Shown here: positions 1 through 49,775 of the stretch, piece after piece | How positions within the stretch are numbered: the first letter of the stretch is position 1 | How the letters are laid out: each line of letters opens with the position of its first letter | Virus record (IMG/VR): IMGVR_UViG_2630968800_000001 | Source of the DNA: a virus | Taxonomy: Duplodnaviria; Heunggongvirae; Uroviricota; Caudoviricetes | Length of the DNA stretch: 49,775 bases | Direction: 5' to 3' (one strand) | Notes under the pieces: model-generated | What the model was told of the DNA's origin: nothing | The model's input: only the letters and a program-made list of their open reading frames with translations | Database searches by the model: none | Made by a program: the position numbers and the translations under genes

Positions 1-561
1 TCAAAACTGAAAGCGCATCCAGGCAAAGTACACATTGCCATTGTTGTAGGTACCCGGAATGTAGGTCATCTGAAAAGTCACTGGGCCATAACCCACGGAG
101 GCCAATGGCAGTAGAACCGGGAGAGGGATGTAATTCCAGTTATCGCGTGCCGTTACGCCAGCGGTGAATCCCAGACCTAAATGAAAATTTTCATCCGCCA
201 GCGGTCGCCAGGTACTTTCCCATCCGTATCCGGCAATCGGTTCCCATTTGTTCCACGAGTCCTTAAATGCCATGGCATACAGGCCATGCCAGTTTCCTTT
301 TTCATCCCAACGCGACAGGCCAAAACCGCCACCCCACGGTCGCTCGTTATAGCGATCGGTTTTTTCTTTGTCGTAAGCGAAACGTGCATGCCAGGTGATG
401 GCAGGAATATATAAATCATAATGTTCAGGCTGTTGCCAGGTTTGTGCAATATTTTCTCTAAACGTTGTCATCCTCTCATCTGCGTTAGCAAAAACTTTAC
501 CAACGCTGATTAACTGAATAAAAACAAAGGAAAAGATAGCGACATATTTACTCACGTTCAT
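1..561 (-). CDS. pagP: lipid A palmitoyltransferase PagP (CrcA)
   Basis: ORF translation from internal Met ([14 protein letters not shown]...YFAWMRFQF, 186 aa) recognised as PagP; ATG at 559-561, stop at 1-3. Confidence 0.93.
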
Positions 562-1149
562 TTGTGACCATAAAACATTTATCAAAAATCTACTACTAGC
601 ATAGCAAAGCTACAATTAACATAACCTTAATAGACCCAACATAAAGAATAATCTGAATAGCTGCTCTATTTATTTCCGCTTGTTCAAGTTAAATATTTCC
701 GCGCATCGATTAAAGATGATGCGTCGTTTTCTGCGATGGGAATAGTCAAAAAAGAAAAACCAAGTCTTTTTTGATGACAAAATGCAATCAAGGAAAAATT
801 ATTTTATTTTTTTAACGAGATACAACAATCATCTTAACGAAGTATATAATATATATCGTCAACCCATGCTCATATTAGATTATTTTTTGAGCGCACAGCC
901 GCAGCTAACACCATTGCAATTAACAAATTTGCATCAATCCACCATCAATTTACACACATTATTATGTGATAATTGCCAACCGCTAAATATGCGTTTTGTT
1001 ATCTATGTATAAAAACAGCAACTTCAATGTCTTAATGGCAGTTTTTCTTGATTTTAATCAGCATTCATCGCCAATTTATTGGGCATATTTTTTCCTTAAG
1101 CTTTAGGAAGTTTTTATTATTTACTTTGGGCCTGGAGACAGGAAAAATT

Positions 1150-2535
1150 ATGCTGACATTCATTGAACTCCTTATTGGGGTTGTGGTTATTGTGGGTGTG
1201 GCTCGCTACATCATTAAAGGGTATTCCGCCACTGGTGTGTTATTTGTCGGTGGCCTGTTATTGCTGATTATCAGTGCCATTATGGGGCACAAAGTGTTAC
1301 CGTCCAGCCAGGCTTCAACAGGCTACAGCGCCACGGATATCGTTGAATACGTTAAAATATTACTAATGAGCCGCGGCGGCGACCTCGGCATGATGATTAT
1401 GATGCTGTGTGGCTTTGCCGCTTACATGACCCATATCGGCGCGAATGATATGGTGGTCAAGCTGGCGTCAAAACCATTGCAGTATATTAACTCCCCTTAC
1501 CTGCTGATGATTGCCGCCTATTTTGTTGCTTGTCTGATGTCACTGGCCGTCTCTTCCGCAACCGGTCTGGGTGTTTTGCTGATGGCAACCCTGTTTCCGG
1601 TGATGGTAAACGTTGGTATCAGTCGTGGCGCAGCAGCTGCCATTTGTGCCTCCCCGGCGGCGATTATTCTCGCACCGACTTCAGGGGATGTGGTGCTGGC
1701 GGCGCAGGCTTCCGAAATGTCGCTGATTGACTTCGCCTTCAAAACGACGCTGCCTATCTCAATTGCTGCAATTATCGGCATGGCGATCGCCCACTTCTTC
1801 TGGCAACGTTATCTGGATAAAAAAGAGCACATCTCTCATGAAATGTTAGATGTCAGTGAAATCACCACCACTGCCCCCGCGTTTTATGCCATTTTGCCGT
1901 TCACGCCGATCATCGGTGTACTGATTTTTGACGGTAAATGGGGTCCGCAATTACACATCATCACTATTCTGGTGATTTGTATGCTGATTGCCTCCATTCT
2001 GGAGTTCCTCCGCAGCTTTAATACCCAGAAAGTTTTCTCTGGTCTGGAAGTGGCTTATCGCGGGATGGCAGATGCGTTTGCTAACGTGGTGATGCTGCTG
2101 GTTGCCGCTGGGGTATTCGCTCAGGGGCTTAGCACCATCGGCTTTATTCAAAGTCTGATTTCTATCGCTACCTCGTTTGGTTCGGCGAGTATCATCCTGA
2201 TGCTGGTATTGGTGATTCTGACCATGCTGGCGGCAGTCACGACCGGTTCAGGCAATGCGCCGTTTTATGCGTTTGTTGAGATGATCCCGAAACTGGCGCA
2301 CTCTTCCGGCATTAACCCGGCGTATTTGACTATCCCGATGCTGCAGGCGTCAAACCTGGGTCGTACCCTATCACCCGTTTCTGGCGTAGTCGTTGCGGTT
2401 GCCGGGATGGCGAAAATCTCACCATTTGAAGTCGTAAAACGCACCTCGGTGCCGGTGCTTGTTGGGCTAGTGATTGTTATCGTTGCTACAGAGCTGATGG
2501 TGCCAGGAACGGCAGCAGCGGTCACAGGCAAGTAA
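1150..2535 (+). CDS. dcuC: anaerobic C4-dicarboxylate transporter DcuC
   Basis: 461-aa polytopic membrane protein starting MLTFIELLIGVV..., recognised as DcuC; ATG at 1150 inside the longer track ORF. Confidence 0.93.
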   Translation: MLTFIELLIGVVVIVGVARYIIKGYSATGVLFVGGLLLLIISAIMGHKVLPSSQASTGYSATDIVEYVKILLMSRGGDLGMMIMMLCGFAAYMTHIGANDMVVKLASKPLQYINSPYLLMIAAYFVACLMSLAVSSATGLGVLLMATLFPVMVNVGISRGAAAAICASPAAIILAPTSGDVVLAAQASEMSLIDFAFKTTLPISIAAIIGMAIAHFFWQRYLDKKEHISHEMLDVSEITTTAPAFYAILPFTPIIGVLIFDGKWGPQLHIITILVICMLIASILEFLRSFNTQKVFSGLEVAYRGMADAFANVVMLLVAAGVFAQGLSTIGFIQSLISIATSFGSASIILMLVLVILTMLAAVTTGSGNAPFYAFVEMIPKLAHSSGINPAYLTIPMLQASNLGRTLSPVSGVVVAVAGMAKISPFEVVKRTSVPVLVGLVIVIVATELMVPGTAAAVTGK

Positions 2536-2543
2536 ATAGTAAT

Positions 2544-2569
2544 GCCGGAGGCAAGTTTCCTCCGGCTTT
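2544..2569. terminator. bidirectional stem-loop between convergent dcuC and dpiA
   Basis: GCCGGAGG-caagttt-CCTCCGGC hairpin followed by TTTA, lying between the two stop codons. Confidence 0.55.
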
Positions 2570-2575
2570 ATCATG

Positions 2576-2917
2576 TCACCCACTGTGGTATATGCGTTGT
2601 GGTCTGCCAACTTTGCCGTGAACAATTTCAGCAATAATCAGATGGCGGCTGGCGCAATATTCAAGATAACGCCTGGCAGTGGTGCGGCTGATGGTCAGTG
2701 CCTGCGCCACCGTTTCTGCCGTATGTTGCACACCAGGCTCTTTAAACAGTTTTCGCACCGCGTTTAGCGTCAAGGGGTCAATGCCGGTCGGCAGTTCGTC
2801 TTTGGGTTCACCGCGAGCATAGGCATTAAACATCTCATCAATTTGCTTCTGGCTGGCGCTATCAATACTTTCCAGCATATGTTTACGCTGGCGGAAACGG
2901 GTTAGCGTTTGCCCCAG
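2576..2917 (-). pseudogene. dpiA: response regulator DpiA (CitB), C-terminal 113 codons only
   Basis: Translation ...RFRQRKHMLESIDSASQ...GRPQRIYHSG matches the DpiA C-terminal half; homology stops at 2917 where the Mu-type terminus begins. Confidence 0.88.
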
Positions 2918-3254
2918 TGTATTGATTCACTTGAAGTACGAAAAAACCGGGAGAACATTGGATTATTCGGGATCTGATGGGATTAGATTTGGTGGGGCTT
3001 GCAAGCCTGTAGTACAAATTTTAGGCGTTAACCAATGAAACGCGAAAGATAGTAAAAAATTGCTTTTGTTTCATTGAAAAAACGAAAAACAAAAACACTA
3101 TAAATCATTTCAATCATAGCTTCAAAAAACGTTCAAAACCGATAACAACCAGGCTGTCACCAAATGACTCATATCACAAATCAGCTCATGCCGTTTAGGT
3201 ATGTTACATGTGTGATTATGTGAGGTGAAGTATGTTTTAGCTGGCTCATGGTTG

Positions 3255-3764
3255 TTATACGGCTTTTTTCGCATCTTGTGGTTCCAACAAAGGAGCTACA
3301 GGCTCTTCCTGTTTATGAACACCATACATTGACAAAATCTCTTGGCGAGTTTCTGGAGGTAATTTATGCAGCGCCAAAGCTGTTTGTAGTGTTTGGCGAT
3401 CAATACCCAGCGTTGCCAATAGGGTGTCAACGGAGATGGAGGGGCGTTCTTGCATTAATCCGGAAAGCCCATATTTAGCCATGTTTAGCTCTATCTCTCG
3501 GACTTCATTTTCTCCTAGTTTATTGATTAACAGGGAGAACATTTTCAATGTATCAGCATTCATTTCTTCGATAGCAATTTTTTGCATAGCCGGTATTGCC
3601 GGGATATATTCAACCCCAGGCCCGCGACGCCCTTCTTGTGAACGCTTCGGCCATCCTTCTTTCTTTGCTCGTTTATGCACCCCCTGTATTGTCCCAGGCA
3701 TTCCATCCAGTTCAGTAATTTGTTTGGGTGTCATCCACTGGTTTATCTCATTTGCGCTTTTCAT
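3255..3764 (-). CDS. Mu-type repressor c (diverged, D108-like)
   Basis: 169-aa leftward ORF with C-terminus ...RQEILSMYGVHKQEEPVAPLLEPQDAKKAV resembling Mu repressor c; position and orientation as in Mu. Confidence 0.7.
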   Translation of the reverse strand: MKSANEINQWMTPKQITELDGMPGTIQGVHKRAKKEGWPKRSQEGRRGPGVEYIPAIPAMQKIAIEEMNADTLKMFSLLINKLGENEVREIELNMAKYGLSGLMQERPSISVDTLLATLGIDRQTLQTALALHKLPPETRQEILSMYGVHKQEEPVAPLLEPQDAKKAV

Positions 3765-3935
3765 AAACTAAGTTTACCAGATTTATCTATATAAAAATCA
3801 ATGGATTACAAAATAAACCACATTAACTGATATAAACCGGTTTGGTTTATTTGGTAATGTATAAAACAGATAATCAAGACGAATTATTTGTTTTGGTAAC
3901 CCTTTATCATACGCAATATGGTTGGTGTGCGAAAG

Positions 3936-4172
3936 ATGAGTAACGATTGGCATCGGGCCGACGTGATTGCGGCCCTCAAAAAAACAGGAACCCCTCTGGC
4001 AAAATTGTCCAGACGTTCAGGTTATTCAACCGGGACGCTTGCAAATGCATTAGTCAGGCCATGGCCTAAAGGTGAACGCATTATTGCTGACGCCTTAAAC
4101 ATGAAACCTGAGGAAATTTGGCCTAGTAGATATCTAAGGGATCACAATGAGAGAGTGGATATCAGCAATTGA
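3936..4172 (+). CDS. ner: Ner-like DNA-binding transcriptional regulator
   Basis: [16 protein letters not shown]...TLANAL...WPKGE...IWPSRY matches the Mu Ner / Nlp family. Confidence 0.8.
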
Positions 4173-5778
4173 ATGCATGGGTTTATCTGGTTTACCTGGT
4201 TCATTAATGGGGGTTCACAAAAGAGCTCAGAGAGAAGGATGGCTCAAGAGAAGAAGAGAAGGAATTAGAGGGGTTGCTTACGAATACCATATATCTTCTC
4301 TTCCTAACATTGCTCGAGCTGAAGTTTTGCTCCAACAAGGAAAATTTAAAACCAGTCAGGGATGTTTTGAAATCGCCCGCCCCACGCTGGAAGCTCATGA
4401 TTATGATCGTGAGGCACTATGGAGCAAATGGGATAAAGCCAGCGATTCCCAGCGCAGCCTGGCTGAAAAATGGTTGCCCTCAATTCAGGCCACAGACGAA
4501 ATGCTGAACCAGGGGATTTCAACGAAAACGGCTTTTGCGACCGTTGCAGGGCATTACCAGGTCAGCGCATCCACTTTGCGGGACAAGTATTACCAGGTAC
4601 AGAAGTTTGCGAAGCCTGACTGGGCGGCTGCACTTGTTGATGGACGTGGAGCATCCCGTCGCAATGTTCACAAAAGTGAATTTGACGAGGATGCCTGGCA
4701 GTTTCTGATTGCAGATTATCTGCGACCGGAAAAACCCGCCTTCCGCAAATGTTATGAGCGTCTGGAACTGGCAGCCCGCGAGCATGGCTGGAGTATTCCC
4801 TCCCGTGCCACGGCCTTTCGCCGGATTCAGCAACTGGACGAGGCAATGGTTGTTGCCTGTCGTGAAGGTGAACATGCACTGATGCATCTGATACCGGCAC
4901 AGCAGCGAACTGTGGAACACCTGGACGCCATGCAGTGGATCAACGGCGACGGTTATCTGCATAACGTCTTTGTACGCTGGTTTAACGGTGATGTGATCCG
5001 TCCGAAAACATGGTTCTGGCAGGATGTGAAAACCCGAAAAATTCTGGGCTGGCGCTGCGATGTGAGCGAGAACATTGATTCAATTCGCCTCTCGTTCATG
5101 GATGTTGTGACTCGCTACAGTATCCCGGAGGATTTTCACATCACCATTGATAACACCCGTGGTGCTGCGAATAAATGGCTGACGGGAGGCGCGCCCAATC
5201 GCTACCGCTTTAAGGTAAAAGAGGACGATCCAAAAGGACTGTTTTTACTGATGGGTGCGAAAATGCACCGGACAAGCGTTGTTGCCGGTAAAGGCTGGGG
5301 CCAGGCAAAACCTGTTGAACGTGCTTTCGGTGTTGGTGGGCTTGAGGAATACGTTGATAAGCATCCGGCACTGGCTGGCGCATATACGGGGCCAAATCCG
5401 CAGGCAAAACCTGATAACTATGGCGACCACGCTGTTGATGCAGAGCTGTTTCTGAAAACCTTTGCCGAAGGTGTGGCGATGTTCAATGCCAGAACAGGCC
5501 GTGAAACAGAAATGTGCGGGGGCAAACTCTCGTTTGATGATGTTTTCGAGCGTGAATACGCCAGAACGATTGTGCGTAAGCCAACCGAAGAACAAAAACG
5601 GATGCTGTTACTGCCTGCCGAGGCGGTGAACGTTTCACGCAAAGGCGAGTTTACGCTTAAAGTTGGCGGCTCCCTTAAAGGCGCGAAAAACGTTTATTAC
5701 AACATGGCATTAATGAATGCCGGAGTGAAAAAAGTTGTGGTCAGATTTGATCCACAGCAGTTACACAGCACGGTTTAT
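4147..5778 (+). pseudogene. Mu-type transposase A, 3'-truncated by IS600
   Basis: 544 codons; from [21 protein letters not shown] to [14 protein letters not shown] near-identical to MuA as recalled, N-terminal domain diverged; stop codon TGA is the first 3 nt of IS600. Confidence 0.88.
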
Positions 5779-5842
5779 TGAGATAGCCTGAGTTTAACGG
5801 ACACTCCTTCCTGAAATAGAATGGCATCAGAAGGAGCTAATA

Positions 5843-6145
5843 ATGAGCAGAAAAACCCAACGTTACTCTAAAGAGTTCAAAGCCGAAGCTGTCAGAACGG
5901 TTCTTGAAAATCAACTTTCGATCAGTGAAGGCGCTTCCCGATTATCCCTTCCTGAAGGCACTTTAGGACAATGGGTTACCGCCGCCAGAAAAGGGCTCGG
6001 TACTCCTGGTTCCCGCACGGTGGCTGAACTGGAATCTGAAATTCTGCAACTGCGTAAGGCGTTAAATGAAGCTCGCCTTGAGCGCGATATATTAAAAAAA
6101 GCAACAGCGTATTTTGCACAGGAGTCGCTGAAAAATACGCGTTAA
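5843..6145 (+). CDS. IS600 OrfA (HTH transposase subunit)
   Basis: MSRKTQRYSKEFKAEAVRTV... 100 aa, typical IS3-family OrfA. Confidence 0.85.
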   Translation: MSRKTQRYSKEFKAEAVRTVLENQLSISEGASRLSLPEGTLGQWVTAARKGLGTPGSRTVAELESEILQLRKALNEARLERDILKKATAYFAQESLKNTR

Positions 6146-6180
6146 TCGAACAATGGCGACAACAATTTCCCATTGAAGCG

Positions 6181-6999
6181 ATGTGTCAGGTATTTGGTGT
6201 ATCCAGGAGCGGTTATTACAACTGGGTACAGCATGAACCCTCAGACAGAAAACAAAGTGATGAGCGGCTAAAACTGGAGATTAAGGTGGCACATATCCGC
6301 ACTCGCGAAACATATGGAACCCGGCGGCTCCAGACGGAGCTGGCAGAGAATGGCATCATCGTTGGTCGTGACCGACTGGCATGTCTTCGTAAGGAGCTGA
6401 GGCTACGCTGTAAGCAGAAACGCAAGTTCAGAGCGACTACGAACCCGAACCACAATCTGCCAGTTGCGCCAAATCTGCTGAACCAGACGTTCGCTCCTAC
6501 AGCACCAAATCAGGTCTGGGTGGCGGACCTGACGTATGTTGCCACACAGGAGGGATGGTTGTACCTCGCTGGCATCAAAGATGTTTATACGTGCGAAATT
6601 GTCGGCTACGCCATGGGAGAGCGCATGACAAAAGAGCTGACAGGTAAAGCCCTGTTTATGGCGCTCAGGAGCCAGCGCCCACCTGCCGGGCTAATCCACC
6701 ACTCTGATCGAGGTTCACAGTACTGCGCATACGATTACCGGGTCATACAGGAGCAGTCTGGTCTGAAAACATCAATGTCGCGTAAAGGTAACTGTTACGA
6801 CAACGCTCCGATGGAAAGCTTCTGGGGAACGCTGAAAAATGAGAGCCTGAGCCACTATCGTTTTAATAACCGGGATGAAGCCATCTCAGTAATACGGGAA
6901 TACATTGAGATTTTCTACAATCGTCAGCGTCGTCACTCTCGTCTGGGGAATATCTCCCCGGCAGCCTTCAGGGAAAAATATCATCAGATGGCTGCTTAA
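6181..6999 (+). CDS. IS600 OrfB (DDE integrase-core)
   Basis: 272 aa with DDE-type motifs (HSDRGSQY, NAPMESFWGTLK). Confidence 0.85.
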   Translation: MCQVFGVSRSGYYNWVQHEPSDRKQSDERLKLEIKVAHIRTRETYGTRRLQTELAENGIIVGRDRLACLRKELRLRCKQKRKFRATTNPNHNLPVAPNLLNQTFAPTAPNQVWVADLTYVATQEGWLYLAGIKDVYTCEIVGYAMGERMTKELTGKALFMALRSQRPPAGLIHHSDRGSQYCAYDYRVIQEQSGLKTSMSRKGNCYDNAPMESFWGTLKNESLSHYRFNNRDEAISVIREYIEIFYNRQRRHSRLGNISPAAFREKYHQMAA

Positions 7000-7042
7000 A
7001 AAAAGAACAAATGGTAGTGTCCGCTATTGCCAGTACACCTCA

Positions 7043-7241
7043 ATTCTTTGGCATTTTTTACCTCGTTACGCGCGTCTGTGGCTTTGCCAACGGATACTTC
7101 CGCGTGCGCACGAGTGAACCAGTGCGTGGCAACGTCTTCCTCCACAACATGACGGCCTTTAACAAACTCGCGCCGAGAACCGTCGGGAAGCGTGAGCACA
7201 AACGGGGTATGTACGTGTATTACTGCATCATTTTTTGCCAT
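7043..7241 (-). pseudogene. small head-module ORF truncated by IS600
   Basis: ORF starts at 7241 (MAKNDAVIHVHTPFVL...) and after 66 native codons runs into the IS600 right end. Confidence 0.4.
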
Positions 7242-7282
7242 CGGGTCATCCTTAATGGCCCCGCCAGGGGGCCATGTGGCTG

Positions 7283-8224
7283 TTAAATGCCATCAACGTA
7301 CGAAATGGTTTCTTTGTACACTGGCTCGACTGCACCCAGCTTGCCGTAGTAAGTGACGATCTGATACAGACCGCGATACTGCACCGGCACGCTCTGAAGC
7401 GGAACCAGCGGGTAGCGGACGTATTTTTTATCGTTGGTGTACGCAACTATGCGATCCTTATTCCCCACACCACGGCCTTTCAGCCATTTAACCGCGCGGA
7501 TATTCAGCGGAACACCGTTCTGGTGATAGCTGATGGTGTTGGTCTGAAGGTTCGTCAACAGGGACTGGTTACCTGCAGATGAAACGATGATGCTGGACAA
7601 CAGAGCAAACTGCTCAGGCGGGATCAGCAAATCACGCGGAACCACAGAGTAACCAGAAGCGGCCCACGCATCAGACAGCACCTGGTTAATGCTTGCGCGG
7701 ATTTCGTCCGGTGTTGAGGTTGCCCACGTTTTGGCAGCGTTGTTGACAGGCACGCCGTCCAGGGTAACAAGGCCTTTCAGGTTTAATGCGGAATCGCCAA
7801 CATATACCTGTTCATCGTTATCCATCTGCCATTTCAGTTGCATACCGTCATACTTCTGCGTATCAATCGGGCGGCCGACCTGCTGAGCAGCCTGCAATTC
7901 TATGACCGTCCAGCCAAGTTCCATCCCCCACAGGTTCAGCGGGTTACCGGATTTGCCGATATCCACGTTCACGCCAGCAATAGCGGTTGAGTCTTTGCCT
8001 ACCCAGTTTTTTCCATTCGGATTTGCGCCAGTACCCGCAGCGGCGAAGCTGGTATTCGTCCAGCTGGAAATGTCATCTGCGATGGAGGCGTCTTCACGCA
8101 GTTGAATATCGCGGCTCCAGGTGTACCCCACCAGTGGCAGGTTCAGCGTCTGGTCGAGTCTCTCCAGCTCCCCGATGAGAAAGGCACCAGAGCTGTCAAC
8201 GGTTGCCTGATCAAAAGTAATCAT
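7283..8224 (-). CDS. phage major capsid protein
   Basis: 313-aa ORF directly downstream of scaffold/decoration genes in a TerL-portal-MuF-scaffold-MCP order; followed by a GC hairpin at 7257-7273. Confidence 0.6.
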   Translation of the reverse strand: MITFDQATVDSSGAFLIGELERLDQTLNLPLVGYTWSRDIQLREDASIADDISSWTNTSFAAAGTGANPNGKNWVGKDSTAIAGVNVDIGKSGNPLNLWGMELGWTVIELQAAQQVGRPIDTQKYDGMQLKWQMDNDEQVYVGDSALNLKGLVTLDGVPVNNAAKTWATSTPDEIRASINQVLSDAWAASGYSVVPRDLLIPPEQFALLSSIIVSSAGNQSLLTNLQTNTISYHQNGVPLNIRAVKWLKGRGVGNKDRIVAYTNDKKYVRYPLVPLQSVPVQYRGLYQIVTYYGKLGAVEPVYKETISYVDGI

Positions 8225-8368
8225 TCGTCTGTTCCTTAAATCTTCCAGGAAATTTCTGCATTGCCGTCAGCATCACCGGCACCTGTGAATTCAGCGTTGG
8301 TCAGCACCACGTTTTTGCCACTGACTGACGTGGACATGAATCCACCCAGAGGCACTTTGATGGATTCA

Positions 8369-8725
8369 TCAGTGGAGATCGCCTTTTTTGATAGTGCTGG
8401 CATCAAAATCAGAACCGAGATTAACGGTCACGTAGCCACGCTTCATGGCGTCGCCCGGGAAGTTCTTGCCTGTTCCCACCTGGCGAACCATGTCCGGCTG
8501 CGACGTGGTCGGATAAGGGCGCACGTAGATCCCCTTCACCTTGTCTGCGGTATCACCATCTGCCAGCGGCACGAAAAAACCGTCATCATCGTATTTACCA
8601 GCCAGGCCATAGGCAGCGAAGGCGTTATCGGATTTAAGGACCACCGGTTCGACGGTTAAGTCCTGCGGGCGAGAGACAGCCCCGGCAATGCCAACAGGCA
8701 TCCGGTACAGAAATACATTATTCAT
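8369..8725 (-). CDS. putative head decoration/structural protein
   Basis: 118-aa ORF between scaffold-like and capsid genes; function by position only. Confidence 0.3.
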   Translation of the reverse strand: MNNVFLYRMPVGIAGAVSRPQDLTVEPVVLKSDNAFAAYGLAGKYDDDGFFVPLADGDTADKVKGIYVRPYPTTSQPDMVRQVGTGKNFPGDAMKRGYVTVNLGSDFDASTIKKGDLH

Positions 8726-8728
8726 TTT

Positions 8729-9949
8729 TTACCCTTTACGGTTTGCCCAGAATTCAGCGTTTTGTTTGTTCAGGGAAGCGATACTGGTCATGCCCATGTT
8801 TAGGCGCTGTGCATCGCCGGTGGTGGCGCGGGTGTTTCGCCCTTTGGCAACCTCAGACACGGCATTAAACGCCATGTCGACCGATTGTTTCGGTAATTTG
8901 CGGATATCCGCATCACCGACTATCTGGCGAACCAGCGTTTTGTCAGCAGAAGCCAGAACCTCGCGTTTGAACGCGGTCGGTTTCATCTTACGGCTCAGAT
9001 CGATACCCGGAACGATAACTTCGGCACGCCAGGCTGAGTCACCAGTAATCGTGGTTTCCTCTTCATCGTCCTCGCCGTCACCGGTCGGATTATCGTCAGG
9101 CTTATTATCGTTATCGCCCGTGGCATTTCTTTCCAGCTTAGCCAGCAGGGCTTTCAGTAATGTTTTGAGGTCATCATCACTGTCGCCGGTTGGATCTCCG
9201 CCCATCTCTGGTGCTTTGTCCGGTAGTGGTTGCTGCGGGGACAGGTTGATGTTGAGATTAACGCCCTGCGGCAAATCCCCCTCATCTCCTGTAACCGATG
9301 CGGGAGCCGACTCCACCAGTTCGTTCATGGTGTCGGCATCTCCTGTCTTGATGGCCGCACGCATGCGGTTCCACCAGTTTTTCTTTTGATTTGCCATTGT
9401 GTCTCTGTCTCCAATTGCACAACGATTTCCGGCTCTGCCTTTAGGGACAAGAGCCACATGGTTTCCGGTAATATCGACCTGCTCGGCTTTACCTGGCTCG
9501 GTCTGCTCGTACTCCGCGTCATAGCCGCACGACACTTCGCGCAGGCCATCTTCGATAAGCTGAATGGCGCTTTCGTCTTTGACGATAAGGTCAGCCAGCA
9601 TCAAATCAGACTGCTCACCCGTCCCGCGCCGGACATTCTGGAGGTGCCCGACAGCAAGCACTTTCCAGTTCTCGGGATTTACCAGCCGCACATTCCCGTT
9701 TTCATCTTCAGGATGCAGGATCGTGATGCTCATCCCTTCGAATGAGGCAAGCGTGGCCGGATGGAATACCTGCTCAGGAGAACGCGTGACGACTATTTCA
9801 ACGAACTTATCGGGTTTCAGTTTTGGCAGGTCATCAGCACCATAGAGCTGCTTACCTGTTCGTCCTATCGGCACGTCTTTGCACAGCAACGAGCCGTCAG
9901 CCAGGCGGTATCGGGTTTCCCCGAGCCTGGTCTCAAAAAAGTATTTCAT
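8729..9949 (-). CDS. putative prohead scaffold/protease-like protein (DUF2213-type)
   Basis: 406 aa with a low-complexity acidic, D/G/T-rich centre, placed between MuF-like and capsid genes. Confidence 0.45.
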   Translation of the reverse strand: MKYFFETRLGETRYRLADGSLLCKDVPIGRTGKQLYGADDLPKLKPDKFVEIVVTRSPEQVFHPATLASFEGMSITILHPEDENGNVRLVNPENWKVLAVGHLQNVRRGTGEQSDLMLADLIVKDESAIQLIEDGLREVSCGYDAEYEQTEPGKAEQVDITGNHVALVPKGRAGNRCAIGDRDTMANQKKNWWNRMRAAIKTGDADTMNELVESAPASVTGDEGDLPQGVNLNINLSPQQPLPDKAPEMGGDPTGDSDDDLKTLLKALLAKLERNATGDNDNKPDDNPTGDGEDDEEETTITGDSAWRAEVIVPGIDLSRKMKPTAFKREVLASADKTLVRQIVGDADIRKLPKQSVDMAFNAVSEVAKGRNTRATTGDAQRLNMGMTSIASLNKQNAEFWANRKG

Positions 9950-9952
9950 GGG

Positions 9953-10696
9953 TTATGCTGCCCTTTTCATTGCGAATGGAACGCGAACAAACACGATCTC
10001 TTTATAGCAGCGGCAGTTTGGCAGCTCGCCCGCGTGGCCGGTCATGCCGTCCAAAGTTGGAGGTGAATCCCAGCGGACGAATTTACCTTTCATGTGATCG
10101 TGGGAATCTCGGACATCGCCATCATCGGCTGTACGCCAAATATAACCATCCGAGCCAATAGCTATCGCTCGGGCCATATCCAGCGCGCCCGTTGCTCTTC
10201 CCAGTTCCGTTCGGGCAATCAGATCGGCCCTAGACTTAGCAACATCGCCGGTAGATGCAATCTCTTTAGCAAACTGCTCCGCCCGACCACCGGTGACAAC
10301 AGCCTCTATCGCTTTGTTCTGGATGTCGTACACCCTGTCTGCGGCCTCGAGAGGCAGAGATTTGATGTACTTGACCTGTTCGGCGATGATGGATTGCATC
10401 ACCTGGCCCACAGGAGCGCTTTCCACAAGATTGCGGAGCTCGCGACTGATGTTCTTGCTGTGTTGCCGCCAAACTTTCTCGTTCTGCCGGGTTAGGTCCG
10501 CAGTAAAGTTTTCCGCGACCTTTGTCGCCCAGGGGGTGATGATTTCACTGTAACGCTCCAGCGCCGCAATAATTTCCGTGATACTGTCATTTGAACCATC
10601 GTAGCGACCATTTACGATGTCTCCGACCGCCCTCGCTATCCTGCGTAGGCTGGTTCGATACCGGATTTCCGCCTGACGGCTCCTGCGGTTCGTCAT
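9953..10696 (-). CDS. Mu F-like minor head (morphogenesis) protein
   Basis: C-terminal ...DGYIWRTADDGDVRDSHDHMKGKFVRWDSPP... typical of the Phage_Mu_F family; start ambiguous (overlaps portal 3' end). Confidence 0.7.
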   Translation of the reverse strand: MTNRRSRQAEIRYRTSLRRIARAVGDIVNGRYDGSNDSITEIIAALERYSEIITPWATKVAENFTADLTRQNEKVWRQHSKNISRELRNLVESAPVGQVMQSIIAEQVKYIKSLPLEAADRVYDIQNKAIEAVVTGGRAEQFAKEIASTGDVAKSRADLIARTELGRATGALDMARAIAIGSDGYIWRTADDGDVRDSHDHMKGKFVRWDSPPTLDGMTGHAGELPNCRCYKEIVFVRVPFAMKRAA

Positions 10697-12053
10697 CAGG
10701 TTCGCCGATGCCGGGCGGCGCTTCATCTTCGGCATTCTCGATGTCCTCGTTGGTAATGGATGCCCCTATGCCGGTTACGTCAGAATTTTCTCGCAAATCA
10801 GTCATAGCGGCTTTCAGTGTCATCAGACCATCACCCAGCGCCGTACTGATTGCGTTGGTGGTGTTTAACGCCACCGTTGAGCGATCGACATCAGACATTT
10901 GCCAGAGCGGGTTAAACTCAAACGTGAAATCGTCCGGCAGCGGCTTGCCAAGTTCCGAACGATGCATGATGTCCAGTATCCGCCGCACCGGAAGACGTAA
11001 ACGCCTCTCCTGCAACGAACTGATGCGATCGTAATAGTTGGCAAGGTCTGCATCACCGGTAGAAAATCCTTTCGGGGACTGTCCGAACAACCGCACCAGT
11101 GGGATACCAACAGCGCCACTAATCTGTTCTGCAAACTGCGAAAGGATGTCATCCAGACCACTGAAGCTGTACTGATGGGTTTCAAACTTATCCCGCGAGT
11201 CCATGAGCGTCATGCCTTCATTACTCTGGAACTGTCGAATCAGGTCGATATTCTTCAGCAACGCTTCATACGCAGGACCACCAAGTGCGATAAGCTCGCG
11301 TAGCTTCTCCACGCTGTAGGTACGCAAATGCGCCTTGTAGACCAGCTGCGCCGCGCCGACAGTAGCGCTGTCGAACGCGGTAAGACGATCCCAGATACGC
11401 TCTACAACCGACATTCCCCATTCGTTCTCGGTCATCTTCTGCTGAAATGGCAACGTGACGCCATCAAAGCGAATCAGGCGACTGTGATGAATGCGCCAGG
11501 CAGGAATTCCCGTTGCTGTGGTCACCACATCGTAAAACTCAGGTTTACCCAGGTCCGGCCCCATATCTTTAATGCGGCGGGTCAGTGCCGGGTCGACCAT
11601 CCAGCGGTCGAGCGGGAGAATCCCCTTAAACTTGCCCTTACCGATGGTTTCGGGTCGCAGCGGGGTCATTGGTGCCTGCCCCTCAATCATGATGAAACCC
11701 ACCGCGCCGCCGTAGAGGCGCGACCATTTCAGCACGTCATTCAGCGCATCCCAGATTTGCAACTCATCCAGTTGTGATTCGAGAATGCCACGATCTTTTG
11801 CATCAATTTCCGAAGTGATGCGAATGCCTTTGCGGGTCATATCATCCGGGATAGCATCGACTGCTTCGCCGATGATCCAGGATGAACGATAGGACCATTC
11901 CACCAGCATGCGGTTACGACTGGTGAAATTAGCCCGGTAGGTGGATGCTGAGTGCTGGTTAGGTGTCTGCATCCCTACTCGGGCAATAAAATTCTCATAA
12001 CCATCAGCTGTGGCCTGCACAGTTCGCCGCAGGGCTTGTTTGTTTCGTGCCAT
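10587..12053 (-). CDS. phage portal protein
   Basis: 488 aa with acidic C-terminal tail; start ATG overlaps TerL stop (TGATG) as usual for terminase-portal pairs. Confidence 0.75.
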   Translation of the reverse strand: MARNKQALRRTVQATADGYENFIARVGMQTPNQHSASTYRANFTSRNRMLVEWSYRSSWIIGEAVDAIPDDMTRKGIRITSEIDAKDRGILESQLDELQIWDALNDVLKWSRLYGGAVGFIMIEGQAPMTPLRPETIGKGKFKGILPLDRWMVDPALTRRIKDMGPDLGKPEFYDVVTTATGIPAWRIHHSRLIRFDGVTLPFQQKMTENEWGMSVVERIWDRLTAFDSATVGAAQLVYKAHLRTYSVEKLRELIALGGPAYEALLKNIDLIRQFQSNEGMTLMDSRDKFETHQYSFSGLDDILSQFAEQISGAVGIPLVRLFGQSPKGFSTGDADLANYYDRISSLQERRLRLPVRRILDIMHRSELGKPLPDDFTFEFNPLWQMSDVDRSTVALNTTNAISTALGDGLMTLKAAMTDLRENSDVTGIGASITNEDIENAEDEAPPGIGEPDDEPQEPSGGNPVSNQPTQDSEGGRRHRKWSLRWFK

Positions 12054-12781
12054 CAGGCCTGTCTCCCCAGCTGTTCCCAGATATCCAGCGATGTATCGAT
12101 TGGCGCGAAGGCCATAATGAATGCATCAGCAACGTTTGGTGACGGTATCTCGCGTTTTGCGAGGTCTTTTTTACTTTCGACCATCACACGTCCGTTACGG
12201 TCGAAATCACGATGAGGTGTTGTCAGTTCCAGTTTCAGCTTTTCAAGCAACGGACAACGAGAATCTATGCTGATCAGCTCATCCACAGGATACTGTTCTC
12301 CGTTGTTAATGGCGTTAAACGTATTTCTGAAACGGTCAGCCACCATGCCTGAGCCTTAAGATTTGCGAAAAAGTCTTTGTTGGGGATGCCGTTGTACTCG
12401 TCATCTGGCTCATGCACACCAGCACCGGCGTTAAACCTCTGGTAATTCACACGTCGCGCGTATGCGTTCTCGCTCTTCCGGTCAGCGTTAATTTCAGAGA
12501 ATTTAGCACCGGCAGACGCACCAACACCGATAGAGTCGTAAACAATATCTGCTTCACGCTCCAGCGCCGCCTGATAAGTACGCTGGCAGCTCTTCAGTAA
12601 TTCATCTTCTTTGGCCTTCCATTCGTCGGCCCAGAAAACAACGGATCCGTGACGGTAAACGTTAGCGCACTTATCTGTACCACTGTCAGCCACGTCAAAG
12701 CCAATACGCTTTCTTCCACTGGGTTCGAAATTTAACGTTTTGTGCGCATCCACTGCGGCTTCTATCCAAGACAGTTTGATG

Positions 12782-12786
12782 ATTGC
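12782..12786. repeat. IS2 target-site duplication ATTGC (copy 1)
   Basis: Identical 5-mer flanks both IS2 ends. Confidence 0.8.
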
Positions 12787-12797
12787 TGGATTTGCCC

Positions 12798-13703
12798 CTA
12801 TATTTCCAGACATCTGTTATCACTTAACCCATTACAAGCCCGCTGCCGCAGATATTCCCGTGGCGAGCGATAACCCAGCGCACTATGCGGATGCCATTCG
12901 TTATAATGCTCGAACGCCTCTGCAAGGTTCTTTGCTGCCGTTAACCCGTCTGGTTTGGGCATGATACTGATGTAGTCACGCTTTATCGTTTTCACGAAGC
13001 TCTCTGCTATTCCGTTACTCTCCGGACTCCGCACCGCCGTGTTCTTCGGTTCAAGTCCCAACATCCGGGCGAACTGGCGTGTTTCATTAGCCCGGTAGCA
13101 TGAACCATTATCCGTCAGCCACTCCACTGGAGACGACGGAAGATCGTTGCCGAAGCGGCGTTCCACCGCTCCCAGCATGACGTCCTGTACTGTTTCACTG
13201 TTGAAGCCGCCGGTAGTCCCCGCCCAGTGCAGTGCCTCACGATCACAGCAGTCCAGCGCGAACGTGACACGCAGTCTCTCTCCGTTATCACAGCAGAACT
13301 CGAACCCGTCAGAGCACCATCGCTGATTGCTTTCTTTCACGGCCACTCTGCCTGTATGTGCCCGTTTCGATGGCGGTACAGCAGGTTTTCGCTCAAGCAA
13401 CAGCGCATTCTGGCGCATGAGCCGGTAAACACGTTTGGCATTGATCGCAGGCATACCATCAAGTTCTGCCTGTCTGCGAAGCAGCGCCCATACCCGACGA
13501 TAACCATACGTGGGCAGCTCTCCGATAACATGGTGTATACGGAGAAGCACATCCGTATCATCAGTGTGACGACTGCGGCGGCCATCCATCCAGTCATCGG
13601 TTCGTCTGAGAATGACGTGCAACTGCGCACGCGACACCCGGAGACAACGGCTGACTAAGCTTACTCCCCATCCCCGGGCAATAAGGGCGCGTGCGCTATC
13701 CAC
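12798..13703 (-). CDS. insD: IS2 transposase InsD (OrfB)
   Basis: 301 aa recognised as IS2 InsD. Confidence 0.9.
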
Positions 13704-14026
13704 TTTTTTGCCCGTCCATATTCAACGGCTTCTTTGAGGAGTTCATTTTCCATCGTTTTCTTGCCGAGCAGGCGCTGGAGTTCTTTAATCTGCTTCATGG
13801 CGGCAGCAAGTTCAGAGGCAGGAACAACCTGTTCTCCGGCGGCCACAGCAGTAAGACTTCCTTCCTGGTATTGCTTACGCCAGAGAAATAGCTGGCTGGC
13901 TGCTACACCATGTTGCCGGGCAACGAGGGAGACCGTCATCCCCGGTTCAAAGCTCTGCTGAACAATTGCGATCTTTTCCTGTGTGGTACGCCGTCTGCGT
14001 TTCTCCGGCCCTAAGACATCAATCAT
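13661..14026 (-). CDS. insC: IS2 InsC (OrfA)
   Basis: [24 protein letters not shown]... 121 aa recognised as IS2 InsC. Confidence 0.9.
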
Positions 14027-14117
14027 CTGTTCTCCAATGACTAGTCTAAAAACTAGTATTAAGACTATCACTTAAATAAGTGATACTGGTTGTCTGGAGA
14101 TTCAGGGGGCCAGTCTA

Positions 14118-14122
14118 ATTGC
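14118..14122. repeat. IS2 target-site duplication ATTGC (copy 2)
   Basis: Identical 5-mer flanks both IS2 ends. Confidence 0.8.
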
Positions 14123-14735
14123 CGCATCATCATCAGACTCCGGAACGCCCTCATACACATGTTTAAAACCATCCGGATCACGGCGTCGCGCCGCGTCGAT
14201 AACCTTAAGCATGGTGTCAGACAGAAACGGATTTTCGTCATAGTTAATTTTGCGGATGAGAGTGCCTTCGGGCGGATCAACAACGAAGTTGCGCCAGACG
14301 AAATCAGTAACAAGTCCGGGGTTGAATATGAACCAGCATTCCGAACCCTCTTTACGGATCGTTGGCTCCAGAATTTTCCACTGGTATTCCGTCAGTGCGT
14401 GGGCTTCTTCCAGCCACAACATATCGATCCCCTCCAGTGACTTAATTTCTTCGATGTTGCGCCATAATCCATAAAAAACAAATTCCGAGCCAGTAACCCG
14501 GTTAATGATTTTGTTGTTCAGAATACGGAAACGGTGCCGCAGACCAAACCTGTCTATCTGAATTTTGAGCAGGGTATACACCGACTCTTCGATTTTATTC
14601 TGGATCTGACGGGCACAACAAAAACGCAGGGTGTATTTATTCGACAGAAATATGGCAATGCCAGCGGCATCCCATGATTTTGACGATGACCGACCACCAT
14701 AAAGCACTTTGTTACGTGCCCGCATAGTCCAGAAA

Positions 14736-15500
14736 CTACGTAAAGCCGGATTCAGCGTCGGTTTGGATGTCAGAGTAGAAGTCATTGAGGTCACGCTCTC
14801 CATTGCCATCATCAATACCTGCATCACGGCGAAGACGATCAGCCTCCAGAGACACCTTATCAGTGGCGGCCTTGCGGTAGGCTGTATCAGCAAATATTTT
14901 TCCTACCGTCGCAAGCGTGCCAACGATGGACTCAATACGAACTGTATTGCGCATCATTGCTTTCTCGGCGGCGCTGATATTTTCAATCAGCATCTTCCTT
15001 TCCTGGTCCCCATTAGCATCTTCCAGCGACACCAACCACCGACCAATATTCTCTGCAGCGACAAGGTTGTTAGCACGAAGGCGAAATAATTCGTCCTCGA
15101 GCGTCAACGCTTTAGCGTCCTCTATCACCTCATCTTTGAGCAGAAGGCGACGGGCATAACCACCGTGTTTTAATGCCTGCTGGTTACCGGGTTGGAATGG
15201 GTTAGTCGGGGGATCGGTACGCATTCCGCGTATCGGTTTCGTATCCGGTGTAGATTCTGTTTTTAGTTGCGTACTTTTTTGTGTAAGGCCAGTAATGGCA
15301 GGCTTTCTGCTGGTACGCACTTTCCTTTTTTGCGTACCATTTTTGCAAACCTGCGTACCGCCACTGCGTGCCCAATCAAGCTTTTTGGCCCTCTTCCTGA
15401 TAGCCCCTTCTGTAACGCCGTATTTCTCGCCTATATCACGGAGGCTAAGGACTCCGGCCCGGTATGCCGATTCGATGGCCTCCCAGTCCGGTTTTGCCAT
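14736..15500 (-). CDS. terminase small subunit
   Basis: 254 aa, N-terminal HTH-like segment (LSLRDIGEKYGVTEGAIRKRAKK), immediately upstream of TerL. Confidence 0.65.
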   Translation of the reverse strand: MAKPDWEAIESAYRAGVLSLRDIGEKYGVTEGAIRKRAKKLDWARSGGTQVCKNGTQKRKVRTSRKPAITGLTQKSTQLKTESTPDTKPIRGMRTDPPTNPFQPGNQQALKHGGYARRLLLKDEVIEDAKALTLEDELFRLRANNLVAAENIGRWLVSLEDANGDQERKMLIENISAAEKAMMRNTVRIESIVGTLATVGKIFADTAYRKAATDKVSLEADRLRRDAGIDDGNGERDLNDFYSDIQTDAESGFT

Positions 15501-15697
15501 GATTATGCTTCCTGTGATTTACTGTTATCGCTGCCTGTCACAATAGGTTGCTTTAATTCTTCCTCATCACTCACTCCTGCGACGCTCCGTGGCAGGGCCC
15601 CCCACAGGAGTACCTTGTAAATGTAAGGTGTTTAAGCCTAAATTAAGTCGTATCACGGTTAAATAGCAAAGAAAAATTCACAGAAGGAAAGACATTG

Positions 15698-16207
15698 ATG
15701 GAGTGGATAAATGCTTTGATGAACTATTTTGTACTTCATCCATATCGCCTATGGGGGCTTCTTTTTATAATAGCGTTCACAAAATCCACTTTACTCATTT
15801 CGGCGATATTGCCACCAGCATCAATTATGATGGCCACTGTAATTACAGTCAGCAAGACGACTCTTTCACCATGGGAAGCTGGAATCACGGTCATGAGTGG
15901 CGCATGGTGCGGTACTATCGTTAATTACCATCTTGGTATAATAATTGGGCATATCCCTCAACTTGCATGTATAATATCGAGCCGTTCCAATACAATAGAA
16001 CGGGTTCGCCTTCAGTTGCAAAATAACTCTGTGTCAATACTTTTCACTTCGCGCTTTATCGCCGTGCTGCGTTACATTGCTCCTTTGGTGGCAGGAATGT
16101 TGCAACTTCATCCAGTGAAAGTGTATACAGTGAGTCTGATTTCAGCTGCTAGCTGGTCAGCACTTTATGTTGGTAGTTTTAGCTTCGTGTTGCCTTTTTT
16201 TAGCTAA
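15698..16207 (+). CDS. DedA/YqaA-like small integral membrane protein (moron)
   Basis: 169 aa, multiple hydrophobic helices, LLISAILPPASIMMATVI... pattern like the YqaA/DedA family; AT-rich; convergent with Rz in the position bor occupies in lambda. Confidence 0.45.
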   Translation: MEWINALMNYFVLHPYRLWGLLFIIAFTKSTLLISAILPPASIMMATVITVSKTTLSPWEAGITVMSGAWCGTIVNYHLGIIIGHIPQLACIISSRSNTIERVRLQLQNNSVSILFTSRFIAVLRYIAPLVAGMLQLHPVKVYTVSLISAASWSALYVGSFSFVLPFFS

Positions 16208-16295
16208 ACTGCCCATAAAAAGCTCTTGCGAATCCAGCTTCCCCCATTCCTCTGACAACAGAATCTGATTTGAAGGATAATGAGTAAAATTACCG

Positions 16296-16541
16296 CTACC
16301 CCCCAAGGCATTGGATCCTGATGTACTCCTGAAGCATTCTCAATGCTGTCTGGTCGCTGATGATTCCGTCCCGGATACCGAGAACGTTTCGTCCAGCAAC
16401 TGGAGAGAGTTCGACGGTGGCATCATTGCCCATGCCGGAGGCGCTGGAGGTTTCGGCTGAGGATGGCACAGGGCATTTTCCTTTGACGAGCACCCGACCA
16501 CCATTATCAAGCTTGCGCCGAAGAGCATCATTTTCAGCTTT
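16296..16541 (-). pseudogene. Rz: spanin Rz, 5'-truncated by IS911
   Basis: Encodes ...[20 protein letters not shown]...GIRDGIISDQTALRMLQEYIRIQCLGG*; 16365-16541 is the reverse complement of 23471-23647. Confidence 0.8.
16340..16541 (-). pseudogene. Rz1: o-spanin Rz1, lacking its first 2 codons (IS911 junction)
   Basis: +1 frame inside Rz: ...[37 protein letters not shown]..., lipobox VVGC. Confidence 0.6.
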
Positions 16542-16613
16542 TGAAGTGGCACACTGAATTTGGCCACCTGAACAGAGGTGATATGCTCACCTCAGAACAA
16601 CACAGGTGCTCCA

Positions 16614-17782
<1,169 letters not shown>

Positions 17783-17810
17783 CCACTTCAGACATTCTGA
17801 GGTGACAGCG

Positions 17811-18689
17811 ATGATGACGTTTAACCTGCGTGAACAACAAAAAAGACTACAGGCGCGAATGGATGAGTTACGGGCAGAGATTGCATTTGCTCAGAAGGGC
17901 GAAAAGCCATGGCCTTATCGTTCCTGCCTGATGCGTGAAGGTCGCGGATATTGCGAAAAACATGGCGAATATCACACGCATATACTGGTGTGGAGCGATC
18001 GTAATGGCGAGGACAGAGAAGAAATTTCATGCTGCCCTGACTGCTTAATCGCTGAGGCCAACGATTTGACCATGGAGCTGTCGTCCATCAAGGCGGAAGA
18101 GCTGACTGATAACGCCGGAATTGCCCTGCGTTTTCGGGACTGCGAGTTTGATAATTATCTGGAGGTTAATCCTGGCGCAGCCAGAAATCTTGCGGCCTGT
18201 CGCCGCTATGCGGAGAACTGGCCAGATATGCTGGAGAACGGTACCAGTCTTGTTATGACCGGCAGTTGTGGTACCGGAAAAAATCATCTGGCTGTGGCTA
18301 TGGCAAAACACATCATCCGTAACTATCTGGCCAGTGTGGAGATCACCGACGTGATGCGCCTTACCCGTGCTGTGAAAAATTGCTGGCGGAATGACAGCGA
18401 AAAAACAGCGGATGAAGTTATTGAGCGTTATGCGTCAATGGATTTGCTGATCATCGACGAAGTTGGCGTTCAGTTTGGCAGCGCGGCTGAAATGGCTATT
18501 TTGCAGGAAATTATCAACGCCAGGTACGAAAGTATCTTGCCCACCATTCTGATCAGTAACCTCTCACCGGAAGAGTTGTGGGCGTTCATCAGTCCCCGAA
18601 TTGCCGACAGGATCACAGACGGGGGACGCAACTGGTTGTCGTTTAACTGGCCCAGTTACCGTTCTCGTATCAGAGGTGTGGCTGCATGA
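17811..18689 (+). CDS. DnaC/IstB-like replication helicase loader with Cys/His-rich N-terminal domain
   Basis: Walker A GSCGTGKNHLAVAMA; N-terminus has a C..C..H..H..CC..C cluster; RBS GAGGTG 4 nt upstream; gene starts 21 nt after the IS911 end. Confidence 0.75.
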   Translation: MMTFNLREQQKRLQARMDELRAEIAFAQKGEKPWPYRSCLMREGRGYCEKHGEYHTHILVWSDRNGEDREEISCCPDCLIAEANDLTMELSSIKAEELTDNAGIALRFRDCEFDNYLEVNPGAARNLAACRRYAENWPDMLENGTSLVMTGSCGTGKNHLAVAMAKHIIRNYLASVEITDVMRLTRAVKNCWRNDSEKTADEVIERYASMDLLIIDEVGVQFGSAAEMAILQEIINARYESILPTILISNLSPEELWAFISPRIADRITDGGRNWLSFNWPSYRSRIRGVAA

Positions 18690-20077
18690 CAACTCCAGTA
18701 TGGCGTAACGATGACCTTGAAGGCGCTGTCATCGGCGCGTTCTTTCTGCGCGGAGCAGATCCTGAAGTGATGGATATTCTGGCCACACTGCCAGCGGACG
18801 TTTTTTCTGTACGAGCGTATCAGGATATCTATACAGGCATCTGCAGACAGGCCCGTGTTTCAGGAGTGATTGACCCCGTGCTGTTGTGTAATGAGATGCC
18901 GGAACTTGCCCCGGTGATTACTGATACCGGGCGTAAAACCTGGGTGAAGTCTTCACTGGAGCACTATGTTGCAGCGTTGCGGCGCAATGCCGCACTGCGC
19001 GATGCAGAAAAAACACTGAATGAGGCGCTGCAGAAATTACGTGATGCGCATACCTGTGAAGCAGCTGAAGATGCCCTGAAGGATGCGCAGAACATGATGG
19101 TCACACTGTCGACAGGAAAGGGCGTCATTCAGCCGGTACATATTGATGATGTGCTTCCGGAAGTGGTTGAGCGTGTTGAATGCCGGAATCAGGGGCTGGA
19201 GAAATCCAGGACGTTGATGACCGGTATTGATGAACTGGACGCAAAAACAGGCGGTATGGAGCCCGGAGACCTGGTATTCATTGCCGCCCGTCCTTCGATG
19301 GGGAAAACCGAACTTGCGCTGGACATCATCGACAAGGTGACTGAGCAGGGGCATGGTGTGCTTCTGTTCACCATGGAGATGGCGAACATCCAGATTGGTG
19401 AACGTATGGTGTCTGCGGCTGGAGGGATGCCAGTATCACGCCTGAAATCTGTGGCTCACTTTGAAGATGAAGACTGGACGCGTTTCTCACAAGGGGTGGG
19501 GCGGATGACCGGGCGCAATATCTGGATGGTGGACCAGGCGAACCTGGCCATTGATGAGATATGCGCAACAACGAAACACCACCTGATTAAATATCCGGAA
19601 ACGGCGCTGGTGGTGGTTGATTATCTCGGGCTGATAAAAACCCGAACCACGGGGCGTCATGACCTTGCCGTGGGTGAAATCTCAAAGGGGCTTAAAGGCC
19701 TGGCAAAATCCGGTGGTTTTCCGTTGATTGCGCTGAGCCAGCTCTCCCGCGGTGTGGAGTCCAGACCCAATAAACGTCCCATGAACTCAGACCTGAAAAA
19801 TTCCGGAGAAATAGAGGCGGATGCAGACATCATTCTGATGCTTTACAGGGATGAAGTGTACAACCCGGATACGCAGGCCAGGGGCATCGCAGAAATCAAT
19901 ATCACGAAACAACGTAACGGTTCTCTGGGAACGATTTACCGGCGTTTTTATAACGGACATTTTCTGCCTGTGGACCAGGAAAGTGCACGGGTGCTTTCCA
20001 CTCCCATGAAGCCCGGCAATCCGCGCAGATACAGTAATAAACGAACTGACAGCAGTAAGATGGAGCGTTTCTTTTGA
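18686..20077 (+). CDS. DnaB-family replicative helicase
   Basis: 463 aa; Walker A ARPSMGKT; translationally coupled to the upstream loader gene. Confidence 0.85.
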   Translation: MTTPVWRNDDLEGAVIGAFFLRGADPEVMDILATLPADVFSVRAYQDIYTGICRQARVSGVIDPVLLCNEMPELAPVITDTGRKTWVKSSLEHYVAALRRNAALRDAEKTLNEALQKLRDAHTCEAAEDALKDAQNMMVTLSTGKGVIQPVHIDDVLPEVVERVECRNQGLEKSRTLMTGIDELDAKTGGMEPGDLVFIAARPSMGKTELALDIIDKVTEQGHGVLLFTMEMANIQIGERMVSAAGGMPVSRLKSVAHFEDEDWTRFSQGVGRMTGRNIWMVDQANLAIDEICATTKHHLIKYPETALVVVDYLGLIKTRTTGRHDLAVGEISKGLKGLAKSGGFPLIALSQLSRGVESRPNKRPMNSDLKNSGEIEADADIILMLYRDEVYNPDTQARGIAEINITKQRNGSLGTIYRRFYNGHFLPVDQESARVLSTPMKPGNPRRYSNKRTDSSKMERFF

Positions 20078-20331
20078 ACAACCAGACAATGACTTTTACC
20101 CCTGAACAATTGCGTAAACACGCGCAGGAAATGCTGCGTCATGCTGAACAACTCGAAAAAACGGGCATAACAAAAGATGCTATCCGTAAAGATATGGTAC
20201 CCGCGCTTCGGGAACTGATGCAGGCGAAGCATCGCGCACAGAAAGCAGTAGATGAGCTGGTGGACTGTGTGGCAGAGCTGGAAACCAGAGTCGGAAAGTT
20301 TGAAAAACTGGTGCAGGAGGCGCTGCGCTGA
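20074..20331 (+). CDS. hypothetical phage protein (85 aa, helical)
   Basis: Coupled to the helicase stop; no recognisable family. Confidence 0.35.
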   Translation: MNNQTMTFTPEQLRKHAQEMLRHAEQLEKTGITKDAIRKDMVPALRELMQAKHRAQKAVDELVDCVAELETRVGKFEKLVQEALR

Positions 20332-20425
20332 TGCGCCATGAGTTTGTTTTGCCCTGGCTTGTGCGCGATCATTATGTCCCTGGTGGAAAGCCCGGGATAA
20401 AAATCACCGAACCGGAGAGTATTTG

Positions 20426-20626
20426 ATGAGCGTCAAAATTCAAACGATACCGGAACTGCTTATCCAGACACGAGGTAATATGACCGAAGTTTCACGAATG
20501 CTGAACTGTAATCGCGCCACGGTAAGAAAATATGCTGAAGATAAAGAGGGCAAAGGGCACGCCATTGTTGATGGTGTTCTGATTGTTCATCGTGGATGGG
20601 ACAGGGGTAAAGACAGTGATGCGTGA
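20426..20626 (+). CDS. ninH: NinH
   Basis: [58 protein letters not shown] closely resembles lambda NinH. Confidence 0.75.
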
Positions 20627-20999
20627 TATTCAGCAGGTTCTTGAGCGCTGGGGCGCGTGGGTGGCTAATAATCATGAGGATGTGACCTGGTCGTCCATTG
20701 CTGCCGGTTTTAAGGGATTAATCCCTTCAAAAGTAAAATCCCGCCCGCAATGCTGTGACGATGACGCGATGGTTATATGTGGGTGTATGGCCCGCCTTAA
20801 CCGGAACAACAACGATCTACATGACTTGCTGGTTGACTACTACGTGTTTGGGATGACATTCATGACGCTGGCGCGGAAGCATGGATGCTCAGATGGTTAT
20901 ATAGGAAAGAAGCTACAAAAAGCCGAGGGGGTGGTGGAAGGAATGTTGATGATGTTGGGTGTCCGGTTAGAAATGGACAAATATATTGAACATCCCTGA
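20619..20999 (+). CDS. Q: late antiterminator Q (phage 82 / DLP12 QuuD type)
   Basis: [26 protein letters not shown]...[16 protein letters not shown]... zinc-binding Q family; followed by a promoter/terminator region. Confidence 0.8.
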
Positions 21000-21004
21000 T
21001 GGTA

Positions 21005-21085
21005 AGGGGCGACTTTCTAGAAAATATTTTACGTACGTAAAAAACGGGATATTCTGTTAAGAGTGGTTGCTTCGCCACACAGCTT
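21005..21085 (+). promoter_or_regulatory. probable late promoter pR' / qut region
   Basis: Position between Q and the downstream terminator, by analogy with lambdoid pR'-qut-tR'; exact -35/-10 not resolved. Confidence 0.3.
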
Positions 21086-21110
21086 AAACCCGCCTCCGGG
21101 CGGGTTTTTT
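21086..21110 (+). terminator. tR'-like rho-independent terminator
   Basis: AAACCCGCC-tccg-GGCGGGTTT stem followed by TTTTTT. Confidence 0.65.
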
Positions 21111-21198
21111 ATGCCTGAAAAACGGTACAGGACGTTAAACACGCTGGTGGTCAGATGAGTTTGCAGATGTGATGACATATGGTTATTATTCTGCCTCC

Positions 21199-21275
21199 GG
21201 CCCTTTAGCTCAGTTGGTCAGAGCGAGCGACTCATAATCGCCAGGTCGCTGGTTCAAGTCCAGCAAGGGCCACCA
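21199..21275 (+). tRNA. tRNA-Ile(CAU) (ileX-like; could be read as Met)
   Basis: Cloverleaf GGCCCTT...AAGGGCC-A-CCA, anticodon loop CTCATAA, close to E. coli ileX. Confidence 0.8.
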
Positions 21276-21276
21276 A

Positions 21277-21353
21277 CCACCACTAGCTCATCCGGATAGA
21301 GCATCAACCTTCTAAGTTGACGGTGCGAGGTTCGAGTCCTCGGTGGTGGGCCA
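21277..21353 (+). tRNA. tRNA-Arg(UCU)
   Basis: Acceptor CCACCAC/GTGGTGG, anticodon loop CTTCTAA, T-loop TTCGAGT, CCA encoded. Confidence 0.75.
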
Positions 21354-21355
21354 GC

Positions 21356-21431
<76 letters not shown>

Positions 21432-21434
21432 TAT

Positions 21435-21509
<75 letters not shown>

Positions 21510-21515
21510 GTCAGA

Positions 21516-21641
21516 GTCTTTCAGTCTGCGATGATGGGAAATCCCGGAGTGACTGAAAGACGTTTAAGTTATGAATGATCGCCTTTTTTTGCAAAATTGC
21601 TGTGCAGAAATACTAACCTTCGGGCGTGCGATCATTCATAA
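21516..21641 (+). other. two long inverted repeats in the late-transcript leader
   Basis: Hairpin 1: 11-bp stem GTCTTTCAGTC / GACTGAAAGAC (21516-21526 / 21551-21561); hairpin 2: 14-bp stem TTATGAATGATCGC / GCGATCATTCATAA (21569-21582 / 21628-21641). Confidence 0.5.
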
Positions 21642-21801
21642 GCACTCTGCTTTTATTCCGATTAACTGTGGGTGGTTTGTTGGATAGAGTGCTTTCCTTA
21701 CTGTATATATCGTTTCGCCCGCTTTTGCGTTTTTTTCTTTTCAAATCCCTTTCATTTCTCAGTGTAAAACTACGCCATCCGTTATTTGCGGAGGTGAGGC
21801 T

Positions 21802-22017
21802 ATGAAATCCATGGACAAAATTTCAACGGGCATTGCCTACGGCACCTCCGCCGGCAGTGCCGGCTACTGGTTTTTGCAGTGGTTGGATCAGGTCAGGCCA
21901 TCACAGTGGGCTGCGATTGGTGTGCTGGGAAGTCTGCTTCTGGGGCTTCTGACTTATCTGACGAATCTGTATTTCAAAATAAGAGAAGACAAGCGTAAGG
22001 CTGCACGGGGAGAGTAA
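21802..22017 (+). CDS. S: class II holin, S21-type pinholin
   Basis: 71 aa [31 protein letters not shown]...[17 protein letters not shown], dual-start motif, near-identical to phage 21 S as recalled. Confidence 0.85.
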
Positions 22018-22020
22018 ATA

Positions 22021-22650
22021 ATGAAGCATGAAGAAATGAATCAGCGATTCAATCACCTGGAAAATGAAATCACTGAGCTTAATAAAAAATTGTCGGCGTT
22101 GGTGAGTTCTGAAGATGAAAACAAACGCCGCGATGAGCATTATGCGGCGATTTACGATTACTGCCACAAAGTCGCTCACGAGACTTTTATGAAGTTTTTG
22201 CAGGAAAAGTTTTTACCGGCCGCATTGTCAGAAAAAGAGGCGGCTTACCTGCGGCCTGAGTACGTCATTACGGTTAACAGTGCCGGAGAGGAAGAGCATA
22301 AAAGTGATTTTATTGCGTCTGCACCGGATAAAGACCAGGAACCCCATCGGCCTTTCAGGGTTTCCTGTGAAGAGGGTGAGTTCGTCGTTTATGAGAACGG
22401 AAAACCTGTCCGGGCATCGCATCATCACTGCCTGAAAATTATTAATCTCGCTATCAGATGCCTGAAAGACGAAAACACCAGAGTTATGAAACGCATTGGC
22501 CGTTGCATGGGGTATTTGCAGGTGGCGGCAGAGATTGAAGCACTTGCCAGTGGTGCAGACATGGATGCTGCGGTGCGGGAGGCTCTTCTTCGTGATTTCA
22601 ATACTCCCCCTTTAAGAAAGAGCCTGATGACTGGATCCAGCCGGGGCTGA
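22021..22650 (+). CDS. hypothetical protein, 209 aa, inserted between holin and endolysin
   Basis: Intact ORF starting 4 nt after the holin stop; N-terminal heptad-like region, acidic, HHHC and C-x3-C residues; no family assigned. Confidence 0.55.
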   Translation: MKHEEMNQRFNHLENEITELNKKLSALVSSEDENKRRDEHYAAIYDYCHKVAHETFMKFLQEKFLPAALSEKEAAYLRPEYVITVNSAGEEEHKSDFIASAPDKDQEPHRPFRVSCEEGEFVVYENGKPVRASHHHCLKIINLAIRCLKDENTRVMKRIGRCMGYLQVAAEIEALASGADMDAAVREALLRDFNTPPLRKSLMTGSSRG

Positions 22651-22715
22651 CTTATCTTAAAAGGCGTATATAAGTTGGCTCGTTATTTGTTGCCGATAAA
22701 TCCTGATAAATATCC

Positions 22716-23249
22716 ATGAGCGCAAAAATCAAATACGGCCTGTCGGCTGCTGTTCTGGCGCTGATTGCCGCAGGCGCGTCTGCTCCCCAGATACTTGACC
22801 AGTTTCTGAACGAAAAAGAGGGTAATCACACAACGGCATACCGTGATGGTTCTGGCATATGGACCATCTGTCGTGGTGCCACAATGGTGGATGGTAAGCC
22901 TGTCATACCGGGAATGAAGCTGTCGAAGGAAAAATGTGACCAGGTTAACGCTATTGAACGTGATAAGGCGCTGGCATGGGTGGAGCGCAATATTAAAGTA
23001 CCTCTGACCGAACCCCAGAAAGCGGGTATAGCGTCATTTTGCCCCTATAACATTGGCCCCGGTAAGTGTTTCCCGTCGACGTTTTATAAGCGGCTGAATG
23101 CCGGTGATCGTAAGGGCGCATGCGAGGCGATTCGCTGGTGGATAAAAGATGTTGGGCGCGATTGCCGCATACGTTCAAATAACTGCTATGGACAGGTTAT
23201 TCGTCGTGACCAGGAAAGCGCATTAGCCTGTTGGGGGATAGATCAATGA
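22716..23249 (+). CDS. R: SAR endolysin (T4-lysozyme fold)
   Basis: N-terminal Gly/Ala-rich signal-anchor-release segment ([16 protein letters not shown]) then E-x8-D-x5-T catalytic triad. Confidence 0.85.
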
Positions 23250-23465
23250 GCAGAGTCACCGCGATTATCTCCGCTCTGGTTATCTGCATCATCGTCTGCC
23301 TGTCATGGGCTGTTAATCATTACCGTGATAACGCCATTACCTACAAAGAGCAGCGCGACAAAAACGCCGGAGAACTGAAGCTGGCGAACGCAACCATTAC
23401 TGACATGCAGCAGCGCCAGCGTGATGCTGATGCACTCGATGCTAAATACACGAAGGAGTTAGCTG

Positions 23466-23647
23466 ATGCGAAAGCTGAAAATGATGCTCTTCGGCGCAAG
23501 CTTGATAATGGTGGTCGGGTGCTCGTCAAAGGAAAATGCCCTGTGCCATCCTCAGCCGAAACCTCCAGCGCCTCCGGCATGGGCAATGATGCCACCGTCG
23601 AACTCTCTCCAGTTGCTGGACGAAACGTTCTCGGTATCCGGGACGGG
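23466..23647 (+). pseudogene. Rz1: o-spanin Rz1, 3'-truncated by IS600
   Basis: Embedded +1 frame [39 protein letters not shown]... Confidence 0.7.
23471..23647. repeat. 177-bp segment duplicated in inverse orientation at 16365-16541
   Basis: Direct base-by-base comparison: identical apart from the last base. Confidence 0.8.
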
Positions 23648-23711
23648 TGAGGTAGCCTGAGTTTAACGGACACTCCTTCCTGAAATAGAATGGCATCAGA
23701 AGGAGCTAATA

Positions 23712-24014
23712 ATGAGCAGAAAAACCCAACGTTACTCTAAAGAGTTCAAAGCCGAAGCTGTCAGAACGGTTCTTGAAAATCAACTTTCGATCAGTGAAGG
23801 CGCTTCCCGATTATCTCTTCCTGAAGGCACTTTAGGACAATGGGTTACCGCCGCCAGAAAAGGGCTCGGTACTCCTGGTTCCCGCACGCTGGCTGAACTG
23901 GAATCTGAAATTCTGCAACTGCGTAAGGCGTTAAATGAAGCTCGCCTTGAGCGAGATATATTAAAAAAAGCAACAGCGTATTTTGCACAGGAGTCGCTGA
24001 AAAATACGCGTTAA
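23712..24014 (+). CDS. IS600 OrfA
   Basis: Identical to copy 1 OrfA except V to L at one position. Confidence 0.85.
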   Translation: MSRKTQRYSKEFKAEAVRTVLENQLSISEGASRLSLPEGTLGQWVTAARKGLGTPGSRTLAELESEILQLRKALNEARLERDILKKATAYFAQESLKNTR

Positions 24015-24049
24015 TCGAACAATGGCGACAACAATTTCCCATTGAAGCG

Positions 24050-24868
24050 ATGTGTCAGGTATTTGGTGTATCCAGGAGCGGTTATTACAACTGGGTACAG
24101 CATGAACCCTCAGACAGAAAACAAAGTGATGAGCGGCTAAAACCGGAGATTAAGGTGGCACATATCCGCACTCGCGAAACATATGGAACCCGGCGGCTCC
24201 AGACGGAGCTGGCAGAGAATGGCATCATCGTTGGTCGTGACCGACTGGCACGTCTTCGTAAGGAGCTAAGGCTACGCTGTAAGCAGAAACGCAAGTTCAG
24301 AGCGACTACGAACCCGAACCACAATCTGCCAGTTGCGCCAAATCTGCTGAACCAGACGTTCGCTCCTACAGCACCAAATCAGGTCTGGGTGGCGGACCTG
24401 ACGTATGTTGCCACACAGGAGGGATGGTTGTACCTCGCTGGCATCAAAGATGTTTATACGTGTGAAATTGTCGGCTACGCCATGGGAGAGCGCATGACAA
24501 AAGAGCTGACAGGTAAAGCCCTGTTTATGGCGCTCAGGAGCCAGCGCCCACCTGCCGGGCTAATCCACCACTCTGATCGAGGTTCACAGTACTGCGCATA
24601 CGATTACCGGGTCATACAGGAGCAGTCTGGTCTGAAAACATCAATGTCGCGTAAAGGTAACTGTTACGACAATGCTCCGATGGAAAGCTTCTGGGGAACG
24701 CTGAAAAATGAGAGCCTGAGCCACTATCGTTTTAATAACCGGGATGAAGCCATCTCAGTAATACGGGAATACATTGAGATTTTCTACAATCGTCAGCGTC
24801 GTCACTCTCGTCTGGGGAATATCTCCCCGGCAGCCTTCAGGGAAAAATATCATCAGATGGCTGCTTAA
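24050..24868 (+). CDS. IS600 OrfB
   Basis: 272 aa; differs from copy 1 at 2 residues. Confidence 0.85.
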   Translation: MCQVFGVSRSGYYNWVQHEPSDRKQSDERLKPEIKVAHIRTRETYGTRRLQTELAENGIIVGRDRLARLRKELRLRCKQKRKFRATTNPNHNLPVAPNLLNQTFAPTAPNQVWVADLTYVATQEGWLYLAGIKDVYTCEIVGYAMGERMTKELTGKALFMALRSQRPPAGLIHHSDRGSQYCAYDYRVIQEQSGLKTSMSRKGNCYDNAPMESFWGTLKNESLSHYRFNNRDEAISVIREYIEIFYNRQRRHSRLGNISPAAFREKYHQMAA

Positions 24869-24911
24869 AAAAAGAACAAATGGTAGTGTCCGCTATTGCC
24901 AGTACACCTCA

Positions 24912-25219
24912 AACTACTCATTGCCAGATGGGAACTGACCGCAGAACAGGCTGTCGCACAGCAGTTAAAAAATCAGGTGTCAAAAGGAAATCTTATCGAT
25001 ACCGGATTTTGTATTTTTGCCCTTAGTAAGCTGGCGATGGCTTTATCCAGTACGCTTGACTCCATTCCTTTGTCCATGCAACGACAGTTCCCGGATTTAA
25101 CGCCGCGTCATATTGATCATCTGAAAATCCTTATTGCTAAGGGAGCGAATCAGTGCGCGCGTGCGGGGGATAAATTACCGGATTTACTCGATGAATATAT
25201 CAGAACAACAACTGAGTAA
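24912..25219 (+). pseudogene. Nu1: terminase small subunit Nu1, C-terminal ~100 codons only
   Basis: ...DTGFCIFALSKLAMALSSTLDSIPLSMQRQFPDLTPRHIDHL...LLDEYI matches the Nu1 C-terminal half; 5' half and cos replaced by IS600. Confidence 0.8.
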
Positions 25220-27101
25220 TATGATGGTGGCAGTCACTATCGCACTGCAGCCACTGGTCAGGGTATTGCCGGTGACGGCTGTAGAATGGGCCGATCAAAA
25301 TTATTACCTGCCTAAAGAATCGTCATACGGTGAGGGGGAATGGAAAACGCTGCCGTTTCAGGTCGCCATCATGAACTGCATGGGCAATGACGAGATTCGT
25401 ACAGTTAACCTGATTAAATCTGCCCGTGTTGGTTATACAAAAATGGTGCTTGGTGTGATCGGGTATTTTATTGAGCACAAATCCCGCAACACTCTTCTTT
25501 TTCAGCCGACGGACTCAGCTGCTGAAGATTTTATGAAGTCTCACGTGGAAGCAACAATTCGTGATGTTCCTTGCCTGAAAAAACTTTCTCCCTGGCTGGG
25601 CCGGAAACACCGGGATAATACGCTCACACTGAAGCGTTTTTCCTCTGGTGTGGGGTTCTGGTGTTTGGGTGGTGCTGCTGCCAAAAACTACCGTGAAAAA
25701 TCTGTCGATGTGGTCTGCTATGACGAACTCTCCTCGTTTGAACCGGATGTGGAAAAAGAAGGTTCGCCAACACTGCTTGGCGATAAACGTATTGAAGGTT
25801 CGGTATGGCCAAAATCCATACGCGGTTCAACGCCAAAAATTAAAGGCTCCTGTCAGATTGAAAAAGCTGCGAATGAATCTGCGCATTTCATGCGGTTTTA
25901 TGTCCCTTGCCCTCATTGCGGGGAGGAGCAGTATCTGAAGTTTGGCGATGATGCGACGTCGTTTGGCCTGAAATGGGAGAAGGGTAAACCGGAAACGGTG
26001 TATTACCTGTGTGAACATAATGGCTGCGTGATCCGTCAGTCTGAACTTGATCAGACCGGGGGGCGCTGGATTTGTGACAATACCGGGATGTGGACGTGTG
26101 ACGGTCTGACGTTTTTCAGTGCTTCGGGTAATGAAATTCCGCCGCCGCGCTCCATCACTTTCCATATATGGACGGCGTACAGTCCGTTCACCACCTGGGT
26201 ACAGATAGTCTGTGACTGGCTGGATGCACTGAAAGATCCCAACGGCGTGAAAACTTTTGTGAACACCACGCTGGGCGAGACCTGGGAAGAGGCCGTGGGC
26301 GAAAAACTCGATCACCAGGTACTGATGGATAAGGTTGTGCCTTACACGGTAACGGTGCCTGTCCGGGTGGTTTATCTGACGGCGGGCATTGACTCGCAGC
26401 GAAACCGTTTTGAGATGTATGTCTGGGGGTGGGCTCCGGGAGAGGAAGCCTTTCTGGTGGATAAAATCATCATCATGGGACGTCCTGATGAGGAAGAGAC
26501 GCTGTTACGTGTGGATGCGGCGATCAATAAAAAATACCGCCATGCAGACGGTACCGAAATGACCATTTCCCGTGTCTGCTGGGATATCGGGGGGATCGAT
26601 GGCGAAATCGTGTATCAGAGGTCAAAAAAACACGGTGTTTTCCGGGTACTGCCGGTAAAAGGTGCCTCTGTCTATGGCAAGCCGGTGATCACCATGCCGA
26701 AAACCCGCAATCAGCGGGGTGTGTATCTGTGTGAGGTGGGGACGGATACCGCAAAAGAAATTCTCTATGCCCGAATGAAGGCCGATCCCACCCCTGTGAA
26801 TGAGGCCACATCGTATGCCATCCGCTTTCCTGATAATCCGGAGATTTTTTCGCAGACAGAGGCACAACAACTGGTGGCGGAGGAACTGGTGGAAAAGTGG
26901 GAAAAAGGAAAGATGCGTCTGTTGTGGGATAACAAAAAGCGGCGTAACGAAGCGCTGGACTGCCTGGTGTATGCCTATGCGGCATTACGTGTGTCCGTGC
27001 AACGCTGGCAACTTGATCTGGCTGTGCAGTTGCATCCCGCAAGGATGCAACTGCACAACCGACCCTTGAAGAACTGGCAGCGAAGCTGTCCGGAGGAGTG
27101 A
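25191..27101 (+). CDS. A: terminase large subunit gpA (lambda-like)
   Basis: MNISEQQLSNMM...TAVEWADQNYYLPKESSYGEGEWKTLPFQ... collinear with lambda gpA; last ~27 codons lack homology in this frame. Confidence 0.88.
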   Translation: MNISEQQLSNMMVAVTIALQPLVRVLPVTAVEWADQNYYLPKESSYGEGEWKTLPFQVAIMNCMGNDEIRTVNLIKSARVGYTKMVLGVIGYFIEHKSRNTLLFQPTDSAAEDFMKSHVEATIRDVPCLKKLSPWLGRKHRDNTLTLKRFSSGVGFWCLGGAAAKNYREKSVDVVCYDELSSFEPDVEKEGSPTLLGDKRIEGSVWPKSIRGSTPKIKGSCQIEKAANESAHFMRFYVPCPHCGEEQYLKFGDDATSFGLKWEKGKPETVYYLCEHNGCVIRQSELDQTGGRWICDNTGMWTCDGLTFFSASGNEIPPPRSITFHIWTAYSPFTTWVQIVCDWLDALKDPNGVKTFVNTTLGETWEEAVGEKLDHQVLMDKVVPYTVTVPVRVVYLTAGIDSQRNRFEMYVWGWAPGEEAFLVDKIIIMGRPDEEETLLRVDAAINKKYRHADGTEMTISRVCWDIGGIDGEIVYQRSKKHGVFRVLPVKGASVYGKPVITMPKTRNQRGVYLCEVGTDTAKEILYARMKADPTPVNEATSYAIRFPDNPEIFSQTEAQQLVAEELVEKWEKGKMRLLWDNKKRRNEALDCLVYAYAALRVSVQRWQLDLAVQLHPARMQLHNRPLKNWQRSCPEE

Positions 27102-27305
27102 ATGGTTACAGTCGCTGAACTGCAGGCGCTGCGTCAGGCGCGCCTTGATTTATTAACCGGTAAACGGGTTGTGTCGGTACAGAAAGACGGTCGCAGGATC
27201 GAATATACGGCAGCGTCCCTGAATGAGCTTAACCGTGCGATCAACGATGCGGAGTCGGTTCTGGGTACGACCCGACGCCGCCGACCGCTGGGAGTGAGGT
27301 TATGA
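27102..27305 (+). CDS. W: head-tail joining protein gpW
   Basis: LTGKRVVSVQKDGRRIEYTAASLNEL matches lambda W. Confidence 0.85.
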   Translation: MVTVAELQALRQARLDLLTGKRVVSVQKDGRRIEYTAASLNELNRAINDAESVLGTTRRRRPLGVRL

Positions 27306-28895
27306 AACGAACGCCTGTCCTGATTGATGTGAACGGCGTTCCGCTTCGTGAGAGTCTCAGCTACAACGGAGGCGGCGCAGGATTTGGCGGGCAAATGGCA
27401 GAGTGGTTACCACCGGCGCAGAGTGCCGATGCGGCCCTGTTGCCTGCATTGCGTCTGGGGAATGCCCGGGCAGATGATCTGGTGCGCAATAACGGTATCG
27501 CGGCTAATGCGGTGGCCCTGCATAAGGATCATATCGTCGGGCACATGTTTCTTATCAGCTACCGTCTGAACTGGCGTTGGCTGGGGATGCGGGAGACCAC
27601 GGCAAAAAGTTTTGTCGGGGAGGTGGAAGCAGCCTGGTCGGAATACGCAGAAGGAATGTTTGGCGAGATCGACGTGGAAGGGAAACGCACGTTTACGGAA
27701 TTTATCCGTGAAGGGGTGGGCGTGCATGCCTTTAACGGCGAAATCTTTGTGCAGCCGGTCTGGGATACGGAAACCACGCAGTTATTCCGTACGCGTTTTA
27801 AAGCCGTGAGTCCGAAACGGGTGGACACGCCAGGACACGGTATGGGGAACCACTTTCTGCGGGCCGGGGTTGAGGTCGATCGGTATGGGCGGGCGATTGC
27901 GTACCATATCTGTGAGGATGATTTTCCGTTCTCTGGTGCCGGACGCTGGGAGCGGATCCCGCGTGAGCTTCCCACCGGGCGTCCGGCCATGCTGCATATT
28001 TTTGAGCCGGTGGAGGACGGGCAGACCCGTGGGGCTAATCAGTTTTACAGCGTAATGGAGCGGATGAAGATGCTGGACTCCCTGCAGGCCACGCAGCTTC
28101 AGTCGGCCATTGTGAAGGCGATGTATGCAGCCACAATCGAAAGTGAACTTGATACCGAAAAGGCATTTGAATATATCGCGGGGGCACCGCAAGGTCAGCA
28201 GGATAATCCGCTTATTAATATTCTGGAGAAGTTCACCCGCTGGTATGACACGAATAACGTGACGCTGGGCGGTGTTAAAATTCCGCACCTTTTTTCCTGG
28301 CGATGCGCTGAACCTGCAGACAGCGCAGGATTCAGACAATGGATTTTCGGCGCTTGAACAGGCGCTGCTGCGGTATATTGCAGCCGGTCTTGGCGTTTCC
28401 TACGAACAGTTGTCCCGTGATTACTCGAAGGTCAGTTACTCAAGTGCCCGCGCCTCCGCCAATGAGTCGTGGCGCTATTTTATGGGGCGGCGAAAATTTA
28501 TTGCGGCCCGGCTGGCCACGCAGATGTTTTCCTGCTGGCTGGAAGAGGCGCTTCTTCGGGGGATTATTCGTCCGCCACGGGCGCGTTTTGATTTTTACCA
28601 GGCGCGTTCAGCCTGGTCACGGGCAGAGTGGATTAGCTCCGGAAGAATGGCCATTGACGGGCTCAAGGAGGTCCAGGAATCGGTGATGCGCATTGAGGCC
28701 GGACTGAGCACGTATGAGAAAGAACTGGCACTGATGGGCGAAGATTATCAGGACATTTTCCGCCAGCAGGTCAGGGAATCCGCAGAGCGCGAAAAAGCCG
28801 GACTCTCACGTCCGGTGTGGATAGCCCAGGCGTATCAGCAGCAGATAGCGGAGAGTCGCAGGCCGGAAGAGGAGACAACATCACGTGAGACGTAA
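27302..28895 (+). pseudogene. B: portal protein gpB with +1 frameshift
   Basis: N-part (to 28357) and C-part (28272-28895) both match lambda gpB but in different frames; shift is in a T6 run at 28290-28295. Confidence 0.85.
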
Positions 28896-30390
28896 TCTTT
28901 CACATATTATCGCTGCGGCATTCAATGAGCCGCTGCTTCTGGAGCCCGCCTATGCGCGGGTTTTCTTTTGCGCGCTCGGGCGTGAGATGGGCGCAGCAAG
29001 CCTTTCGGTACCGCAACAGCAGGTACAGCTTGACGCTCCCGGGATGCTGGCTGAAACGGACGAGTACATGGCCGGAGGCAAACGACCTGCCCGTGTTTAC
29101 CGGGTGGTGAACGGTATTGCTGTACTGCCGGTGACCGGCACGCTGGTACACCGGCTGGGTGGCATGCGGCCATTTTCCGGAATGACTGGCTATGACGGCA
29201 TTGTCGCCTGTCTTCAGCAGGCAATGGCGGACACTCAGGTACGGGGCGTACTGCTGGACATTGACAGTTCTGGCGGGCAGGCCACCGGCGCGTTTGACTG
29301 CGCTGACATGATTTACCGTCTCCGGCAGCTGAAGCCTGTCTGGGCACTGTGCAATGACACGGCCTGTTCAGCCGCCATGTTACTGGCATCGGCCTGCTCC
29401 CGACGGCTGGTTACCCAGACATCCCGTATCGGCTCCATTGGGGTGATGATGGGCCATGTCAGCTATGCCGGTCATCTGGCACAGGCCGGTGTGGATATCA
29501 CGCTGATTTACGCCGGATCGCACAAGGTGGATGGCAATCAGTTTGAATCCCTGCCAGCAAAGGTTCGCCAGGACATGCAGCAGCGCATTGATGCGGCGCG
29601 CCGGATGTTTGCTGAAAAAGTGGCGATGTATACCGGTTTATCTGTGGATGCGGTTATGGGAACAGAGGCCGCCGTTTTTGAAGGTCAGTCCGGTATTGAG
29701 GCCGAACTGGCGGATGAATTAATCAATGCGTCGGACGCCATCAGCGTGATGGCTGCGACGCTGAACACACACGATACAGGAGGCACTATGCCGCAATTAA
29801 CTGCAACGGAGGCTGCCGCGCAGGAGAACCAGCGAGTGATGGGGATCCTGACGTGTCAGGAAGCGAAAGGACGTGAACAACTGGCCACGATGCTGGCAGG
29901 GCAACAGGGTATGAGCGTTGAGCAGGCCCGGGCGATTCTGGCCGTGGCGGCACCGCAACAATCTGGTGTATCTGCGCAGAGTGAAGCCGATCGCATTATG
30001 GCATGTGAAGAGGCGAAAGGACGTGAACAACTGGCGGCAACGCTGGCGGCGATGCCGGAGATGACGGTGGAAAAAGCCCGTCCGATTCTGGCTGCTTCAC
30101 CGCAGGCGAATGCCGGACCCTCACTTCGTGATCAGATTATGGCCCTGGATGAGGCAAAAGGGGCAGAGGCGCAGGCTGAAAAACTGGCGGCCTGTCCGGG
30201 GATGACCGTGGAGAATGCCCGGGCTGTACTGGCGGCAGCCTCAGGCAGGGCAGAACCGGTTTCTGCATCCACAACCGCCATGTTTGAACATTTCATGGCG
30301 AACCATTCACCGGCAGCGGTACAGGGTGGCGTGCCACAGACGTCAGCAGACGGTGATGCGGACGTGAAAATGCTCATGGCCATGCCATGA
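28885..30390 (+). CDS. C: prohead protease gpC with nested scaffold Nu3 region
   Basis: Collinear with lambda C (S49/ClpP-like core ...SIGVMMGHVSYAG...); C-terminal motif present in three diverged tandem copies. Confidence 0.85.
   Translation: MRRNLSHIIAAAFNEPLLLEPAYARVFFCALGREMGAASLSVPQQQVQLDAPGMLAETDEYMAGGKRPARVYRVVNGIAVLPVTGTLVHRLGGMRPFSGMTGYDGIVACLQQAMADTQVRGVLLDIDSSGGQATGAFDCADMIYRLRQLKPVWALCNDTACSAAMLLASACSRRLVTQTSRIGSIGVMMGHVSYAGHLAQAGVDITLIYAGSHKVDGNQFESLPAKVRQDMQQRIDAARRMFAEKVAMYTGLSVDAVMGTEAAVFEGQSGIEAELADELINASDAISVMAATLNTHDTGGTMPQLTATEAAAQENQRVMGILTCQEAKGREQLATMLAGQQGMSVEQARAILAVAAPQQSGVSAQSEADRIMACEEAKGREQLAATLAAMPEMTVEKARPILAASPQANAGPSLRDQIMALDEAKGAEAQAEKLAACPGMTVENARAVLAAASGRAEPVSASTTAMFEHFMANHSPAAVQGGVPQTSADGDADVKMLMAMP
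29836..30270 (+). repeat. three diverged tandem coding repeats (~141-156 bp) in C/Nu3
   Basis: Protein-level repeat IMxxxEAKGxEQxAxxLAxxPxMTVExARxILAA seen three times. Confidence 0.6.
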
Positions 30391-30426
30391 AGTCAGTGCT
30401 GACCATCAATATGAGGTTTTTACAAT

Positions 30427-30774
30427 ATGGTAACGAAAACCATCACTGAACAGCGTGCGGAAGTACGTATTTTTGCCGGTAATGATCCGGCCCATACCGC
30501 CACAGGCAGCAGCGGGATTTCCTCGGCAACACCGGCTCTGACGCCCCTGATGCTGGATGAGGATACCGGGAAACTGGTGGTCTGGGACGGACAGAAGGCA
30601 GGCCATGTGGTTGGCATACTGGTACTGCCGCTTGAAGGTACAGAGACGGTGCTGACGTATTACAAGTCGGGGACCTTTGCGACGGAGGCCATCCACTGGC
30701 CTGAGAGAGTGGATACACACAAAAAGGCGAATGCCTTTGCCGGCAGTGCCCTGAGTCACGCAGCGCTGCCGTAA
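30427..30774 (+). CDS. D: head decoration protein gpD
   Basis: ...DPAHTATG...TPLMLDEDTGKLVVWDG...YYKSGTF... matches lambda D. Confidence 0.85.
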   Translation: MVTKTITEQRAEVRIFAGNDPAHTATGSSGISSATPALTPLMLDEDTGKLVVWDGQKAGHVVGILVLPLEGTETVLTYYKSGTFATEAIHWPERVDTHKKANAFAGSALSHAALP

Positions 30775-30831
30775 CATTTTATCAGGTCACTGCGGTAGCC
30801 TGACTGATTTCTGAATGAAAGGAACTGATTT

Positions 30832-31860
30832 ATGGGATTGTTTACGACCCGCCAGTTACTCGGTTATACCGAACAAAAAGTTAAATTTCGTGCGCTGTTT
30901 CTGGAGCTGTTTTTCCGCCGTACGGTGAATTTCCATACCGAAGAGGTAATGCTGGACAAAATTACCGGAAAAACGCCGGTGGCGGCCTATGTCTCCCCGG
31001 TTGTTGAAGGAAAGGTGTTGCGTCACCGTGGCGGTGAAACTCGTGTACTGCGCCCGGGCTACGTTAAGCCGAAACACGAATTTAATTACCAGCAGGCGGT
31101 GGAGCGTCTTCCCGGTGAAGATCCGGCCCAGCTGAACGGCCCGGCTTACCGTCGCCTGCGTATCATCACCGATAACCTCAAACAGGAAGAGCACGCCATT
31201 GTCCAGGTGGAAGAGATGCAGGCGGTGAATGCCGTGCTGTATGGCAAATACACCATGGAAGGAGAGCAGTTTGAAACTGTTGAGGTCGATTTTGGCCGGT
31301 CGGTGGGAAATAACATTACGCAGGCAGGAGGGACGGAGTGGAGCGCTCAGGACCGCGATACCTTTGATCCGACGCATGATCTGGATGCGTACTGTGATTT
31401 TGCTTCCGGCACCATCAATATTGCCATTATGGATGGTAAGGTCTGGCGTCTGCTGAATGGCTTTAAGCTGTTCCGCGAAAAACTGGATACCCGTCGTGGC
31501 TCAAATTCACAGCTGGAAACGGCAGTGAAAGACCTGGGGGCGGTGGTGTCCTTCAAAGGGTATTATGGTGATCTGGCAATCGTGGTGGCAAAAACGTCCT
31601 ATGTGGCAGAGGACGGTACCGAAAAACGTTATCTGCCGGACGGCACACTGGTACTGGGAAATACGGCCGCAGAGGGTATTCGTTGCTACGGTGCCATTCA
31701 GGATGCGCAGGCATTGTCTGAAGGCGTGGTGGCGTCTTCCCGTTATCCGAAACACTGGCTGACCGTGGGTGATCCGGCGCGTGAATTCACCATGACGCAG
31801 TCCGCGCCGCTGATGGTGCTGCCGGATCCGGATGAGTTTGTGGTGGTGCAGGTGAAATAA
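30832..31860 (+). CDS. E: major capsid protein gpE
   Basis: 342 aa collinear with lambda E (...KLDTRRGSNSQLETAVKDLG...TGDPAREFTMTQSAPLMVLPDPDEFVVVQ). Confidence 0.9.
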   Translation: MGLFTTRQLLGYTEQKVKFRALFLELFFRRTVNFHTEEVMLDKITGKTPVAAYVSPVVEGKVLRHRGGETRVLRPGYVKPKHEFNYQQAVERLPGEDPAQLNGPAYRRLRIITDNLKQEEHAIVQVEEMQAVNAVLYGKYTMEGEQFETVEVDFGRSVGNNITQAGGTEWSAQDRDTFDPTHDLDAYCDFASGTINIAIMDGKVWRLLNGFKLFREKLDTRRGSNSQLETAVKDLGAVVSFKGYYGDLAIVVAKTSYVAEDGTEKRYLPDGTLVLGNTAAEGIRCYGAIQDAQALSEGVVASSRYPKHWLTVGDPAREFTMTQSAPLMVLPDPDEFVVVQVK

Positions 31861-31911
31861 TCCGTGAGCGGGAGCTAAATGCTCCCGTTTTTCATTCAAT
31901 CAGGAGCGGGT

Positions 31912-32298
31912 ATGGCTACGAAAGAAGAAAACCTGAAACGTCTTTGTGAGCTGGCTGAGAGGCTGGGGCGTGAACCGGATGTCTCCGGTAGTGCGGCAGA
32001 TATTGCGCAGCGAGTGGCGGAACTGGAGGAAGAGCTTGGAGATGCGGGGGAGGTCGCAGAGCCGGATACGTACTCACCATCGAAAGATGATCCGACCGCG
32101 CATAAAGGCGAGTCAGTTCCTGAACAGCCAGGCATTGTTACCGGAGACGAAACGGGGCAGGTTACGGTGGTGGCACTGGCGACACTGCATACAAAATGTA
32201 ATGGTTCAGTGATATTTGTTTCACCGGGAACGTCGTTTCGTGTTTCTGCTGAGGTGGCTGCCAGCATGGCGGCAGGTGGTCTGGCAAAAAGGCAGTAA
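31912..32298 (+). CDS. FI: DNA packaging protein gpFI
   Basis: MATKEENLKRLCELAERLGREP...TVVALATLHT... matches lambda FI. Confidence 0.8.
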   Translation: MATKEENLKRLCELAERLGREPDVSGSAADIAQRVAELEEELGDAGEVAEPDTYSPSKDDPTAHKGESVPEQPGIVTGDETGQVTVVALATLHTKCNGSVIFVSPGTSFRVSAEVAASMAAGGLAKRQ

Positions 32299-32309
32299 CA
32301 GGAGATGTC

Positions 32310-32687
32310 GTGGACGGTTTCGATAATCTGTTTGATGCTGCGCTTGCCGGTGTCAATGAAGTCATTCTCCGTGATATGGGGATCAGCGCCGTCATTACGT
32401 CCGGAGAACTTGAGGGGACACACCTGACAGGGGTTTTTGATGATCCCGAAAGTATTTCTTTTGTTGCCGGGGGGATCCGGCTTGAGGATTCCTCACCGTG
32501 CCTGTTTGTGAAAACGGCAGATATATCGCAGTTACGCCGTCAGGATACGTTAACTATCGGGGATGATTCTTTCTTTGTGGATCGTATTACTCCGGATGAC
32601 GGGGGATGCTGTTATATCCGGTTAAGGCGGGGCAGTCCTGCCCCACAGAATAATGCCAGAATGAGGCGATATGATGAAGGGACTTGA
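32310..32687 (+). CDS. FII: head-tail connector gpFII
   Basis: MDGFDNLFDAALAG...GVFDDPESISF...DTLTIGDDSFFVDRITPDDGG matches lambda FII. Confidence 0.8.
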   Translation: MDGFDNLFDAALAGVNEVILRDMGISAVITSGELEGTHLTGVFDDPESISFVAGGIRLEDSSPCLFVKTADISQLRRQDTLTIGDDSFFVDRITPDDGGCCYIRLRRGSPAPQNNARMRRYDEGT

Positions 32688-33258
32688 GAATGCCATCCGC
32701 AATCTGAACAGCCTCGATACCCGCATGGTGCCACAGACCAGCGCATGGGCGGTAAACCGTGTGGCGGCAAAGATTGTTTCTGTCGCCACACGGCAGGTTG
32801 CGCAGAATACCGTTGCCGGGGATAACCAGGTGAAAGGTATTCCCCTGAAAACGGTCAGGGAGCGTGTCAGGCTGCTTAAAGCCAGCCCCTCAGGAAAAAT
32901 GTATGCCCGCATGCGTGTTAACCGGGGTAACCTGCCCGCCATTAAGCTGGGTACCGCACAGGTCAGACTGGCCCGCTCCCGGCATGGCAGCAACTCACGT
33001 CATCGTGGCAGCGTACTGAAAGTGGGGAAATACCTTTTCCGGGATGCGTTTATTCAGCAACTGGCGAATGGTCGCTGGCATGTGATGCGGCGTATTGACG
33101 GCAAAAATCGTTACCCCATTGATGTGGTGAAAATCCCGATGTCCGGACCGCTGACACAGGCATTTGAAGATGCCCGCGACCGCATCATTGCTGCGGAAAT
33201 GCCGAAACAGCTGGGGTATGCCCTGAAACAACAACTGAGGTTACATCTGAGTAAATGA
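32671..33258 (+). CDS. Z: tail completion protein gpZ
   Basis: ...ANGRWHVMRRIDGKNRYPIDVVKIPMSGPLT...LGYALKQQLR matches lambda Z. Confidence 0.8.
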   Translation: MMKGLENAIRNLNSLDTRMVPQTSAWAVNRVAAKIVSVATRQVAQNTVAGDNQVKGIPLKTVRERVRLLKASPSGKMYARMRVNRGNLPAIKLGTAQVRLARSRHGSNSRHRGSVLKVGKYLFRDAFIQQLANGRWHVMRRIDGKNRYPIDVVKIPMSGPLTQAFEDARDRIIAAEMPKQLGYALKQQLRLHLSK

Positions 33259-33656
33259 ACCGACACACACAAATCCGTCAGAGCGTGCTGGCACGCCTTC
33301 GGGAACAGTGTGGAGACAGCGCCACGTTTTTTGACGGGCTTCCGGCATTTATTGATGCGCAGGAACTGCCCGCCGTGGCGGTGTGGCTGAGTGATGCGCA
33401 GTACACCGGAAAAATGACGGATGAGGACGACTGGCAGGCTGTTCTGCATATTGCCGTTTTCGTCCGTGCACAGGCGCCGGATTCTGAGCTGGATACGTGG
33501 ATGGAGAACACCATATTTCCGGCCATGAAGGATATTCCGGTGCTTTCCGGACTCATCGACACCATGATCCCACTCGGTTTTAACTATCAACGTGATAATG
33601 AGATGGCCACCTGGGCGATGGCGGAAATCACGTACCAGATCACGTACACGAATTAA
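33255..33656 (+). CDS. U: tail terminator gpU
   Basis: ...ATFFDGLPAFIDAQELPAVAVWL...PDSELDTWME... matches lambda U. Confidence 0.85.
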   Translation: MNRHTQIRQSVLARLREQCGDSATFFDGLPAFIDAQELPAVAVWLSDAQYTGKMTDEDDWQAVLHIAVFVRAQAPDSELDTWMENTIFPAMKDIPVLSGLIDTMIPLGFNYQRDNEMATWAMAEITYQITYTN

Positions 33657-33666
33657 GGAGGTGGTA

Positions 33667-34407
33667 ATGACCACACCAAATCCACTGGCAAAGACGAAAG
33701 GTGCGGGGACGACGTTCTGGATGTATACCGGCAACGGCGATGCGTTTGCGAACCCTTTGTCGGACACTGACTGGCTGCGTCTTGCGATGGTGAAGGATCT
33801 GCAACCTGGCGAAATGACCGCTGATGCAGAAGATGACACTTATCTCGATGATGAAGATGCAGACTGGAAAACGACAACCCAGGGGCAGAAATCCGTTGGT
33901 GATACTTCGGCGACGCTGGCCTGGCGTCCGGGTGACAGCGGGCAGAAAAAACTGGTTCAGTTGTTCGACTCCGGTGAAGTCTGCGCGTTTCGTATCAAAT
34001 ATCCCAACGGCACTGTTGATGTTTTCCGCGGCTGGCTGAGCTCACTGGGTAAAACCATTGCCTCAAAAGACGTGATGACCCGCACTGTGAAAATCAGCGG
34101 TGTGGGGCGTCCGTATCTGGCAGAGGAAGGCACTGAAACCGTGGGTGTTACCGGACTGACGGTGGCACCGGCATCTGTCAGTGTCAAAGCGGGAGCAACC
34201 ACCACACTGACCTTTACAGTAAAACCTGACGGGGCCAGTGACAAAGCGATCAGTGTGCATTCGTCAGATCCTCAGACTGCTTCGGTGACCCTGAGCGGGC
34301 TTGTGGCCACGGTGAAAGGCGTGAAGCAGGGCAGTGTCAGCATCGTGGGCATGACCTCTGACGGAGAGTTTGTGGCAGTGGCTGCGGTGACCGTCAGCGC
34401 ACCATAA
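33667..34407 (+). CDS. V: major tail protein gpV
   Basis: MTTPNPLAKTKGAGTTFWMY...ANPLSDTDW...YLDDEDADW...NGTVDVFRGW matches lambda V, with Ig-like C-terminal domain. Confidence 0.9.
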   Translation: MTTPNPLAKTKGAGTTFWMYTGNGDAFANPLSDTDWLRLAMVKDLQPGEMTADAEDDTYLDDEDADWKTTTQGQKSVGDTSATLAWRPGDSGQKKLVQLFDSGEVCAFRIKYPNGTVDVFRGWLSSLGKTIASKDVMTRTVKISGVGRPYLAEEGTETVGVTGLTVAPASVSVKAGATTTLTFTVKPDGASDKAISVHSSDPQTASVTLSGLVATVKGVKQGSVSIVGMTSDGEFVAVAAVTVSAP

Positions 34408-34465
34408 CAGGACGATACTCATCATTGCCCCGGTTATCCGGGGCTTTTTGCATCCGGAGAACATG

Positions 34466-34852
34466 ATGTTTCTGAAACAGGATACGTTTAATTATGAAAA
34501 ACAGTCCGTGGTGCTCAGTGAGCTGTCCGGGCTGCAGAGAATTGAATATCTGACGTTTGTTCAGCAGCGAACGGCAAAGTTTGATGCACAGGAGGGAGAA
34601 CTGCCGGAGGCTGAACGACAGATTGCTTTTCTGCGTATGGGAATGGATATCAATGCCTGGCTGGTTTCCCGCTCACTGTGGAATGCTGAGCAGTCTCAGG
34701 ATGTTGAGACGCTTTGCGCATCCATTATGACAACATGGTCGTATGATGCGCTGGGCGCGGGGGCGGAGAGGGTTCTGTCGCTGAGCGGTATGGGGACCAT
34801 TGAGAATGCCGGGGATGATGATCATGAGGCGCTGACGCCGGAAAAGTCCTGA
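34466..34852 (+). CDS. G: tail assembly chaperone gpG
   Basis: MFLKQDTFNYEKQSVVLSELSGLQRIEYL matches lambda G. Confidence 0.8.
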   Translation: MFLKQDTFNYEKQSVVLSELSGLQRIEYLTFVQQRTAKFDAQEGELPEAERQIAFLRMGMDINAWLVSRSLWNAEQSQDVETLCASIMTTWSYDALGAGAERVLSLSGMGTIENAGDDDHEALTPEKS

Positions 34853-35190
34853 CGCGGGAAATGCAGTTTGTCATGCGGCTTGCCCGGGAGTTCCGGCGGG
34901 CAGACTGGCGGCGGATGCTGTCGGATATGTCGGCCACTGAGCTTGGTGAGTGGGGCGATTATTTCCGGATGCAGAGCTTCAGTGATGTGTGGATGGATGC
35001 GCAGTTTGCCTCGCTGAAGGCATTGATCGTGAGAATGGTGTCCGGCAGCAGCGATGCTGCGGTGGCTGATTTCAGCCTTTTACCGGAAGAGAACGGGATA
35101 CCGGAGCGAACGGACGAAGAACTGATGCATCTTGGGGAAGGTATTTCCGGAGGTGTGCGTTATGGACCAGATAGCCAACCTGGTCATTGA
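34840..35190 (+). CDS. T: T extension of the G-T tail assembly chaperone (reached by -1 frameshift)
   Basis: -1 frame is open only from 34828; candidate slippery heptamer GGAAAAG at 34840-34846 just before the G stop; arrangement as in lambda G/GT. Confidence 0.6.
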   Translation, partial: GKVLTREMQFVMRLAREFRRADWRRMLSDMSATELGEWGDYFRMQSFSDVWMDAQFASLKALIVRMVSGSSDAAVADFSLLPEENGIPERTDEELMHLGEGISGGVRYGPDSQPGH

Positions 35191-38100
35191 TTTGGGGATT
35201 GATGCGGCAGAGTTTAAAAATGAAATTCCCCGTATCAAAAACCTTCTGAATGGTGCAGCCAGCGATGCAGAACGGTCTTCTGCCCGTATGCAGCGTTTTA
35301 TGGAGCGTCAGACTCAGGCGGCCCGGCAGACAATGCAGGCGGCTTCTTCGGCTGCAACAGCAGCATCAGCCCATGCGCAGACGGTGGAGAAGAATGCACG
35401 GGCTCATGAACGCATGGCCCGTGAGGTGGAACAAACCCGTCTGCGCGTGGATGCCCTGAATCAGAAAATGCGCGAGGAACAGGCGCAGGCCAGGGCACTG
35501 GCGGAGGCGCAGGATAAAGCGGCTGCCGCCTTTTATCGCCAGATTGACAGTGTGAAACAGGCCGGTGCGGGGCTTCAGGAATTACAGCGTATTCAGCAGC
35601 AGATCCGACAGGCCAGAAACAGTGGCGGGGTTGGTCAGCAGGATTATCTGGCGCTGATTTCGGAGATCACGGCGAAAACCCGTGCCCTGACGCAGGCAGA
35701 GGAACAGGCCACCCGGCAGAAAGCGGCGTTTATCCGCCAGCTTAAAGAGCAGGCAACCCGCCAGAATCTGTCGTCTTCTGAGTTGCTTCGCGCCAGGGCG
35801 GCTCAGCTGGGGGTAAGCAGTGCTGCAGAAGTGTATATCCGCAAAATGGAGCGGGCAGGAAAAGCCACACATTCGCTGGGGCTGAAAAGTGCGGCAGCCC
35901 GGCGGGAGCTGGGGGTGTTAATCAGTCAGATGGCGCGAGGCAATTTTGGTGCGCTGAGGGGATCCGGGATAACGCTGGCTAACCGTGCCGGATGGACAGG
36001 CGCACTGATGTCGCCGAAAGGCATGATGACTGGCGGCGTTATTGGCGGACTTGTCGCGGCGGTCCTGGGTCTGGGTAAAGCCTGGCATGACGGCCGGAAG
36101 GAGGGCGAGAAATTTAACCGTCAGCTGGCGCTGACGGGACATTATGCCGGTGTCACTGTCGGGCAGTTGTGGAAACTCAGCCGGGCCATATCCGGGAATG
36201 GTATCACGCAACATGCGGCAGCCGGTGCGCTGGCACAGGTGGTGGGCAGTGGGGCATTTCATGGAAACGATATTGGTATGGTGGCGAAAGCTGCCGCACA
36301 GATGGAGCGATCGGTTGGCCAGTCGGTCAGCGATACCATAAATCAGTTTAAGCGGCTGAAGGATGATCCTGTAAATGCCGCGAAGGCGCTGGACAATGCG
36401 CTGCATTTTTTGAATGCCACTCAGCTTGAGCAGATACGCGTCCTTGGGGAGCAGGGGCGGTCCAGTGATGCGGCCCGGATCGCCATGTCTGCGCTGGCAG
36501 AGGAAACCGGTAAACGCACATCTGATATTGATAATAATCTCAATGCGCTGGGTAGTACGCTGCAAACCTTGTCTGACTGGTGGAAGCAGTTCTGGGATGC
36601 GGCCATGAATATTGGTCGTGAAGACTCGCTGGATGCGCAGATTGATGCGTTACAGGAAAAAATTCAGCGCGCGAAAAAATATCCGTGGACAAACGCCTCC
36701 ACACAGGTGGAGTACGATCAGCAGCGTCTTAACGATCTTCAGGAGAAAAAACGCCGGAAGGATTTGCAGGATGCAAAAGCGCAGGCAGAACGGAATTACC
36801 AGGAGCAACAGAAACGCCGGAATGCTGAAAATGCCGCGCTGAACCGGATGAATGAAACGGAAGCTGCACGACATCAGCGGGAAATTGCGCGTATTAATGC
36901 CATGCAGTACGCCGACCAGGCTGTCAGGGATGCGGCGATACAGCGTGAAAATGAACGTTACGAAAAAGCCATTAAGAAAAATACACGGGCAACCCGTAAT
37001 GATGAGGCCACCCGGTTATTGCTGCAGTACAGTCAGCAGCAGGCACAGGTGGAAGGGCAGATTGCTGCTGCCAGACAGTCAGCAGGCATTGCCACTGAAA
37101 GGATGACTGAAGCGCATAAACAGCTTCTGGCCCTGCAGCAGCGCATCAGCGACCTGGACGGGAAAAAGCTGACGGCAGATGAAAAGAGTGTGCTGGCCCG
37201 TAAGAATGAGCTGATTCAGGCGCTGACGCTGCTGGATGTGAAACAGCAGGAGCTGCAGAAACAGACAGCGCTTAACGACCTGAGAAAAAAAACGGTTCAG
37301 CTGACCAGCCAGCTGGCAGACAAAGAACGTGCACTGCGTGAGCAGCACAATCTGGATATTGCCACTGCAGGTATGGGGGATAAGCAGCGGCAGCGCTACC
37401 AGGCACAGTTGCGCATCCGGCAGGAATACCGGCAACAGTTGCAACAGCTTGAGAATGACAGTCGCCAGAAAGGCACTTACGGGACGGAGGACTACCGGAG
37501 GGCTGAGGAGGTGCTGAAGGGGAGCCTGAAGCGACAACTGAATGAAAACAAACGCTACTGGCAGGAACTGGAAGTGGCGCAGGGCGACTGGAAAAACGGT
37601 GCCATGCGGGCGTTTCAGAATTTTACGGCGGATGCGGATAATGCGGCGGGAACGGCAGAACAGATGTTTACAGTGGCATTCAGCAGTGCCGGTAATGCAC
37701 TGGCGACATTCTGTACCACCGGTAAGCTGAATTTTAAATCCTTCACCTCTTCCCTGTTGTCAGATATGGCCAGAATTATGGCACAGATGGCCATGATGCA
37801 GGCGGTAAAGGGCGTCGGTTCTTTATTCGGCTTCACGACTAATGCTGATGGCGGTGTTTACCAGTCTGCTGATTTGAGTCGCTACAGTGGCACGGTGGTT
37901 AACCGTCCGACGTTTTTTGCTTTTGCAAAAGGCGCGGGTGTGATGGGGGAAGCGGGACCTGAAGCCATTCTGCCACTGCGTCGCGGTGCTGATGGTAAGC
38001 TGGGGGTTGTGGCGGATACTGGTGGTTCAGGCATGGTGATGTTTGCCCCGCAGTACAACATTGAGATCAATAACGACGGCACGAACGGGCAGATAGGTCC

Positions 38101-38203
38101 GGCTGCCCTGAAGGTGGTTTATGACCTCGGGAAAAAAGCGGCCGCGGACTTTATGCAACAGCAGGCCCGTGATGGTGGCCGGTTAAGTGGAGCATACCGG
38201 TAA
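35162..38203 (+). CDS. H: tail tape measure protein gpH
   Basis: 1013 aa; C-terminal ...INNDGTNGQIGPAALKVVYDLGKKAAADFMQQQARDGGRLSG matches lambda H; long Q/R/A-rich coiled-coil centre. Confidence 0.9.
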   Translation: MDQIANLVIDLGIDAAEFKNEIPRIKNLLNGAASDAERSSARMQRFMERQTQAARQTMQAASSAATAASAHAQTVEKNARAHERMAREVEQTRLRVDALNQKMREEQAQARALAEAQDKAAAAFYRQIDSVKQAGAGLQELQRIQQQIRQARNSGGVGQQDYLALISEITAKTRALTQAEEQATRQKAAFIRQLKEQATRQNLSSSELLRARAAQLGVSSAAEVYIRKMERAGKATHSLGLKSAAARRELGVLISQMARGNFGALRGSGITLANRAGWTGALMSPKGMMTGGVIGGLVAAVLGLGKAWHDGRKEGEKFNRQLALTGHYAGVTVGQLWKLSRAISGNGITQHAAAGALAQVVGSGAFHGNDIGMVAKAAAQMERSVGQSVSDTINQFKRLKDDPVNAAKALDNALHFLNATQLEQIRVLGEQGRSSDAARIAMSALAEETGKRTSDIDNNLNALGSTLQTLSDWWKQFWDAAMNIGREDSLDAQIDALQEKIQRAKKYPWTNASTQVEYDQQRLNDLQEKKRRKDLQDAKAQAERNYQEQQKRRNAENAALNRMNETEAARHQREIARINAMQYADQAVRDAAIQRENERYEKAIKKNTRATRNDEATRLLLQYSQQQAQVEGQIAAARQSAGIATERMTEAHKQLLALQQRISDLDGKKLTADEKSVLARKNELIQALTLLDVKQQELQKQTALNDLRKKTVQLTSQLADKERALREQHNLDIATAGMGDKQRQRYQAQLRIRQEYRQQLQQLENDSRQKGTYGTEDYRRAEEVLKGSLKRQLNENKRYWQELEVAQGDWKNGAMRAFQNFTADADNAAGTAEQMFTVAFSSAGNALATFCTTGKLNFKSFTSSLLSDMARIMAQMAMMQAVKGVGSLFGFTTNADGGVYQSADLSRYSGTVVNRPTFFAFAKGAGVMGEAGPEAILPLRRGADGKLGVVADTGGSGMVMFAPQYNIEINNDGTNGQIGPAALKVVYDLGKKAAADFMQQQARDGGRLSGAYR

Positions 38204-38532
38204 TGGAGACGTTTCACTGGAAAGTGCGCCCGGATATGAATGTGGTATCAGAGCCGAAAGTGGTGACAGTGAAGCTGGGCGATGGTTATGAACAGCGTCG
38301 TGCGGCGGGACTGAATAACCAGTTGTCGACTTACAGCGTGACGATACGTGTTCGTAAAGGTGAACACCCATCTTTAAAAGCCTTTCTGGAACGGCACGGT
38401 GGCGTCCGCGCATTTCAGTGGACGCCACCTTATGACTGGAAACTGATCAGGGTGGTTTGTCGTAAATGGTCGGCAAGCGTGGGGGCGTTATGGGTGACTG
38501 TAACGGCCGATTTTGAACAGGTGGTGAACTGA
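38203..38532 (+). CDS. M: minor tail protein gpM
   Basis: METFHWKVRPDMNVVSEPKVVTVKLGDGYEQR...FEQVVN matches lambda M. Confidence 0.9.
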   Translation: METFHWKVRPDMNVVSEPKVVTVKLGDGYEQRRAAGLNNQLSTYSVTIRVRKGEHPSLKAFLERHGGVRAFQWTPPYDWKLIRVVCRKWSASVGALWVTVTADFEQVVN

Positions 38533-39230
38533 TGCAGGATATCCGGCAGGAAACACTGAATGAATGCACCCGTGCGGAGCAGTCAGCCCGGGTGGAGCTC
38601 TGGGAAATCGATCTGACAGAGGTCGGTGGTGAGCGTTATTTTTTCTGTAATGAGCAGAACGAAAAAGGTGAGCCGGTCACCTGGCAGGGGCGGCAGTATC
38701 AGGCATACCCCATTCAGGGGTCGGGGTTTGAACTGAACGGCAGGGGCTGTGCTGCCCGTCCGACACTGACGGTCTCTAACCTGCACGGCATGGTCACCGG
38801 GATGGCGGAAGATCTGCAGAGTCTGGTCGGCGGAACGGTGGTCCGGCGTAAGGTTTACGCCCGTTTTCTGGATGCGGTGAACTTCGTCAACGGAAACAGC
38901 GACGCCGATCCGGAACAGGAGGTGATCAGCCGCTGGCGCATCGAGCAGTGCAGCGAACTGAGCGCGGTCAGTGCCTCTTTTGTGCTGGCCACACCAACGG
39001 AGACGGATGGCGCGGTTTTCCCGGGGCGTATCATGCTGGCGAATACCTGTATGTGGACTTACCGTTCTGATGAGTGTGGTTACACGGGCAGGGCAGTGGC
39101 TGACGAGTTCGACAAACCAACAACGGATATCCGGAAGGACAAATGCAGCAAGTGTATGCGCGGGTGTGAGTTGCGCAACAATACCGGTAATTTCGGCGGT
39201 TTCCTTTCCATCAATAAACTTTCTCAGTAA
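38532..39230 (+). CDS. L: minor tail protein gpL
   Basis: Near-identical to lambda L (MQDIRQETLNECTRAEQSA...GGFLSINKLSQ). Confidence 0.9.
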   Translation: MQDIRQETLNECTRAEQSARVELWEIDLTEVGGERYFFCNEQNEKGEPVTWQGRQYQAYPIQGSGFELNGRGCAARPTLTVSNLHGMVTGMAEDLQSLVGGTVVRRKVYARFLDAVNFVNGNSDADPEQEVISRWRIEQCSELSAVSASFVLATPTETDGAVFPGRIMLANTCMWTYRSDECGYTGRAVADEFDKPTTDIRKDKCSKCMRGCELRNNTGNFGGFLSINKLSQ

Positions 39231-39234
39231 ATCC

Positions 39235-39978
39235 ATGACACAGACAGAATCAGCGATTCTGGCGCACGCCCGGCGATGTGCGCCAGCGGAGTCGTGTGGC
39301 TTCGTGGTGAGAACGCCGGAGGGAGACAGGTATCTTCCCAGCGAGAATATCTCCGGTGAGCCGGAGGAACGGTTCCGGATGGCTCCGGAGGACTGGCTGC
39401 GGGCACAAATGCAGGGTGAGATTGTGGCACTGGTCCACAGTCATCCCGGTGGTCTGCCCTGGCTGAGTGAGGCTGACCGGCGGCTGCAGGTGCAGAGTGA
39501 TTTGCCGTGGTGGCTGGTCTGCCGGGGGACGATTCACAAGTTCCGCTGTGTGCCGCATCTCACCGGGCGGCGCTTTGAGCACGGGGTGACGGACTGTTAC
39601 ACGCTGTTCCGGGATGCTTATCATCTGGCGGGGATCGAGATGCCGGATTTTCATCGCGGGGATGACTGGTGGCGTCACGGTCAGAATCTCTATCTGGATA
39701 ATCTGGAGGCCACAGGGCTGTATCAGGTGCCGTTGTCATCAGCACAACCGGGCGATGTGCTGCTGTGCTGTTTTGGTTCATCGGTGCCGAATCATGCCGC
39801 CATTTACTGCGGCGATGGTGAGCTGCTGCACCATATTCCTGAACAACTGAGTAAACGAGAGAGGTATACCGACAAATGGCAGCGACGCACACACTCCCTC
39901 TGGCGTCACCGGGAATGGCACGCATCTGCCTTTACGGGGATTTGCAACGATTTGGCCGCCGCATCGACCTTCGTGTGA
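39235..39978 (+). CDS. K: tail tip assembly protein gpK
   Basis: MTQTESAILAHARRCAPAESCGFVV...HSHPGG... near-identical to lambda K. Confidence 0.9.
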   Translation: MTQTESAILAHARRCAPAESCGFVVRTPEGDRYLPSENISGEPEERFRMAPEDWLRAQMQGEIVALVHSHPGGLPWLSEADRRLQVQSDLPWWLVCRGTIHKFRCVPHLTGRRFEHGVTDCYTLFRDAYHLAGIEMPDFHRGDDWWRHGQNLYLDNLEATGLYQVPLSSAQPGDVLLCCFGSSVPNHAAIYCGDGELLHHIPEQLSKRERYTDKWQRRTHSLWRHREWHASAFTGICNDLAAASTFV

Positions 39979-40517
39979 AAACGGGGGCTGAAGCCATCCG
40001 CGCACTGGCCACACAGCTCCCGGCGTTTCGTCAGAAACTGAGTGACGGCTGGTATCAGGTGCGCATTGCCGGGCGTGATGCAGGTGAAACCGAATTGTCT
40101 GCCCGTCTTAATGAGCCGCTGGCAAATGGTGCAGTGATCCACATAGTACCGCGTCTGGTGGGAGCTAAAAGTGGCGGTGTGTTTCAGGCGGTGCTGGGGG
40201 CAGCTGTTATGGCGGTTGCTATATGGATGCCGGGGGTAGGAATTATGGCGAGTAATCTGCTGTTTTCTCTCGGTGCCAGTATGACGCTTGGCGGTGTTGC
40301 ACAGATGCTGGCACCGAAAGCCAGAACTCCCCGTACACAGACAACGGATAACGGCAAACAGAACACCTGTTTCTCCTCACTGGATAACATGGTTGCCCAG
40401 GGCAATGTTCTGCCTGTTCTGTACGGTGAAATGCGCGTGGGGTCGCGGGTGGTATCTCAGGAGATCAGCACGGCAGACGAAGGGGATGGTGGTCAGGTTG
40501 TGGTGATTGGTCGCTGA
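39876..40517 (+). CDS. I: tail tip assembly protein gpI
   Basis: MAATHTLPLASPGMARICLYGDLQRFGRRIDLRV... near-identical to lambda I; overlaps K as in lambda. Confidence 0.9.
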   Translation: MAATHTLPLASPGMARICLYGDLQRFGRRIDLRVKTGAEAIRALATQLPAFRQKLSDGWYQVRIAGRDAGETELSARLNEPLANGAVIHIVPRLVGAKSGGVFQAVLGAAVMAVAIWMPGVGIMASNLLFSLGASMTLGGVAQMLAPKARTPRTQTTDNGKQNTCFSSLDNMVAQGNVLPVLYGEMRVGSRVVSQEISTADEGDGGQVVVIGR

Positions 40518-40577
40518 TGCAAAATGTTTCATGTGAAACCGCCTGCGGGCGGTTTTGTCGTTTATGGAGCGTGAGGA

Positions 40578-49775: not shown

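Follow-up and report, generated by a model that had tools for sequence, protein, structure and literature searches.

A truncated Mu-type left end with a rare immunity module in the dpiA gene of Shigella flexneri

The described systems closest to the locus studied here are the transposable phages Mu (NC_000929), D108 and SfMu, and a 31-kb Mu-like prophage of E. coli UMNF18. S. flexneri is the source of SfMu, whose authors reported that many serotypes harbor cryptic Mu-like remnants (PMC4406740). The UMNF18 prophage (NZ_AGTD01000001.1, 3086976-3118051) is inserted in yphC, has both Mu ends and is flanked by a perfect 5-bp duplication, TCCGG. Decay of Shigella genomes mediated by insertion sequences has been described for S. 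flexneri 8401 in comparison with strain 301 (PMC1550401).

The locus reported here is the dead left-hand part, 2.9 kb in length, of a Mu-type transposable phage in S. flexneri dpiA. It resembles Mu in its identical terminal bases, the positions of the sites L1-L3, the gene order c (leftward)-ner-A and the DDE triad, and reveals 91.7% identity in the left end and 97.7% in the A core. In contrast, its repressor (35%), Ner (68%) and domain I-alpha of A (46%) are far less similar to those of Mu; it stops at A codon 545 and is devoid of B, the late genes and the right end. The UMNF18 prophage shares the repressor (84.6%), Ner (98.7%) and A (95.8% over the 544 residues compared), and its c and ner have the same lengths as those of the remnant. 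However, it occupies another insertion site, and its left end and repressor C-terminus diverge, with 81% identity to the remnant compared to 92% for Mu. Since this relative has both ends and a target duplication, the rare immunity type is one carried by genuine transposable prophages. D108 and SfMu follow the same mosaic rule, with an A core 97-98% identical to that of the remnant and an immunity module unlike that of Mu, but the immunity type which they share is a different one (c 29-30%, Ner 57% identical). As in known cases of Shigella decay by inversions and deletions at IS600, IS1 and IS629, an IS3-family element that lacks a target duplication links unrelated DNA, and genes run in inverted order with respect to K-12; nothing differs in kind. 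The remnant is ordinary Shigella genome decay, and its sole unusual trait is the rare repressor (immunity) type.

The window, i.e., the whole stretch of 49.8 kb that was analyzed, matches S. flexneri G1663 (CP007037) with 100% identity. Its features around the remnant are the following:

2576..2917, minus strand: dpiA 3' remnant, codons 114-226 plus stop
2913..2917, plus strand: target pentamer CCCAG, adjoining the Mu left end (read from the sequence)
2918..3254, plus strand: Mu-type left end (attL), starting with 5'-TGTATTGATTCAC; Mu nt 1 aligns to 2918
3255..3764, minus strand: repressor gene c, 169 aa, intact; Pfam HTH_Tnp_Mu_1
3765..3935, no strand assigned: divergent c-ner intergenic region, matching the position of Mu O1-O3; presumed operators and early promoters
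3936..4172, plus strand: ner, 78 aa, intact; Pfam HTH_35; 26-nt overlap with the start of A
4147..5781, plus strand: truncated transposase A', 544 codons corresponding to MuA 1-545; HTH_Tnp_Mu_1, HTH_Tnp_Mu_2, DDE_2 and partial Mu-transpos_C
5779..7042, plus strand: IS600 copy 1, 1264 bp, with orfA (5843-6145, 100 aa) and orfB (6181-6999, 272 aa)
7043..12050, minus strand: head-gene block of an unrelated phage, not Mu, abutting IS600

A BLASTN comparison of K-12 positions 648000-657500 with the window gives a single match of 2918 nt (98.8% identity), which stops exactly at 2917, corresponding to dpiA nt 340; translation places the break between R113 and L114. Mu nt 1 lies at 2918, with neither overlap nor gap. 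The pentamer CCCAG at the junction fits 5'-C-Py-(G/C)-Pu-G-3', the target preference of Mu. The junction involves no repeat and was also found in assembly GCA_902502535.1, which makes two NCBI assemblies in total. Within the 113 retained DpiA codons, the sole Pfam match is HTH_64, the output domain, which binds DNA. Missing are the receiver domain with its phospho-acceptor Asp, the start codon and the promoter, so the remnant is a pseudogene fragment whose function is presumably lost. Our literature search returned nothing specific on dpiA/citB pseudogenes in Shigella or on a Mu remnant at the dpiA locus. The locus documents one specific pseudogenization event in S. flexneri, and the dpiA::Mu and A'::IS600 junctions provide a clean molecular marker. 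It also indicates that transposable phages, and not lambdoid ones alone, contributed to gene loss in Shigella. In E. coli, a DpiBA-dependent response to beta-lactams is known, and loss of DpiA might affect it. Beyond correct annotation, the importance of the locus is small.

The left end carries the terminal 5'-TG and putative MuA-binding sites L1, L2 and L3 at the spacing of Mu. Scanning the whole window with the published consensus for MuA-binding sites, allowing at most one mismatch, gave three matches where 0.39 are expected by chance, and two of the three lie at the positions of L1 (2928-2944) and L2 (3032-3048). L3 (3072-3088) aligns with its Mu counterpart with one extra substitution. 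The block of high similarity extends beyond attL into the 3' end of c (2918-3363 against Mu 1-447, the source of the 91.7% given above). Many short-read contigs start at position 3215, and no repeat explaining these starts was found in the window.

Downstream of the left end, Pfam domains and open reading frames agree on a leftward winged-helix repressor, a rightward ner and a DDE transposase A. The last approximately 36 codons of the repressor are Mu-like, while the remainder is of a distinct immunity type. Its identity amounts to 35.1% with Mu c, 30.2% with SfMu c and 28.7% with D108 c, and none of the phage records matched it above 36%. Ner is 67.7% identical to that of Mu and 57.1% to that of D108. 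On the DNA level, the block 3364-4326 has no match to D108 or SfMu, its match to Mu is limited to 192 nt within ner (68%), and it is 89.5% identical to the UMNF18 prophage only, the single occurrence among 5426 complete E. coli genomes. Close relatives of the module are this prophage and proteins assigned by name to Salmonella enterica. The repressor and Ner sequences of the remnant are found unchanged on at least 1000 contigs, almost all of which are named Shigella. Over 57 aa, the N-termini of the repressor and of A are 42% identical (E 2e-16); such a pairing is expected of immunity modules of the Mu family and supports a Mu-type module. In the intergenic region 3765-3935, TTTGGTAA / TTACCA motifs recur, and an inverted repeat of 16 nt is present. 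From these repeats and the position, operators and early promoters may be guessed to lie here; promoter and terminator scans of 2900-4200 remained at chance level. Judged by sequence comparison, the module (3364-4326) constitutes a rare fourth type. Repressor, operator, ner and the N-terminus of A, all retained, would form a natural fourth variant of Mu immunity and enhancer recognition, and comparisons with it could help to understand how repressor and transposase evolve together on common operators. In the SfMu survey, the c-ner primers target SfMu sequence, to which this block gives no BLASTN match, and they would probably miss it.

Of the MuA domains, the truncated transposase still has I-alpha, I-beta, I-gamma, the DDE core and a portion of II-beta; the remainder of II-beta and the whole of domain III are missing, and no alignment extends past residue 545. 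Divergence from MuA is concentrated in I-alpha (35 of 76 residues identical), while the other domains range from 93/98 to 73/73. The core (4327-5780, codons 62-545) is close to Mu, D108 and SfMu alike, and the triad is intact, D268, D335 and E391 aligning with D269, D336 and E392 of MuA. Domain III of MuA is required for tetramer assembly, contact with MuB and remodeling by ClpX. Of a complete transposition-competent prophage, the 663-aa A, MuB, the right end with R1-R3 and the late genes are missing. With a single end and a transposase without domain III, the remnant should be immobile.

Most of this arrangement had been proposed in the first-pass annotation, and it holds up: dpiA homology ending at 2917 and a Mu-family left terminus at 2918, the order of leftward repressor, ner and A, a transposase body close to MuA combined with a diverged repressor and N-terminal DNA-binding domain, a reading frame ending after 544 codons in the TGA that begins IS600, local absence of B and of all late genes, and inactivation of the citrate regulator. 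When IS600 is removed in silico, A does not continue in frame, and the claim of a truncation stands.

IS600 copy 1 matches the annotated IS600 of S. flexneri 301 pCP301 from end to end at 99.8% identity, and its imperfect terminal inverted repeats, starting with TGAG, agree at 19 of the first 30 positions. Its first three bases form the stop codon of A' (5779-5781); as the TG of the element also represents the next Mu bases (TGC), the junction, at 5778-5780, can be placed only to within 2 nt. A simple insertion of IS600 is expected to generate a 3-bp direct target duplication. Neither copy 1 (flanks TAT / ATT) nor IS600 copy 2 (GGG / AAC) reveals one, which points to later rearrangement and leaves the identification as IS600 unaffected. 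The DNA from position 7043 on is 95% identical to Escherichia phage vB_EcoM-689R2, a non-transposable phage with cI/cro, Q and terminase genes, and BLASTN found no Mu match in 7043-12050. This block represents a third phage type, not lambdoid, and hence more than one rearrangement is needed. The missing duplication and the different phage starting at 7043 suggest that the rest of Mu was removed or relocated by IS600-mediated rearrangement. The initial description of the phage as cut by IS600 is thus right insofar as A' is truncated at the element, but a simple insertion does not account for the flanks and the foreign phage on the opposite strand. Three contigs were read out of ten matches, from the few candidates collected in a search for C-terminal MuA fragments joined to IS600, and none had such a junction. 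One (L013) starts with what we take to be sequencing-adaptor sequence, another (L014) is joined to presumably an IS10/Tn10-type end, and the third (L015) is a short contig with A split in two.

Integration of a Muvirus into dpiA with subsequent truncation mediated by IS600 explains these observations best, and we hold it with high confidence. According to this scenario, a temperate Muvirus would have transposed into dpiA of an S. flexneri ancestor between codons 113 and 114, at CCCAG, its left end oriented towards the 3' half of dpiA. The phage would already have been a mosaic, nearly Mu in left end and transposase core, with a rare heteroimmune part comprising the DNA-binding portion of the repressor, the operators, ner and domain I-alpha of A, which binds operator and enhancer. 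Later, a copy of IS600 would have come to lie at A codon 545, and a rearrangement at IS600 would have joined this point to an unrelated prophage, thereby removing or relocating the 3' end of A, B, the middle and late genes, the right end, the dpiA 5' half and dpiB. We infer integration by transposition from one end, since neither the Mu right end nor the second CCCAG copy of the expected 5-bp duplication was found in the window, which is also devoid of the dpiA 5' half, dpiB and cit genes. A predicted fusion of DpiA 1-113 with LGEAAHEKRESVSR, as would arise where the dpiA 5' part meets the Mu right end, was not found in a collection of 5.8 billion proteins: none of the 76 matches carried the Mu tail, all of them being common DpiA fragments or alleles with a frameshift, e.g., P0028, which ends in ...IAYNGWGKR. 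P0081, a piece of DpiA that breaks off at codon 66, was rejected as a reciprocal junction, as it sits on an unrelated 3.4-kb contig.

Would a less eventful history suffice? A whole Mu-like prophage simply interrupted by IS600, with the remaining part of A as well as B and the late genes beyond the element, is suggested by the frame of A stopping exactly at the IS600 terminus. Yet comparison of whole Mu with the window leaves the sequence after 5780 without a match apart from the short similarity described at the end of this section, and the absent duplication, the missing Mu right end and the opposite-strand phage from 7043 onward speak against this reading as well, so that its probability is next to nil. 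It is also very improbable that the junctions are assembly chimeras at repeated IS600 copies. Shigella genomes contain many copies of the element, at which short-read contigs break. However, the dpiA/Mu junction is repeat-free and present in two assemblies, and independent short-read Logan assemblies from separate sequencing runs read across the A'/IS600 junction; the IS600/7043 junction was seen in the closed G1663 chromosome only.

The remaining alternatives concern the immunity module. Descent from a D108-type phage with D108 immunity draws on the fact that the remnant diverges from Mu in the same module as D108 does, namely repressor, ner and the N-terminus of A. The D108 comparison in the first-pass annotation holds solely as an analogy for the location of the divergence. 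Repressor and Ner are both closer to Mu than to D108, the left end shares 79% identity with D108 compared to 92% with Mu, and 3364-4326 has no BLASTN match to D108 or SfMu; on the sequence level, the D108 assignment is refuted, and we give it hardly any credence. A different proposal is that c, operator, ner and A' were kept as a working cassette for superinfection immunity against Mu-like phages of the same type, acting by repression and by interference through a truncated transposase that binds the phage ends. Full-length c and ner with the lengths seen in the two-ended UMNF18 prophage, the exact proteins on numerous contigs, and the retention of all DNA-binding domains in A' would fit. On the other hand, clonal descent alone accounts for a conserved 0.5-kb gene in a young lineage, the promoter scan is at chance level, and the rarity of the type, absent from sequenced phages, implies a small selective benefit; we regard such a retained function as unlikely. 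The broader notion that the stump represents a fourth, uncharacterized heteroimmune Muvirus class in the specificity of repressor, operator, Ner and I-alpha, and may serve S. flexneri as a working immunity cassette, appears unlikely as well, if marginally less so.

Integration into dpiA followed by IS600-mediated truncation also has to be seen in its genomic setting. On its left side the window is colinear with K-12 in descending order, to 654,201, this segment consisting of pagP, dcuC and the dpiA 3' half. On its right side it runs in the ascending K-12 direction, starting at 807,328, and the lambda att core lies beside ybhB. Opposite orders are the expectation if an inversion of approximately 150 kb relative to K-12 ends within the mosaic, and the rearrangement was probably part of this inversion. 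We infer both this mechanism and the order of events; under the inversion model, a surviving right end would read ...GCGCCGCTTCA-CCCAG-dpiA 5'. Outside the remnant, BLASTN with whole Mu identified a single similarity in the window, 98 nt of tail-fibre-assembly sequence (46785-46882, 76% identity) located within the lambdoid prophage.

The stump at 2918-5781 is real and correctly located: it is what remains of a decayed Mu-family prophage, inactivates dpiA and was itself truncated by an IS600-associated rearrangement. It represents an ordinary case of genome decay in Shigella. The mildly new point is that it preserves what, by sequence, appears as a rare fourth immunity type.

To the left of the stump, a single block of 2918 nt matches K-12 648000-657500 (98.8% identity); it spans pagP and dcuC and ends exactly at 2917, nucleotide 340 of dpiA. 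The break lies between R113 and L114 (K-12 DpiA ...KPIAYER/LGQTLTRF...). Codons 114-226 are kept and match, in Pfam, the DpiA-type HTH output domain only; what is lost comprises the receiver domain, start codon and dpiB-dpiA promoter side, and neither the dpiA 5' half, dpiB nor the cit genes were found anywhere in the 49.8-kb window. Therefore dpiA is a pseudogene, which bears out the inactivation proposed in the first-pass annotation.

Mu nucleotide 1 aligns at 2918 without overlapping the K-12 match, and Mu 1-447 is 91.7% identical to 2918-3363. Scanning the window with the MuA-site consensus as printed in the D108 record (at most one mismatch) gave three matches against 0.39 expected, two of which fall at the L1 (2928-2944) and L2 (3032-3048) positions; L3 (3072-3088) aligns to Mu L3 with one extra substitution. 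The five host bases adjoining the left end, CCCAG, fit C-Py-(G/C)-Pu-G, the preferred Mu target pentamer. The stump carries three genes:

3255-3764, minus strand (leftward): repressor gene c, 169 aa, Pfam Mu winged-helix domain
3936-4172, plus strand: ner, 78 aa, Pfam match
4147-5781, plus strand: truncated transposase gene A', Pfam HTH_Tnp_Mu_1, HTH_Tnp_Mu_2, DDE_2 and partial Mu-transpos_C

A' corresponds to MuA 1-545 and conserves the DDE triad of MuA (D269, D336 and E392) as D268, D335 and E391. It covers the first 50 of the 61 positions of Mu-transpos_C and is devoid of the end of domain II-beta and of all of domain III. MuA requires domain III to assemble the tetramer and cleave, to contact MuB and to be recognised by ClpX. 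Since only one end is present and the transposase has no domain III, the element should be immobile.

Compared with the reference phages and with a related prophage of E. coli UMNF18, the stump is a mosaic.

Identity of stump segments (nucleotide) and products (protein) to related phages
2918-3363, attL and last ~36 codons of c: Mu 91.7%, D108 79%, SfMu 82%, UMNF18 81%
3364-4326, rest of c, intergenic control region, ner and A domain I-alpha: UMNF18 89.5%; Mu 192 nt at 68% (ner) only; D108 and SfMu no match
4327-5780, A core: Mu 97.7%, D108 97.4%, SfMu 98.1%, UMNF18 96.8%
Repressor c: Mu 35.1%, D108 28.7%, SfMu 30.2%, UMNF18 84.6%
Ner: Mu 67.7%, D108 57.1%, SfMu 57.1%, UMNF18 98.7%
A domain I-alpha: Mu 35 of 76 residues

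Thus, the divergence of the repressor and the A N-terminus noted at first pass holds, but its attribution to D108-type immunity does not: 3364-4326 has no D108 match, c is less similar to D108 (28.7%) than to Mu (35.1%), and Ner reaches 57.1%. Judged from sequence, the immunity module is a separate type. The N-termini of its repressor and of A are similar (42% over 57 aa, E 2e-16), a pairing that is the hallmark of Mu-family immunity modules.

This immunity type is rare. Among phage records, the best match to the repressor has at most 36% identity, and the immunity DNA block occurs in one of 5426 complete E. coli genomes. A large protein collection yielded only a handful of further repressor clusters; those at 85-87% identity are either unnamed or bear the name Salmonella enterica, and one 80% fragment is named E. 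coli. The sole E. coli relative with this type is UMNF18, where a 31-kb Mu-like prophage resides in yphC (positions 477-31552 of locus L016, from NZ_AGTD01000001.1). Both Mu ends are present there, together with a perfect TCCGG duplication, which places the immunity type among genuine transposable phages. The UMNF18 prophage is decaying too, with a partial tail sheath gene and two frameshifted baseplate genes. That the stump acts as a functioning immunity cassette is an unsupported and unlikely possibility.

At its right border the stump meets IS600 (5779-7042; 1264 bp, 99.8% identical to the annotated IS600 of pCP301). Mu reads ...ACGGTTTATTGCTAC and the window ...ACGGTTTATTGAGATAGCC, with TG common to both, and the A' stop codon TGA is the first triplet of IS600. 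The A frame does not continue after in silico removal of IS600, and non-Mu phage DNA begins at 7043. The A gene had been described as cut by IS600. It does end at the element; a simple insertion, however, is contradicted by the flanks TAT (left) and ATT (right), which form no 3-bp duplication, and by the unrelated phage DNA beyond. The cut has to be understood as a rearrangement through IS600. When the whole Mu genome was compared with the window by BLASTN, the only further match was a tail-fibre-assembly similarity of 98 nt (76%) within the lambdoid prophage, and the window holds no Mu right end.

The neighbouring DNA comprises the following features:

7043-15500, minus strand: remnant 95% identical to Escherichia phage vB_EcoM-689R2, with major capsid, scaffold/protease, Mu-F-like head protein, portal and terminase genes
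15695-16207, plus strand: VTT/DedA-family membrane protein gene, between the two phage remnants
23648-24911, same orientation as the first copy: second IS600, differing at 9 of 1264 nt
46953-48716, minus strand: ipaH effector gene, at the tail-fibre end of the lambdoid prophage at the right end of the window
~49193-49207: right att core of this prophage, GCTTTTTTATACTAA, adjoining ybhB

vB_EcoM-689R2, which encodes cI/cro, Q and terminase, is a non-transposable phage. Its remnant is without tail genes and is cut by IS600 at 7043 and again by another IS3-family element (~12798-14071) in the terminase gene. The second IS600, between the lysis and terminase regions of the lambdoid prophage, is flanked by GGG and AAC, again no 3-bp duplication, and probably took part in a rearrangement. 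The ybhB side is the classical lambda attachment site.

The left flank (1-2917) follows K-12 from 657,117 descending to 654,201, and the right flank (49194-49775) ascends from 807,328. The two flanks have opposite K-12 polarity, and therefore an inversion of ~150 kb relative to K-12 probably ends inside the prophage/IS mosaic. A single IS600-mediated inversion of this size, running from Mu A to the prophage cluster at att-lambda, would account exactly for the observed layout. It would place the A 3' end, B, the late genes, the right end, the dpiA 5' half and dpiB at the reciprocal junction, unless they were deleted later; protein searches for the products of that junction, a weak test, found none. 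Comparable IS-mediated inversions have been described in S. flexneri (PMC1550401).

CP007037.1, the Shigella flexneri G1663 chromosome (PMC5429569), encodes the exact 544-aa product of 4147-5778 at locus L006, which is 100% identical to window 1-15781. The genes upstream (dacA, lipB, lipA, tatE, crcB, cspE, pagP) are the K-12 dpiA neighbourhood in reverse. The dpiA/Mu junction is also present in assembly GCA_902502535.1, and independent short-read assemblies read through the A'/IS600 junction. Repressor and Ner sequences identical to those of the stump are found on at least 1000 contigs, strain M90T among them, and nearly all of these are named Shigella flexneri or Shigella. GenBank labels for the stump genes are generic, e.g., 'transposase [Shigella flexneri G1663]' or 'Repressor protein', and our literature search found no paper describing the locus. 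Cryptic Mu-like remnants are known in many S. flexneri serotypes from the description of SfMu, where the survey used SfMu-specific c-ner primers (PMC4406740), which probably would miss this immunity module.

Logan contigs from S. flexneri runs (L008 and L009, with 18 and 1 further similar places) all start at window position 3215, 40 nt downstream of the stop codon of c. The window contains no repeat that would explain the break; the shared start may be due to a further Mu-like left end located elsewhere in these genomes, or to an artefact of the graph.

Follow-up and report, generated by a model that had tools for sequence, protein, structure and literature searches.

In this study, the window, by which we mean the whole stretch of DNA analysed (49,775 nt), was observed to begin with chromosomal genes that adjoin the left end of a Mu-like prophage. 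These are followed by a head and terminase block of a second prophage (prophage B), by the forward replication, lysis, head and tail genes of a third (prophage A), and by a type III secretion effector gene. Copies of IS600 and IS911 stand between the blocks, and one truncated copy of the Rz/Rz1 gene pair is found in each of the prophage-B and prophage-A parts. The features and their coordinates are collected in Table 1.

Table 1. Features of the window, numbered from its first letter
Feature	Position	Strand	Remarks
Chromosomal dpiA-dcuC-pagP	1-2917
Mu-like prophage left end	2918-5778		Adjoins pagP
Repressor-like gene of the Mu-like left end	3255-3764	-
Mu transposase gene	4147-5781		Truncated at residue 544 by IS600 copy 1
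IS600 copy 1	5779..7042	+	Flanks tat / att, no target-site duplication
Prophage-B fragment, head/terminase block	7043..16541	-	Rz 3' -> DedA -> terS -> PBSX-type terL -> portal, head
IS2 inside prophage-B terL	12787..14117	-	5-bp target-site duplication ATTGC; simple insertion
terS of prophage-B fragment	14736-15500
DedA gene	15695-16207	+
Rz 3' fragment	16296..16541	-	Rz nt 226-471 including stop; prophage-B allele, 0 mismatches to the intact B Rz of FDAARGOS_943
Rz1 fragment	16340..16541	-	Lacks first 5 nt (ATG + 2 nt); lipobox LIMVVGC and stop kept
Left arm of inverted repeat	16366..16541	-	Rz nt 226-401
IS911	16542-17790	+	1249 bp; orfA 16578-16916, orfB 16943-17782; starts TGAAGTGGCAC
Prophage-A segment	17791..23646	+	ATPase, DnaB-like helicase, NinH, Q, 4 tRNAs, holin, 209-aa ORF, lysozyme, Rz 5'
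Four tRNA genes, prophage-A late region	21199-21509		ARAGORN: Met(CAT), Arg(TCT), Thr(TGT), Gly(TCC)
209-aa ORF between holin and endolysin	22021-22650		No Pfam match; hypothetical; kept in all prophage-A relatives
Rz 5' fragment in prophage-A lysis cassette	23246..23646	+	Rz nt 1-401
Embedded Rz1	23466..23646	+	Rz1 nt 1-181 of 207; C-terminus exchanged for 4 IS-encoded residues
Right arm of inverted repeat	23471..23646	+	Rz nt 226-401
IS600 copy 2	23648-24911	+	1264 bp; starts TGAGGTAGCC; flanks ggg / aac, no target-site duplication
Prophage-A continuation	24912..34361	+	From nt 203 of Nu1-like terS: lambda-like terL, W, portal, protease, D, E, tail; span of the VL40 match, block runs on
IpaH-type T3SS effector gene	46953-48716	-	587 aa; LRR and NEL E3 ligase domains

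Several features of prophage A were noticed alongside these. The first tRNA gene of its cluster is annotated as tRNA-Ile by RefSeq in relatives, and a similar tRNA cluster is present in prophage B and in a third type of prophage, C. The lambda-type portal gene (27302-28895) is split into ORFs of 351 aa and 207 aa, both matching Phage_portal_2; VL40, a relative, has a single gene of 1593 nt at this place, and in the window a frameshift has probably made it a pseudogene. Inside the S49 protease/scaffold gene, a 94-nt direct repeat (29849-29942 and 29999-30092, 73% identity) is probably an internal domain repeat. The distal end of prophage A carries the ipaH gene; the same holds for O121 201805972, where ipaHe follows the tail-fibre genes.

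With reference to the two Rz/Rz1 segments, which we call the 16-kb and 23-kb copies, an earlier note on this DNA had identified both as Rz/Rz1 from the letters alone, and our profile searches agree with it. PF03245 (Rz) was matched above its cut-off in the 23-kb copy (E = 2.2e-23, profile positions 1-104 of 126) and in the 16-kb copy (E = 3e-11, positions 48-125), and PF06085 (Rz1) was matched above its cut-off in both at E ~ 3.5e-21, with the lipobox LIMVVGC present and the ORF starting at Rz nt 221. Also as claimed there, the copies abut different insertion sequences, IS911 at 16 kb and IS600 at 23 kb, and neither of them retains complete Rz and Rz1 reading frames. The 16-kb copy is cut by IS911 between Rz nt 225 and 226, that is, after nt 5 of Rz1 (ATGCG/A), and lacks Rz nt 1-225 and Rz1 nt 1-5, while the stops of Rz (16296-16298) and Rz1 (16340-16342) are preserved; a cut early in Rz1 and a retained Rz stop are the boundaries that the note had described, and they were right. 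The 23-kb copy is cut by IS600 after Rz nt 401, lacks Rz nt 402-471 and Rz1 nt 182-207, and its Rz frame reads into IS600 and ends at a TGA of the IS end, giving a product of 134 aa. When joined in silico (Rz nt 1-401 plus nt 402-471), the copies rebuild Rz intact (471 nt) together with the Rz1 of 207 nt embedded in it, which the note had anticipated.

The 23-kb copy lies directly downstream of a holin gene (21802-22017, PF04971) and a lysozyme gene (22716-23249, PF00959), with the Rz ATG at 23246 overlapping the stop of the latter. In the window, the DNA upstream of the 16-kb copy has been exchanged for IS911; its orthologues display the order holin-RrrD-Rz. Like the two-component spanin Rz/Rz1 of phage lambda, the gene pair combines an Rz-family domain with an Rz1 lipoprotein ORF in the +1 frame carrying the lipobox Cys, and the 23-kb pair follows right after holin and endolysin as in lambda. 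Unlike lambda Rz/Rz1, the 16-kb copy is devoid of the Rz N-terminal membrane anchor and the Rz1 start codon, and the 23-kb copy is devoid of the C-terminal 23 residues of Rz and of the Rz1 C-terminus. Judging from these truncations, a working spanin would not be expected from either copy.

Both copies contain Rz nt 226-401, and a repeat search showed that over this stretch the left arm is the exact reverse complement of the right arm (100% complementarity over 176 nt), the two being separated by 6929 nt. This pair is the sole inverted repeat of at least 60 nt within the 49.8-kb window. The inverted identity reported in the earlier note is real on pairwise comparison; its length is one base less than the 177 bp given there, as base 16365 is T (complement A) and base 23647 is G, which ends the repeat at 176 nt, all Rz alleles having A at that position. 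A perfect match of this length cannot have arisen by chance, and the single-strand DNA folding of the 176-nt arm was unremarkable (z-score -1.8). The 20.4-kb arrangement with both copies recurs in five independent assemblies at 99.9-100% identity, with CP007037.1 matching the window at 100% over 20,415 bp and four further assemblies displaying the same arrangement at >=99.9%; both Rz copies are therefore real and not an assembly artefact.

The insertion sequences next to these copies were identified from their structure. IS911 has the expected length of about 1.25 kb, terminal inverted repeats starting TGAAGTGG, and both orfA (HTH_Tnp_1) and orfB (rve); it is 99% identical to the RefSeq-annotated IS911 in locus L006, the Pfam families being read on identical loci. 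Its flanks, ttt and gac, do not show the 3-4 bp target-site duplication of a simple insertion, and since the left flank belongs to prophage B and the right flank to prophage A, IS911 marks a rearrangement junction. The two IS600 copies (1264 bp, orfA + orfB) are direct repeats and are 99.4-99.5% identical to the RefSeq-annotated IS600 within the prophage-A locus of VL40. At copy 1, the Mu-like transposase gene, truncated here, is joined to the far end of the prophage-B block, and copy 2 takes the place of exactly 2543 bp of prophage A, with an orphan G at 23647 between it and the Rz fragment. The 3-bp target-site duplication expected for IS600 is absent at both copies. Because target-site duplications are absent, IS911 and both IS600 copies represent rearrangement junctions rather than simple insertions, and the IS-mediated rearrangement proposed in the earlier note is upheld on this ground.

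IS2 was found in the large-terminase gene of prophage B both in the window and in FDAARGOS_943 (L001 16437-17768), at sites 220 bp apart, which are due either to independent insertions or to a local hop. The same gene of VL40 prophage B is intact and free of IS2.

The origin of the two blocks was traced among E. coli genomes, in which the relatives are EIEC-like. A synthetic query of the order lysozyme-Rz-DedA-terS was not covered to 80% by any E. coli genome, and three genomes match it from the start of Rz through terS at 99.5-99.7%, with a different lysozyme (RrrD) upstream. In FDAARGOS_943 and VL40, prophage B has the order tRNAs-holin-RrrD-Rz-DedA-terS-PBSX terL-DUF1073 portal-head-tail, and the window from 16541 to 7043 is colinear with it at 99.3-99.7%, corresponding to 12228-20414 of the VL40 locus L003. 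The forward lysis block matches prophage A in six genomes at 99.5-99.66%. The order of prophage A, taken from VL40, O121 201805972 and FDAARGOS_943, is ATPase-helicase-NinH-Q-tRNAs-holin-ORF-lysozyme-Rz-ParD-ParE-KilA-N-...-terS-terL, broken by single insertion sequences in the O121 and FDAARGOS_943 copies. After terL, VL40 carries a lambda-like head and FDAARGOS_943 different head genes, and the terL of O121 is cut by IS1; the 5' end of the O121 201805972 prophage-A Rz is likewise cut by an IS911 of its own. Window 17791-23646 equals VL40 prophage A (locus L002) 9392-15247 at 99.66% identity, and the match resumes at window 24912 with L002 17791, which is nt 203 of terS, the span 24912..34361 corresponding to L002 17791-27247 at 90.7-97.4%.

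VL40 harbors both prophages intact, prophage A near 2.92 Mb beside yecE and prophage B near 1.63 Mb, and each of them has an Rz of full length; FDAARGOS_943 likewise possesses both prophages with a full-length Rz in each. Neither of the two Rz/IS junctions was present in the 5,426 complete E. coli genomes. A single match covering at least 80% of a junction was retrieved and set aside, as it is the separate IS911 event of O121 201805972. In the phage collection, relatives of the lysis block reach at most 95%, and no record covers 80%.

The two fragments in the window thus come from two different prophages, as the intact relatives place each block in a separate prophage. Our reading is that the two arms are very probably remnants of paralogous Rz/Rz1 cassettes from two different resident prophages, which were joined by IS-mediated rearrangement. 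Rz-like sequence was found at a median of two places per E. coli genome, and at up to nine. The rzpD/rzoD, rzpR/rzoR and rzpQ/rzoQ pairs of K-12 are multiple Rz/Rz1 paralogues in the cryptic lambdoid prophages of one E. coli genome. The window resembles this case in having had several co-resident defective prophages, each with its own very similar Rz/Rz1, and is unlike it in that the two copies lie less than 7 kb apart, inverted, each ending at an insertion sequence.

For the perfect identity of the arms, Rz alleles from the three prophage contexts A, B and C were aligned. The 16-kb fragment (nt 226-471) shows 0 mismatches to the B type, 13 to the C type and 21 to the A type, most of its differences from A and C being in the 3' part, in which the contexts diverge. 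Over nt 226-401, no difference exists among the B alleles, the C alleles and the two copies of the window, apart from a private SNP of the VL40 B copy at nt 271, and the A-type references deviate at nt 350, 394 and 396; within FDAARGOS_943 itself, the Rz genes of the B and C prophages are identical over this stretch. Since distinct prophages of one genome share the stretch identically, the perfect 176-nt identity is no proof of a recent duplication, and from these alignments it would appear to reflect the near-invariance of the Rz module among co-resident lambdoid prophages. The duplication of one gene that the earlier note had proposed is not supported, as the two prophages of the relatives each have their own Rz and such identity is ordinary between prophages.

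The 23-kb fragment stands in an A context without having an A-type allele. It is B/C-like at nt 178-179, 350, 394 and 396, differs least from the C type, with 2 mismatches to it as compared with 7 to A, and carries private SNPs at nt 123 and 124 that occur in no E. coli genome; no exact match to this fragment was found in E. coli, the best being 99.5%. In the comparison of the window with VL40 prophage A (5856 nt), 7 of the 20 mismatches fall inside the 401-nt Rz fragment (binomial p = 2.5e-4). A further six are situated next to it, at the 3' end of the lysozyme gene (23015-23117), so that 13 of the 20 are within 23015-23641. This interval is a mosaic recombinant patch of foreign lambdoid origin, either inherited from another phage or acquired by conversion. 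Because of the non-A alleles and the clustered mismatches in an A-context fragment, some recombination at Rz must be accepted in this lineage.

The clustering of mismatches is also what would be expected if, with two prophages still at the origin, a resident B/C-type Rz had overwritten the prophage-A Rz by gene conversion before the IS600 cut, and the B/C-like alleles at nt 178, 350, 394 and 396 agree with it. We regard this as improbable, as the six clustered mismatches in the lysozyme 3' end lie where the RrrD of prophage B does not align, megablast homology of prophage B to the window starting only at 23244, 2 nt before the Rz ATG. The C prophages show no similarity at the lysozyme in what was an ungapped comparison only, and the fragment has its private SNPs at nt 123 and 124. 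All of these observations are explained equally well by an inherited mosaic from an unsampled donor. That the non-A alleles stem from gene conversion by the resident prophage B alone was rejected, as the patch extends into lysozyme sequence without RrrD homology.

The derivation of the two arms from separate resident prophages is further illustrated by other S. flexneri genomes. The fusion protein of Rz 5' and IS600 is indexed in 311 blocks of the collection, and the junction of Rz 3' and IS911 is also present in S. flexneri SFBU1023 and in 'E. coli' ECMA0423. In these two genomes, IS911 is followed by prophage B's own DUF1133-tRNA-holin-5' region and not by prophage A. Further on come IS600, a gene with a Toprim domain that is unrelated, and a second, inverted IS911, and prophage A is reached only after these. 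A 30-kb IMG/VR contig (L021) spans the whole SFBU1023-type arrangement, its two Rz fragments being separated by 13.2 kb, and a third arrangement has a different left flank, with a group II intron lying within IS911. Both truncations are thus old and shared, and the intervening DNA is still being reshuffled at IS911. Group II intron reverse transcriptase ORFs (RVT_1 + GIIM) were noticed in two different S. flexneri genomes, in IS911 (L010 ~1789-4058) and in the tRNA region of prophage A between Q and holin (L008 6377-7798); none is present in the window.

The junction of IS911 with prophage A was compared between the loci L008, L009, L013, L016 and L021 on one side and L010-L012, L014, L015 and L017 on the other. 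In all these S. flexneri loci, IS911 meets prophage A at one identical nucleotide (17790/17791 of the window, before GACATTCTG). The IRR of IS911 faces prophage A in the window-type and in one other arrangement, and the IRL in a third, and a target-site duplication is absent at this junction in every arrangement. As IS911 meets prophage A in either orientation at the same nucleotide, homologous recombination between IS copies alone is insufficient as an explanation; either the site was struck twice or the insertion of IS911 was end-targeted. The prophage-A target resembles the IS911 end weakly (shuffle p ~ 0.06), and this resemblance is not relied on here.

From these junctions, we infer an order of IS events and their exact mechanism as follows. 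IS911 would first have inserted into the prophage-B Rz at nt 225/226, and recombination with another IS911, or a transposase-mediated event, may then have joined the right arm of prophage B, inverted, to the replication region of prophage A. Within prophage A, an adjacent deletion by IS600 or a recombination of two direct IS600 copies may have followed, so that, in general, homologous IS x IS recombination and transposase-mediated adjacent deletion are the candidate mechanisms. Missing from prophage A through the IS600-associated deletion are the 3' part of Rz, parDE and kilA, the DNA upstream of terS, where cos would lie, and nt 1-202 of terS itself. Two simple IS911 insertions followed by a single inversion would be one conceivable course at IS911. 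The predicted reciprocal junction, in which Rz nt 1-225 of prophage B would border the element ('...GCTGATGCG(AAA)/IS911'), was not found in IMG/VR, and neither was the natural left neighbour of the prophage-A IS911 site ('...CAGTGACAAACT/GACATTCTG') joined to IS911.

The 176-nt repeat might in principle also serve as a substrate for RecA-dependent inversion of the 6.9-kb segment of IS911, replication and lysis genes, though we consider this very doubtful. If it took place, a crossover in the repeat would generate a full-length Rz/Rz1 and fuse the Q-holin-lysozyme of prophage A to the DedA-terS-head of prophage B, in the very order imagined in the earlier note, leaving a 176-nt Rz stub between IS911 and IS600; at a measurable frequency, it would amount to a recombinational switch between two defective prophages. 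The window orientation was seen in all five assemblies that share its arrangement, and the stub of the inverted isoform (IS911-176 nt-IS600) was not found in IMG/VR.

It is highly unlikely that the locus descends from a single prophage of the order lysis-Rz-DedA-terS-head, in which Rz was duplicated and then split by IS-mediated inversion/deletion, the inverted head block and the forward lysis block having once been contiguous as the earlier note suggested. The 100% identity of the overlap, the intact Rz/Rz1 obtained from the join, and the B/C-type rather than A-type SNPs of the A-context fragment would fit such a history. The context, however, contradicts the contiguity: three relatives have the lysis block followed by ParDE-KilA-terS-lambda head, as to the right of IS600 in the window, and the head block has its own holin-RrrD-Rz in the relatives, at a different chromosomal locus. 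Since the lysis block pairs with a lambda-like head and the head block had a lysis cassette of its own, a former contiguity of the two blocks is not supported. Part of this holin-RrrD-Rz region of prophage B also survives beside the same IS911 junction in other S. flexneri genomes, and the inverted block is bounded by IS600 and IS911, not by two inverted copies of one insertion sequence, the two IS600 copies being direct repeats. The Rz fragments are not two halves of one broken gene, because they overlap by 176 nt, and this overlap requires two gene copies anyway. The mosaic patch is the sole evidence leaning towards the contiguity idea, and it does not outweigh the context, as it reaches into lysozyme sequence not shared by prophage B; given the recombination at Rz, a past hybrid of A and B is formally conceivable. 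Finally, an assembly error by which a single Rz locus would have been mis-joined, or collapsed, into two inverted copies can practically be dismissed, as nothing beyond the general risk in IS-rich genomes favours it, and against it stand the five independent assemblies and the different arrangement with both copies in the single contig L021.

The joining of paralogous Rz/Rz1 remnants from two prophages by insertion sequences agrees with what is known of Shigella, in which IS-driven decay and rearrangement of the chromosomes and of their ipaH-associated prophage remnants are well documented (PMC8072062). As in those cases, IS911, IS600 and IS2 interrupt prophage genes in the window, an ipaH gene lies at the prophage end, the IS911 and IS600 junctions are without target-site duplications, and the arrangement differs among S. 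flexneri genomes. We perceived no substantive difference from this process, of which the locus is one instance. It represents ordinary IS-driven prophage decay in Shigella, already present in many public genomes, with no new element or mechanism.

As our data show, a phage gene that recurs as a perfect inverted repeat in an IS-rich genome is not necessarily the sign of a duplication or of a single-locus inversion, for lambdoid modules such as Rz/Rz1 occur in several resident prophages and may be identical over hundreds of bases. Though its importance otherwise extends little beyond careful annotation, the locus records how S. flexneri has joined at least three prophage fragments (Mu-like, B and A) through IS600, IS911 and IS2, into a patchwork that still differs between strains.

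Follow-up and report, generated by a model that had tools for sequence, protein, structure and literature searches.

Which gene occupies the interval between the holin gene (S) and the lysozyme gene (R) of this lysis cassette, and does it take part in lysis? The question is raised by a 209-aa open reading frame (ORF) in 49,775 nucleotides of viral DNA, the whole stretch analysed, which is called the window below. In the first-pass annotation, made from the sequence alone, the ORF was described as an intact gene in an unusual slot that could not be assigned to any family. The features discussed here are collected in Table 1.

Table 1. Features of the lysis region and segments of the 209-aa ORF (positions in the window)
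Feature	Position	Strand	Evidence or remark
tRNA cluster (Met-CAT, Arg-TCT, Thr-TGT, Gly-TCC)	21199..21509	+	ARAGORN; upstream of lysis cassette, late-operon context
S21-type class II holin (pinholin family), 71 aa	21802..22017	+	PF04971 E 5.5e-35; phrog_9876/phrog_20 holin
Shine-Dalgarno-like GGGGAGAG	22007..22014	+	Within holin gene 3' end, 6-8 nt 5' of ORF ATG; read from sequence
209-aa ORF	22021..22650	+	ORF listing; free-standing C-module form of long-YdfR / PHROG 1085 family, tail frameshifted
Residues 1-64, helical hairpin / coiled-coil adaptor	22021..22212	+	AF2 helices 3-27 and 31-64; dN/dS 0.4-1.1
Residues 65-107, acidic variable indel-rich linker, predicted disordered	22213..22341	+	pLDDT < 50 for residues 64-108; alignment indels
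Residues 108-197, conserved core	22342..22611	+	64-sequence alignment; AF2 pLDDT 79-89; dN/dS 0.2-0.35
C5 run, 1-nt deletion site	22606..22610	+	Relatives have six bases, CCCCCC or CCGCCC; DNA alignment vs relatives L004, L008 and L002
Ancestral tail frame FKKEPDDWIQPGLTYLKRRI, stop 22671-22673	22611..22673	+	Intact at DNA level; identical to L004 save the missing C
Out-of-frame tail LRKSLMTGSSRG and stop	22612..22650	+	Takes the place of the family's conserved 20-residue tail
Phage lysozyme R, 177 aa	22716..23249	+	PF00959 E 5.4e-24; phrog_7 endolysin
Rz spanin gene, embedded Rz1 23466-23660	23246..23650	+	3' truncated by IS insertion at 23646/23647
IS3-family insertion sequence, orfA 23712-24014, orfB 24050-24868	23647..24910	+	Replaces ~2.5 kb of prophage

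The ORF and the slot between S and R

The ORF begins with ATG at the fourth nucleotide after the holin stop, with 3 nt between them, and 65 nt separate its own stop from the lysozyme ATG; these positions agree with those reported before. The Shine-Dalgarno-like sequence inside the 3' end of the holin gene suggests that translation of the ORF is coupled to that of the holin. From the holin stop to the lysozyme start, no promoter-like or terminator-like site was found on the coding strand, so a promoter or terminator belonging to the ORF was rejected there, and the sole promoter-like match within the ORF is weak and lies on the opposite strand. The earlier proposal of co-transcription with the lysis genes is supported by this, and judged from the sequence the ORF is probably both co-transcribed and translationally coupled with them.

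Homologues of the ORF extend down to 25% identity, and dN/dS of the conserved core (0.2–0.35) indicates purifying selection; the ORF is therefore a real gene, and a chance ORF is ruled out. The exact 209-aa protein is recorded as 'bacteriophage protein [Shigella flexneri]' on at least 1000 contigs. The product has no transmembrane segment, as had been read before (the maximal Kyte-Doolittle mean over 19 residues is 0.76), and its sequence supports a soluble protein.

The tRNA arrangement upstream of the cassette is also annotated in CFSAN029787 and PhiR47_1, and the Gly/Ala-rich N-terminal segment of lysozyme R resembles a SAR domain. We surveyed 73 cassettes whose holin shares 90% identity or more with that of the window. 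A YdfR-family gene without the conserved core lies between S and R in 47 of them (45 short YdfR, 2 YdfR plus coiled coil), S abuts R and the slot is empty in 26, and the C-terminal module encoded in the window (C-module) was found in none of the 73. The cassette thus works without the ORF. The statement that holin and endolysin genes are normally adjacent fails for this cassette type, and a gene in the S-R slot, which had been taken for an oddity, is normal for S21-type cassettes; lying between holin and endolysin is not in itself anomalous. The Q-to-S and S-to-R intervals are general sites of accessory genes, with HicAB, ParDE, a Tad2-like gene and nanS-type esterases nearby in relatives.

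The C-terminal module of long YdfR proteins

The ORF matches the phrog_1085 profile with an E-value of 1.2e-73 (249 bits), residues 1–209 being aligned with positions 117–288 of 296, i.e. with the C-terminal two thirds of a profile annotated as unknown function. This match gives a family to an ORF that was thought to have none. At E < 1e-3, 132 homologues were detected, many with a fused DUF1327, and about half of the homologues are 260–335-aa 'YdfR family' proteins with DUF1327 at the N-terminus. The full-length 'long YdfR' layout consists of an N-terminal DUF1327/YdfR domain, a coiled-coil linker, and the conserved C-module followed by a tail. Among the 192 family sequences bearing the core motif, the YdfR-like N-terminal domain is contained in 89 and missing from 103. 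No match to PF07041 (DUF1327) was found in the ORF even at E up to 1, and its alignment with the fused relatives begins after their DUF1327 domain. A separate YdfR-domain gene elsewhere in the window was also sought by tblastn with the YdfR N-terminal domain, and none was found. On sequence grounds, the ORF is the C-terminal module of the long YdfR-family proteins (PHROG 1085).

The family is small (39 representatives in 1.84 billion proteins), and was found only in prophages of E. coli, Shigella and Salmonella. Its genes always adjoin a holin of one of two types (PF04971 and PF16080), lying between S and R in E. coli and directly upstream of the holin in Salmonella. A literature search with ydfR, DUF1327, WP_001300760, phrog_1085 and 'YdfR family' gave nothing functional beyond a single study (PMC13232886).

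Long YdfR proteins, such as gp05 of Stx2-converting phage 86 (YP_794052.1, 268 aa) and the E. coli proteins P0004 (333 aa) and P0090 (296 aa), are homologous to the ORF in their C-terminal ~200 residues, at 82% identity for P0004 and at 58% over residues 63–201 for phage 86 gp05. They share with it the conserved core and the slot right after the S21-type holin and before the lysozyme, whereas the window ORF lacks the N-terminal DUF1327 and has its conserved tail frameshifted away. The short YdfR of the K-12 Qin prophage (P76160, 103 aa, DUF1327/PF07041) and those of mEp460 and PhiR47_1 occupy the same slot, between an essQ-type holin and the lysozyme. However, short YdfR is the N-terminal domain only and the window ORF the C-terminal part only, with zero sequence overlap. 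Unfused homologues of 205–222 aa (BCI50505.1 of Stx2a phage Stx2_12E129, and those of E. coli O145, O111 and O113 prophages) contain the coiled coil and the C-module as the ORF does, are 61–89% identical to it and also start directly after the holin stop. Unlike the window ORF, they retain the tail FKKEPDxWIQPGLxYLKxRI, and an antisense gene of ~100 aa, which the window does not have, usually comes next.

In Salmonella homologues, at 25–35% identity, the N-terminal domain aligns with DUF1327 (hhalign probability 85%, E 7e-6; one weak PF07041 match), and the core and the tail are also kept, indicating that the fusion of DUF1327 and C-module is old. In E. coli FHI_NMBU_11, a DUF1327 gene of its own (75 aa) comes after a C-module gene, and the two parts are thus linked by adjacency as well as by fusion. 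The proteins found in the YdfR slot of S21-type cassettes form a modular set, in which YdfR domain, coiled coil and C-module are variously combined.

Within the ORF, the heptad-like N-terminal region described earlier is borne out by two predicted helices, with a moderate pattern (11 of 18 a/d positions hydrophobic). By tblastn, slot proteins of PhiR12, Stx1 and Stx2_14744 match residues 1–62 of the ORF only, and residues 1–64 recur in further S-R slot proteins, joined there to different C-terminal modules. The middle is acidic, again as first read (pI 4.8 for residues 61–110), and predicted to be disordered; dN/dS is raised in the N-terminal and middle segments. The core alignment of 64 sequences spans identities down to 28%, and AF2 predicts three short strands and then three helices for this part, while a model from a 16-sequence alignment (pLDDT 48) was too poor for use. 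All invariant columns of the alignment (H136, G160, G164, L166, Q167 and P197) are present in the window protein, and so is the core motif KRxGRxMGxLQVAAEIEA. Of the profile and fold searches that had been suggested for this ORF, the former found PHROG 1085, and no Pfam domain or known fold was matched. Scans of the ORF and its relatives against Pfam, NCBIfam and PADLOC gave only chance-level coiled-coil matches and a weak DUF6200 (E 0.02–0.09), and PDB sequence searches with the single protein and the 64-sequence profile gave nothing below E 0.05; the C-module matches no known fold or domain and bears no motif pointing to function.

A cluster of the form HHHC...C-x3-C had also been noticed. 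H134-H135-H136-C137 is present, but C-x3-C is absent from the entire protein, the cysteines of which are at 48, 116, 137, 147 and 162 (C137-x9-C147-x14-C162). These histidines together with C137, C147 and C162 fall within 30 residues, which would suit a zinc- or other metal-binding protein. However, only H136 never varies within the family: H134 and H135 give way to other residues (SHQH or SHRH in E. coli homologues; e.g. THRHR, TSEHR and TYDHR in Salmonella), and relatives have S or R for C137, Y, E, D or others for C147, and S or A for C162. Conservation argues strongly against a Cys/His metal-binding domain with a set of at least 3–4 conserved ligands, and metal binding by the ORF through this cluster is extremely unlikely.

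A frameshifted tail in a decayed prophage

The earlier description of the ORF as intact does not hold at its 3' end. The deletion of one nucleotide in the C run shifts the last 12 codons from the ancestral frame, and 12 unrelated residues stand in place of the near-invariant tail FKKxPxxWxxPGxxYLKxRI. One C added back at the run restores ...NTPPFKKEPDDWIQPGLTYLKRRI followed by a stop, and 42 nt would then separate the restored frame from R, a spacing shared by relatives (4002 to 4045 in L004). The tail motif (N-P-P-F-K-x-x-P-x-x-W-x-x-P-G-x-x-Y-L-K-x-R) is found in 168 of the 192 family sequences and not in the window ORF, and tail residues F198, K199, W205, P208, G209, Y212, L213 and R216 are at least 90% conserved in 64 sequences. 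At least three further lineages (P0042, P0074 and P0136) have tail frameshifts that arose independently; the tail could be dispensable or switchable rather than essential.

The prophage itself is damaged. Collinearity with the CFSAN029787 prophage stops at window position 23646 (9626 of L001), with 67 nt of the 'lysis protein' gene of that prophage still to follow, and the Rz 3' end, parDE, kilA-N and the terS 5' part were lost at the IS3-family element; a second, partial IS3-family copy is located at 5779–6078. Because the insertion and the 2.5-kb deletion truncate Rz/Rz1 and terS (small terminase subunit), the prophage is defective, i.e. a decayed, Shigella-type prophage. Any part of the module was found in only 20 of 50,697 phage records, and any nucleotide match in 92 of 5,426 E. 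coli genomes. This rarity, the absence of the module from all the close cassettes surveyed and the 3' disruption of the window copy largely make up the pattern which the first-pass annotation had named as evidence against its own proposal. From its sequence the window copy is probably impaired; given the lost C and tail and the defective prophage, it is most likely an impaired remnant, clonal in Shigella flexneri and a few E. coli.

The window allele might instead be fully functional, either with the 12-residue tail tolerated or adaptive, or with the ancestral tail recovered by -1 slippage on C CCU UUA, but we consider this rather improbable. Apart from the frameshift, the ORF is intact and has a good Shine-Dalgarno, and the allele is fixed on at least 1000 Shigella contigs and is carried by several complete E. 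coli genomes; it may therefore still function. Clonal descent can alternatively explain these contigs, and selection is not needed for a gene inherited clonally in a defective prophage. Downstream of the deletion, no base differs from an intact relative, which means simply that the deletion is recent. It did create a heptamer of the X XXY YYZ type, at which a -1 shift would read ...KKEPDDWIQPGLTYLKRRI, and other lineages have tail frameshifts of their own. However, the tail ranks among the best conserved parts of the family, and no stimulatory RNA structure was found 3' of the heptamer (z-score 0.43; 132 of 200 shuffles fold as well or better), by which a programmed -1 frameshift on CCCUUUA was rejected.

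Possible roles of the module

The explanation we prefer, to which as a whole we give a probability of about 0.55, is that the ORF is an accessory late gene in degraded form and does not belong to the lysis genes, and that the intact family possibly alters RNA decay through YdfR and RNase E. Residues 1–72 of K-12 YdfR bind the N-terminal (catalytic) half of RNase E in two-hybrid and pull-down experiments, YdfR co-purifies with RNA, and its overproduction altered few transcripts (PMC13232886). The ydfR gene also turned up in an envelope-integrity screen (mentioned in PMC13232886), where the insertion could act through the downstream lysozyme gene.

According to this explanation, the window gene lies in a variable S-R slot, and its translation, from the late transcript, would probably be coupled to that of the holin. 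An intact family protein would be cytoplasmic and made in the last phase of infection. Like K-12 YdfR in the published experiments, its YdfR domain would dock on the catalytic half of RNase E. The coiled coil would oligomerise or pair modules, and the C-module would bind a partner or serve as the effector; a C-module encoded on its own would work in trans, in some cases next to a separate YdfR-domain gene. The expected outcome would be a change in how host RNA decays late in infection, and not a control of holin or endolysin. A caveat is that the RNase E link depends on a domain missing from the ORF and on a single study (PMC13232886).

In the window, a prophage that is dead carries the gene as a damaged passenger, and the exact protein had been listed before as a hypothetical phage protein of Shigella/E. 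coli. For the family, two conserved halves are tied by old fusion and adjacency, and one half was recently shown to bind RNase E, which turns a K-12 "y-gene" and hypothetical Stx-phage genes into a testable hypothesis on the control of late-infection RNA decay. Phage-encoded modulators of RNase E include T7 gp0.7, T4 Srd and phiKZ Dip. The intact family would likewise engage RNase E in lytic growth if the reasoning from the YdfR domain holds, but it has no sequence or fold similarity to them, and the window ORF is without the RNase E-binding domain. A further reading makes the C-module the effector half of a so far unrecognised two-part phage system (fused, split or permuted), with the stand-alone genes, an intact form of the window gene among them, as trans-acting subunits that assemble via the common coiled coil. 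Made together with the holin, such a system would redirect the decay of host or phage RNA in the final minutes ahead of lysis. We regard this as speculative and of low likelihood.

Two other roles had been suggested for the ORF, a lysis regulator and a cargo or defence moron. As a regulator of lysis timing, a cytoplasmic coiled-coil protein would bind the charged cytoplasmic tail of the pinholin, or the SAR endolysin before its release, and tune the lysis trigger. The start 3 nt after the holin stop, the Shine-Dalgarno inside the holin gene and the constant adjacency to holins of two types in two genera (after the holin in E. coli, before it in Salmonella) would fit a lysis-related role. However, no result speaks specifically for it. 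Known antiholins use a transmembrane or periplasmic segment; the ORF has neither, and regular presence in the cassette type was not found, the ORF being missing from all 73 cassettes with 26 slots empty. The order relative to the holin varies, both intervals around S host general accessory genes, and half of the family bears a domain whose demonstrated partner is RNase E, not a lysis protein (PMC13232886). A lysis regulator is therefore a doubtful candidate.

A defence, superinfection-exclusion or anti-defence cargo gene carried by chance in the lysis region also seems unlikely, although its patchy and rare distribution, mosaic and domain-shuffled architecture and elevated N-terminal and middle dN/dS would agree with it, as would the neighbours in relatives, which include HicAB, ParDE, a Tad2-like protein and a DNA methyltransferase. 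PADLOC models match neither the ORF nor its fused relatives (PADLOC-DB has no family for the ORF or P0004, and P0090 gave only a chance-level PbeC match, E 0.018), and the scans found no enzymatic or sensor domain. As its coding strand carries no promoter-like site, the ORF would be silent in the lysogen and made only minutes before lysis; a late anti-defence role may be considered. What stands of the moron suggestion is its accessory part, since accessory or moron-like behaviour of the ORF is supported and no defence model is matched. A classical moron brings its own promoter and terminator and is active in the lysogen; the ORF has neither signal on the coding strand and appears translationally coupled to the holin. 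With the accessory 'moron' genes of lambdoid late operons (e.g. stx, nanS-p, bor and lom), it shares being non-essential, patchy and inserted between conserved late genes, and, like them, it is exchanged by recombination and differs between near-identical cassettes.

The gene between holin and lysozyme and its family

The 209-aa ORF lies where the first-pass annotation had placed it, directly after the holin (3 nt from the holin stop to its ATG) and with 65 nt between its stop and the lysozyme start. No promoter-like or terminator-like sites were found from the holin stop to the lysozyme start; the ORF itself contains a single match, weakly promoter-like and on the opposite strand. This spacing, the GGGGAGAG upstream of the ATG, the lack of promoter or terminator between holin and lysozyme and the upstream tRNA genes indicate that the ORF is part of the late transcript, and its translation is probably coupled to that of the holin. 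In the prophage of E. coli CFSAN029787 the first of the four tRNAs is annotated as tRNA-Ile (RefSeq), presumably reflecting a lysidine-modified CAT anticodon, and PhiR47_1 carries a Met/Lys/Thr/Gly tRNA set at the equivalent place.

Coordinates of the features discussed (in the window unless a relative's locus is named)
Feature	Position	Strand	Description
Partial IS copy	5779-6078		300 nt, 99% identical to the element at 23647-24910
IS-type ORF	13661-14071		Presumably resembles the IS2 orfA product
Rz 3'-end fragment, inverted	16318-16541		224 nt, 97% identical to reference prophage
IS3-family element	16578-17782		Looks like IS911
Four tRNA genes (Met-CAT, Arg-TCT, Thr-TGT, Gly-TCC)	21199-21509	+	Between Q-like gene and holin
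Holin gene	21802..22017	+	Phage 21 S holin family PF04971, E 5.5e-35
GGGGAGAG	22007-22014	+	Read in the sequence
209-aa ORF	22021..22650	+	ATG start
Shortened C-run	22606-22610		CCCCC
Stop of the repaired frame	22671-22673		After adding back one C
Phage lysozyme gene	22716..23249	+	PF00959, E 5.4e-24
IS3-family element	23647-24910		In the Rz/Rz1 3' end; orfA 23712-24014, orfB 24050-24868; presumably resembles IS600
Separated halves, E. coli FHI_NMBU_11	L097 2501-3397		C-module gene and DUF1327 gene
Tad2-like (PF11195) gene	L004 5092-5613		After Rz
Antisense genes of relatives	L002 3777-4091; L010 2293-2607; L098 3154-3468; L097 3402-3689; L008 749-1060	-	Between C-module and lysozyme

The ORF had been considered unassignable to any family. 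Pfam indeed returned nothing, nor did NCBIfam, PADLOC or PDB sequence searches, but PHROG 1085 (function unknown) matched it with an E-value of 1.2e-73, at profile positions 117-288 of 296 only. A homology search gave 132 homologues, from E. coli or Shigella exclusively; many have 260-335 aa and bear the name 'YdfR family' or 'DUF1327 domain-containing'. In these long proteins PF07041 forms the N-terminal domain and the region after it is homologous to the entire ORF, which explains the partial PHROG coverage; by homology, the ORF is thus their C-terminal part (C-module) in free-standing form.

When 1.84 billion representative proteins were searched exhaustively with a profile, only 39 passed E < 1e-3. 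A further profile search brought in a branch of Salmonella homologues whose identity is 25-35%. These begin with a domain that hhalign aligns with the YdfR domain of E. coli (probability 85%, E 7e-6) and that gave one weak PF07041 match; a coiled-coil or variable linker comes next, then a conserved core with a conserved tail. Since such distant members retain all these parts, the fused architecture is old, and short YdfR (~100 aa) and stand-alone C-modules (~205-220 aa) look like split derivatives. Of the 192 sequences that contain the core motif, the fused form accounts for 89 and the unfused form for 103. E. coli FHI_NMBU_11, for example, encodes the halves in separate neighbouring genes and in reversed order: 27 nt after a 213-aa C-module gene comes a divergent DUF1327 gene of 75 aa. 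Residues 1-62 of the ORF also occur on proteins with wholly different C-termini in the holin-lysozyme slot of PhiR12, Stx1 and Stx2 phages, and on this comparison the hairpin they form behaves like a shared adaptor.

From N- to C-terminus, the protein has a helical hairpin, a disordered acidic middle and a structured part. The acidity of the middle and the lack of a membrane segment (19-residue hydropathy means peak at 0.76) are as previously noted. In an alignment of 64 sequences, H136, G160, G164, L166, Q167 and P197 are invariant, and KRxGRxMGxLQVAAEIEA and DF(D/N)xPPFKxxPxxWxxPGxxYLKxR are near-invariant. Pairwise dN/dS is 0.2-0.35 in the core (purifying selection) and 0.4 to >1 in the more relaxed N-terminal and middle parts. 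The same alignment was used for an AF2 model of P0002, the closest intact relative (89% identical), which predicts a helical hairpin (3-64), disorder (64-108), three short strands (113-130), helices at 134-149, 155-176 and 183-194, and a short tail helix (210-216), with pLDDT of 79-89 over residues 110-200.

A frameshifted copy in a decaying prophage

The C-terminus of relatives reads ...NTPPFKKEPDDWIQPGLTYLK(G/R)RI, and that of the window protein ...NTPPLRKSLMTGSSRG. In the DNA alignment, a six-base run (CCCCCC or CCGCCC) of three relatives is shortened to five in the window. Adding back one C restores the consensus tail and leaves a 42-nt spacer, as in the relatives, and the DNA 3' of the run is wholly identical to that of an E. 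coli prophage (L004); the 1-nt deletion thus appears recent. With it, a stretch that ranks among the family's best conserved is lost. The deletion also creates a CCCUUUA heptamer, on which -1 slippage to the old frame could in principle occur; no structure was found 3' of it (z-score 0.43). The same allele is present in CFSAN029787 (99.8% identical DNA; hypothetical protein WP_001300760.1), and the exact protein, 'bacteriophage protein [Shigella flexneri]', is found on at least 1000 contigs. Moreover, at least three other lineages (clusters P0042, P0074 and P0136) carry independent tail frameshifts, ending ...KKCRLTGFI..., in an AAGAAAG run a few bases 3' of that in the window, and the tail-coding region seems prone to indels.

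The window is collinear with the CFSAN029787 prophage from 17791 to 23646, where an IS3-family element interrupts Rz/Rz1, and collinearity resumes about 2.5 kb further along the reference; the prophage is defective, lacking the Rz/Rz1 3' end, parDE, kilA-N and the 5' portion of terS (small terminase). About 7 kb before the lysis cassette, a piece of the Rz 3' end is found in inverted orientation, immediately beside another IS3-family element; this arrangement suggests that IS-mediated inversion or rearrangement split the prophage. The IS2-like ORF would be a third IS type within 10 kb, and these types and the exact protein match point to a Shigella flexneri chromosome as the setting.

Distribution beside the holin and possible roles

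We surveyed 80 IMG/VR loci with the closest holins (at least 90% identical to that of the window), 73 of which also have the lysozyme on the contig. In these 73, the slot contains a short YdfR gene (45), YdfR with a coiled coil (2) or nothing, the holin abutting the lysozyme (26). A gene at this position, which the first-pass annotation took as anomalous, is therefore ordinary, with YdfR-type genes at 47 of 73 loci; absence from most close relatives, which it had named as counting against its own reading, is what we observed, the C-module being found in 0 of 73. Generally, the module is rare: the holin-to-lysozyme region is matched by 521 GenBank phage records, only two of which contain most of the ORF; tblastn detected any part of it in 20 of 50,697 phage records; and 18 of 5,426 complete E. 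coli genomes carry at least 80% of it at nucleotide level. In Salmonella enterica prophages (L012-L016), the homologue is directly upstream of the holin (PF04971- or PF16080-type), with the Q antiterminator and a hicAB toxin-antitoxin pair preceding it. These counts and placements show a family linked consistently to the holin neighbourhood, yet clearly dispensable for the cassette.

The ORF family is shown to be real, selected, soluble and modular, encoded beside the holin in the late operon, and its C-module to be coupled in evolution with the YdfR domain. In the window, the copy has neither this domain nor the tail, and our main reading, with a probability of about 0.55, is that it is an accessory, non-lysis and probably impaired remnant. 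An accessory gene of unknown function had also been proposed earlier, and this part of the interpretation stands. A dedicated lysis regulator would suit a position beside the holin, but dispensability and domain content make it quite unlikely. Defence or anti-defence cargo, to which the patchy distribution and mosaic architecture could point, is unlikely as well, given no PADLOC match and no promoter of its own. That the allele still functions with its new tail fits its wide occurrence and is similarly improbable, the lost tail being highly conserved. The HHHC...C-x3-C cluster read earlier would imply a metal-binding protein, which is very improbable: there is no C-x3-C (cysteines are at 48, 116, 137, 147 and 162), and the metal cluster is unsupported because only one of its three histidines, and none of its cysteines, is conserved across the family.

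For K-12 YdfR, PMC13232886 describes binding of residues 1-72 to the N-terminal catalytic half of RNase E (two-hybrid, co-purification), co-purification with RNA, and few transcripts changed on overproduction. Intact long YdfR proteins might then dock on RNase E late in infection, their C-module binding a partner or serving as effector, and stand-alone modules might act in trans or be remnants; this scheme is doubtful as a whole. The closest known entities are the long YdfR-family proteins (e.g. Stx2 phage 86 gp05), unfused homologues in some Stx2a phages and the short YdfR of Qin. The ORF shares profile match, core motif and context with PHROG 1085 and lacks its tail; it falls outside DUF1327/YdfR proper because the DUF1327 domain is absent. 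It is best described, from these comparisons, as a domain-split and frameshifted form of a catalogued, uncharacterised family, and its exact sequence is already public as a hypothetical protein. The locus itself is ordinary and decaying; the lead at the family level, a holin-adjacent module tied to a domain that binds RNase E, is modest and testable.

Other genes around the cassette

Most relatives with the C-module, though not the window, carry an antisense hypothetical gene (~95-105 aa) between it and the lysozyme. This gene may represent a genuine moron driven by a promoter of its own; in PhiR12 phages a 'DUF1823' protein takes its place. One Salmonella locus (L014) has an N6/N4 DNA methyltransferase between lysozyme and Rz. 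In the E. coli prophage (L004) encoding P0004, a 333-aa protein and the nearest of the fused relatives, the gene after Rz encodes a Tad2-like protein, a further sign that the flanks of the cassette gather accessory or anti-defence genes.
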